DNA from: Ophelia neglecta
Taxonomy: Eukaryota
DNA: 64,000 bases
NCBI GenBank assembly: GCA_965285935.1
Contig: OZ260662.1
Span: 75,702,001-75,766,000 of the forward strand
Direction: 5' to 3'
This document shows positions 1 through 64,000 of this stretch, piece after piece (within the stretch, counting starts at the first letter, position 1; the number at the start of each line of letters is the position of its first letter). The notes beneath the pieces are model-generated. The model ran no database searches and was not told the DNA's origin. It worked only from the letters and a program-made list of their open reading frames with translations. A program made the position numbers and the translations under genes.

Positions 1-3000
1 TATCTGATTGTGAACCTTAGGATACTGAGTGCTCTACAAATGCTACTACTATTATTATTCATTTGAAACCAGGTAATATTTCAGCATTATGATTATGATT
101 GATGTTTTGTGTCACTTTTTATGTAGAGCATGCTTGTGGTTTTCTCTCAATAATATTTGTTATAATAATACTTCTTGGTCAGCCAACGAATTATCTATCA
201 ACCTACGTTCAGTTTCAAACTTAATGCTTGTAGCTTGAGCTTAAGCTCTCACTTTCCGATCATGACATGTTACTAATTTAACTAGGTTTGCATGTCTGCA
301 GATTTGTGATATATTTAGTATGATCTCGGATTGCAAATATCTTCCCTGAGGGGACGACTCGCGGTTTAGACTGAGGCTGCATAAACCTGATAACAAACGG
401 AAGCAAAGATTGAGCATGCCACTTGGGTTTTCCCATGTGTATCATGCCATCCGTGCTGCCAAGATAGCCTTTTCATTATTCAGTTAATTATGGGAACTAG
501 ACAGCACTGAATACTGACCCAACTACATTCATTAGATACAAAATTGTATAAAAGCAGTAAATACCATCAAGCTTTTAAAGTAGTTTCATGCGTAATCTTC
601 ACGTACACAGCAGTCCATTCAGTATCCTAAGGACAAGACTGTCTTGAAGATTAAACTCATGTCCGAAATGATGGACTCGGATATTTGCAACTCACGTGTT
701 CGAGAAATGCATTCGTGTTATTACTGCACAAATGCATCCTTGATTAAGTAGTACCTATAGACGCAGCGAATGCAGTCTAAATCAGAGTTTCAATTGTTAA
801 TCAACCACACCCAGCTTAATTATAGCACTTCTAAACTCACTGAGTCGAGGTAGGGCCTATATGAAACCATGATTTAAAAAGAATTTCAGTCTATACATGG
901 TTTGGTGGGCTTGTAAAAAGCTCTGAAGGCAAAGGTGCATAAATAACATGTCGCCCTTACCTGGGGTGGGGGCAGGGGGGAGGCTTTCCTCTTTGCTCCC
1001 GGCCAATCCTTAACTGTGGCAGCGGGATAGGTGTTTCATGACCCTGACTATGAAAGAGCAATGCATTGGCATCGATTTGGGCCTTGATCTAAACGTCTAG
1101 GCATCTTTTGGGTAAAATTATGCTCAATGTACTCATGACAATCAGTAAGTTTAAGATATATTTCTTGGGTCCACCTACACTTATAAAAACACCCAAACAG
1201 TTTTTTTCTGAAGATAAATTTATCTGTGTGATTTTTCCTCAAAGCAACTTCAGTAGAGCAATATATCACATAAACAGGCTTTTCTGTGGTATGAGAGCAG
1301 GGCTCGGGGTACAAGCACAATGGCTTATATTTAATTCAGGGCTTGATTTGAAGCTGAGTGTACCGTTCGAATGCAAAGTTACTTTTGCAAATGCATAATC
1401 TGCTTCTCTATATCGATCGCTTTGGCCGCGGGGTTAAACTGTCTTATTGTGCTTATTATGGCAGATCATTTAAAAACATTTTAAGTTATGAAATGACGTG
1501 CCCGGTCCACCATAAAAAGTATAATACGCACTGGTAGACTAAATTTGACTGCCAGTAAAGAAAGGATCTTCAAAGGAAATGTCTGGTCCGCTGATTCTAA
1601 CAGTTGTCTTGCTGTTACGAGATTATCCTTTGGCGGGGGTCCCCAACGATCTGTTCTGAAAAATAAACGTTCTGATGCCACTTTTAGGTTGCCTGCAAAA
1701 AGTGTTTATAAGAACATATCAGCTTGTAAATTTCTTGGTTGGTTGCCACCAGATTACTTGCTAGAGATCACTGGATGGACCTGTATGTGATGGACACCCT
1801 TGTACTGACACAATGTAATTGTATGTGAACTGGATGTGCTATTGCAGGAAAAAAAACAAAAAGGTATACAATTTCTAAACCAAATATTACAAACTGCTTC
1901 TTTATGGCGCGTAATTGGTGTCACAGGAATGTGATTATTATATATCGTACTTCTTTGAAAGAGATCCTAAAGCTGGGTACTTGGTTACACGCTGGACCCA
2001 TTAAGGTCAATTTTGTAAATTCTACCCCTGCTGTTAAATTCTACCATTGCATCTTTAGTGTACGAAAAATACACGCATGAATGGTGAGGATTCCGGTTTA
2101 TATAGCTGTAATGTACAATGGGGAAAACACTGAGAAAAATGTGACGGTACTGAATATTGCTGAATGGGGCCATTATCCGAAACAATTTCGAGGGAATAAA
2201 AATTATATAATATAGCATTTAATAAGTACATTGCCAACAATTCATTTGATTTTTAAAAATGGTATGGTGTCCCTGGCCTGAAAGGCCATTTGTTTGTGTT
2301 TTGAGGAGTATTGCCTTTGAAATACTTCCCCAGTCTTTTATTATTACACGATCCAGCCATGGCTCTTGTAGATCGGCTTGCCATGTTACTTTATTGAAGA
2401 GACAGATAGCGTCCAAGAGACGTTGATATCCGCGTAGACGGACATCAGTTCTTTTCTCAACAACCTGGCCTCCGTTTTTATCCTGCTTTCCATGCAGGGA
2501 CTGTCCAGTGTGGAAAATGACTTCCTTCCTTTCTCATATCTTGCTAATTGGATTCAATCTGGACCTATGAGAGATGACTTGTAAGCTGTCAGCAATTATA
2601 ACATTTGCCCATGTGCTTCTGCGGACGCGGGACATTCTAAAAAGAAAATTGATGCGAGGCAGATGTTTTTGCAATTCCGAATGTCAAATTTTGCCAGACC
2701 ACATTTCTGGTATAGACATTTCCCTTTCCCTAGATAACAGCTTACAGTGTGTGTAGCCTATGGGGTTTTTTCGTACCTCTCAGCATGCTTCCAAACAATC
2801 GCCGGCTGAGCAAGTAACGTTACTGCGGATCGAGGTCAATTCATCTGGAAGATCACGAGTCGATGGTCCTGTGTATTGTCTGCAGAGTGGAATAGCCCCT
2901 TTCACCATCAGTCTCATACAGCCTTGATCGACGGATGAAATGGATAGGAATATTACTTTGTCTGTATATCAAATTTTCAATCCTGCGACTAATTTTTAAA

Positions 3001-3539
3001 ATGTTCAAACGAAACATTTTGCCCCCAAATTTAATAATACAAAATCCCCTGTAACCCGAGGTGCCCAAAGGGGCACCGTTTGAATTTTATATATATATAT
3101 CCCCCGTGAAGTGAAGCAACACTTACTTTGTGTATGTAGTGTTTAAAAGACGTTGGTCCAAAAAATATCTCATTAGTTTCGTACATCGCAAAGATAATAG
3201 ATAAGTCCATATATTGGTCTCTAGGAGATGCTCCGATGGTAGCCAACCAAGAAGTTTCAAATTGGGATCTGTTCTTATCGGTTATTTTTATTTTCCAGCC
3301 AGTTGACATCAGGACATATACATCAGGTCAGCTCGTTGGTTCTCACTTACTAGATATATTCTGAGTACGTTTCCAATGTGCATTTGTCATGAACTTATTC
3401 AATCCCAACCATTTAAGATTGCCACATTTGTACACAAGGTCCAATAATGGTCTTAGCTTTCTGTGCCATTGTCTTAGTGATATTTTAAATTTCTTTGTCT
3501 AAAACGTGTTCACGTTTTTATGGATTGATGGACATCATT

Positions 3540-4464
3540 GCTCTTGATGATATCGTGGGAACGAAATATCCATGGCTGCAGAATTGAGGGTCATTTAGTC
3601 GACGTATAGCAAGGTAAATAATGAGAGACTTGCTATGCATGAACATAAATGATCATTGTATTTCCAGAGTAATGAATTATTGCGTACATTATAGATCCAT
3701 GCAGAAACGAGGGTCATTTATTCGAAGCAAATGAAATTAAATTAGGTGCTGAATTGATAGTATGCATGATCATCAATTGTATTTCCAGGGTAATGACCAA
3801 ATTCGTATAATATATGTGGCCATCGATGAATATACCGAATGATTCGAATCGGACCCTCCTTGTCCATTGCGCAAATGGTAATAGGTTATTCGCGCGAGAG
3901 CTCACGTTGTACGTTGGATTTTGTGCGCGAATTTACGAGAGCCGCCATTGTGTTCACCCTGAGGATTCCGAACGAACAGCGGTCACCAAGCACAAACAGA
4001 AATAAATTAGCGTAATCGGCGTTTTACTCCACCTCAGAAGGTAAATGTAACATTATTTTAAATATTTAAGTACAGAGAAGCGGTACGTTGTATTATTGCT
4101 TGAGTGGCATGCGTTGGTAACGTTATTTTCCCCCTGATATCTTCAGCGATAGCCGCGGAATTCCTGATATAGACTAAAAAGCTCCTCATAGTGTCCCGTT
4201 TTGGCCTTACTAAACGTGGCTATTCCGCATTGCTGGGGTTCCCTCGAAGTCTGTCTACAAATTGGCATGTCCAGATACTTCTGCGTGTGTGCGACCTGAT
4301 CAACAGCTCAATAGCTTATGAATACCGCGATTAACTCCATGCTGCCGAGAGCCCCGATTCGAATCTCTCGGTATATACATCTCTGATGTAGGCTAATTTT
4401 TATCTATCGTATAACATGACAGGATGCCCCAAAGGGGTTGACTTCTATCACCAACGTGGTGAAA
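3540..4464 (+). pseudogene. Decayed partial duplicate of the PqaA/AprA-like gene (end of intron 5 plus start of exon 6), interrupted by a hAT-like element
   Basis: 4423-4464 translates DAPKGLTSITNVVK, against GASMGMTTITNVVK at 13717, and follows the same 'tatctatc..tgacag' acceptor. 3540-3820 resembles 13540-13690 (gcagaattgagggtcatt...ttgtatttccaggg.aatgacca...cgtataatatatg); an approximately 120-bp unit is present twice here. Confidence 0.8.
3821..4385. mobile_element. Non-autonomous hAT-like DNA transposon (MITE)
   Basis: Imperfect terminal inverted repeats (TIRs) of about 32 bp: catcgatgaatataccgaatgattcgaatcgg and ccgattcgaatctctcggtatatacatctctg. Flanks atgt-ggc / atgtaggc are a near 8-bp TSD. 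The paralogous empty site is visible at about 13685. Confidence 0.75.
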
Positions 4465-5551
4465 TATATATATCACATTTCATATCTTGTAAATATATAA
4501 ATAGGGACCCAGCATGGCAGCGCTTTGAGGTCAGATGGCACAAGTGGCCTGCCGTAACTGATTGTACAACTCGACTTTTGGGAACGATCATGCGTATCAA
4601 TTTTGCTCAGGAAGTGCAGCCCCGGAAAACGGACTCCTCGCTGACAGCTGAAGCAATCCGGGCTGATATCGAATGTGTTATCTGCCACCTGTCGTTTGGT
4701 TCACTGCCTCCCCGTTCTGTCGTTTGATTGGATTACGTGAAAGGCAGGCTTCAGTGTGTCCTCGATAACATAACATTTGATTTCGAATTTAGTCGGCATG
4801 TTTGAATAAATGATGTGTAACATTCTAAGTTAGTTTATGTAGGGGGCAAGTAACTAAATGAGGAATTTAGTTGGAGTATTAAAACGTACTGAATCACAAG
4901 ATATTTACTTAAACTATTCCAAATTTCAAATTTTTGGACGTGCTTTACTCACCAGTTGATTTTTTTTACCATTAATGTTAAGATTCTTAACTTAAGTAAA
5001 TATGCTTTTATTACTTTTGTGTTATCCAGGAGGAGGAAATTAAGAAACATAAAATAACTGTTTGTATGCCCGGTTTAAAAATTGAAAGGGGGAATCTGTG
5101 AAGCCACTGTGTGTAATGCAAGCTTTTAAAATACGAGACTTATTGCGACATCGAGTCAAACAAACAGCAGCTCCTGTGTTTACCAGACAAGTTATCTTTG
5201 TGGCTGTGCTTGTAACGTTAGTTTATAGCCAGTAAATCTTTCATTGAAAAGTCGTTTCAGTAAAATAGAAAAGGTGTTGGATTTTTAGCAATAGGGCCTA
5301 TGGCATAATAAGGGTGGATAACCTGTTTATTATGGATATGAGTGATATTATTCTTACTCAACCAGGGGTCCATATAATATTATGCAAATAATAAGGTTAA
5401 TAATGGGCTAAATAAGTCATATATAACTAACTGTTAACACAAGGTCATAATTTGATAAGATGTACCATTATCTTTCCTGTTGTCTCCATAAACGCGACAG
5501 GTAGCTGCTATCACATAAACTTGAATAGGGGTTGTGTTTAGTTTCCTTGCA

Positions 5552-8500
5552 ATGTTGCGGTCGTCTGTTTTCCTTGCCCTGGTCTCATTGGTATGTACGT
5601 ATGTACAATAGAATATTTTATATGGCCAATCAGCGTCTTTTTTATTGATCTGTAGCCGAATTGATCTTATTATACTAATTCATTTTGATTAAGATAATAC
5701 ACATGCCTGTTTTAGAATATATACTCTACATGGTACTCTGTTTGAACTCGTGTGCAAAGCCATTTTGAATTGATCTTTTTATAAACCATATTAATTTTTA
5801 ATACAAACTTATCTAGTTTGGTGTAGGCTCTATTATCCTATTCAAACTCTTATATAAGCAGTTGCGCCTTCCATTTATATTTGGTCAATTTTTTTGCCAC
5901 TTTGTTCTGGCCTATATATCTTTATTAATGAACTTAGTAAGTTCATTTGTTTAATAAGATGTTTATAAGTAAAAAAGTCATATTTTATTTGTTTTGATAA
6001 ATAAATTGTGGGAAATAAGAAGTTGTGGTATAATATAAGTACGTTACGATTTCGGCACGAAAACTTGAAATTCAACTAAAATTCCTTGGTACATCTGACT
6101 ATATTATGGCAGAATTATGAGAGAAGTTTCTTATACTTCTCCGTTAAAACTAATCCAATTCGGCGAAGATATTGGCTAGCTAATATATTAACCGCTTACT
6201 TTATCAAATGAAGACGACTGCCATTCCGTCCATAAATCACGTGAGACAACACAAAATTAATAAAGTGGTTATCAAGCTTATACTTTTGATATATACGTAC
6301 GAGATATGGACAGACTTTATTACTTAGCTTTAAAAATCACGTGGCCTTTGCAACCTATTACCTTTCAATGCAGCAGATTTTGTTTAAGTACCTGGAAAAC
6401 AAATGTCTTTTCATAGATTTATGATATAGATTCTTGTAATAGAGTTCTTCACATTATTACAATAATATAAATTTGTTTATTATCAGGTTTAGAAATACTG
6501 AATTAGTTTTTAGAATTGTCGCGTATGTGGTGACTCTTTTAGGGGACCCCTATAACTAGGATTATGCTGGTATTAGCTTCAGTCCAACCCTTTGCAGGAG
6601 CATATCAAACAAAGCCGGCTCCATGCGCAGGTAGTTGAAACATGCCCCCTCATCTTCCGGCCTCAGCCTCTGCATCAGTTGGCTACAGTCACCAAACTGT
6701 AGCCTTCTTGCTTGTGTCAGCCAGGGGCGAACCCACCAGGTTCTTAGTCTCCTTCCGTGCCTCTGCCCCCTCCTTCTGACGAGGACAATGGCCATCTGGT
6801 TCTGGAGAAGTGCTTGGTGACCTAGTAGGATGACACCATGTACCAAAGCTTGGTTGTTTATCTTAAACTTCTGGTATCGTTGCTTCTTCTACACCTTGCC
6901 AGAGACTAACTGAAGAACACCAGAAACCTCATACATATATACCCAGAGGCGTCCCTGTCATCATCATCATCATTTATTCATTTTACCTCCGCTTTCCGGA
7001 GAGTACAGAGAATAGTAAAAAATAAAATCTATTAATAATAATATAAACTAAATCAAAAATTATTAGCGAACAAGAACAAATATATTAATCACAGAAAAAA
7101 AAAAATGCAAGTGCGCCCACTCCCCACTAGTCTCATCACTAACACGGTTATCTAGGTTTTGGGTTTTCTCTTATTACGGAGGGAGTAAGTGTGGCCAATG
7201 ACTGACAGGATAAGCTCTGTGCCCCGTTTGCCCGACATGGCCTCAGTGAGAGTCGCCCTAGTCAGCGCGTCCGCTCCAAGGCTTGTGTCGTGTCCCTTGT
7301 CACTGAGGCATCTTAGTAATAAGCCTGTGTATGTGATGGTTGCTGGGCAGAACCACAACATGTGTGCTAGCGTGTCTGGATGACAACAACACGAGGGACA
7401 TATATCAAAAGCTGCGCAGTCTGATTGCCTAATGGAGTGTTCATACAGGTTGGACGTTTTGGTGACGAGTTTAATTACCGTTTGCGCGCCACTAAGTTGG
7501 GTCATAGACTTTGCAATCCTCCACATTTCCGACAGTTTATAATCTATGCAAACCTCCCTGTACAGGTCTAGGCTAGAGTAGGTGAGACATTCCTGTTTCC
7601 ATACGGAGCACTGCCGCATCCCCACTATCTTAGCGGAGTGACTTTTCCAGGCACTTTTACTAGCTGATACGCCTCTGTGGAGCCAGGAGCGAAGGGTTTC
7701 CTCTGTGCCATATTTCACAAAAGCGTCAACCATTATTGCTGTTGGGCTCCCCACAGGAAGGGTCCCGGTTAGGTCCCACTCAGTCAATGTGTGCACGAAG
7801 AGCTGTCTATATAAGGATTTGATTGATAGTGCCATTATGTCCCTAATCAATCTGAGTCTTCTCAAGTCCAGCAGGTGTTCTATTGACCACCATCCCAACT
7901 GTGCCATGGCAGCCGGGTTGGCAGTGTGTACGGGGAGACCCTGGATCCTCTTAGCATGTTGTCTGTGTTGAGTTTCCAGGTCAGCCATTTGCTTCGGTGA
8001 AAGATGCAATGTTTCTAGGCCGTAAACCATGCTAGGGATAACAATTGACCAATATAATTTAGATAAGACAAGGGTATTATATTTCCCGGCTGCAGATCCG
8101 ATACCAAGCACGCTGTTCATTGCTCTCTTCCCACGGCTCAGTCGCGCCTGGACTGCATAAGGCAGGTCGCTCGGTAAGGGGCAGAGGGGTACTCCAAGTT
8201 GCGTGGTCTGTTCTTTATGCGGAATGTGTTCTGGTCCTAGACTGACATGGAGCTGATCTTCCTTGTTTTCCCCGAAGGTGATAATTTCACATTTGGAGAC
8301 ATTGAATGTCATTCTCAATGTCTTCCCATAGTCGTCGGCGATCTGACACATTTTCTGTAGTGACTTCTCATGCAGCGCAAGTAAAGTTATGTCGTCTGCA
8401 TATCCGGGACAGGCGGAGTTCAAACCATAGGCTACACATCCCAGGCCGCTGTTCTCCAGCGACTGGAAGAGACTGTTATACATGAACGTAAATAGCATCA

Positions 8501-11500
8501 TTGAGAGCAGGCCCCCCTTGGTGCAGGCCCTGACCAATTGGGTACCAATCGGACTTACCGCCGGCCACCCTAACACAACTCTCAAAACGCCTGTACCAGG
8601 AGAGGAGGATGCGCCAAAGTTTTCCTCTGATGTCCATATTGTATAGGGTATAGAATAGACCAGGGATCCACACCGAGTCAAAAGCTTTGCGGGCGTCTAG
8701 AAGGCATGCGTATACCGATTCTCCTCTAGCACGTTGATAATATATGGCCTCACGCATGTGAATGGTGGGGTGGAGGCTTGAGCAGCCCTTCTGACAAGCC
8801 GCTTGCATTGGGCTCACCAGGTTTCTGCCTTCTGACCAGTCAGTAATGCGACGCATGAGTATGCCTTCATACAACTTGCTCAGGACTGTCAGAAGCGTTA
8901 TTTTACGGTAGTTGTCCTTATTGACTGGGTTCTTACCCCCGCCTTTGTGTAGGGGTATTTCAATTCCTCGTCTAAAGTTCTCTGGGATATATTCTAGTTG
9001 AGTAATGGCGATGAATAAGTAGGTTAGACATTTAATTAGTTCATGACCGCCATATTTGAAATGCTCTGGGGCTAGATCGTCCCAGCCTCCCGCTTTGCCT
9101 GTACGCAGTCTGGATACGGCGTGGGACACTTCCTGTTCTGAGACGGGTTGCCCTAAAATGTTATTGGCACGAAGAGGCGAGTCTTGCTCGAAAACCAGTA
9201 GATTATGTTCCACGTGTTTTTTGAAGGCTTTGTCATAATAATCAGAGTCTGTGGGTTGGCTTAGCTTATAAAAGTAGTTTCTCCACTCGGTTCGGATGGC
9301 TTCAGATTCCGTAATGATGCTGCCATCCTCTGCCTGTATGGCTGAGCTCTTGTTACCACGGCCGCTTTTACGACGTTTCTGTACAAGTTTCCAGAAGTAG
9401 TTTTGGTCCACCTCGTTCGTATGGAGAATTTTTTCTTGTTCGCGCTCGTCGCTTTCATGTTCCGCGCGTCGTCTCTCCTTTCGGTAAATGCGCTTACTCT
9501 CCTTGTATTTTCTGAAAAAGGTGTTAATTGGTTGTCGGGGGCGGCCGGCGGCTTTCCAGTTTTCAAAGTCCAGAGTACACGCCCTTTTCATGTTGTTCAG
9601 TGGGGCCCTCCAGTTAGGCTTAATATGAGTCTTAGGGCATCGCCGGGGGAGGTTTGCCTCGGCTGTATAGTGAAGGCATGCTGTGACACGCTGGATAAAG
9701 TACTCCGCTTCCTCTGGGTTGCTGATGGCAAGTCTGGACCTGATAGTGATAAGCTCCTTCGAGACCGGGTAGGTATATCTCTGCCTTGTCTCTTCGGCTG
9801 ATAGTTTCTTCCAATTTATTTTACGTATGCTAACCCCTGGACAAGGGCAGGTAAGTGGGCAGATACCGATGCTTATATTTAGGGTCATGAACAGGGGCAG
9901 GTGATCAGATGTGATATCAGGATTATCAGGTAAAACCCGGCACTCGGATACATTATCTATTAGAGTTGTTGTAGTAAGAAAGTGGTCAAGGTAAGACACG
10001 TTACCATTGTAACCTATGTATGTGTGTGTTGGGCCGTCACATATTGGGGCCATGTCAGGGAAAACAAGGGCATTCTCAGTAGCAAAGTCTGCCAGCACGC
10101 TGCCATTATTAGATGTCTCACCCCAACCCCGATGACCGAATTCGCTTCCAAGGTGAGCATTCATGTCCCCTATAGTATTACAACAGGGCCAGTATTATGT
10201 AGAGTCTGAACTATTTCATTTAAAGTAGCGAGCACGTCATCAAAAGATATACTTTTACAACTTTGCTGTGGTAAGTAGGTAGCTAATACATGGACAGGTG
10301 ATTGGCTGTTTTTAAGGCGTAATGTTATGCCACAAATTCTATCATTATCGAACCAGTTCATCTCTTCGACACCTATTAAATCGTTAGACCAGAAAATGGC
10401 TACCCCTCCATGACCGATAACTGTGCCATATAGTTCTTGTTTGAGTCTGCCACTAGACTTGGCCATGCATGAGAAGTCAGGGCGGAGGGAATGAAGTCTA
10501 TCCAATTCACATGGGTATAAGAAATGTTCTGACAATGCCAAAATATCACACTCTGTAAGCAATGATTTTATAAACTGTTTGGAACCTGTAAAACCCCTAC
10601 AGTTCCACTGAGCGAACCTAAGACCATCTTTAACTACTTCGTTACTATTAGAACAAGAATTAGTATCTGACAAACACATGGTAATGATGAATATTATACA
10701 AGTACGACAAATTAAGTATCCCACGAGACTATAAATATGGGTTAGAGCTATGGTCATAGTAGATGTCCCGATTTGATGTCCCCTGGTATCGGGGGCGGAT
10801 ATCTCTAGAGAGCTCATCTTGGGTATCCGTGACTCTATCTCGGTAATGTTGGTAAGGATATGATGGATCATCATTTCGTCGCCTTTCCGTTTTCCATTTT
10901 GTCGCCAAAGAAACGCTCAGCTACCTTCTTGGTCGCCCAAGGAACTCTCAATGATCTCTCATGGATCTCTTCTGGTCTGTCGATGATCTCTCATGGTCGC
11001 ACCTGATCTTTCAGCGATCTCCATAGATCTCTCAATGAACTCTCTTGGTCGCCCAACGAGCACTCAGCAAACTCTCAATAGTCGCTGCATGAGGCTTGGT
11101 CTCCATTGATCTTTCAAGGATCTCTGAAGGATCTTTCAATGAGCGCTCAGTGAGCGCCAAGGTAGCTCAAAGGTCTCTATAGATCGCCATGAGTGTTGCC
11201 GAAAATTGAATTGTTGATCGCTCGACGGGCGCACAAGGATCTCCCGAACATTTACACAGAAACGGCTTTTTCGAGGCTTTTAGGAGATGGATGAGAGATC
11301 GGATCAATTTTTATCGCTCAATGGTCGCACAACGATATCCGAGCTGTGTAAAGGGGGCCTTACAAAATCATAATAACATTAGTTTCATGACAAAACAGTT
11401 TTTTTGATATATCTAAATTTACGCTTAATACATTATGATGATAATTAACAAAATTAGACAAAAGCTATAATTGTATCACCGTGTGTGGTTTAGGCATGGC

Positions 11501-14500
11501 TGATATATGCACATTTGAGGTGTTGGCCTGTCAGGCGAATATACATTTTCCTGGAAGAAGGATTCACTTGTATATTTTGACCTGGCAGAAATCTAGATAC
11601 GCTTTGTATTTTTCAAGGCGGTGGGCCACCCACTTTATGATTACGTCCATCGAGATGACGGCTGTTATAAGTATGAAATCCTCGAAAGCTTCCGAGACGA
11701 GGAACTCGGCATTACCACTCACAGTGTCAACATGTCCTCTCAATGCTGGATAGATGGTAAGGAACTAAGAATTTTTCCCTGCCCCGGAGAAAACGTTAAT
11801 TCGGGCTTGTAAAGAACCATATGTCCGATAGGCTGAGGCCTAGGCTAAATAGATTGAATCTACAAAGTATAATTAGATTATTTGAAATTACCTATTTTTA
11901 AACAAAACGATTAAGTATAGAGGACACTTCCAGCGGCATTTAAATTAATCAGCTCATAGGCCTAGTCAATACCAAATAGCAAATAAAATCATTAAAGCAA
12001 TAGCAAATAAAATAATTAAAGCAATTCCAAAAAAAAGGCTTACATTGATTGGAACATAAATATTAATCTCCAGTCACCCAATTCAGCCCACATTAACTCT
12101 TTAAATTTATTTATTATCCAATTGTAATAAAGTGCTACATTATGTTTAGACACTTGGAGCAGCCAGACGGAATGGTTCCACTATATGGCCATCGTGGTGC
12201 CGGACACCCTGGTGATCACAGACAAGGCATTCATTTTCATTGGGCAAGGCAACCAAAATGACGGGTCAGCGCTTCTACAGCAGTCAAATTGACAGAAGTG
12301 TAAAAGTTGTATGACATTTGAAAAAAAAAAGTTAACTTTGTTTTTATTAATATGTAATTATTATTATTATTATCATTTTCAGCCCGATACCAGAAGATGA
12401 CTTTATTTTGTATTTTATACAAGACATTTCGGCGCTTACTGGTTCGGTGGGCTGCCTAATCAACCAAATACCAAATCAGCCGATTACATTCCGCGTAATA
12501 ATATGTTATGACTAATCTTTCACTTAATTATTATAACCTATCATTCCACGATTTATTTTTAATTTTAATTAAACTAAAGTCGAAGTGAACGATTTTGTAT
12601 TCAACAATAACAATTTAACAGGTTTTCTTCTAAATATTTCATTATGTTCTATTGTATAGTAATTTGACATTGAATATACTATAATTTGCATAAAGAACGA
12701 CCCCAGGAACAAACGCCGGAGAGAGGATTCACTCATCGCCTACACGTGGATGAACTGGATCCGCACCCCGGAGAAGGAACGCAATCCTGACACCATGGTT
12801 CTATTCGCAATGGCAAAGGTTAGCCAAGAAATACAAGCTTTGTAATGAAATGTACTCAACCTAATTCTTATTGCGAGACAAGGTTACTAGTGTTAGGGTA
12901 GACATATCGATAAAAAATACCACCAAAACCCACGCTATACTAATTTACCACCGTTCGACCCCTCTCGCTGTGTTGCCTGCAGTTGCAAAACAGAGAGTAT
13001 TTCTTTAACAGCATTATCTGCTAGCGTAAATAGCCGTCAAAATGTTTTGGAAATTTATTGACAAATATTGAAGCTATAAATAAGCTAGATAAACTTTTCC
13101 GCCTGAAAACAGTTAAAAGTGTTTGAATGATTGCTTTTCTGCTCAAGGAGCTAATATAGGCTATATGCGATTCAATATTTGAATGGGCGGCCATCTGGGT
13201 GCGCACTGTCCAGTTTTTTTTTAAAAAGCGCCCAGCCAGTACATGGGCGTTTTTTATGGCAAATATCTGACGGGCACCGGTTATGTCGTGTGGTCAGAGT
13301 CTTATTTAATCGATATAGTGCTGTGGTATCGGCCCGATTTGTAGACGCTGTCCGGGTTGCCGTGGACTTTGAACGCGGAGCAAATTCGTTTTACGATCTC
13401 CTGCCGATTTTGTTCAAGAAAAACATCGGAGGTCACCCGGCAGAGTGCTGTAGGGGCACCGTGAGGGCATCTTAAGGTGGCCCTGCGCCTCACGGTGGCC
13501 CTGCGGTTTCCTGAAGCACCTTCCGTTCATCGTACTTCAGGGCTATTGATGATATTATGTAAAGGAACTGTGCATGCAGAATTGAGGGTCATTAATAGAA
13601 GTATATGAAATGAAATAATGAGATGAATTGATATGAATGATCGTCAATTGTATTTCCAGGGCAATGACCAGTTGCGTATAATATATGAAGCCCAATTTGT
13701 ATCTATCCTATGACAGGGTGCCTCCATGGGGATGACTACCATCACCAACGTGGTGAAAGAGAGGCATGGTCATGACATCGAGAAATTTCTAGTAATGGGA
13801 GCTTCAAAGGTATATCCAATAACACTTTAAATCATATTTGATATTTGTCTAGCCTAATTTTCTTTGCTAGGCATATAGGTATTTCCTAGACAACTCCAAA
13901 TTAGATTTTATGCTGTTTTGACCTGAAAGCTACATTCTATGGTAGGCCTATTGGTAATTTCACAATGTTAATTATTTGTTGTTAGCGCGGCTGGACCACC
14001 GTCTTGGTTGCGGCTGCTGATGAAAGAGTCATAGGAATGGTCCCACAAGTGATTAGCATATTCAATTTCCGACAGGTCAGTGTTATTACTTAGCAGCTTA
14101 GTGCGACAGTAAAAGAAAATATGAAATTGTAGGAGGCCCTTCATCGGAGGTACTTTTACATGGAAATATAGGAATTGGGGAAACTCTCCTTCTATCTTCA
14201 TCGGGAGGGTCCAGGACCACTGTATACTGAACCATACTGACCTAAATATAACGCAGGTAATACGATTTACAGATTCGCATGTTGGTCTAACGTTACGTCC
14301 TAAATTTAGGAATGAAAGATTGTGGTTCGAGAGACGTCCAACTGGCATGCAGTTTTACTAAATGACCATTTTACCTTGCAAGCAATTTAGTAGGTGTATA
14401 ATGCCTCGTATGACTTCGTTCATCATGCATTGTGTTGTGTTTTATGAATTGTCAGGTAGGCCTGTAGTGAAACCTGTCCAATCAGGTCAGTCAAGGGAAT

Positions 14501-17500
14501 GGAAAAAACTTTGAATTGAATTAGTTTCTTTGATCTTTAAGGTTAAAATGCACAGATTAATTTATATACATATTGAGGCCAGGACGCCAGAAAAGCTCTA
14601 GACTGTGTCGCTGTACTGACCACGATATGCAGGTGACAATAAGGGGCCGACCATTTGATAATGTAGGGGGGGGGGGGGTGAGAAATGTTTTTTTCAAAAC
14701 ATTTTTGTTGCCTCCTCCAAAACAACCTTTTTTTCCTCATAAATCCCCTGCAAATTTTTTTTTTCTGTAAGGTCATTTATGATACTTTTTTTGGATTTTT
14801 TTCACAATGTGCAAGACAAACATTTTTTTTCTCAAGTAACGTTAGTGGACAAACAGTTTTATTGGCCAAAGTTGGTCAACAAACTTTTTTATTCTTAATT
14901 TTTCTCATCCCCCCTCCCCCTCCCCCCCCCCCCCCACCCCCTACACAATCAAATGGTCGGCCCCTAATAGACAGATCAGTTAGCATAGGCATAAATTAGG
15001 ATTGGGCTATTATTAAATGACCTAAGTGGGCAGGTGGCCTTATTAAACAGGTTACCACGCACACAGGTTTCACTGTATATAGGCCTGTAAGACTCCTGTA
15101 ATAATGATTTTATATGCAGGCAAAAGCACTGCGACTTTGTATTAGTCAGGTGGATGGCAATATGGCAACCTGTTATAAGTTCATGTTCTATACTTACTGT
15201 TGAAAACTTATCTTTGTTATTTTATCGGTAAACGTGAACACCAAAGTTGATGAAATATGTAGAAATCAGCATTAATTGCGTGGGTTTTTTTTCTTGGCAG
15301 AACATGCATCATCACTATCAGTCATTGGGAGGCTGGTCGTGGGCGTTTAAACCTTACCACGACGAGAATCTAACTCATTACCTTGACAGTGATAACGTGC
15401 CCTCCCTCACCTATCTCATTGACCCATACGGTACATATCTGACTCATTTTGGACCGATCTTAATAGTATCCAATTTCCCCCTGTTCAAATAGCGGCTATA
15501 TGCCAACCAATCGATCTTTATTTTGAAGATATTTACCTTAAATTAAGTCTATTACGGAGGCCTACACCCGAAAACCACTTATATAAAACACTCTATTGTT
15601 ATTCGACAGAGATGGCTCAAAATTTGACAATGCCAAAACTTATAGTCAAGTCGTCGATGGATGAATTCTTTGCTTTGGACGACTTTCAACACTTTGTGGA
15701 TGATTTTGGTAGCGGTCAGCAGTTTCTATGGTATAGATCTATATTTCTGTGCATTTCTTCACGCGGAAGGACAAAACCTAAAATATTACGTCACGCATTT
15801 TGAAATTTTAAATTAATTAAGCATACACATGGCATGAAAGTATTTGTTTCATTCTAGGGTTATTGACAACAGCAATCACCCAATGCTCGGAGCCTGGGAT
15901 CGACTGGCCCGTAATATTGCAGCCTTTTTTCTAACCATACACAGAGTGGGTGGATTATCATGGATTTAAAAAAAACATGTTTATTTAACTAATTGACGTC
16001 AATTCGTTAGTCTACGCAGTCTATATAGGTCTGCGGTGATAGATTAATTAGAAAGCTTCCAATGTAACATTGAGAAATGTCCAAATAAGTCGGTGGTTTT
16101 AAAAGCGATAGGCCTATTAATGTTTTGCTATTCTATCAGGGTTTGGATTGGCCAGACTTCTCGTACACAATGGAGTCGGTGAGTTCACAATAGTGATCAC
16201 TTTATTGAAAAAATGCTTGAATGGCTATGGACTTGTCTCGATGTAATATTAGGCCTATCTTTTGATTTATTTATTTGGAAGATGTATTTGTTTGTGTCCG
16301 TGTTCGACTAATGACAAAAAAAATACCGTTAAACATGCCACTGAGCAGGTGGAGCTGTGCAAATACAATATTCACCTTCCAACTATGTGTATATAATAGT
16401 ATATTCATCATTAAAATTGTATAGAAATTTGGTTGCAAATCGGGAACGACAAATAGCTTTGTATCTAGAATTAGGAACATGTCTGATTTGATGTGTTCCC
16501 AGGTCTCGTATGTTATTCGTGTTATGATATATGTCATCCAGTCTTCGAACCCAACACTTTGTTAACCAGACACCATTTTACAAAAATAATGTAAACAAAA
16601 CTAAATTTTCCTTGTAAGTTTGATAAATACTTATAACAAACATATATGCATATCTTAAATTATTTTTAAATCATTAGAGTTGAATGATTTATTAGCAATT
16701 AATATGTTTTAAAGAATGAGGAGACTGCTTCTGTCACCGTGAGGTGCGGAGAGAAACCGCTGAATGTGACCGCCTGGTATGCACCAACACCCGGGTCTGA
16801 ACGGTCAGTATACGCTCCCCAGATAATGGCTATACTACTCTGACCACAGAGAATGATTATACTACACTCTTTCCAAATACAGGTATACTACTCATTAACC
16901 GGATGCTCGGTATAATACTATGTCCACTGATGATTGGTAGACATTAGGCAGATGGTTTATTTTTTTAATATTAACAAAAAATCATTGTGATTTGTATTTT
17001 GATATATCAGTGTAAACACAAAACATCATGAGATTGATGGTTTCTTTTTTAATATTATTAAAAAACACCATAATCCTTTATCATTTGACGGTATTACAAC
17101 ATCTGCCTCCTAACATTTCTGTTTCTACAATTCATTCAATACTACTTAAATCATATTAGGGAGGCGTTGGGTTAAATAAAAAGATGAAATAAAATTTATT
17201 ATTTACGTTCTAGATGAAATGTCCATACTCGTTATTGCCTCTGATAAAATAGGAGTTTACATGCTTGTACTACTTATATTAATTTGTGTCACAATTTCAA
17301 CTACTTTTATTTTACTTTAGGCATCCATAGGTGTACTTTAGATATGTTTAAATACAAGAGACTTTAGAAGTAAATTAGATATTAGTATATCCTAAAAAAG
17401 AAGACATTCTAGCATTCACGGATTGTTCATATCTTAGTACTTCATAATGAAAAAAGCCATTTCATAGTATTAATGTTGGTAACATTTTATTATTACCTTT

Positions 17501-18107
17501 TGCCGGCCAGCCGTGACTGGAGGTTTCTGATCAGAACCCCGGGAACAGATGACAGGGAAATAAATGACGTGCTGTTTTATCCAGACGAGGTTGAAGATTT
17601 GGTAAAGTAATTTTATAATACAACTTTAATTGTCATTGTCAGGTTATCATTATATAGATTGATGAATGTTCCTTGACAGTCCACTTTACATTTACATGTA
17701 CCACACATGTACTATTAAACCACTTGTTTAAATAATTTCCTTCCTTTTATAGGGAAACTTTGAATACAGAGTAACGTACAATGCTCCAGAATTCGGCTGG
17801 ATTGGCTTTTTCATAACAGTAGGCCTTTTTTCTACATTCATACATATTTAAAAATAAATATCTAATAATTTGATAAAATTGATTTTGTAGTTGTCTACTC
17901 TTTGGGTAAGGTATACACAATCAAATCAACTGACATAATTTTATTTCTGGTGGGTATTGATCTACTTTTTTGTCTGGAATTTAGGTAGAAATTGAAGGAC
18001 CAGAGCCAGGCATCTTCTTTGAATTTTCCTCAGAGGCTAATGTTGTTCCAAACACATTTTTCTATGAAGATTGTGAAGGGGCTGGCTGCGTAGGAACAAT
18101 TAAATAA
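5552..18107 (+). CDS. Secreted PqaA / autocrine proliferation repressor A (AprA)-like alpha/beta-hydrolase, 15 coding exons, 485 aa
   Basis: Exons 5552-5590, 11618-11756, 12150-12264, 12383-12494, 12696-12818, 13717-13809, 13986-14075, 15301-15430, 15610-15730, 15858-15945, 16140-16178, 16715-16803, 17511-17601, 17753-17818, 17985-18107. All introns are GT-AG and the 1458 nt are in frame. Signal peptide MLRSSVFLALVSLAVG. Family motifs PLYDYV, NMSSQCW, WFHYMAIVVPD, QIPNQP, EDSLIAYTW, GASKRGWTT, HHYQSLGGWSWAF, IDPY, DEFF, NSNH, RRDWR and a C-terminal DCEGAGCVGT. Exon 1 is the least certain. Confidence 0.88.
6562..11359 (-). mobile_element. Truncated PIF/Harbinger DNA transposon (5' end plus transposase N-terminus), split by a LINE insertion
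   Basis: 6562-6846 encodes RRLRTWWVRPWL...FNYLRMEPALFDMLLQRVG, typical of the Harbinger transposase N-terminus. A terminal GGCCCCCTTTACAC (minus strand) ends at 11359 next to TTA/TAA. 10875-11340 has the repetitive gatcgc/gatctc subterminal texture. The other TIR was not found. Confidence 0.7.
6965..10867 (-). mobile_element. Non-LTR retrotransposon (LINE): AP-endonuclease, reverse transcriptase and C-terminal CCHC; 5'-truncated, two frameshifts; possibly RTEX-like clade
   Basis: ORF pieces: 10170-10874 (QWNCRG, ILALSEH), 8476-10164 (GDMN, YLDHF, SDHLP, NYRKITLL, LDARKAFDSVW, GLHQG) and 7152-8681 (GLLS, YADD, CPSC..H..C). Frameshifts at about 10172 and in the C6 run 8512-8517. The 3' end has AATAAA (6978-6973) followed by a (TGA)n tail. 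tcatcat occurs at both junctions (6958 and 10868). Confidence 0.93.
14465..15073. mobile_element. Old Tc1/mariner-type MITE split by a younger MITE
   Basis: Ends tagtgaaacctgt (14465) and acaggtttcactg|ta (15073). Related ends occur at about 37760 and about 47913. Confidence 0.45.
14643..14964. mobile_element. PIF/Harbinger (Tourist-like) MITE
   Basis: TIRs ggggccgaccatttgat / atcaaatggtcggcccc, internal poly-G and poly-C, TAA on both flanks. Confidence 0.85.
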
Positions 18108-18176
18108 ATATGAGTGTTATGTTGGGTATTTATGTCACAGATGCAGCAATGACGTGTTTAATCTTACATTGTAAAT

Positions 18177-18389
18177 CTGTAAAACCCTTATATTTCATGG
18201 CCCTTAATGTTTACGCTTTCAGAGCCTAGATCTTAAACATTACACTGCCCTTTTATGCCACATTTAAGGAATGCCTACAATTGGTCCCTGCATTGTTATT
18301 ACTTTCCGTATACCTTTAAATTGCACGGTTTGGGCCCTCCTAGAAAAGTTAGCAAAATAAAGGGCACACAAAATTTAAGGGCTTTACAG
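18177..18389. mobile_element. Tc1/mariner-like MITE just downstream of the AprA-like stop codon
   Basis: ctgtaaaacccttatattt / aaatttaagggctttacag|ta inverted ends, about 210 bp apart. Confidence 0.6.
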
Positions 18390-19012
18390 TATAAGGTATA
18401 TGGGTTTAAAAACAAATAAAATAAGATATATCTCAACTTTATTCAATAAGTTCCTGACTATTTTGATAATCGTCTTTTACAACCAGGAGTTTCATAACAC
18501 CTGTTTAACAAAACATTCGATTCATTAATACAAAACCACGAATGAGCATAATATGATAAATATTGTTACGTAATTTACATAAGAAAAGGCATTAATGACA
18601 GTTCTATCAAGGTAATATAGGCAGCTTAAATATCACATTTATACTGTTAAATGAGCACCATATGAACAGAACTCACAGAAACCATTGGGCAGTTCATCCT
18701 AGCTTAAATATATATATGACATGTTAGAAACAAGCTGCAATACCGGGAGTTATCTTTAATAGCCAAAATTTTAAATTATGATGATCAAACTAACTACTCA
18801 ACTGCTTAGAACTACTATTAACATAAATATATGATGAAACACTTGTAAAATAAGTTATTTGTGAGAAATTGAAAGTAACTATGTGAGACACACTTAGTAT
18901 TGAACTTTCATCATATATAATTCATACCCATTATTGTAAGGAATTTATAACTAATAATCAATAATAGAGCTCTAGAATCTTGTAAAAATGAGTTAATGGT
19001 ACTGGTAGATCA

Positions 19013-19954
19013 CAGGGCCGGCAAAAGTCATGACTTTTTTAAAAAAGTCACGACTTTTTTGATTTTTTTGATTTAAATCAAAAAAATCGATTTAAATCAC
19101 CAATAAAAGTCACAATAATTAAATAAATGTTTTATTACATTTGAACAAGTAATAAATAGTATATGAACCATGCACATCTTATTCATCATATACATGCTTA
19201 TATTTTCAAGTCTTTTCACTCAATGATTATCATATCAAACATTGTCATTTGACTTGATACTTTCAAAATGTCTTCAAATGGCAGCTAAATTTCTCCCACT
19301 CCCGATATGATGTTTCTAAAACTCACAAGAGTAATGCCAATTTTATCACCAACCCAAGTTTATTTAGACACTATGTGTGTTTTTCCTCGATTGTATTTAA
19401 ATCAAGGGTTAATGCATTATTCACCCCTGCACATGGGGGGACACCACTGTCCAACACGTGTGCTATTAGTTATCCCACCTGGCTTCTATGACTTATCACA
19501 GGCTGGCCAATTAGCATGTTATTGTTATGACAATTAATAAGTGGGCTAGATCATTCCCATATCAATGTTCACTTGCTTGACTAGATGAGCCATTGCAGAA
19601 TTCAGGAGATAAGAGATACTGACTTTTCCAATCATGGTGTTTACCAGACTGTTTATTCAAGAACATACTATTCACAATGCAGTCCTGTAAACCTTGATAA
19701 GTTTGTTTTGTTGGCTATGAGTCTGTTACCCAATCAGTCTAGAAGACTTCGTAATTGCATTAATGAATGAGACCCCACTTTCACACTGTAGGCAACCCTA
19801 GTCCCCCAGATCTGTGGTTCGATAATGAAAGGAACTAATTATGATGAAGTTAAATAAAAAGGTCAAAAAAGTCAAATTGTGACTTTTTTGTGGTGATTTA
19901 AATCATGATTTAAATCTTGATTTAAATCACTTGATTTAAATCATGCAGGCCCTG
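19013..19954. mobile_element. Non-autonomous hAT element
   Basis: Ends cagggcc / ggccctg, perfect 8-bp TSD gtagatca (19005-19012 and 19955-19962), repeated subterminal gatttaaatca. The right half is nearly identical to 36540-36873. Confidence 0.88.
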
Positions 19955-20150
19955 GTAGATCATGAACCTTTTATTTAACACAGAATTAAAATCATGTCTG
20001 AATTAAATAAATATAGCATTTATATTTATTTTTATATGCAATTCTGATGCTGCAAATATTTTTTGCCACAGTACATACAAAATAAAGGTTTGATATCTTT
20101 AAACACAATGTATGGCAATTATTAAATAATTGGTAACCTAGTCAAATAAC

Positions 20151-20648
20151 TTAAAACCCTTCATCATCTGCATTGTCCGAATCCCACTCACAACTTTCTA
20201 TGATACCACCCTCAAAGTCCACTTCTGTATCATATATAAAATCTGTGTCTCCTGGCCTCTTCCTGTGAGCTTCAAATGAAGATTCCATTATGGTTTTTTT
20301 GCGCAATAATGTTTCTTCATCACACTTATTCAAGTCCTCATTGGGATCAACTGTGTCAATACCCTTGTTTTTATCCAGACTTTCTTCCAGAGAGAGCCCA
20401 TTAAGTTTATCCCGAATGATGGTTATTAACTTTTGAAGTTGAATGAGAGGCACTTTTTCCAGGTATGGAGAATGGCGTTTATTGGACTTCAACTCTTCGG
20501 CCATTCGTGCCACACCAGAATGCTTGGTGGAGTTCCTAAGTGGCATTGTACGCCTGTGTAACTTGCCTTTTGTCAAATATGTCACAATCAAAGCAGGTGG
20601 CTGAAATCGGACACCACATTTTTTCAAAGTAATCTGACTACTGGACAT
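20151..20648 (-). CDS. CEP19: Centrosomal protein of 19 kDa, single coding exon, 165 aa
   Basis: KKCGVRFQPPALIVTY...GKLHRRTMPLRN...DPNEDLNK...FIYDTEVDF...SCEWD. A splice acceptor at 20675-20676 lies upstream of the ATG at 20648. A probable 5'UTR exon ends at 21583 (GAG|GTAAAT). Confidence 0.92.
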   Translation of the reverse strand: MSSSQITLKKCGVRFQPPALIVTYLTKGKLHRRTMPLRNSTKHSGVARMAEELKSNKRHSPYLEKVPLIQLQKLITIIRDKLNGLSLEESLDKNKGIDTVDPNEDLNKCDEETLLRKKTIMESSFEAHRKRPGDTDFIYDTEVDFEGGIIESCEWDSDNADDEGF

Positions 20649-21469
20649 TTTGTCACATTTGTTGTTGTTCAGTTCTGAAATACAAAACAATTTTTTTGTC
20701 ATTAAGACCAGTTATTGATCATTATTAATTAAAAAAGAACAACTTAATAGATAGTACAATCAAATACTACTGATATCAGTTTAGATCTGCTGTCAATGTT
20801 TTGTTGTCACGAGGGTTTTAGCTAGTCAGGATTCTGTTTCTTCATAAACAGACATCAAAACCCTGCATTTTTATCAACAGTTAAATTTGTCATGGTCATT
20901 TTTGATTTGCATGAATAGGGATATATATATTTATAAAATAAATGCGGCTATTATGCCACATTCAAACATACTTCATTATTCCTAAAATGTAAGAAATTAG
21001 ACTTTCATGATATTGACCTGCAAATATGCATAATAACCCCTTAATTATTTGGATACATAGGCACTGGAAAAACACTAAGGTGATCACTTTGAATTCAGCT
21101 GAAAAAACTGGGTGGGTCTGCGGTCTTTCGAAGAAAATTAGTGAAATGCAAAAGGCTAGTGAGGGTGAAAAACGAATTGGGGAGTGACACAAAAGTTGTA
21201 ATCACTCCCTGAATAAATATGATTCCTAGTTATCATAGTAAACAATAGGATAGGGAATTAAATAACTTAAAATTTCAGAAATACTAAAATAGACAAACAG
21301 CGAAAAAAAATGATTCCTTTACCATAAGCCGTATAATACGGAATTAACAAACTGCTTTACAAGTTAAAACACGTTGTCCAAAAGTTGCGTGTGTACACAG
21401 CTGTTCATTGTATCTGTGTATATTTACTAGTATCATGTTTCACATCCATGTACATGTATTCGAATGCTG

Positions 21470-23175
21470 TTCGTTGCTAGAGAAATGAGCGAAATAAGGA
21501 CACTTGGTAATCTGGCATTCTACAATGCATAAAATGACGTAAATCACCATTCTTAAATATGTTAAAATGCACATATATTTACCTCAATCGCGTGAGTGTC
21601 TGTCCTTGCTGCCTCAGTGGGCTAATTACTGGCCTGGTTTGTTGACTATCGGGCAGCCATCTTGACCCTCTTTCAGTTGCAATGAAAATTCTTTCATGAA
21701 CCAAAACTAAAAGACTACAGATAGGTGGCGCCACAGGTAAAATTTTACAGAAGCGCTTGAACATTTGTCACTGAATCTGCCATTATTTATTACTGGATCA
21801 AATCGCAATAAATAGATATTTTTGTCAACAGTAAATTCCAATAAAATTACGAACTGGCCAAAAAACTAATATATTATATATCTATTATTTAATCATCCGA
21901 TGTATGTACTAGATCTAGACTATATCAATTTCTTTTAGACACACTTGAAGTAATATGGTGTAAATTCTAGATCTAGATCTATGTCTATAGAACTTCTATA
22001 CCACGGGATCTAGACTTATCCACATGCACGCGGAACTTTTGTTGTAAGAGAGCACGAATTTTGTTTTAAAACTGCAACTTTTGTTGGTTTCCCACAAAAT
22101 AATTTTTATTTTTATAGTTAATGCATGGGGGTGGCATTAAGTTTTTGCTATTTCAATTTACTGTCTCGACGTGGATTCATTTCAAAGAAACATATCTAGA
22201 TCTTATATTCTAATATAAGATTTAATAGATAAATCATCTGTGTATGCATTTCCTGCAGGATTAATCTTACAATATAAAGCAGTGGCGGATTTTGGGGGGG
22301 GGGAGCAGGGGGGGCGCCTCCCCCCCCCCCTTTTGCCAAAAGTGGGCCCCCCCTTTTGCGAAAAAAGTGGGCCCGGACCAGGGCCTCTTTCTGGACCTAC
22401 GCAAGGTGGTTTCAGAGGGTTGGGACCGGGGACAATCCAGACATTGGCCTTGTCAACTTTCGAAAATTCGCACCCTCCCCCCCCCCTCCCCTTCCTGAAA
22501 TGCTGGATCCGCCACTGTAAAGTAAGTGCCAATGGCACTATAAATGCTCAAATTATATTTTAATTGTGCTCCATCAACACAAAGGTGCAAAATAGAAATA
22601 TAAACAGTTAAATAGGCCTATATAGGGCCTAAGGCACAAATGACACCCGACAATTAAAAGCTATTAAACTATATATTAGACTAGATCTAGTTCATTTGCT
22701 TTTTGTGTTATATTAGATCTGATTATTTATTGGGTTTTGAATGTACTTTTGCAATATATTTTATGTGGATTTGTCAAATTTTGTCTTGCATAATATTAGG
22801 ATTACAAAAAAGGTCATCTCAGTGTCTTTCACGGCAAACTTTATTGAGGGGCGTAATTTTCGTAACTCTGCAACGTTATAATTACATTTAGAGAATTATC
22901 AAATGTTCCTTTTATAAAACAAGGCGTGAAACTGGCAATAGTCTGACAACTTCTTCTACCTTTGGCCGCCTTTGGTGTTTGTAAAAGCCTACAGTTTCGT
23001 GGCATCGCTAGGAATTGAATTGTTGCAAAAAATCTGGATCGTGAAAGAATTTTGCATGCTCTAGGCATGCGTATAGGCGTCCCGCCATTTTGCCTCTGAA
23101 GAATGGCTGCCATCGATGTCAAGATATGCTAACTTTGGCTAAGGAACTCTGATTTATTTGCTCAGTTGTGAGTGT
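21470..23175. promoter_or_regulatory. Divergent (head-to-head) promoter region for CEP19 and EMSY
   Basis: CpG-richer patches at about 21580-21800 and 22920-23130. YY1-type motifs AAGATGGC (minus, about 21656-21663) and CCGCCATTTT (23082-23091). NRF1-like GCATGCG at about 23065. X-box-like GTTGCTAGAGAAAT at 21473-21486. Non-coding exon donors at 21582 (-) and 23168 (+, GTGAGT). Confidence 0.55.
22280..22517. mobile_element. hAT-like MITE with 5-bp TSD
   Basis: TIR cagtggcggat / atccgccactg, flanked by taaag on both sides, G/C-run interior. Confidence 0.8.
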
Positions 23176-24451
23176 AGTATTTATTTATGGGTGACAAAGT
23201 TTGACGATATCATCAGGGAATCAAATGATATCGTATTTAGACACGTTAAGGGGACTATTTGGGGAAAAATATAGTATTAATGTCGCGACTTGGCACGAGC
23301 GGCTTCTCCTACACTTACTCAACTCTTTTATCTAGCTGGAATGATCGTTTTTTTACCATATCATTATCAGTTTGTTGGTTGTCGCTTTTGCTGTGCTACT
23401 GTACGGCTATGTGGTCATGATACAGGTAACAGAATATGAATTATTTACAAGTAATCAAACAAGTAAGGTAGGATTTAAATCGGGATGTCAACATCCAAAA
23501 GCGACTAGCATTGAGGCTCTCTTTCAATATTTTCATGGTGTGAAAACTCGGTTTTATTACACTAATTAACTTACAATACATGAAAGAAAGACACAGAATG
23601 ATTAAAAAATAAAGTAAATATTAAAGTAAGTTTCCTGGTGCATTAGTACAGTTGCTCGGCTGTCGGGAATCAAACAAATATCCCAATTGAGGGCAAAATT
23701 TTCTGAATATCTCATGTAAATCCATGTAAAGAGACAAACATTTTCATATAATTTTCAAGAATAAGAGCTACTCTGTTCATCTAAGGTAAATAACAAGGCT
23801 GACAACCAACCACAAGAGCTTAATCTGTGGGTTACAGAATCGGAAAGAATAGTTCGGAAGGAAAATGCATTTAATCTTGTATTGGAGCTCTAAGGGTGAC
23901 CTTTCATATTATACACCCATTAGAGATTCATGTTGGAGCTAAATGCATGACATCCAATCTCTACAGTGCAGTGATGAAATTTAAGATAGAAATGGTGCAG
24001 TACAACTATATTCAATAAAGTGGTACATAAATTCCTGCTTTAATTGCTTGTACAACCCCTGGGAGTTATGTATTATATGGTCTCTGCTATTTCTGTAAAG
24101 TAAATAAGGAATAAACTGTATCTTTGAAAAAAGAGCCAGTTTCGTGTTTCATTCAGTCGGGATAATTTAGACACAATCAGAGGCATATTTTATTTTGTTT
24201 TAAAAGAATAAATAAATAGATTAAATAGTTATATTTTGGTTTATTCGGTTCCACCCTGTCCCTGCTGGATGTGACATTGAATATAACTGTTGAATAATTG
24301 ATATTGCTATATGTAGCTTTGTACATTCTATTAAACCTAGTGATACTAGCTGTCATGTGCATCCAATGTTGTTTTTGAAAAATCCCCTTCAAGACAAAGT
24401 CAATAAAAAAAATCGACCGTCTACTATATAAGAATTCTATTTTCAGTGCGT

Positions 24452-27400
24452 ATGCTGAATGAATACATCATGTGTTCAACACATTGGCCCAAGTTGCTGG
24501 ATATGAGTAGAGATGAATGCAAAAGAATGCTGCGCAGTTTGGAACTGGAGGCATACAGTTCCATGGTGACAGCCTTCCGGGCTCAGGGGGACCTGAACAA
24601 ACCTAAACAGAAACTACTCCAAGACCTACAGTCCACTCTGAGGTCGGTCAATGAGGATACTCCAATCTCTGATACTGATTGACCATTATAACCAGCACTT
24701 GTTTTGTACCAGGAATAATTGGAATTTCACGCGAATGTTTACTACAGCCATAATGAATGTTCACTCTATGTACAAAAATTAGAATCCTGAAAAACAATTT
24801 TAGGATATTCATGATTCTAGTTCCTGGCAAGTGATTATGGAATAATTTGAATCATATAACAAACATTCCAGTCTTTTTTGGTAAAATAACAGATGTTGGT
24901 TATGGCATAGAATCAAGCGTGAGGAAAAAATTCTTTGCAGTTTTCTTTGATAAGAATAAATTTGGAACATTCATGTGTACTCATGGCTTGGTGCAATATT
25001 TTGTTTTCCAGTATTTCAACTGAACGTCATAGAGCAGAAATTCGCCGAGCTACAAATGATGAGAAGTTGACTACCATTGCTGATAAGTAAGTGGATTAAA
25101 ACATTTAAGTAGTTGCCTAAGGGAAAAACAATAAAGTTGGCAGTATGATATTATCAGCAGTTTTACTTCATTGAAATGTTTTTTATATAAACAAATTTCC
25201 AAATTACAGCATTGCCGGGCCTGATGTGAGCTCCGAGTGGCTTATAGAGGGACGTAGACTGGTCCCTCTCATGCCTAGACTAGTACCCCAAACTGCCTTC
25301 ACTGTCACAGCCAATGATGCTGCTAAAGTACAGGCAGAAAGAAACTTTACCATGCCCAGCCCTTCTTACACAGCTAATCTTGATGGTGAGAAATTTGTTT
25401 AAGTTTTCATTACACATTTGTTGTTTCAAATTATTTTGGTGATTCTAACCTAATAATATAATTTGCTCTTTCAAGCTATTGTGTCTGCCACAGAACATGC
25501 TGGTACATCTACTGGAAGCAACAAAATGGGAAGGCCTTCCAGCCCCACTTCTAATGTTGTAGTTCTGCCCAGTGGCATGTCTATACATATCAAAGGTAGG
25601 TCACTATTTCTTTGGTTCCACTGCAACTTTTGGTATTAGTACCACAATGTAATGCAGTAGTGGTTGGAGCATATTTTAGTACGTAGATATATGTGCACCA
25701 AGTAATCGTTTTAAAAATATCCAGCAACTAGGCCAACGCTGTCGGGGGGCCGACAGCAAGGGGTATATCCGCGAATGCGTGCAATAATCGAATGGGGAAC
25801 ATGGCATAAGGCGAGGTAGAGAATATGGTAGTTTTTAGTTGGCACAAAAGATAACGACCGTAACTAATTTTTGTTCAGGTCATTAATAAAGTTAAACTAG
25901 TTACTAGTTACACAGTACTAGTTAACTTATTACACAGATTGTAGTAGGTTCTATTTGACCTCAATAATAATGCAGGTCATTCTTAAAGATGGTGTCATAT
26001 GACCTCAATAATAATGCAAAACGGCCCTAACTAATTTTTTTTCAGGTCATTAATAAAGTGAACTAGTGAACTTATTATGTAGGTTCCATAAGACCTCAAT
26101 AATAATGCAAAATGACCTTAACTAAATTTTTTTCAGGTCATTAATAAAGTTAACTAGTTAACTTATTACACACATTGTAGTAGGTTCCATATGACCTCAA
26201 TAATAATGAAAAACTGCCTAAACTAATTTTTTTTCAGGTCATTAATAAAGTTAACTAGTTCACTTATTACACAGTACTAGTTAACTTGTTACACAGATTG
26301 TAGTAGCTTCTATATAACCTCAATAATAAGGCAGGTCATTCTTAAAGATGGTGTCATATGACCTCAATAATAATGCAAAACGACCCTAACTAATTTTTTT
26401 TCAGGTCATTAATAAAGTTAACTAGTTAACTTATTACACAGATTGTATATAGTTATTACATGAATCATGACACAAAACTTCAAGCCAATATCATCTATAC
26501 TTCAAAATATATGATAGAAAATGTGTTTTTGACCTAATTAATTAATTATTTTAACTAATTAATAATTATCAGAAATTCACCAGAATAAATACAGGTCTTC
26601 CTCTCAATAAGGTCTATGGCTGTGTCAAATAAGAAAAAGATGTATCAAATATTTTTTGTGTTATTGCAGAAAATGCGTTTCCGACGTAATTAATTAATTG
26701 TTTTAACTAATTAATAATTATTGGATTTTCACCAGAATTTAATCAGTTCCTCCTCTCAATAAGGTCTATGGCTATGTTGAATTTGAAAAAGATGTACGAA
26801 ACGGTTTTTGAGTTATCGCGTTAACGACTAAAATCTGCGGCGGCGGCGGCGCTACTGAAAACATAATATCCGCATTTCGCGGATATAATAATATTATTTG
26901 TCCTGTTAGATAATTACTATAAGTAACATTTTTTTGCTGAAGGTGGATTAAACACGGATGAAGAGGATGTACACGGCAAGAGACGAAGGCGAAGCAGCTC
27001 TGCAGAAAGTATAGTCATGACGCGAACTAATCCTGTAATCACAACGGTGCAATCTGCTTCTAAAGTATCAGCCATAGCATCTGCATCAAATTCAATACAG
27101 GTAAGAACTATGAAGAAAATGTACTTTTCGAGTGGTTCATAAAGCACTTTCGGGACTTTATACCCAAAAAGGAAAAAAAATGATGAGTTTGCATCTTAGC
27201 AATGATCTGTGGATCATAAGCCAATAACCTAAGAAAGCTAAAGCAATGTGCTATAATGGATATTTTAAAATGACAGCTTCTGTTTTTTACAGGGAATCAC
27301 TCCAATGAAGATTACTGTGCCAAAATCTCCAGCCAAATCGCACACTACCACAGTCACTCCAGCACAAAAAGTCATCATCGTGTCGAGCTCAGCGTCAGCA

Positions 27401-30400
27401 GTCGCTGGATCTAATGTCATACACAAATCTGTACAAAGTAAGAGACGTGCATACTACTAGTCTGCATATATTTTCCAAGTATCCTAGTGTAATATTGACC
27501 AAGTATTTCAGTAGATATTGTGCCAGTCGTATCCTTCACAAATCTGTACAGTAAGTTTGATAACTGTTGGTGAAATTCACAAATGAAAGCTTGTTTAATT
27601 TCCAAATATTAGATTTGAGAAGTAACTACTACAAAGTGTAACTTACTCTGATATGGCTGACATTGGAGTTGGTAGCCTTTGTCAGCCATGTTGGTTCACT
27701 GGCCCGGAGTATCCTCTTTCATTGCCTCCGCAGTGGGGAAATAGACAGTTATTCAACATACCGTAAATGATGTAATAAAAGACTTGTATCTGATAAAAGT
27801 CACACCCTTCATTTTAGAATAAGTTGGGCCATAGTCATATAAAGGAGCGTTGTTATTCCATTATGAGATACACTCCCGAGTTTGATACAGAATTTCATTA
27901 TTTTATGTTGCTGAAAAATGCTAGACTTTTATTAGATCAAAGACGGTATTTGTTCTTGTTTAAACAGTTATTTGTATGTTTGTTTTGTTATTTGATGTTA
28001 ACTATAACTTACTTAACCCAGTTCCAGTAGTTAAGGCAGGGAGCACCACAACTGTGACCAGCACAACATTCTCTCAACCACGACCGTCTATAGTGCTACC
28101 CTCGAGCTCCAACATCAACATGGCCACTCACAATGGTAAAACAATGAATTAACCATATAAAAATAACTCCTTTATCTTGATGCTGCTCTTGGGCGCATGC
28201 TATGACAAGTTTTTACTGGTAATTTGATAGGGGGCACCATTTTCATTGAAATTGGGTTTCCCCACATAAAACTTTTCAGTGCTAGTATCATGCCTTGTCA
28301 TGCTGTAACAGGCATGTTTAACTGCAGAGAATAACTGTACCGCCTGCAGAGCTAACAGGAAGGTTATTTAGTTGTTAGCCATCTTTTAAGAGTTTTTTAT
28401 ATATATGGTGGGATGCTGTTGATCCTGTTGGTTGTGGATGATCAGTTGGCTTGGTAATGTTTCAGTGTCTGCCAATACAATGGCCACACCCGGTTCCTAT
28501 GTGACAACGACATACACCACTCCTAGACCCAGATTGAAACACATCACCACGACACGACAAAAAACTCCTCAGGTAACTTTATACAGCAGTTATATATTTA
28601 TAACAATATCGAATTAAGTTTCTCAAATTTTAGTTGTTTAAAGCAAAATGAAAAAAATGCTGAGGTTAAATGGTTGTCATTCAGTGTCTCCACCTAAACA
28701 CTTTCATGTAAATGATGTGGCAAAATTTTTTTCCAAATAGCTTTGGTTTTAAAGGAAATAGGAATTTGATGAACTTTTCAAAGCATATGTGTATGTCTCT
28801 GACCACTGAAGAGGACGAGGTACAATAAACAAGGAAGACCTTACCACTCAATTCTATATGCCTTGTTTAGTTGGAATAAATCTCTTAGGCAGAGAAGCAA
28901 TTTAAAAAAGTGATTACACCTGTACATGGCTACACAGCAGGATATTGGTGTCTTTGTTTGGTTCTGGGTTATGTCTTATACCTAACTTATTCCTTACCTG
29001 CAGCTGATTGGTGGACGTTCTGGTATAATCCTTCCAGTAGGCTCGTCCAATCAGGTCGGCACCCCCAGTATGCAGAACATACAGATCAGACCAGTGACAA
29101 AACCCACCATTCACATTAAACAGGAAGGAAGTAAGTTAACAACTCTTACCTTTATTAACATCAGAAATGATCAAATTATACTTAATGTTTCTATGGTAGA
29201 AGTTTGTTAATCTATTTGTGTAGTATATACTATATGTAGTCAGGACTCAATTATCATGTCATGCTTTCCTTTGTCAGGTATGAAAATAATCACTCAGGGT
29301 ATACCAGGTGGCACCAGTAAGATACTGCCCAAGCCTACAGGTGGTGCCCCGGTGGTAGTTGTAACCACTGTGCCCTCCTCTGTACATATTGCTAAAGGAC
29401 TCAGCACAACAGGTTAGTAATCTGGGACTATTCACACTAACAAGGCAAAAGTAATGTGGAGGTGTGTTCAGTCAGTTGTCTAACCATTTCATTGTTAAAG
29501 GAGAGAATAGTATTGATATATGAACAGTTTAGATAAACATGAAGTGAATGATGTATTCTAAAACTATATATTCTTCTCTGCCGGCCTGCAGGAAAAGTAC
29601 TGAATTTCTCCACGGCGGGTGGCCGACTGATCGCAACAGCCACCAGTCGAGGGACAGCAGCCAATGTGGTGACTGTCAACCCAAAGACGCTGCAGCTGAC
29701 GACTGTCCGCGGGGCCACCGGGGGCGCCACCATGTTGACCGGGAGTCGCATTGCCACGCCGACAGGTGCCAAACCCAATGTGATAGTGGTGCAGAAAGCC
29801 CAGCCCAAACGGTCCCAGACCCCCACCACACCCACCACTATACATATATCTAAATCATCAGCCTCCAGCAGCCCTTTTGAAAAGGTATCTTAATATGGGT
29901 ATTTCTAAGCAGTAACATAGTTTTACTCTTGATCATTCTGTGGCCAGCATTTGTTTAGTTGGTGGAGGGATGCAGGGTTTATTAAAGAAGAAAATAATGA
30001 TTTTATTCATTTTTTAATTTTTTTTAACTCAGTCTTGCCTAGTTTATCAAACCAAGTAGTCTTTGTTGCCACATAACTATATTTATGATTCTCCATTATG
30101 TTTAGGAACTGGTGAGCTTTATACAGAGACAAGACACCCTGCAGAAAGGTTCTCAACCTCAAAAGTTCAATATACAAAAAGGTGCTAACAAACCAACAGT
30201 AGAAGTGACAAAACGAGTAAGTCCTCAGAATTATTCTTTGATTATATTTTGCCTGCCATTAATGAAAAACCACAGCTGTCCCTCAAGGGGAAGTGAAATG
30301 ACTGGGCTTTGGAATACCAGTAACTGTAACAAACTTTCTTACAAAACAGCTTTGAATCAGTGTTCACTAGTGTTCATATAGTTGATCAGTTTCCTTACAT

Positions 30401-33400
30401 GTCCGGATTTAATTGTTTATAATTAAATCTTTTAATTTCAGCCAATAGTAGTCAGGCAGCATGCGACTGGCGAGTTGTCCATACACAGGTCATCTGCTGC
30501 GTATTCTGGGCAGGGTACGGTGGTGACCACCATGGGAGGGCGCTCCTCTCTGCTGGCCGAGCTGATACAGGCCGTGGGCATAGGTCCCGAGTCCATAGAC
30601 CAGGCCTCGGAGGAGGTGGTCATCACCGAAGACTCCCAGGCAGTGGCAGCAATCACTGGCGACCAGCCCTCTAAAGGTTAGTTCATTGTAATATCAACAA
30701 ACTAGCAACCAAAAGTTGTTTGTCATGATTTTTCTTAGGAAAAAGACAATAAGCTGGTAGGTAGCCACATGTTCAGGGTTTTATGTTTTGTAAATATTGA
30801 TAGTTAATGGTGTGTACCTGTTAGATGCTGGACCTAACCAGTGGGTAGAGTATGACATAGAGACAGCCCCTACAGAAGAGCTGATCTCTGGTCAGGAGGC
30901 TGCCGACTCTACAGATGACACGGCCATCAAGGCATTGCTAGACCTAGGGGCTAACTCCCAGAGTAAAGCCCAGCCCGCCCCTTCCACCTCGCTCAGTCTG
31001 GGGGCTGCAGGGGAACCTCAGCAGGACTTCCTCACTCTCGGTCAGTCAATACACTAACAGTATAGTTAGTATCAGACCTGAACACAAATATTTCTCAACA
31101 CATAAGAATACTGAAGTTCCCTTTGGTTTGTAAAATAGTGTATTTTAGATTTACAAACAATTCACCTGTAATCAATGTAGAATTGTTAATTATAATCAGA
31201 AAATAAAAATTGTTAATTATAATCAGAAAAAAAATTCCCTCTTTTCCAGAACAAGTGCAAAATATGATTGCAAATCAAACAGTTACTGTGCAGCCAGTCA
31301 ACAGTAGCCGGACGGTAAGTTAGATCCTTTCTCTAGATTCGCATGATTTAAAAGAAATCAATAATTATTTTTTGTCAGTAGTTCATTGCAATATTTGCGA
31401 CTTTTTAAATAATGTGTGTGTTGGTTATTGACAATAATATTGGTTTTAGTCGAGCGGACAGTTGGTGCGGCCCAGTAGCGGTGGGGTACATATCCAGATG
31501 GCTGGGAGCCAGGCCCTGGGTCAGCTGACCAGCCTGAGTCAGGAGGAGCTGGCTGAGCTGGACCCCCAGACAGGACTGTTCTACACCACCGCAATGGGCA
31601 CCATGGCCTCAGGGAATACCTCTCTCTCAGCCAGTACGGCCAGTCATGTCCATAACCTAAAACTGACTGATAACGGAGGCCCTGCCACCTCCAAACACAA
31701 TATCGACACTATCTCAGGGGCGGAGCTGGCAGACTCTGTGGCCAAGGCAGGGCTTGGCCAGAAGCAGATGGACTTCTTAACCAGTGCCCTGAATCAGGCT
31801 CAGATTGATCTCGACCCGTACCAGTTCATTGAGGAGGACGAGCCCTCGTTTCCAGCCAAGCTGGCCCAGCAGCAAAGCCTTGAGGGAGTATCGTCAGAAG
31901 TGATGGTGTCGAGCGAGAGCCAGGGACCACTGGTCAGCATCCTCAGTCCCCAGTCCTCGCTTCTCAGCTCAGTCACTCACACCTCAATACCAGCTACACA
32001 GGCAACTACTAACTCAATAGGTCAGTCTAAAACCTCCCACTAGCAACCTATCATCATATAACAGAATGCTAGACTGTGTTATTTTTGAGAAAATTAATCT
32101 GGATATGTACAAACAATTTTGATTAATGTTTGACAGTTGAAACATAATAATTTGACCCAGTGGGTGTAAATGTGAAAGAGCACTTTAGTAAAAGAAATGA
32201 TTTATCTCTTAATGCAAAAATCACTCAAAAGGAAAACCTGCTTGATTAATTATTGTTGATTTTTATTTTGCAGTGCTTTCTCGAGAAGAGACTCATGTTA
32301 CTGAAGATGTGTCATTCCCGCTACCAGAAGTATTACGAAGTCAGCCTGCAACATCAGGAATGATCAGAACTCAAGTAATCACCACCACATCACAGCCCTC
32401 CAACCCAGTCAGACCCAAGTCATTTATACCAATACAAGACGTCCTGCGGAAAGCTACAACAAACATCACCGTGGTCTCTCAGGTAATCACCAGCTTTACT
32501 TATGATAAGGATATCAGGTCCATAGCCAGCTATAAATTAGAAATGCTTTGATTTTTTCTATGTCATGTTAAAAGTGTACCTGCTAGAAGTGTGAAAGGGC
32601 ATACCCCCCCCCCCCCCCCCCAGTCAGAAAAGTTTGAAAAACTATTGTTTGTTGGCTGCTTGCCTGTATAAGATGGTTTCTTCTTTTTGCCCAGTTTCCT
32701 TTTGCCAACTTTTCCTTTTTAAGCCTTGATCAGAACATATTTTAGACTCTAATATGGTGGTTTAACTGCAGGCCTCTCCCAGCACTCCTACCAATGTGGC
32801 TGTGGCCGTGGAACCCACAGGGGCCACTGGCCTCGATGCCACTCACATGAAGATAGAGGACTTCACCAGCCAACTCTACAACGAGCAATCTGACGTGTCA
32901 GACCTGCAGCAGGAGGATACCAGTCCGTTTGGTAGCCCCACCTCCCTGTCGACGGGCACCAGTCTGTCCGACAGTCAGGACTCCCACTCAATGAGACTAG
33001 GTAAACGAAAACGGAAACCGCCGCCAACACCAGATGAGATTACCACACAGTCCTCAGTAGGAGGGTGGGTCAGGATCGCTCTGGGGTAAGAACAAGGCTA
33101 AACAGTACACTGTCATCAAATATCAAATGGTTGATCCATGAATGTGTGTCTCTATTATAGCATTAAACAACGTAATGACTGCTGAGTTTATAAATGCTTT
33201 TAATTTAGATTATTGCAACGGGTATGCCGATTCCGAGGCTCCTACAAAGAGAAGGGAGAGATGAACGCAGCATCCTGGTTCACCAGACCAGGTCAGTACC
33301 CAGTGTGCGAATTTAACGATAGACCGATAGACAATGTCTATAGAAAAAAGTTGTAAACAAAATTCATGTTTATTGTGCAGTAAACAAATATATATCCCGA

Positions 33401-36400
33401 CGTAACCTGTAAACTGCGGTAAAGTCTGTGTTAAGAAATATGCCATGATGCCAGAACCTATTTCCAGCAAACTAAGCGACATCTAAATGTGATAAATACG
33501 TATTTGAAACGACGCATTCAGTACTACTTCTCGTAGGTCCAGAACATCAAATGTTGCCGGCTAGTAGTGTGCGTTTGCGAAAGTTGTAAATTGGTTCGCG
33601 GTTTCCGGCGAAGTTTTGCTGATGTCATATCGCGTCGGCAGAAGAATGTCATTTTAAAGATATGTGAGTGTAGCAAAGCCGGGCCAGGCAGTGAAAAGTG
33701 AACAAATAAGTAATAGATAAAACTTTATTTTATTTATTGATTTTCACTGTTAAAAAGTCCATAATATTACTACGTTACAGCTTTTTACATGCCCACAGAA
33801 ATCAATCATATGCAGATTCGGTCTATGAACATGTGTAAAGGTCTATAAACTTTTCATTTTTCATAGACCACTTGTCTACAAAGATAATAAGTTAATGTCA
33901 CACACTGAGTACCATGGCATTAAACCACTCACCAGTTAAATTAAAAAGTCATGTCAGTAGTTGATGATGGCCGGGATGTTCTGATTGTTCTGCTTGAATT
34001 AAACTGTGTGCGTCTCATATCTGATACTATCGACTATTTCTGCTACTCTACATGCATGTATATATTCTTGTGCAGTTATAAATAAAATATAGTATTATAA
34101 GTATTATAACTTAAAACAAATCCTGTTCCTCCCTCACCTTCCGGATACTTCCTTCTAGGCTCACAGCCCATCAATATATGTTTGTCCAAAATGAGACTGG
34201 GATGCAGCGCTTTAAATTGTCATCTGTTTAACAATCCCTGCATTGCTAGTCCATTGTGTCATTGTGGTGAGGATAATGAGACACCCTGTCACTTAATTTT
34301 CACTGCAACCGCTTCGCGGTCTCCAGGGGCTCTATGCTGTACTTCCTTCACACAAATGATATATACGCCTCGGTCGTCCCTTTACTATTTGGTACCAACA
34401 ACGAAATCTTAAACTCCAATTTAATTCATGTTCTGGAATCCTATATAGGCAGCACTGGGCGGTTTTAGTGTCTTCATATTAAAATGGGGGGACACAACTC
34501 GTTAATATTAATCATTATTTTTTTTTTTTCATGTACTTTTTTTATATATATATTCCTTTTTTTTTATTCATTTAGTTCAAAAAACCATGTATATATGTTG
34601 ATGTTATTTATTCACCTTCACCTTAATGTTTTAAGTCTTATGTTGAGTGTTTTATTTATCTAAGTTGAAGTTTATACTTATTTATGATTAATGTGTTTAG
34701 CACCTGTTTATCAATCTTTTTATCTTTCTGTTTATCTATGTTATATCCATATGTTAATTTACTCAAAAATGTATTGAAAAAAGTAAGGAGAAGCCACTTG
34801 ATTAGCCCCGCGCTACTTGGACGATCCCAATAATAAAAATATGTTTAAACCAAGTATTATAACAACACTAAATATGAAAAAAGTTAATTTGCAGTTTACT
34901 GGCAGTTTTAGTGTAAATAATCTATTTTACCTTGAACAGTATAACTTTTATTACTAATCACATGTTGATAATTCATGTATTTGCACACCTCTTTTTCTCT
35001 CCTAGTGGACCCAAATGAAGTGCCTGATTACTATGAAATTATAAGAAATCCCATTGACTTTGGCACCATCAAAAAGAAGTTAGAGGTTAGTTATAATAAC
35101 TTTTCTATATATTAAGCAATAAAAGAAACCTACTGTGTTGTAAAAAGTAACTGGGGCACCAAAGAAATAAACTGAGCAGACAATAATTGTAATCTGAGTA
35201 CACTTACAAAATCAATACCCACCCATGGGCGGAGGTTTTCTAAGATCACGTCAGTAATCTGAGTACACAAAATCAACACCCACCCATGGGCGGAGGTTTT
35301 CTAAGATCACCTCAGTAATCTTAGTAAACTTAGTAAAAGAAAGTACCGTATTTGACCCTTTAGAAGCCGCACAAAATACGTTTTTCAGATCTTAAATTAG
35401 GGATAAAATTATGTCAAAGTTTGGGGTGCGTCCTATAACAGACTACAGGGTTGGAAAACTTCCAAAAATTTGAGCGAAGCTCTGTCAGCGGTGGGCGAAA
35501 ATAAAGGAAATTAAGGACAACCAATGCGACCACGCAAACGTTTTTAATACTTGCACAGCAAAACGTATTAAAATAAAAGCAACTCATTTATTTACCTTCC
35601 TATCATTGTGAACTGGTATATGTACTGTTTAATGATGCATAATTTAACGAAATTCGATGTGTAAGAATCACCGAACGCAGTACCATTATGTTTACAATAA
35701 ATTAGTGTCAGCACAGTCGCTAGAGGTCAGCACTATGATCACTGCTGAGATAGGTTGGGGAATCTCGATGAAGAGTGATTAGCGTTGAAACAGGCCTCGC
35801 TAATAAGCGGTAGGCCGAATTAATAATTGCTCTTAACCCTCAACGGATTTTAACACCTCACAAATGAGAGCCTAATCTAATTTTGAAGTTTAAAATTTCT
35901 GACATAAACAAGAGTACACAAATCCAACTTCAAAGGCGATATCCAAACCTGGATGAGCGGCAAACTCAGTGCATTCACAGGCGATGTGTAATTTACCGGG
36001 CTGTGGGCGAATGGATAGCAATTGAGGAAATACGCCAGTCGGGAACCATAGAGAACAGTTTCACAGTTTATCAGTCTTTGATGATTTATGGCCCCGACTT
36101 GGCTAAAATCAGGGATCGCATTTGGGGCGCCCCAAAGGTATTTGGGGCGGGACAGGTGCCCCAAACCTGCCTTAAAGGTATTTGGGGCAGGTTTGGGGCA
36201 GGTTTGGGGCGCCCAAAACTGTCCCAAACCTGCCCCAAAGCTAGTTTGGTATAACCGAAAATATATCAGTTAATATGATTTTTTAATTGCTTTTCAGGCT
36301 TGATGGTAAACATCAATTCAGTGTTGCTTTGTCCTTTGAAAACCTTAACAGGTTGAAAACCCAACAAAATGTAGCTTCACACATACTAGGTGTGGCTTCA

Positions 36401-38558
36401 CATTCATTTCGACAACGGCATTTGTTAATTATTGTCACACCTTATGACCTCCTGTAGCTAATTAAAGAAGTTTCTGATGTATTTAACTGCATTTGATTGA
36501 GTGTAGACTGGCTGTGGAGAAAAGCTGTGAATTGGGTTGTGCAGAATTCAGGAGATAAGGATACTGACTTTCCCAATCATGGTATTTTCCAGACTGTTTA
36601 TTCAAGAACATACTATTCACAATGCAGTCCTGTAAGCCTTGATATGTTTGTTTTGTTGGCTATGAGTCTGTTACCCAATCAGTCTAGAAGACTTCACAAT
36701 TGCATTAATGAATGAGACCCCACTTTCACACTATAGGCCCCCCTAGTCCCCAAGATCTGTGGTTCCATACGAATGAAGTTAAATAAAAAAGTCAAAAAAG
36801 TCAAATTGTGACTTTTTTGTGGTGAGGTTTAAATCATGATTTAAATCACTTGAGTTAAATCATGGCGGCCCTGGGTACAAGTCCTACCTAACATGTTCAA
36901 AGGTGGACGGGTTAGGGTTAGAGCAAGTGTTCTATTGAGCGAGTGTTCAGCTCCTTTGGCCTTGTGCAATCATAACTTAGTAATCATCTTGGAAATGACA
37001 AAGCCCAGAAACTTGTGTTTTGCTACCGAATGCTTAGAGGGGTTATGGAAATAGACTATTGAACAAATTCTATATGATGGCCAAGTGTTTGCTTGTGCAT
37101 ACCAGAGAACAATACCTAGAAATTACTTGTCCATGCTGATTGGTGAGCCACTACTAGCTTGGCATCTAATACTGTCTTGCAGGGCCCCATACAACTAACA
37201 GTATAGTGCAATCCTTGTATAATAAGAACCTATATTTGATCATGTTGTTGGATTGGAAGTCTATACCATGTGTATAAAATAAAATATATTTAGCCTAGAG
37301 TAGAGCGGTGGTATACCGAAGTTGTGAATGCAGCTTGTGTCTATTGATCAATGAATGTACTTTTAAATTAGTGAACAACTGGTCTCTGTATGTAAAAGTA
37401 TGTACATATCTTATTAATACATAATTAAAGAGTTGTAATTACAAAAAGTGGTATTGATTCTATACATTTAACCCCAAACTAAAAATTAACAGTTTGGGGC
37501 GCCCAAAACCCGCCCCAAACCTATTTGGGGCGGGACAGGTTTGGGGCAGGTTTAAACCAGGTTTGGGGCGTCCCATGCCCCAAACCTGCGATCCCTGGCT
37601 AAAATTAGGGCGCAGCTTCTAATGGACTTTTTGGTGAAATAAAGTCAGTCTAAGAATATTCACACAGAATTCTTTAGAATTGGGGATGCGGCTTTTAATA
37701 GATATGAGGCTTCTAAAGGGTCAAATACGGTAACCACTTAAAAGAAATTGGAAAAGTAGGTGAAACCTGTCAAAATTGGACACTTACGCCAAGGCTACTA
37801 TGGTTATTCAGACATTTATATTACCAATAATACAATATATATGATATTATCCTGTTTGGTATTAAAAAATATCATCCTTAGTCTTCTGTGGGTACTGATT
37901 AATAAGCTTTCATTAAGGATATATTTTGAGCATAAGCTGATTATAGATTGATGTGATTTCCCCTTGGCAGGCTGGTCACTACCACGACTGGGAGGACTAC
38001 CACGCCGACATGATTCAGGTGAGAGACAACTGTTTCCAATACAATCCGATGGGCACGGACGTGCGGCGAGACTGCGAGGAAGTCTTCTCCTTCTACCTTA
38101 ATGAGTACGACAAAGCCCTGGTCAAGTGGCAACAGGTAGGAGTCATGCATGTATGTTGACTTTTCTTACTTCTATACTTAATCATAACACTGATGTAGGA
38201 CAGTAAAATATTTTGCATGAAGCAGTTTGTGTGCTACTGCTCAGCTATTGTGAAATGACACTGCTATTAAGTAATGTTATTTTTCCTTATTTTGAAACTT
38301 GTCAAGTAGTAACCCACTATGATTTATTGGACATTAACAGAACTATAGATGATTTTAATATGACTACCATTCTATTCTGCTGATCTTAAGATGGTGTGTT
38401 ATGATATTTCATTATTGTCTTCAGATATGGTAGAATTTATATCACATGACTTATGTCTCGCCTTCCCCTTTCAGACTCATGTCGCAGCAACATCACCATC
38501 AGGGAAAAAGTTCAAACTGACCTCCAGTCCGGTAGCAAACAGGACTCCACTAAACTAG
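24452..38558 (+). CDS. EMSY: BRCA2-interacting transcriptional repressor EMSY (ENT domain) with C-terminal bromodomain; 22 coding exons, about 1257 aa
   Basis: Exons 24452-24642, 25012-25086, 25210-25385, 25476-25595, 26943-27100, 27293-27437, 28022-28135, 28466-28572, 29004-29130, 29278-29412, 29592-29884, 30106-30216, 30442-30676, 30825-31040, 31250-31314, 31450-32020, 32274-32482, 32772-33085, 33209-33291, 35006-35085, 37971-38135, 38475-38558 (3774 nt, phases consistent). ENT domain: [70 protein letters not shown]-rich middle. Bromodomain: [32 protein letters not shown]...NCFQYN. Confidence 0.92.
25726..26890 (+). mobile_element. Helentron-associated interspersed element (HINE/DINE-1-like) with an internal tandem array
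   Basis: 5' hairpin gctgtcgg/ccgacagc (25738-25757). Subterminal inverted repeat tatatccgcgaatgcg (25764) against cgcatttcgcggatata (26871). 3' hairpin atatccgc-atttc-gcggatat, a (GCG)n microsatellite at about 26837, and internal tandem repeats. Confidence 0.75.
25860..26452. repeat. Tandem array of about 90-170-bp variant units inside the HINE
   Basis: Five copies of aactaattttt..tcaggtcattaataaagt, interleaved with actagttaacttattacac and tgacctcaataataatgca blocks. A second approximately 165-bp duplication lies at about 26520-26820. Confidence 0.85.
33301..33907. mobile_element. Non-autonomous hAT-like element with 6-bp TSD, in EMSY intron 19
   Basis: TIRs cagtgtgcgaatttaac / gttaatgtcacacactg; agtacc duplicated at 33295-33300 and 33908-33913. 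Confidence 0.75.
34111..34851 (+). mobile_element. 5'-truncated LINE (CR1/L2-group 3' end)
   Basis: Degenerate RT C-terminus [31 protein letters not shown], a T-rich 3'UTR ending aataaaaatatgtttaaac, and a 12-bp TSD aagtattataac (34099-34110 and 34852-34863). Confidence 0.8.
35189..35325. repeat. Tandem duplication of about 62 bp
   Basis: gtaatctgagtacac...aaaatcaa.acccacccatgggcggaggttttctaagatcac occurs twice, plus a partial third copy. Confidence 0.8.
36110..37597. mobile_element. Non-autonomous hAT element nested in the mariner element
   Basis: TIR cagggatcgca / tgcgatccctg, 8-bp TSD gctaaaat (36102-36109 and 37598-37605), many subterminal tttggggc / gccccaaa repeats. Confidence 0.88.
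36540..36873. mobile_element. Right-end fragment of the 19013-19954 hAT family, nested in the 36110-37597 element
   Basis: Near-identical to 19594-19954 (gcagaattcaggagataag...aaatcatg..ggccctg). No left TIR or TSD was found. Confidence 0.8.
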
Positions 38559-40127
38559 TAGAGGGCAGGAAGTAGACATGCTGTATTGACATTCACAGCA
38601 GTTAGCCATGGCACATGATTTGGATTGACTAGGATTATATAAAATAGCAAAAACATTGTGGCATCAAGACACTCAGATATGTTTTAGGACAGTCCAAAGT
38701 GAATGGCATCAAGTGGATGTCATTGTACAGCATGGACTTGTGTCATACGCCTTCAATATGTGACAAAAGCTGTATCATACGGCTTCAAATTGTGACAAAA
38801 GACAATGTGTTATGAAGTCATGTCACTTCAATAATGCACACTGTATCATGATATGATACTTCAGTATTTGACAAGTACCGTGTACCATGAATTCATCCAC
38901 AGTCGCGCACAAGCTTTGTATCAAGGAAAACAAACAGGTTTCATAGTGCTGCACAACCATTGTAGCATTAAACCAATCAGAGGTCATAATATGACACAAA
39001 CTTATTAATATGAAGTCATGTGGATGTTAATTATGTAACCAGCATTTCATGAAGGAATACAGATTGCTTGGAAGTGCAAGAACACAGTTATCATGGAGAA
39101 AACCTGTTTATTATTGTCAATTCCTCCGTTTACTTTAGTCAGCTCGTTAAAGGATACAATACTGTTCATATAGAATAATGTTTTTATTTAAATAAGTGCA
39201 TTATTCATTTTTTATTAGCATGTTCGTGCAAGGTTCTACATTTCTACAACTTGTAAACTATCAGGTGAACAAACCATTATCAGTCCTCCTTCATTTATTC
39301 TCATTTGTATGATTCATTGAGTCGTTATCATCCTGTACATCGTAGACACATGTAAATATATGTAAATATCTCAATGATGCACTTATTTTTAGTGACTATT
39401 ACAATCAAACAGTTGGTTGAAGATGTTCTGTTATTTGTATATATATATACCTGATGGTAAACAATGAGCAACTTTGACATACAAATCTTTGTAAGTGGCA
39501 AATTGTACAAGTTGTATAAGGACGTTTTTAAAGCAATATAAATTCTATGTTAAGTTGATCGAAAATCGCAGTAGAGTTTGAAAATGTAAATTTCTCTGTT
39601 CTGATAAAAATATTTCCGTATGTCTACTGGTTTACTTTAATATCACGTTGCCATAACAGTTTCGATCAAGATTATATTTGAATTATGGAAAATAAATTGA
39701 CTTCTGTATATTTAGATTTTAATAACTGCCTGATATTCCACTGCCATGTTACCAACCTGCATTGTATCTGTGTGAATGCAATCATAAATGAATTAAACAA
39801 CTCCTTGTATTTCATATAAAATGGTATTTAATTTAATTTATTACCTATGTACAACCAAGCAAACATCATTAAATATATTTTAAAAACAATGGGTACTTTG
39901 CAAATAATTCAAGTTTTGTTCAAATATGATCAAAAGTTTGACCGTTAATTCTGCTTATGAAGACTTAATACAATTGATTTAAATTCAATGCCCAATGTTG
40001 TTCCTTGCAGTGTGATTTGCTGCAGGTCAAAGGTTAAGTTTATAAATAAACTGCATCAGTAGGAGCTTGTGTTGTTGGCAACTCAATCTGCCCCATAGAA
40101 ACCAGTCCTGTTAAATATATTATTGGA

Positions 40128-43100
40128 TCATATCCAGAAGCCTAACTGTTCGGTGTGCCCATTCCCAGGCGTGGCAGAGTCCTGGCTCTCGCCCTTGGGC
40201 TCATCTAGTTCACGATCTTCTGGAACTTCTTTGAACGTTACTCGCTTCTGAACTTTTGGTTTTGAAAACACATTCCTAGAAGTAGTACAACCGCCTTCCC
40301 GATTGTTAACCCGTGCCTCCTGACCGTATGTCCACAAAGTGCTAGTAGTGCTTGCAGCTAATACTACTTTGGGTTTTGGAGCCAGCGGTGGAGGTGTTTT
40401 TAATCTATCAGGGAGTGGCCGTTCGTCCATATTTTGGCCGGCAACAACAGGTTGAACCATATCACAGTTTTCCTGAGTATTGGCAGAGAGTGTACCGTGG
40501 GCACCGATCCCTCTCGACGGGTAATTATGTCGTATTTCCCTCTGCTTGAGGGATTCTAAAAAACTATCCACACTTTCTTTGGTATTGTCTTCACAATCAA
40601 CTTTATCCTGTGGTATTTCAGCAGAATTCGTATAACTTTGATCGGCGTCCTTGCTGTGATTATTAGACGAACTAATGCTGTTTAAAGTTCTAGGAAAAGA
40701 TTGTGTAGTTTCAAACAAGTGTAGTGAGTATGAACTCGTATATTGTTGGTTTGGTCCTGTCTCCCTATTAGGGTCTTCTTGCGTTTGTTGGTTAGGAGAT
40801 AAGTCGCAACTCCTTTTCCTTTCAGTTTTGTTGGCTACTAGGTCGCCGCAGTCTATCGCGTATTCTCTGATTGACTCCAGGTCAGAGTGATCTACTCCTT
40901 CAAAATACCCTGACTCTTGTTTGGGAGAGCTCTCCTCGGAGGAGGTGACTGAATGGCCCTTTTGTCTATGGTCGATATGACTCTGTGGAGCGTGAAACTC
41001 GAATGGTCCCAAGTAATCACTATTGCTCGCACTTGATTGGCTCTCCCAGGGTGAGTCGGGAGGTGAATCCGGCACGCTGTTTTTCATGAATAAACTTCCC
41101 TTTTCACCAAGTTTCTTCATGGCATCTATTGCAATGTCAGTGAGCACGTCGTGTCTGACACCTTCTATAAAACCCGAGTCGGTTCTTTGGTGTAATGATT
41201 TGGTAATCGGCCGGAAACTTGATCCCGGCCCCGAATAACTGAATTTGCTCTTGGCCTGTTTTGGCCGCGTTCGTGTTCTACGTTTCCGGTGCTCGGTTTT
41301 TGGGGACTTGCAGGACACATCGGAGCTCGATTTGGGCTCCTCCGCCGGCGGCCCTACCCTGGGACTGAGCCGATGAATGGATTCTACCTCGCGTAACCGA
41401 GACAAGTGTCTTGTTCCATTATTTGTTCGAACTTGGGCTACTTCCAGAAACACCTGATTTCCGTCCAAGTCTCGCGTGCTCCATCTGGAGCCCGCAACGT
41501 GAGAGCACGTGATGGGAAGCAGGGGAGCCAGACTGGCCACATCCGGTACCCTAATGTTAAGAGCGGTTCGTCGCGTTTGACTGGGCACGACGCCCCGGGG
41601 AAGTTTCTTCAGAGCAAACTGCACGTCGTAGTGCACGTGGCTTTCCAATGTGAAAACACAGAAATCCAATTTGACAAACTCCGGATCCTGCCCTAACAGT
41701 AACTTATAAAGATTAATGGTGTCCTGCCAGTTGTGTGACGTGACAAACCTCACAATGCGGACGTGTTCTCCGCCGCAGTGGATCTGTCGCACGGAGCAGA
41801 GCGGAAGATCCTCCGACGGGAGGAAGTAGTCGTGGCTGTTGTACTCGTACGCCTGAATGTGATAGGCGGACACCCACTCGCTGTGGTGGAACTTCCACGG
41901 CGGCCGCTCAAAATACCTTTTAGCTTTCGAGAGACGATCGTTTCCGATCATTTCCTCTTCCTGTAGAAATATAATGATGGCCAGCGATGGCATCTCTAAT
42001 GTACTCCCAAGACGTACCGGCTCAAGAATATCACCCATGACATCATCATTGTCCACACACTCAAATATACCGATGTTTGGGTCTATCCATCCGAGAAACG
42101 GTTTGTACAGATTAACCAGCTCGTCTGGGTTCTCACTGGGCGAGAGAAACAGGAGGCTCATCATTGGCTGTGGAGGATTTGTCGCCGGAAGTGACGCGGT
42201 CAGAGACGTCATATCCGAGAAGCTGGTATCGACGGTATCGGTGTCGGAGCAGACGGCTACTGGCCGGTCGGACCATTCTTCTCGGATGCTCGCACAGAGC
42301 ATGACCTTCTTTGCGCCAGCTGAAAACAGACAGCATATAAATTGTTAGGCCTAACATAAAATATTATGAAATTGTGCCTTCCGTTTATCATTTCAATGAT
42401 AATTTAGTTCCACCCATTTAACAAAATTTCACTTCCATACCTATAGCTATGAGCTCTTGAATGCCATCAAAGACATGTAGGCTTTCAGACAATAGACTGA
42501 AGGTATAGATTTATGTCAACCTTCTAAAACTACTGGAGTAAACTCGAATTTGAAAATATTATTGTTTTCTCGTGCACACTGCTAAATAGACCAACAATAA
42601 CTGCACTTTTACCAGGCACTTTATAATTATACCACAAATAGACCTTAGGCCTAATTGTCGATGCGAATTCAGAAAAGACCGTTTCACATTTTTTGTGACC
42701 TTTCCGTCTGTAAACCTTGGCCACGGCAAACTTTTTTTGGATTTTATTGCCAGTATGGGTGCATAAGCACCAAGTTACTGAGAGGGACTTGTCAGAATAA
42801 CCTAAAAATTATCAAAGCTGGCTACATGACGGCCAGCATGTTTGAGACGCCGAGGAGCTGGAAAATTCATGGGCCTTAAATTTGTACCCTTACATGGGTC
42901 GTAACTTTACGAATTTACTGTGTACAGACGCATTCGCAAAATATAACGGAAGTTTCTAATACCATGATCGCATCAGTCCCACATGCAGCTGGTCTTTCAC
43001 GCAATTAACCTTACATACAATACAAAAATCAACTCATCTATAGAAATCATTCGCTTTTACTACTAACATTATGTGCTATTGTATATATATACAGGGAAGC

Positions 43101-46100
43101 TTCTGACTCTTTCTAGAAGACCAATGACATCTGCCCAAACTCTCATGGCTTTTGAGTTGTTTAATACATTCTATAGTATTGTCTGTCGATCGATTAAGCT
43201 CAGTGCTCGTTTCCTCGAGATATCGGTCTACAGTAAACTGTATTTATTTTTCGCTCAGAAAATCTCCACTGGGGCTTTCCTCATTGGTTGCCCGTGTAGG
43301 GTATTAATTTTAATTTATCATCGGAATTCTTTCATGTTTTCATAATATGTTCTCCAAAAAGAAATTTTCCAGACCACGCGGTGGAACGCTTGCAGAGACT
43401 TGAAGGCAGTATTGCTACAGCTTGCCTCTATCCAGCTGTTGGAAGTCCTTTGACTGTTACGTCATAGTCGTGTCTGTTCACAGAACAATGATAATAATTA
43501 TTATAGATCTATCTAAACCGGCAGTTTATTTTCGTAGCAATCGATGGACTTGCCATATTAGATACGGAATACTATATTTAACTGAGTGGCCTGGTCAGCC
43601 GCCAACAGCCGTGCGCCTTTTCTGATTCCCATATAATTCAAACCTCCGGTCGATTTCTTCTTCGATAAAAGTATTGAATGTGCTTGGTGACATTTGTATG
43701 TCCAGTTATATGTTGTCATGTCAACTAAGAGGTCAACTTGTTCCGGTACCATCGTAACCCATTAAGAATTGGCCGATTTGTGCCAAATTTGCTCTACAAT
43801 GCGTTATTATGTGATGATAAGCTTTTAGAGATTAAGTTTCACAAAAGTATGCTACCATAACAACAATAACCAAAAACCGACACATTTCGTTAGCTACGTC
43901 ACTTGTGTGCAACTTCTTTATTTAAGGAGTTGTACGTCAGAAATAGGAAATGCTGTTTTAAATCTGATGGTGACCTTGACCTCTTTGTTTATTATCAAAT
44001 CACTTAAATCTATTAATTGTTTTCACCAGTGTACGTTTAGAAGTGGGCATAAGTAAGTGATTCACTAAGTACATGTACTTTGGACACAACGGCCATAGTA
44101 CATCGGTCACCCGGGTATAAATAATGATCTTAACATTGACCGCAAGGTCAATCTAGTGACGTTTAAACGGCTTAAAGGGTATAATGCTTTAAGAAAGAGA
44201 ACACTAAAGTTTAAGTTCAAAGGTGTTGAAAATACGTGCTCGACATCATAAAGTTCGCTTCAGGTGGCCAATGCATTTTAAACGTCTTCAATTACAACTG
44301 TTTAATATTCTCGTTTTTTCTCTATTCCAATTTGTTTGACTTAACCAGCATTCTTCCAATTAAGACGAGCTGCCGCGAATAAAACATTATAAATTATTTT
44401 AGGTCTACATGTTTAGTTAATATTTATTTTATCTTTTTTTATGAAGGTGCACCTAAACTATAAATGTAATGTTTCATTAACAGTTCTAAGAAGAAACTTT
44501 TTTCGGTGATTTTATCCAAGATGGAACGAATGTTGTTGTGTTCACTGTTATTTTGTACTATCACAATACATATTGTATCGTTTCGAGGGCACAACTTACA
44601 ATGGGGTTCAATCGTTATCGCTAGATAATTAGTATAACTGATAATAACTGTAATCTCAATCAAGATAAATGTTCAAGCACAAGAGCTTAACGTCGTTTTC
44701 AAGTCTAATAGTTACAGTGTGATAACCACTTCAGAATCCATTATTTATATGTCATAATCAGTCAAACCCTGGTTGAAAACACGGACTGGGTTCATAAAAT
44801 AATTATGTCGCTACAGCGTACTTTTTACAGACATTTCTTCTAAAGTGTGCTCAACATTGCTTAACTGTTCGAAGTTCTGATGTAGAACAAGCCTATACAA
44901 CTATGGTCGAATTGAAAGAGGTAAATAGGCCTTACAAGTGTTATAGTTGGAAGATTTTTGCTAACTCTATGAATAGTAATGAAAACCATTCTGACTATAG
45001 TTTCCATAGAGGCTAATCTCCATCGCTAAGTAATGAGATAGTGGGAGTTGGAAGCAGATGGAAAGAAACCGTAAAAGGCGGACGGGCAAGATGAACGACG
45101 GTAGAAAGCATGTTTCCATCTGTTCAAATGTATATAGACTTGATAAAACATTTCATTATTGAATAAAGTCATGTTTCATGTGACTTTTGTGTTTGTCATT
45201 TTTATCTCGTCTTTAGTTAAGCCTATACAAAGCTGTATTTTGATGTTGGTTGGCTCTGCATTGCACAGTTAACACTCCGAGGAGGCCATAAAGGTTATGT
45301 ACTAGGCCTATAGCTAATATTCCGTCCCAGAGCCAAGAATAAGGCTGACGGTATTCAGCTTTCCTTTTTCTGTGTATACGTGAGCTTGTTGGGGGACAGA
45401 TCCTACAGTTTTCGTTTTAGAAAGTGGTCGATTCATATTTGCCTTCAACCATACATTGTACAAAAACAAATACCACCACTGAGTCGCGAAAAGACTAATG
45501 GAGATTAGACGGCTTAAATCAATACTTCTGGTACATTCCTTTTTAATCTCTGTCATTTCAGACACACAGAACATTCCTGAATGCCGGATAATCCATTTGC
45601 GGATCAGTAAACCTCAATCAATTGCCAAGAATGCTTAACAAATATAAGTTCTAAAAGGCATAGCTTTGGAGTCAGTTTTAAATTATGGATAATGATTAGT
45701 CATATAGACCAGGGTTTTATCAATTCGTAGGGAGTTCCAAGTTATAATGCTGCCCAGCTTTTCATCCACATTTTTTAACTTTCTCTTTATTAGTAGGCAA
45801 ACGATCTGGTTTTTTTGCATGAACTAACGTCGACAATGTTGATTGATTGTCTTGAAACTTCCAAAGATCAATGGCTTATATCGATCTTGTTGTTTTGATT
45901 GATTTTGGTCCTTCAAAGCACACGATAAGCATATTAATTATATTAATGATAAAGCCTAGAGCAGATCGAGAACATTTCGTTTTGGAACATGTGACTCAAA
46001 ACATTGGTCTCAGTGAAAGTGTTAAAGAATATCAGTATAATTATGTAATTTATGCTACATTTCACTGTTCCATTACGAGGCCCAGAGCGATTGTTGTCTT

Positions 46101-46358
46101 ACAAAGAATCTATTTTCTCCTTAAAAACACAATGTTACCCTGAATCTTGTTCTTACCTTCACTTGACGAACATGAGGATATCCCACTGCTGGTACTGTTA
46201 TTGGTCGACTCGTTGCCTCGACGTGATCTGAAATGAAAATATTGCTCGGTAAATCCGTCTCCGATCCATATAGTACTCTCGAATAGTGACACAATATATG
46301 TGCACAGAAATGTCTGTGCTTACCGTTGAAAGTCCGCTGAATTATGTAGGAAATTCAT
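40128..46358 (-). CDS. FAM124A: FAM124 family protein (FAM124A/B-like), 3 coding exons, about 765 aa
   Basis: Exons 46358-46324 (MNFLHNSADFQ), 46227-46157 (RSRRGNESTNNSTSSGISSCSSSE) and 42319-40128; phases match. FAM124 motifs PSLAIIIFLQEE, PPWKFHHSE, YNSHDYF, VRQIH.G, KLDFCVF, VQFALKKLP, LAPLLP, RWSTRDLDGN. Long low-complexity C-terminus. The two small 5' exons are less certain, and A versus B orthology cannot be resolved. Confidence 0.82.
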
Positions 46359-49300
46359 GTCAAATTCATTCGGGATTCGAAATGATAACCCACTAAAGCT
46401 TATACATTCCAGATTTTTTTAACAAAATGCGAGTCTTTCACACTTTATTCTCCTGGTATTATTCTGCAAAGAATGCCATGTGAGGTATGCAGGGACTCCT
46501 AAGAGTCGACCGCGGTGCGGTCAATCTCACATCCGGTCTGTGGTTGTTATAAATATCCACTTCCTGAGAGAAAATCATGTCTTAATATAATTTGTTTACA
46601 CGTATTCAGAAAAGTTGTTGTTCTTTAGAGTTATTTCCATTTAAATCGGTTATTTCAACATTGTTCCCCTACAACCTAGTTTTCCGTAGTGCTATTATTG
46701 ATAACACAACCTAAATTCCAAAAGGTATACAATTGTAATATAATACTAAATGCATCTAGTGAGCTTCATTATCCACTTACAACATAGAAATGATACTAAG
46801 CTCATTAAATATTTCCCCAATAACCCCTAAATAGGGGATTACATAGGAGATTAAATAGGAGATAAAGGGACAAAATAAGCTTCTTATAACCGATAGGCCA
46901 TATCTATAACTGTAAATACCTATAACTTTAAATAACTATAACTACAATTTTATCATTTCTAAAGACAATCCGATGTTAATTTTTCCATAATTTTTCTTCG
47001 GTATAATACACTGACATGCACTATGGAAGATAACGGTCGTAGGAATCAATTATTTAAGACGGAAACAGACAATCATGGTAAAAAATTAGAAAGTTCGAGT
47101 AAATGAATGCCACATTATAGAATGTTAAACCAGGCAAACCGCGTTCGGCTATTGAAGTTTATTTACTGGTCTAGCATAATCCAGTCTGCATTCAGAGAGT
47201 ACTTGAGAACCTCACCTATAAAGACGTATTGCCAGGAGGTATTGGATAACTTTTACCTACTATGAGCTAGGCTAACTACACCCGCCAAAATAAAATCCCG
47301 TACACTCCATACCGCGGACGGTTTGTCGCAGTATATAAAAAACCCGTCCGGGGGGGGGGGGGGGGGGACCTGCTGTACCTGCAGCTGCTCTTGTTTGAGT
47401 ATTGCCTTCGAACATTTTCCATCACGTTCGGTTTCTGCATTCTTTTGCAAAACTCGAATATGGAAATCTTTAATGGAGAATCAACTTGTGAATAGCTGCA
47501 CACTTATTTGTGGTAAAAAGATATTCAGGTGGAGTTAATGTTTAACTGTCCAGCATTATGAATAACTTATTTATTATATTTTCAAGAATATTACCATAAA
47601 TATGGTAATATTACGAAATTCGTCTTGTTTAAAAGAGGAAAAAGGTCGATGGCATATGCCCGATAGTTTGAAAACCAGGGGCACGCTAGTAGTAGGCTTA
47701 TATGCATACGACGGTCATTGTTATAGTCCGTTGGTGAAACCTGTGAATTAATTAAGACCACCCAAGGGACTGTTATAAATACTAGTCTGTTTAGCAAGAT
47801 GGTCTGTTAAGACAGGTTATTTTACATTGAAAGTTTACAGTGTGGTCTTCATAAACGTGGTCCGAATTGACAGGCGCAATGCCTAGTCTTAATATAGAGG
47901 TGGTCCTTGAAAACAGGTTTCACTCTATATATTAAGAACGCAATACTAAATACCCGGGTAATGTCGTGAGAGCCTTCATAATGTTCATGGCACGCATATA
48001 GTAAGGTGACAGAAATAGGGGTGTTATTTATTGAATACATTAAAAATAAACTCATAAATATTGCCTGACTTCACGGAGCCACTATGAACCACGAGTTAGC
48101 CTCCAGCAAGTGATATACTCGGCCTATCCAGTATGTCCAGCCTGGGGTAACTTCACTTGATTCTAACCAGGACAGAACTTCGTATAATTATAACAGCCAA
48201 TAATTGCACAATATTGCTTACTATCCAACTAGCATAACAAGTTAATGAACAAAAATATCAGAATAATACAACTCACACCTTCACCGATTCTAAGTGCTTT
48301 CTGCAACTAGCTATTTAGCAGGCCCTGGGCAAACCAATTAGTGTTAGCAAATGGTATAGCAACTTTAAATGGTACGTTATTGTTCCCCGGTAGGCCTATA
48401 CTGTATCGGATGAATGATAACAATCAAAAAATTTGCTGTAACTGGTTATACATGCACGTCTAATAAAATACTTCAGTTTCGATACAATCTTATCTGTGAA
48501 CACACATCTATCGAGACCTAATTGCACATCATTTCTATCTAAGATTAACACATTTAGATCAACGGATAATAATTATCGGCCTTACCATAAGGTTTGTCCA
48601 AAACAAAACCACATGTAACGGTGTGACGACAAGAATAACTATATAGGCCCATTGTGAAATTGTCTTATAACACAGGGCGTGTGTCATGTCATACAGTTAT
48701 TTAGTGTTTATATAAATAAAGTCCCCGGCATATCAAGATAACTTGACAGTAGTTCCTTGTTTGATAAACGCAATTCACTAAAAAAATTACCACAACTATC
48801 AGGTGTATATAGTCAAGTAATATGGGGGTGGAATTCAAGTCAAGGAATCAAAGCCTAGATATCTCCCTTTGAAAGGTCTACCTGTCGTTCCCACGATATC
48901 TATTACCTGTACCTTTATACACGACTGTAGCCAGGTAGACATAATCTAGTCTTCCATGGAAGCTACTTTTCTGGGTTTAATAAATCATATCGTGTTGTAA
49001 TGCCCTATATCTTAGGGGCACGTCAGATGGTATCGGCGCTACTTCCGAGAACTTAATATTTTAATTGTCCAGCTTCAGGTTTATCGTAAAATTTGAATCG
49101 ACAGATTACGAGCTGTCACTTAGGCTAAATTTTGATAGGCCTACCGTGGTGGAAAACATATTCGACGAAAATAGCACGCTGTTTATATACAAACAAGTAA
49201 TGATATTAGCGAAACCTACCTTAACACAACCTCTAGGCCATACAATTTAAGGCTGAAATAACTACGTTTAAAGTTTTTGAAAGCTTAGATGTTGACAGCT

Positions 49301-52300
49301 TTAAGGCGTGGACCTCATACATAAAAATAATGTTAATAAAATAACAACATACATACTTCATAGGTTCTAAGGGATTCAAGAGGGATGCGTGTTCCACTTG
49401 TGTGAGAGAGGGGGCAGAGGTCAGAGTTGATACTGATATATGAATAGGGAGGTTGTCATGGCCATACGACTACCAAGAATACGATTAGTTCCTACATGAT
49501 AAGAAAATATTATCACAAGAGGCGGTGGTCAGTTGATAGTCACTCGCTGCATGTTATCTTCTTTAAACATTCCAGTATTAAGAGTTGATACCGTGACCAT
49601 CTACCCCTACAGTAAATCTCACCTCAATTATAGTGGATCTATAAATGTGGCACTGTAATTTATGTTTGAAAACAAATTTTGGACAAATTGAATTCCAAAG
49701 AAAAATCATATTCATAGATAGCCAAAACTTCCTTGAAAGTTGGGTGGTTTCCCAATGAACATATTTGGGACTTGGGACCCAATTAGGCTTATTGACATAA
49801 CTTGTATAAGATAACTTTCCCACCTGAACACCACAAGGAATTCCCATGGAATATTGCAGCAGCCGGATTGATTGGGCTGAGATTTAAATAGTTATACAAA
49901 TTTAGCCTGCAGAATGGCGTATTTATACAAGAGATCGACCCTAATGTACATCAGCAGTTAAACAAACCGAGCTAAAGGTCAAGGAAATGGGTGTGCTGTT
50001 TGTATGGGACTTTTACTGATGACTTGGCCCACAGCTATTTATTTTCTCGGACTTAATAAACCATAGGAATGTTAAGGTATGGTGGCGATGTAACGTTTAT
50101 AAGTCGACTATAACGTCAACAAATCGCTGTTCTATACAAACTGATTAATGTCTGCCACCTGAATCTTTGACCAGACGCACAAATACCTAGATCATGACCA
50201 GTTCAAAGGAGATCGTACCTCAACACTGCGTTTGTTTTATGCAGGTGGAGACAGGCCATTTTCATAGCGATTGTAGCTATGGCGACTGAAATCGTAAGAT
50301 CCATCATCATTATTCCCCCGTAAACTATAGGGTAAACACTCACCTTGAAAGCACAATTTATAGTAAAAAAAAACCCTAAAGAGAACGTGTTTGGCGTTTT
50401 TGGTCATCTCTGTGGAAATTGTCACTGTTCGGTGTCGCCTAATATCGCTAATGTGAAGATGAAGGCAGCTTCTCCAGCTGTGAAAGCCAAAGGCCTTCCC
50501 ATTTGTTTGGCGTTTCAATGACACCCGTCTTGGTTACTCTACCAAAGCGTGCGATGACACACCTGGGAATTTCGGATGGCTTTTGAGTGTAACGTTAATA
50601 AGTAATTGTATGAAAATATAGCGGTCATTTAGCGGTAGTGGCTAATGTTATCACAGAAACATGCATCGACATCCATCTTCTTAAAGGAGCAGTCAAATCG
50701 ACACTATAACTTTACCAGAAACCATCGGTTCTTTTCAACCAACTAACTAACGCAAATCTGTATTGAAACGGGATCAACCGTTTGTAGAATGAAGTGAAGA
50801 AATAAGATATGGTATTATGTATTGTCGTCCTTCCAGAAGGTATGAAACTAATTAACGATATATATATATCAAGGTTGTAAGAGATATCGCAAAACAACCC
50901 CCATATCACGGAAAACTCAGCTTCGTTCACATTGCACATAAGTTTCCGTGGGAGTTGGTATGTGTTGGCACTACTTTTTTTGCCTAGTAATCAAGTCTGG
51001 ATATATATGCATACACATCGTTAGACATCGTGCTTGCCTTATCGTTTTAATTCTATATTCATAATAATCCACATGTGCATGTTTTCTCTCCAAAAACGGA
51101 CATCTACACTGAAGAACATGACCACCTGACAGTGATTAGCACTCTAATTACTAAACACGTCAAAGTGAATCCAACCAAATGCCCAATTGTAAGGAAAGTA
51201 ATAGTCGCACTACCAAAGGGCCAAATTTCGAGTAAATTGGGCGAACGAAAAGGGCGGAATATAGTCCCAAGGCACAGGCAATTGCCAGAAATCACATTTC
51301 AACCTTGCCAAGCGGACAGTAGTAAATCCGACATAAATACTATCATTGTGATAGTTTCTTTCGGCGAAGGAGTTTGTTTTGGATGAGAACAAATAAAGGC
51401 GAGTTGATGTAATTAGGTTCTCAGGTGCAATTTGCCGGTTGGCGGATGAACATGTCATGTCTGTCATCGTGCTTTGTCGCATGTTACGTGGAGATTTAAA
51501 CTAAGCCTATGTTGAAGGAACCTGAAGTGCATGGCCAATTTTCAACAGAGAACAGAGAAAATTTGCAATCAGACAGGTGGTCTGTGCTTTAAAAGGTGTA
51601 GTGTTGAGGGCAGATCAACATTACGATGTGAATTCACCTGGCTAAGCGAAATTAAGCCCCGCATGATAGCACGCAGGGTTTCTTTAAAACGTGAGGAAGC
51701 TTAGGTCAAAATCAACAGGCAGTCCTAAGAGAGGGTCGAATTAACAAGCAAAAACTTTTTGATGCCTATCTATTTTAGGGCATAAAATATACCTACCTGA
51801 CTGAAATTTGGATTCACAATTGACTACCTTTAGCGTTTTGTACAGGTTAAACTTCATTCTGCTCTCAAATAATACAAGTTGTCGTAAATTTTGTAAATAA
51901 TTGGGTCTTAGCTGGATATATAAAGAGAAACCCACAGGTAATATGAAGATGACTGCTCCCACTATATTTGAATCTATTGTGAACATCACCATATCTTAAA
52001 GAAAAGGGGGCCCGACCTTAAAATTGTTTATACGTAGAGTTTTATTTACAATGACAGTCTCTCTCTCCAACCTAATCATGAGGTAAACAATCTACACCGG
52101 CTTGAGATGAATAATTGTGTGGCGATCAAGGAGAGAATACGTGCCTTTCAGGATAGGAAAATAGTTCTGTCACGCAGGGCATTATTTAAAACTATCTGCG
52201 ACAGTAACTGCTAATAGGACTGGTACTAACGTATATTCGAACCACTATACTTAAACTGAACATATCATTTTAAAATAATGAGACTTGTCCCATTCACCTA

Positions 52301-55300
52301 GAGCCCTAGAGTGGACAGAATCGTATACCACCCTGGTAAGTTTACCGTCTGCTCATAAAGAATTGTGTACATTACCCCTGGGGTAGAAATAAAATACCTG
52401 GTCAGCATCACAAGCTTTCAACCCTCGATGCTATTATGGACATTTTCAAGGGCACAGCATTCTCGACATATCAGGTATGAATGGCCTGAAAAGCTCAGTA
52501 AATAATCAAATTCAACCGGTATCCTTTTACATGCCACCAACAACAAGTCTTGAGACCTTAAAAAGACTGATAACAGCTTGACGTTATTCACCGTTAACAT
52601 GTATTTAACCCCGCACCGCATCACATATAAATTATCACCATCTAGAATTACAGCAAAGATTGACAAATTTGTACAAGTTAGACACCCCATTCTCAATTTC
52701 TATTGTTGCTTTAAATTAAGCGTTCTAAACCATGACATGTCTAAGATCAAGCGTTGACAGTCCCCGAACTTGATAAGAAGTGAAATACAATACATATTTC
52801 ACAGAAAATGTGTATGTATTCATAAAACATCTGATTTCAATCAGGCAAAAAGGTTGGATATATCTTTGCGCTTACCTCTGGACCGGCAGGGTATCCCGAT
52901 AGATTTGCTGAACGCTTTTGAACGTATTTAATAATGAGTTATCCAGAAAGCTTTTTAATCTATAATTGTCCTGGGGGGTCTAGCCAAGGGTCACACAACA
53001 TTTAATAACATGTACGTTGAGAACTAGAGGCTGAATCCCGTCGATAGTGCCTCGCCGATAGAAAAGTCTATGAGTGATTTTTTCGCGATTCCAGCCATGT
53101 ACCCGGGTGATACAGGTGCACACAATCCGCGCCAAGCAGACGACATTCAGAGGTTTCTTCCACGGTTAGCTCACATCCAAATGATCAAAAAGCACCCCTC
53201 GCTGTTTGCTGGTATTGACGAAGCGACCAAGACGGTCTCTTTTGAATCGTGTTTTGACCAAACGTCAAAATAAAACTGAAGTGTCTGGATTATAAGTTGG
53301 AAAAGAAATTTGTCATCGCTGTATTGAACTTTCCCAGCGTTAGTGGTCTTCAATGGAAGTGCGCGACAAGGGCAAGATGTATGCAGCATTTATTCATCAA
53401 AAACACACTAAACCAGTGCCTTCCAGATTGTAATCATGTCCCTTTTTCGAGTGAACCAAGAGCACCCTGCTGGGGTTTTGTATTAGTAATGCATAGATGA
53501 CTGACTCAAATTACTATATTTTTAAGTCGACAGTAAAAGTTAGTGGTAACTATACATCCAATACGCGTTTTCTTGATCAAACCATTGAATAAAAGACACA
53601 TTGTCAATCATCTGAATCACCGTGCACTGACTCCTCGCCTCTAGCTAGTGTTAGAAATAAATATACCTCTTATCGAGAATAATCACCTTGCCGCAGCAAT
53701 AACTACCGAAACACTAGAAGCAATACCAGAAAATGCATTAGAAAGTCAATAAATCACACGTATATTTGGTTCCAGGCCAATTGGGAATTGTTTTCTATAC
53801 CCCTAGAGCTGTTTTTGTGTGTCATTGATGTTGACATGAGTGAAAAATAGACGACCATTTGAGGTCATATTTAACTAATGCCTTGTCCATAGCTTGTTAT
53901 AACACAGAGGGGATGATAAAAGATCCAAAGTAAGAGTAAATTGGATAAAATTGCTGTTCATAATGCACCAATGGAATCGGAATAAACAATCACATGGCTG
54001 GTCTTTCACAAGTTGAATATAGCCAGCCAGTCGTAAAAAGATAGTCAAAATTTAGTCAAAGTCAATGATAAACTCCTATTTGACACTTCCTTTTGGTGTT
54101 TTCCGTTGTTAAGTGGACTCAACAATGATTGAATTAAGACAAGTGTAAGCTTTCTTTGAAGTAAACAGAAGCATGATGACCGGGCTAGACAAAAAGAAAC
54201 TACAGTACAAAAATTGAGAAGAATCGAATTTGGTCAATCATCTCTGATATATGATACTGCTTTTGTGACATCCTCATAGTCTATAAACACGCCCCCTGCT
54301 GGATATCACAGTCGTAGATAAAGTACTAATTTACTTGGTTTTTAAAATACCAATTTGCCCCGCAGGCCCACGTCTTAATGGATTTTACATCTCGGGAGAG
54401 AGTTGTACTGGTCCTACAATCTGAAGACAGTTGGTCCCGACCTGATAAAGTAACTAATGGTAGATAATTATCTCCCTTGAGAATATGATTATCTTGGTAT
54501 TCATGCGAAATCAAGGTGGAAGAAACAAGAATTCTTTAGATCAATTTCCACCTAACAAAGACATTTCATGCGTCTTCTGCATTCTTTTATTGTGCATGCT
54601 TCACACCGCCCTGTGTTTGTAAGAGGCACATCATCAATCAAACGCTATTGTTTGATTTGAACTATGCGCAATCCACAGGAATGCAACGGATTTCAAAGAT
54701 ACCATCAAATCAATAACGTGTGTATGAAGTACACAAATGTACTTATTTATTATTGTTTTTTCATTATAGTTTATTCTCAGTGGTTCTCCTATAATAACGA
54801 GAGAACTAACCATAAACTTCATACTGCATGGATATTTCATGAAGTTCCATAAAGCGACGGAGAATTAACCGATTTTGACTTGGGTCTAATTTTCTGTTTC
54901 CCTGCTAACAGGCCTTTATCTAATTCCTGATACAGCCCTCAGGGGAACAAAATTGAATGACTCCTAACAATGTATGCAGGGACTTTTCTGTATTGAGCTA
55001 ATAAAACTCTCAGATTGATCTGTTGAAGAACGTAGTGCAGGCGCGTTACATGTACAGGACAGTACCAGGGACTACCTTGACAGTAACAGCAACATATATT
55101 CAAATTTATAGATAAATAAAAAATGATCTCATGAAAAGGTATGACGGATTGGCCGGCCCCCTGTGTCATATAATAGACAATACTACTACAATGGTACGTA
55201 CCTGACGGTGTCAAAAATATTCGTTGCTCCGATTATAACCATCCAAAAAAACAATATGCCTCAATATGCTTTCCGTTCGCCTTCGATAAACTAAATCTCA

Positions 55301-56561
55301 CCAAATGACACTATTATAACAGCACAGCCTGACAGCAGCCGTGAACGACCTGCAATATGCATATAGGCCCATGCGGTAAATGTTGTCCTTTTTGCTTATG
55401 ATCAAAGGCTTGGCACACGGGAGGCCTTAACTATAGCCACGGTACTCACATTAGAAAACCGATCACTTCAATCTCCCAGTGTGACTTCCTTTAAAAAGCT
55501 CTAGTTAAATATTTACGCCTCACAAGTACTTCCGTCAGTTCAATGTCCCGTGAAAAACGTCCTGATGTGATTTTAAATCTGGAAGCTTACTCTCCTATAG
55601 GTAAATAGTGTCGGTTATTTACTAATAGAGGTGAATACAGCTCATCCACAGCCGAAAACTTTTCCACAAGTACCACCAATGGCTTTAGCAACATTTTGGG
55701 CCAGGCCAAACTGAAGAATTGACTATTACATATGTACATGTGAACAGCAGCATTGCAACCCGAGCGAGAGCGTCAGCCAGGCAGAGCGGAGGGGCTCGCA
55801 GGCTTAGCCTCCGGCTATAGTATCATGGTTATGTCCATCTCGACTTAAAAGTAACTACGTGTATAATAATCAGTAAAGAGGTTAAGTGGAAAATCAACAT
55901 AGAAGAATAATTACACAACTGATTGTTAAGTAATTAGAAGTTAGCGACATGGACTCTGGCTAGGAATAATCGCACATTCTTCATCTGGCCTGTCTCATAG
56001 CAACACATGTTCGCTGAACTGTTTCTAAATCAAGTGTGAATTAATTAACATTTACGCTTTAAGGTGGAAATAAGGTAGTTACATGTCTAATTTACGACTT
56101 AGGAATACAATGATGGTGATGCAACTTTTACACATCGCCTGAGGACAATTTTGCCTTTTTTTGTATTTTACAAGTTGAACAAACAAATGATGATCAGAGG
56201 TTCTAGAACTCTATAGATTGTAGGATATAGCGGTGTTGGTGTTTTACAAAGAACTACACTGAAATCAGAGACACCATAGCTTGCTATTTCCGAGTATATC
56301 TGAGACCGTATATCAATGAAGCTGCTAAATACATTCTCGTTGTCATGAGTGGGGTCATTTTCGGTTCCATATATTAAGTAAATCAAGAAAGATAACATGA
56401 TAAAGGTTGTGAAAAAAAAGGAGTATGGCATTTTCAGAGAATCAAATTTTGTATAATATATATTCTAGATAATTTAAAACATAGTTAATATACAACATCG
56501 CCTTAGGACAATATCAAATCTGAAAATCCTAATACGCCGTCAGAATTTGTTTCACTCAGTC

Positions 56562-56703
56562 CAGGGTCATAGCTTCAAAATTTACTTGCCCGGATCTTAA
56601 TATCTGGGTTGCTTAAGACTGTCACACATGTTAATGAAACTGAAATTTACTTGCCCAACTTTCATTTTTACTTGCCCCGGGCAGTCGTTGATGTCAGGCC
56701 CAG
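56562..56703. mobile_element. Degenerate hAT-like MITE remnant
   Basis: Starts caggg, contains three tttacttgccc subterminal repeats and ends ggcccag. No clear TSD. Confidence 0.35.
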
Positions 56704-59700
56704 CGCCTGTCGTAATATCTAATCAGAGGAACATAATAATAGCATGAGTACACAGACGATTCGAATCATGACCTGCTTAAATACCGATATAACAACACTA
56801 GGGCCTACCGTCTTTCGTAGCAGCGGGGTATGGGCATCGGAAAGCACCGCCAGCAGAGTATGACAAATATGGCACATGACAATATTTTACAAGTCTAATT
56901 TACCGAATTTACTCGTGATTCTGAATCCTTTGAAACCTAATTTGTATCCCCGACAGGTAGATTATGTAACTTGGACAGGTACCTTGGGTCATCATGTAAC
57001 TCTAATGGCCACCCATAGAGGGGCTCTTTGTCAATAGTCAACAGTATTAAAGGCATTACCGACATGAAAAGAACCAGAGAAGCTCTGTCTCTGTGGTCAA
57101 TACATTCTATTGCTTGGTTAGATATGTCGACTGATTATTATCAGGCAAGCCATCCCAAACATTGATTTCTGTCGTATGTTGGCGGGTAACTACTACTACC
57201 CTGGTCACAGACGTTATTGTGACGTTCCTGACTACCTTGGGTGTTAACGGCGCTGTGAGCAGGGTAGCCGGTAACCAGCGACATGGCTAAACTTGTCTGG
57301 AGGCTGGAAGGTCCTGAATCAACATTCGATCACATCAGCTCATGTGAATATCAACAACTCCTGGCTATACAAACCCCAGCAGATCTGTTTTTATAATAGT
57401 CCATTGATATAGGCCTAGAGTTTGTTTTTTTAAATCCATTTTCGGAGACTTTGAGAAGCCGCTTACGCAGACACAAACTGTTCACTTGTAGTTACTTAGG
57501 GTTTATAAACGGATTACTACGCTACGCTTATAAGAATCATTGCGCGTTTGTAACAATGGTTTAAAGAATCGTCAAGCGTTCATTGACAAAAAGTATCCGT
57601 TTTACGGTAAATATCAAAGGTAAATTTACGCAGAACATTACGTTGGTGTTTACCCTGTGCTTCATTTTCATTTAAAACTGGATTTTTAAAAATCAAGCTT
57701 ATCAAAATATGGATAGAAACTTACTAAGATGCGGAATATTGACAGATTTCTGTGGAAATACAAATCTGCCGTTTGATTCTTTGGCGTCTTTCTTATTTAC
57801 GATAAATTAAGGCAAGTGAGTATCAACGGACAAATCTTTTAAAAGGAACCGCCATTTACCCGGTTATACATCAGTCATTTATCATAACAGGCACTGTGGG
57901 CGTTATTGTAAAAATAAATTGCCGAAACACCTTCTTATGCTTATGAATACCAATAAAAATAATTATTTGCTATGAGTATGGCAGCTGCTTGACACACTTC
58001 TGATTGGTAGATTCATAAATTGAAACGACAGATGTTCTGACTCCAAATAAATAAAAATTAGGGAATATCAACTTTCAAATTGTCGACCCCGAGTTCAATT
58101 CGTTCACCTCAAGGTGATTCAGGACACCTAAAGTAAATAGTCCTTTACACCAATGATATATTTCTAATAAAAGATGGCCAGCGTGCTGCTCAAAGTGTGT
58201 CCCTGGTCAATAAAAAAGGGGAACAATACTTATTAAACCGTGAAAATATCAGCTGCCTCTTCACTTTTCGACAAACTTCATACAGTACTACATGCTGTTT
58301 GTCGACACGTGTGTGATTTGAAATCATAATTGCATACAGACAACTGAAAAGGGTACATAATTGACCAGGATAGGGTTATTACTTGTGAATTGCTTTCACA
58401 AGCAATAGACCAAACCTTACAATTGACAATCATGAAGCATGTTTGCCTTGGCGAATAACACATATTTGAATTGCCCACTTGGCCAGTTTCCCACTGTTGC
58501 CATTATATAACTACGTTATTTCACCCACCTTATCGAAGCACATACCTGCTATATTTCCAAGACAAGAATGCAGAACTTAGCCTCAGAGAATTGTGCCATG
58601 TAATTCAATCATAACATCGTTAAGGCTTACAGATCTGATTATCGATTAGGATAACTGCCTACTAGGGACTGGGGGGGGGGGGGTGTGGATCAATTAGTCT
58701 CACACGCGCTAAAGAAGTTTACATTTCTATAAAAACAGACAGGTTTTGATCAAGGTAACACATTACCCTGTGATATTTGCTTAGAACTTCCGGAGTTCTA
58801 GGGCACTGACGCTTGCTTTGAAATCTTCAGTTTACTTGTGCTCGTCTGATCGTATATATTGTTACAATTCAAATAGAGTTAGCAATTAGCATCAATCTCC
58901 ATTGACGAGCGTCCCAAGCAAGTACAAGTTAGTCTGGCGGAAATAATGCCAAATTGTTAATACCTGTATAATTATTAAGGAATCTTACCATTTTCATACC
59001 AAAGTCCCATGTTCAGATATTTGGAAATACATGTAGTCGTATATGACAAGCAATAAGTACCACATATAGTCCTTTAGTCCTGAGAATGGCACTAGCTACT
59101 TCATCTGCAACAGGTGTAGGGGTCAAACTCATACCCAGAGTAACAAGCACGCCCTCTGAGGCGGGCTGGTCAGATCCCAGTATTCATCCGCGCTGGGTCG
59201 CCATTCAATAGACTCCCGCCGACTTCCTAATTTAAGAGTGGTCCTGATGACTGGCCTTGATTGCTCCAAGTCACGAACGCGCGTGCTGCCAACAATGTCG
59301 GTTTCTTTGGCGGGCCACCTTGTAAAGAATGATTAGGTCGGAATTTGCCTGTTCGACTACAAGAAATAGGTCTACATCGTATCGATGAAAGCTTGATTTT
59401 TTTCTGCGAAAGGCGATTCAATTCGTTTTAAATCGACCTAATATTTTAATACATTAATTTTGTAAGAGAAAAATTGGATTTTCTACGAAAGTACTAAAAT
59501 CATTGATTATAGACTTTTATTTGAAAATCAACAAACACACGGTAGGCCTATAGAAAAGGACCTAAACATATGGTTAAATATGCAAGATATTAAATGTAAT
59601 AAAACTGTAGGATCATATAAACTCATTTATATAATAATATAGAAACGCTTTCTGGGAAATACATACATAGGCTATTCCATGTTGTCAGTTTTCGATAACT

Positions 59701-62700
59701 TTTCATGCATGCTTATAATTGACGAAAGCTGCCGTCAAGGTTGAATATATAAAACAAATCTGGCCCTATGCATTAATGTGCTAAGATGGGCCGCTCTTTG
59801 AGAGTTATTTAGTCTGTAGTCATAAGTAATCCTATGGTGTCAAGAACAATGTAAAGTAATAGCCTCAGTTCCATGTGTTAATATATAACCAAGCACATTG
59901 TGAGCTGCATTTAGGCCAAGACTCGCGAAAAAGAACGCCAGTCTATATCACAAAATCCAGGGAGATACCAAAAACACCAAACCTTTGACACCTTCTTTGA
60001 AGTGTATAACAGAAAACAATAATTCAAATTTAATAAGAGCTGGCGAAACTGCTGTTTGCTATGGACAAATACCTCCTGTGTGGGGCAATACCTAGCTAGT
60101 ACTTCCCTCTTTACTATCAAATTCATCGTAGATTCTACACACGGTGTCCCCTGTAGTCATGTATAGTTTAAAGTGGAAAGATATATTGCCCAATCTCTAA
60201 TAAATTCTACAATACGACGAGACTGGGGTTAATTGAATATCATAGTTGCCTTAACAGGTTGAAGGGATCTGATAGACGGTGCTAGCCTTGTTCTAACAAT
60301 CAACAGCCCTACATTAAGGGGTATGTACATGAATTTTCACGAGTCACTTACAAGTGACAGAAACTTTAACAGCGGCGAACATTTTAAAAAAGTTAAATAG
60401 ATGACTTTTTCTTGCAATGACATGCTACTAGGGCATGCTAAAATTGTCAACAATCCTGAACAAACTATATGACCAACACCACGTTCAACTGAAGAATAAA
60501 CTACTCTATCGTAGTCAAAAACTGGAACTCTATATTTCTGGTCAAGTGAGTGTGACATTAAAGCTTTATGTGTGTGTACATGTTATTTTTTACACACTGT
60601 GAAGGAGGTAGTTGAATGCGCATTGCGAAGACATATATACAGGTATAGATTGATTCAATTCTCCTTCAGCTACGATGGTGATTATCAAACACAGTGAATA
60701 AGGATCACTCAAAAAAGAGAGCCATCTACCATCAATTGATAAGAGGTTGTTAAAGGTCTTATCTCCACATTGTACATACTTGTATATCTAGAGTTAACAT
60801 TTGTTGGGCGTGTAATATCAAAATAGACGCAAAGCCTTCATTTACGTTATACAACAAATTGTTCATTGTCTGCCAACAAATATAATACATTCAGAAGTTT
60901 ACATGCAGCTTAATTTTTCAAAGTGCAAAATGTTTATTTAATGGTCATGAGGATATTACTATGCCACCGATTTAATAAAATCATAATAATATGTACCAAA
61001 CTGTACGTATGTACAGAAGATATTCGGGATAAAACAACTTATAATTTACCTCCCCTTTGAAAAACACCAAACGACTAAACATGTGAAAGTTTGGAGCTAT
61101 TATACCAAATAGTTCCAAAGTGTTGAGATCAAATTAGGGTTTTTTTTAAACCATCTCGTCATTTAGTTCTCACGAGATTTGGCCTCCTTTTCACAGCGAC
61201 ATGTATGATAAAAAGAATTCTGATTCCGTATTCCGTGCTCTTCAGATTCATAATGGCCAAAGCTGTTACAACAACAGGGGGCAGTGCAATGTTGGCTAAG
61301 TCTACATGAAGTGGAATTATTGTGCAGTATGGTAAATATGATACTGAAACAGTGGTTTACAAATGGATAACTGGTTAATACTTGACACTCTGCTCCCTTC
61401 ATTTAATATATTGATTTATAAAACTATGCCAGTAACACACATAGGCTATTTTTCTAAATTGTATGGTAATTGGTTAATATTTTACAACGTTTCACTCAAA
61501 GAAGTTTTCAGTGAAGTTCGAGTAGTGAATGTTTGAACATTAGGTAGAGCTGGGTTTGCTCACCTCTTACAGTTATTGGTGGTTGGAAGGCGTGGTCTAC
61601 CAATCAACAAAATGCTTTCTACCAGACGACCTCCAAAAACACCCGAGCATACTTTTAGTTGAAAATGTACACAGAGTTTAACCTGACCCTGCTGACGGTA
61701 CAACGTTCTCATAGAAACCTTCTGAATATAATATAGAAGAGGTGTCAGCCTTGTGACCTTTCAAAGCACTCGGGTGAACCAAGGAGCTTTTAAGGAAGAA
61801 ATTAACAACAAATATTAGAATAAATATCTACTAATGTTGGAGTAAATATTTGAGCACACCCCAAGAGGTTATCAACGTTGGGTTTCCATTGATGCCAGCA
61901 AGTTTCAACCGAAATTACCTTCAGCAGGTGTGTAATAGTTAAACAGATTTAAAACGCTTTACCTTGAAGTTGAAAGACTGAAATGGCATATCGACTGAAC
62001 ATCATTACTTATTTAGAAATATCAACATATCCCGCAAAAGATCGCAATCATAGGCTACAAAACGGCATAAATTTGACTGGCGAATTGAAGAGACTGCGCC
62101 AAATCGTGCACCAGGTTCAGGAGATATTTTGTTAAAATGTGTTTTGTGTTAACTAGTTTGTCGGTATAATGTTCAACATAACAATTAAAGTGTTATGTTT
62201 AAACACATGTTGTTAAATATTCCGATAATTCCTGCCACTGTTGTGCTTATGTAGTGTATTGGAAATTCTACAGGTAAATTGTGTTTAGTGATATATCTTT
62301 TAAAAGTTAATACTGTGAAACAAATTGTATGCACTCCAACATCTATAATATGCGTTTTACAGGTGTGTTTAATGGCAATGCAGGTTTCAATTCATGTGAT
62401 ATCTGTGGGTTTATTTACCCCCCCCCCCCCCCCCCCCCTGCTAGCTGTCTCGTATTTGGCTGAAGTAACATACTATGGTCTAAGGTTGGAAACATCGAAA
62501 GGTTAGTGGCAGTAAAACTCTATTGTTGAGGACTAAATGCGAGCAAGCGTCCTCTTAACAACTCGGACACCGTAAAATATAACAGCCTAATGCCTGTCAC
62601 TCAAATAAATGTAACATATAGGCCTATATGTGCACCAATTTTACATTATTTCGGTCTTTAAATTATACAAGCTTGACTTGTGGGTGCATGCTTCAATAAC

Positions 62701-62799
62701 CCAGCAGCCAACCCATCACATGCATGCACATGATTGTTGATTTGGACTTGATCAGTAACGTGTGCACTTATCAGGAAAGAGCGATTGATATGGATATTG

Positions 62800-63346
62800 A
62801 ATCCGAGACAAAAGGGTCCCGGACATAACGGTACCGGTCATAATGGACCCGGACGAAATGGTCCAACGGGTACAAGCGGACATAATGGTCCCATCAGCGA
62901 AAACAAAATGTTACAAGAAAAAAAGCCATATCAAGTGTTTTTAATAACCTTCAGTTAATATTCCTTTGATTTTTTCCTTTTTTCCACACAAAAAAAGAGG
63001 AACAAAATCATAGATAGTACTTTCTAATTGTACATACATTTGACAGCCAAAATCTGTTTATCACTTTCTATGATACAATAACATTATGTTTACAACACAG
63101 AATCGGTTCATTGGGAGAACAAATAAAGTAAAAAAACAAATAAAAATGCTTCTAAAATGTTTGATGAAAGTTCATTATTAGCAATGATACATATTTCTAA
63201 GAAACATTTAACAAATATTTTTTTCCTTTTGTTGACAGGACCATTGAGTCCATTTTTCCATCTGGGACCTTTTATGTTCGGGACTATTTTATCGGTGACG
63301 TTTATGTCCGGGACCATTATGTCCAGGACTGTTAAGTTCGGACATC
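62800..63346. mobile_element. Non-autonomous DNA element with inverted arrays of 15-bp subterminal repeats
   Basis: Left array of ggacataatggtccc-like units (62806-62892) and right array of gggaccattatgtcc-like units (63238-63340), with an AT-rich core. Confidence 0.65.
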
Positions 63347-63375
63347 ATGAAGATTGTGTTCCGGCTTAGGTGGAG

Positions 63376-63400
63376 CCAATTCACTTGTAACCATGGTAAC
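63376..63400. promoter_or_regulatory. RFX X-box with adjacent CCAAT
   Basis: GTAACCATGGTAAC (63387-63400) fits the consensus GTNRCC-N2-RGYAAC; CCAAT at 63376-63380. Confidence 0.4.
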
Positions 63401-63643
63401 TGCACAAACTTTAAACGATGCTTGCCTTTTACTCAACCGCAACATTAACAAGTGGCTGCAAGCTGCACGCCTTGGTTTTAGTACCTTCATGTGTTCCATT
63501 GTTTAAAATAAAATAATTCCAATGGGAAATTCGTCATGATATTTTGCGACACATGGCAATTAACAATGATGATAGATTTGGCCTTTTCTGAAATTAGAGG
63601 ACTTCCTAGCAATTACATTGTCCAGTGGACAAACAACTTCAAC

Positions 63644-63704
63644 ATGCTAAATACGTTTATGTATTTCATTACCATTGTTATTGGTTTTTATTGTGGGCAG
63701 CTGT
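63644..63704 (+). CDS. Candidate first coding exon (signal-peptide-like) of a gene continuing beyond the window
   Basis: MLNTFMYFITIVIGFYCGQL followed by a phase-1 GTGAGT donor at 63705, about 250 bp downstream of the X-box/CCAAT. No homology support. Confidence 0.25.
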
Positions 63705-63742
63705 GTGAGTACCTCAGTGTTGGTATTATAGACGTAGGTAGA

Positions 63743-63745
<3 letters not shown>

Positions 63746-63778
<33 letters not shown>
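63746..63778. repeat. (AT)n microsatellite
   Basis: About 16 perfect AT units. Confidence 0.95.
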
Positions 63779-63783
<5 letters not shown>

Positions 63784-64000
63784 GTATAAGTATTATGTAT
63801 CAGTGTTATAAATGTATGGTATGATTTAAAAGCTGTGTTTTTATTATCATTATACCTTCACCACTCTTTATTCGGAATGCAATCATGACCGCCTATTCAA
63901 TGCCATGACATTAAAGGGCGACCATATATACATGGAGCTATTTCTGGCGTATTGATGAGTTATAGAATAGATTAGGTAATATTAATATGAATAGTCATCA

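Follow-up and report, generated by a model that had tools for sequence, protein, structure and literature searches.

The EMSY gene of Ophelia neglecta is predicted to be spliced into a single protein that joins an N-terminal ENT domain to a C-terminal bromodomain, and the evidence as a whole is probably best explained by an ancestral layout in which this one protein would tether the SIN3-HDAC-KDM5 complex to acetylated chromatin. The analysed window, a stretch of 64,000 nt, holds a predicted sole EMSY gene of 22 exons, all with GT-AG splice sites, that runs on the + strand from an ATG at 24470 to a stop codon at 38558. The joined exons comprise 3756 nt and translate into 1251 aa without internal stops, with a middle predicted to be disordered between the ENT domain and a bromodomain encoded by exons 18-21. 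The features of the gene are the following:

24470..38558, + strand: EMSY coding span, 22 exons, 1251 aa; colinear tblastn on 18/22 exons
24470..24642, + strand: exon 1, start codon and first half of ENT; Pfam PF03735 48.5 bits
25012..25086, + strand: exon 2, second half of ENT; PF03735 positions 42-66
25210..25385, + strand: exon 3, with 24 residues (aa 95-118, 25244-25315) identical to the human EMSY region crystallised with HP1
25476..32482, + strand: exons 4-17, Ser/Thr-rich middle, predicted disordered, with short conserved motifs
32781..32882, + strand: landmark motif in exon 18, aa 1014-1047; scores 34.6 bits against a profile from which the window was excluded; the insect C-terminus maps here (tblastn)
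33003..33017, + strand: KRKRK basic cluster, aa 1088-1092, nearly invariant in the alignment
33060..33085, + strand: 3' part of exon 18, where helix Z begins; W1109 is invariant
33209..33291, + strand: exon 19, end of helix Z, 13-residue family-specific loop and W-F shelf of the ZA loop
35006..35085, + strand: exon 20, ZA loop with Y1151, and helix A; PF00439 30.4 bits
37971..38135, + strand: exon 21, helices B and C, Y1193-N1194 and gatekeeper V1200; PF00439 21.9 bits
38475..38558, + strand: exon 22, basic Ser-Pro tail and stop codon; blastp and profile match

A preliminary description had placed ENT and an intact-looking bromodomain in one gene, which is borne out by the open 22-exon frame, the colinear tblastn matches of relatives and the existence of relatives with both domains. 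Eight independent full-length relatives matched 18 of the 22 exons in order, leaving exons 7, 8, 15 and 22 without a tblastn match; exon 22 is backed by a blastp and a profile match reaching residue 1244, and exons 7, 8 and 15 are modelled from splice sites and frame alone. The four splice junctions named in that description (donor/acceptor 33085/33209, 33291/35006, 35085/37971 and 38135/38475) are GT-AG and in phase. Its four-exon bromodomain stood as well, with corrected bounds: the coding sequence of the domain extends from the 3' part of exon 18 into exon 21, and exon 22 encodes a tail. Introns 19 and 20 are the longest of the gene and contain AATAAA/ATTAAA sites. Three DNA contig runs of one sample showed no spliced joints over the window, and their read depth was single-copy at the bromodomain exons and high in introns. 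Five coding differences, all synonymous and none in the bromodomain exons, were found among the 40 of 311 differences listed, too small a number to draw on. Both a pseudogene reading of the locus and the bromodomain as a chance neighbouring gene were rejected.

Its ENT domain, the stretch that follows it and similarity over the whole protein identify the gene product as EMSY. The ENT match on exon 1 lies well above the Pfam cut-off of 28.5 bits, and identity to records named EMSY amounts to 68-79% at the N-terminus and about 27-44% in the middle. The stretch after ENT had been described as kept, and indeed all 24 residues of aa 95-118 are those of the human chain of PDB 2FMM; this putative HP1/BS69-binding stretch is retained in sequence. 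At the position of the human kinase sites, aa 194-201 form a basic cluster followed by serines. In the predicted structure of a Lingula relative, 921 of 1185 residues have a pLDDT below 50. The KRKRK cluster is a likely nuclear localisation signal.

A tyrosine of the ZA loop, an asparagine of the BC loop and a small hydrophobic gatekeeper form part of the acetyl-lysine pocket of bromodomains. Alignment to BRD4 assigns these positions to Y1151 (35029-35031), N1194 (38043-38045) and V1200. Scored separately, exons 20 and 21 each exceed the PF00439 cut-off of 21.7 bits, and the domain reaches 66-86 bits in 13 relatives. Across 43 EMSY-type bromodomains, which are 43-65% identical to that of Ophelia neglecta, N1194 and Y1151 are conserved throughout, Y1193 in all but one, and the gatekeeper is V, A or I in 42. 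The predicted folds of two relatives show the bundle of helices Z, A, B and C; the one that is 65% identical in the bromodomain is modelled with a pLDDT of 95-98 and superimposes on CREBBP (Z 16.9, rmsd 1.9, 110 residues aligned) and BPTF (Z 16.5, rmsd 1.2, 104 aligned), its structural neighbours being tied within 1 Z unit at 20-33% identity. ESM Atlas matches fell in generic bromodomain clusters only. Because the pocket is conserved and the relatives are predicted to adopt this fold, the EMSY bromodomain likely reads acetyl-lysine directly. This EMSY contains a single bromodomain, and its relatives gave no ET domain match, which sets it apart from BET proteins. A bromodomain phylogeny, as proposed at the outset, united the 43 domains in one clade against 118 others (FastTree support 0.968), with an in-group picked by profile score and multi-bromodomain proteins as outgroups; the sister group of the clade is unsupported (0.139).

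The preliminary description had treated the fusion as specific to one lineage, which understates its range: most animals sampled share it, and a gain confined to molluscs or spiralians was rejected, since single records with ENT and the same bromodomain come from sponges, Trichoplax, cnidarians, spiralians, a millipede, a scorpion, echinoderms, a hemichordate and amphioxus. A Pfam scan of the kind it had suggested detected both domains in 12 of 26 selected metazoan proteins, namely those of Sycon, Corticium, Trichoplax, Hydractinia, Dendronephthya, Sanderia, Acanthaster, Ptychodera, Branchiostoma, Chamberlinius, Centruroides and Owenia. Among the best 120 of 2678 matches to exon 3, 99 records have at least 800 aa; the bromodomain is present in 34 (29 from spiralians and five on short contigs) and absent from 65 (64 vertebrate records and one partial record of Argonauta). 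The five encode proteins of 1176-1217 aa on contigs of only 3.7-5.1 kb, which implies spliced transcripts holding both domains, so that joint splicing is seen in relatives and predicted for Ophelia neglecta. The bromodomain was not found in the protein records of the 64 long vertebrate sequences, hagfish, lampreys and four insects, and vertebrate records, searched with the spiralian bromodomain profile, scored -2.7 bits at best and showed no remnant of it. Such an absence may also stem from faulty annotation, as EMSY and its bromodomain are separate gene models in Centruroides sculpturatus (joined in C. vittatus) and an amphioxus record breaks off at intron 18. No non-animal record with ENT and bromodomain occurred among the best 150 of 19,633 matches listed, 30 of which were checked by name, and word-based homologue searches with exon 21 and with the millipede bromodomain returned nothing beyond the query.

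The site of the proposed losses is indicated by the landmark motif, which in Ophelia neglecta lies 60 aa before the bromodomain and is followed by 204 aa of protein. It also precedes the bromodomain in spiralians, amphioxus, Ptychodera, echinoderms, Pycnogonum and scorpion. In Anabrus and Blattella it is situated 6 aa from the C-terminus (31-32 bits) and in vertebrates 14-32 aa from it, at 8.2-14.2 bits against a best score of 8.4 bits in 935 shuffles; the vertebrate matches are weak and mutually non-independent, and that of hagfish scores the same as the best shuffle. A profile search did not detect the motif in sponges, Trichoplax, cnidarians, millipede, scallops, oysters, mussels, Hetaerina or Frankliniella. 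When the C-terminal 80 residues of vertebrate EMSY served as the profile, the best match fell on the pre-bromodomain site in 11 of 29 proteins and on an N-terminal look-alike motif in 18, including that of Ophelia neglecta. The possibility of an ancestral architecture lost in vertebrates, raised in the preliminary description, is supported and extends to every major animal group sampled; insects would represent a second loss. These comparisons suggest that ENT plus bromodomain was already the layout of EMSY in the last common ancestor of animals, and that vertebrates and insects each likely lost the bromodomain independently, by C-terminal truncation just behind the shared motif.

EMSY is a subunit of SIN3-HDAC-KDM5 complexes in human (PMC9309374) and fly (PMC6242963). 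Its binding of BRCA2, SIN3, KDM5 and HP1 is taken from papers on these two species, and the partners in Ophelia neglecta would be the same. In the proposed mechanism, the bromodomain would bind acetyl-lysine on histone tails and anchor the complex on acetylated, H3K4me3-marked promoters, and ENT dimerisation, as judged from human and trypanosome ENT structures, would present two bromodomains. Most animals would then likely read acetylated histones directly through EMSY. The fly protein, which by our reading has no bromodomain, is nevertheless essential (PMC6242963), and the domain is therefore dispensable in some lineages.

An unlikely alternative accepts the fusion and its history as described and has the bromodomain serve an activating, acetyltransferase-linked complex, which would hold EMSY at active promoters for transcription and not for deacetylation. 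It draws on Arabidopsis GTE4-EML, which is reported to occupy genes together with acetylation and H3K4me3 (10.1101/2024.07.25.605061), on the trypanosomatid ENT protein within the CRKT network of BDF3, BDF5 and HAT2, and on the human complex, which has been linked to activation of a gene subset (PMC9309374), so that the repressor label for EMSY is itself uncertain. However, SIN3, HDAC and KDM5 co-purify with human and fly EMSY, which bracket most bilaterians (PMC9309374, PMC6242963), and the N-terminal 140 aa of the Ophelia neglecta protein are about 68% identical to vertebrates. Also improbable is that the bromodomain mainly binds a non-histone acetylated protein, as conserved bromodomain pockets can, or forms a protein-protein surface through the helix-Z tryptophan, the long loop and a long helix C (28 residues in the predicted model of a relative). 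Residues beyond the canonical pocket are conserved as strongly as the pocket (W1109 and D1203 in 43/43, G1125 in 42, C1204 and E1214 in 41), but the canonical Tyr, Asn-Cys and Tyr-Asn are all retained from sponges to amphioxus, and such a role is compatible with histone reading. That the bromodomain exons of Ophelia neglecta belong to a separate gene, or that most transcripts end before them, is very improbable: if intron 18 were retained, translation would at once meet a stop in frame and give a protein of 1115 aa that lacks the bromodomain, and the sites in introns 19 and 20 point the same way, but the domain starts within exon 18 in frame with upstream EMSY motifs, no separate start is present in exons 19-21, both domains occur on short contigs in relatives, and the genome contains a single ENT locus and a single EMSY-type bromodomain.

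Among the subunits of the SIN3-HDAC-KDM5 complex, EMSY is poorly understood, and it is amplified in breast and ovarian cancer. Studies of EMSY have been made in vertebrates and flies, both of which appear to have lost the bromodomain. The ancestral layout opens direct tests of the acetyl mark read, of deacetylase-complex targeting and of the partner replacing the bromodomain in vertebrates, and sea urchin, Hydractinia and amphioxus are systems for asking whether the bromodomain targets the deacetylase complex. Tentatively, and at slightly less than even odds, the EMSY bromodomain may represent an unstudied subfamily as old as animals without a human or fly member, and the coupling of ENT to a reader may be an ancient eukaryotic rule, achieved by fusion in most animals and through separate partners in plants and trypanosomes; human EMSY would then be a truncated protein that borrows its reader, its C-terminal motif being the stump beside the lost domain. 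The ancestral layout also draws attention to the conserved motif, without an assigned role, at the very end of vertebrate EMSY. No paper on an EMSY with ENT and bromodomain was found in the literature searched, although a supplementary domain table or a publication such as the first EMSY papers of 2003 and 2005 may already document it; the PF03735 and PF00439 layout is visible on RefSeq and UniRef records as automatic annotation only.

The EMSY bromodomain adds a subfamily without a solved member. It shares the four-helix fold and pocket residues with the solved domains of CREBBP/EP300, BPTF, GCN5, BET, TAF1, PHIP and PBRM1 (Z 16-17 to many) but is no closer to any than 28-34% identity, with many families tied. 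A 13-residue loop after helix Z is a further difference; PBRM1 domain 3 aligns across it without a gap. Human EMSY (C11orf30; PDB 2FMM, 1UTU, 1UZ3) and fly CG15356 have ENT, the 24 residues after it, the disordered middle, the basic cluster with serines near aa 200 and the landmark motif in common with the Ophelia neglecta protein. Vertebrate records, however, end 14-32 aa past that motif with no trace of basic cluster or bromodomain, whereas Ophelia neglecta continues for 204 aa. The same ENT and C-terminal bromodomain are found in EMSY-like records of molluscs, Lingula, nemerteans, annelids, echinoderms, amphioxus, cnidarians, Trichoplax and sponges. Beyond animals, the trypanosomatid CRKT complex places an ENT protein with BDF3, BDF5 and BDF8, linking ENT to bromodomains in trans and with an acetyltransferase, the ENT-BDF3 contact being a prediction in the source preprint. 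No Agenet match, as in plant EML proteins, was obtained in 7 window stretches or 26 relatives. Arabidopsis GTE4-EML1/2 likewise couples an ENT protein to an acetyl-lysine reader at promoters, but there the bromodomain is carried by a separate BET protein and EML has an Agenet/Tudor reader (10.1101/2024.07.25.605061).

The exon chain of EMSY, built by reading the region 19500-40000 and then refining the splice sites, runs from an ATG at 24470 to a TAG at 38558 and comprises 22 exons (3756 nt, 1251 aa, no internal stop), with GT-AG borders at every intron. All exon junctions named in the preliminary description are borne out as introns of this open chain, as are its motifs. In Pfam, exon 1 matches ENT, and exons 20 and 21 each match Bromodomain, all above the curated cut-off. 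The bromodomain extends from the last codons of exon 18 into exon 21, and exon 22 encodes a tail. Eight full-length relatives placed on the window by tblastn match 18 of the 22 exons in order; support for exons 7, 8 and 15 consists solely of splice sites and frame. The ENT locus is the only one that a search of the genome found, and exon 21 has a single further, weak match there (E 0.475). The gene and its surroundings are organized as follows:

7155-10916 (-), broken non-LTR retroelement in three frames, with fragments of endonuclease and of reverse transcriptase
20154-20651 (-), coding exon of CEP19 (PF14933, E 2.4e-48), arranged head to head with EMSY
~21300-23200, probably a shared CEP19/EMSY promoter (putative) and non-coding first exons
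24470-38558 (+), EMSY
25476-25595 (+), EMSY exon 4, with a conserved motif resembling the vertebrate C-terminal motif
25596-26942, intron 4, with a repeat of very high copy number (contig depth sums to >100,000, vs. 10-30 for exons)
32781-32882 (+), landmark motif in exon 18 (aa 1014-1047), the likely counterpart of the vertebrate C-terminal motif
35086-37970, intron 20, the longest of the bromodomain, with nested inverted-repeat elements (28-nt arms 35344-35371 / 37705-37732; 34-nt arms 36189-36222 / 37489-37522), likely non-autonomous DNA transposons, at a depth far above exons in DNA contigs
40131-42344 (-), FAM124-domain open frame of 738 codons (PF15067, E 1.7e-54), tail to tail with EMSY

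The bromodomain exons are unlikely to be a separate gene, because helix Z starts within exon 18, in frame with the upstream EMSY motifs. A single transcript is implied in relatives, as five of their proteins (1176-1217 aa) carry both domains on contigs of only 3.7-5.1 kb, and is predicted from the sequence for O. neglecta. Retention of intron 18 would lead to an immediate stop and a 1115-aa product without the bromodomain.

The ENT-bromodomain layout of EMSY is real and, most likely, ancestral in animals. Among the best 120 of 2678 relatives found with exon 3, 99 are at least 800 aa long. A bromodomain is present in 34 of these (molluscs, Lingula, two nemerteans, one annelid and five further records) and absent from 65, namely one partial Argonauta record and 64 vertebrate records, which include many isoforms (cartilaginous fishes, coelacanth, reptiles). 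A profile search over 1.84 billion representatives gave 19,633 matches; among the best 150, ENT was found in 71 proteins, 22 of which also carry a bromodomain, while 18 proteins have the EMSY-type bromodomain alone and 59 have other bromodomains. Organisms were assigned for 30 of the 150, and 26 selected proteins were scanned with Pfam, a survey that the preliminary description had suggested. Both domains were detected in sponges (Sycon, Corticium), Trichoplax, cnidarians (Hydractinia, Dendronephthya, Sanderia), Owenia, the millipede Chamberlinius, the scorpion Centruroides vittatus, Acanthaster, Ptychodera and Branchiostoma, and with our own profiles in Lytechinus, Antedon and Holothuria. A Pycnogonum record has the bromodomain without ENT. 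ENT only was found in hagfish, lampreys, insects (Anabrus, Blattella, Hetaerina, Frankliniella), the mite Oppia, a partial tick record and the flatworms Calicophoron and Schistocephalus. The earlier suggestion of an architecture possibly ancestral and lost in vertebrates agrees with this distribution from sponges to amphioxus and with the lack of the bromodomain in the 64 vertebrate records, hagfish and lampreys. No tunicate, crustacean, nematode, ctenophore or choanoflagellate turned up among the records assigned to an organism. Single absences can be annotation errors, because the annotation of Centruroides sculpturatus splits the ENT and bromodomain parts into two models, and a record from amphioxus ends at intron 18. 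A split-off bromodomain part is publicly named “bromodomain-containing factor 1-like.”

The bromodomain itself argues for a single origin. We aligned 43 EMSY-type domains, the window's included, picked for taxon coverage; they are 43-65% identical to the window's and score at least 140.8 bits against a profile from spiralian members, a profile on which none of the 59 other proteins exceeds 81.6. In the phylogeny proposed earlier (108 columns), these domains, an in-group selected by score, group as a single clade apart from 118 other bromodomains (support 0.968), with the window's domain inside it. Records in amphioxus, two sponge and Hydractinia clusters end where intron 18 of the window falls, and these record ends, rather than DNA, suggest that the intron is old and common to these lineages.

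Loss appears to have occurred by truncation. The landmark motif, profiled from 12 spiralian seeds (best of 935 shuffles, 8.4 bits), scores 34.6 bits in the window, 60 aa upstream of the bromodomain, and 39.9 in amphioxus, 29.1 in Ptychodera, 26.3 in Acanthaster, 22.2 in Pycnogonum and 41.7 in the scorpion. It lies 6 aa from the C-terminus in Anabrus (32.1) and Blattella (30.8), and the Anabrus C-terminus aligns to the start of exon 18 (tblastn). Vertebrate scores are 8.2-14.2 bits, close to the shuffle maximum at their lower end, 14-32 aa from the C-terminus; in reverse, a vertebrate tail profile was placed at the pre-bromodomain site in 11 of 29 proteins. The profile did not detect the motif in non-bilaterians, the millipede, several bivalves and two other insects, and no bromodomain vestige was found in vertebrate protein records. 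Vertebrates and insects must have lost the bromodomain separately, given the accepted animal tree, because amphioxus and myriapods/chelicerates retain it. Two parasitic flatworm records and one mite record have ENT and neither bromodomain nor landmark motif; further losses there are possible, as leads only. The exon 4 and exon 18 motifs may engage the same kind of binding partner.

W1138, F1139, P1142, Y1151, P1158, D1160, N1189, C1190 and N1194 are invariant in all 43 domains, Y1193 is kept in 42, and 42 have V, A or I at the gatekeeper position. The window's pocket residues align with the corresponding BRD4 residues, which we take to anchor acetyl-lysine. Folds were predicted for relatives' proteins, the window's bromodomain, spread over four exons, being known from sequence. 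The model of Lingula EMSY has ENT and a bromodomain separated by a disordered stretch. A relative 65% identical in the bromodomain (pLDDT 95-98) matches CREBBP (Z 16.9, rmsd 1.9, 110 aligned) and BPTF (Z 16.5, rmsd 1.2, 104 aligned). In these models the domain is without a close solved relative, because PHIP, Rsc1 and many other structures lie within one Z unit of the CREBBP match and Foldseek identity to solved structures is 28-34%. The domain has traits of its own: W1109 never varies, helix Z is followed by a loop of 13 residues, and helix C is long. Pfam tags on publicly available records already reveal the layout; a full-text literature search, with subscription papers and supplements outside its scope, found no paper on an EMSY bromodomain, and the architecture is apparently undescribed.

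Human EMSY belongs to a SIN3B-HDAC-KDM5A-PHF12-MRG15-GATAD1 complex that sits at H3K4me3 promoters and is also linked with activation of some genes (PMC9309374), fly CG15356 is essential and copurifies with SIN3 220 (PMC6242963), and EMSY binds HP1 and BS69 (PMC8394001, PMC5355139). The region after the ENT domain is retained, as previously claimed: over 24 residues the window is identical to the human EMSY region crystallized with HP1. Most likely, the bromodomain would add acetyl-lysine recognition to the SIN3-HDAC-KDM5 complex of EMSY. An activating role is also possible in view of ENT-bromodomain encounters elsewhere. In Arabidopsis, EML1/2 contact the BET protein GTE4 via their ENT-Agenet region (10.1101/2024.07.25.605061). 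In Leishmania, an ENT protein is enriched almost 14-fold near BDF5 (PMC9279504), and T. cruzi ENT belongs to the CRKT core, where it is predicted to touch BDF3 (10.64898/2026.03.22.713544).
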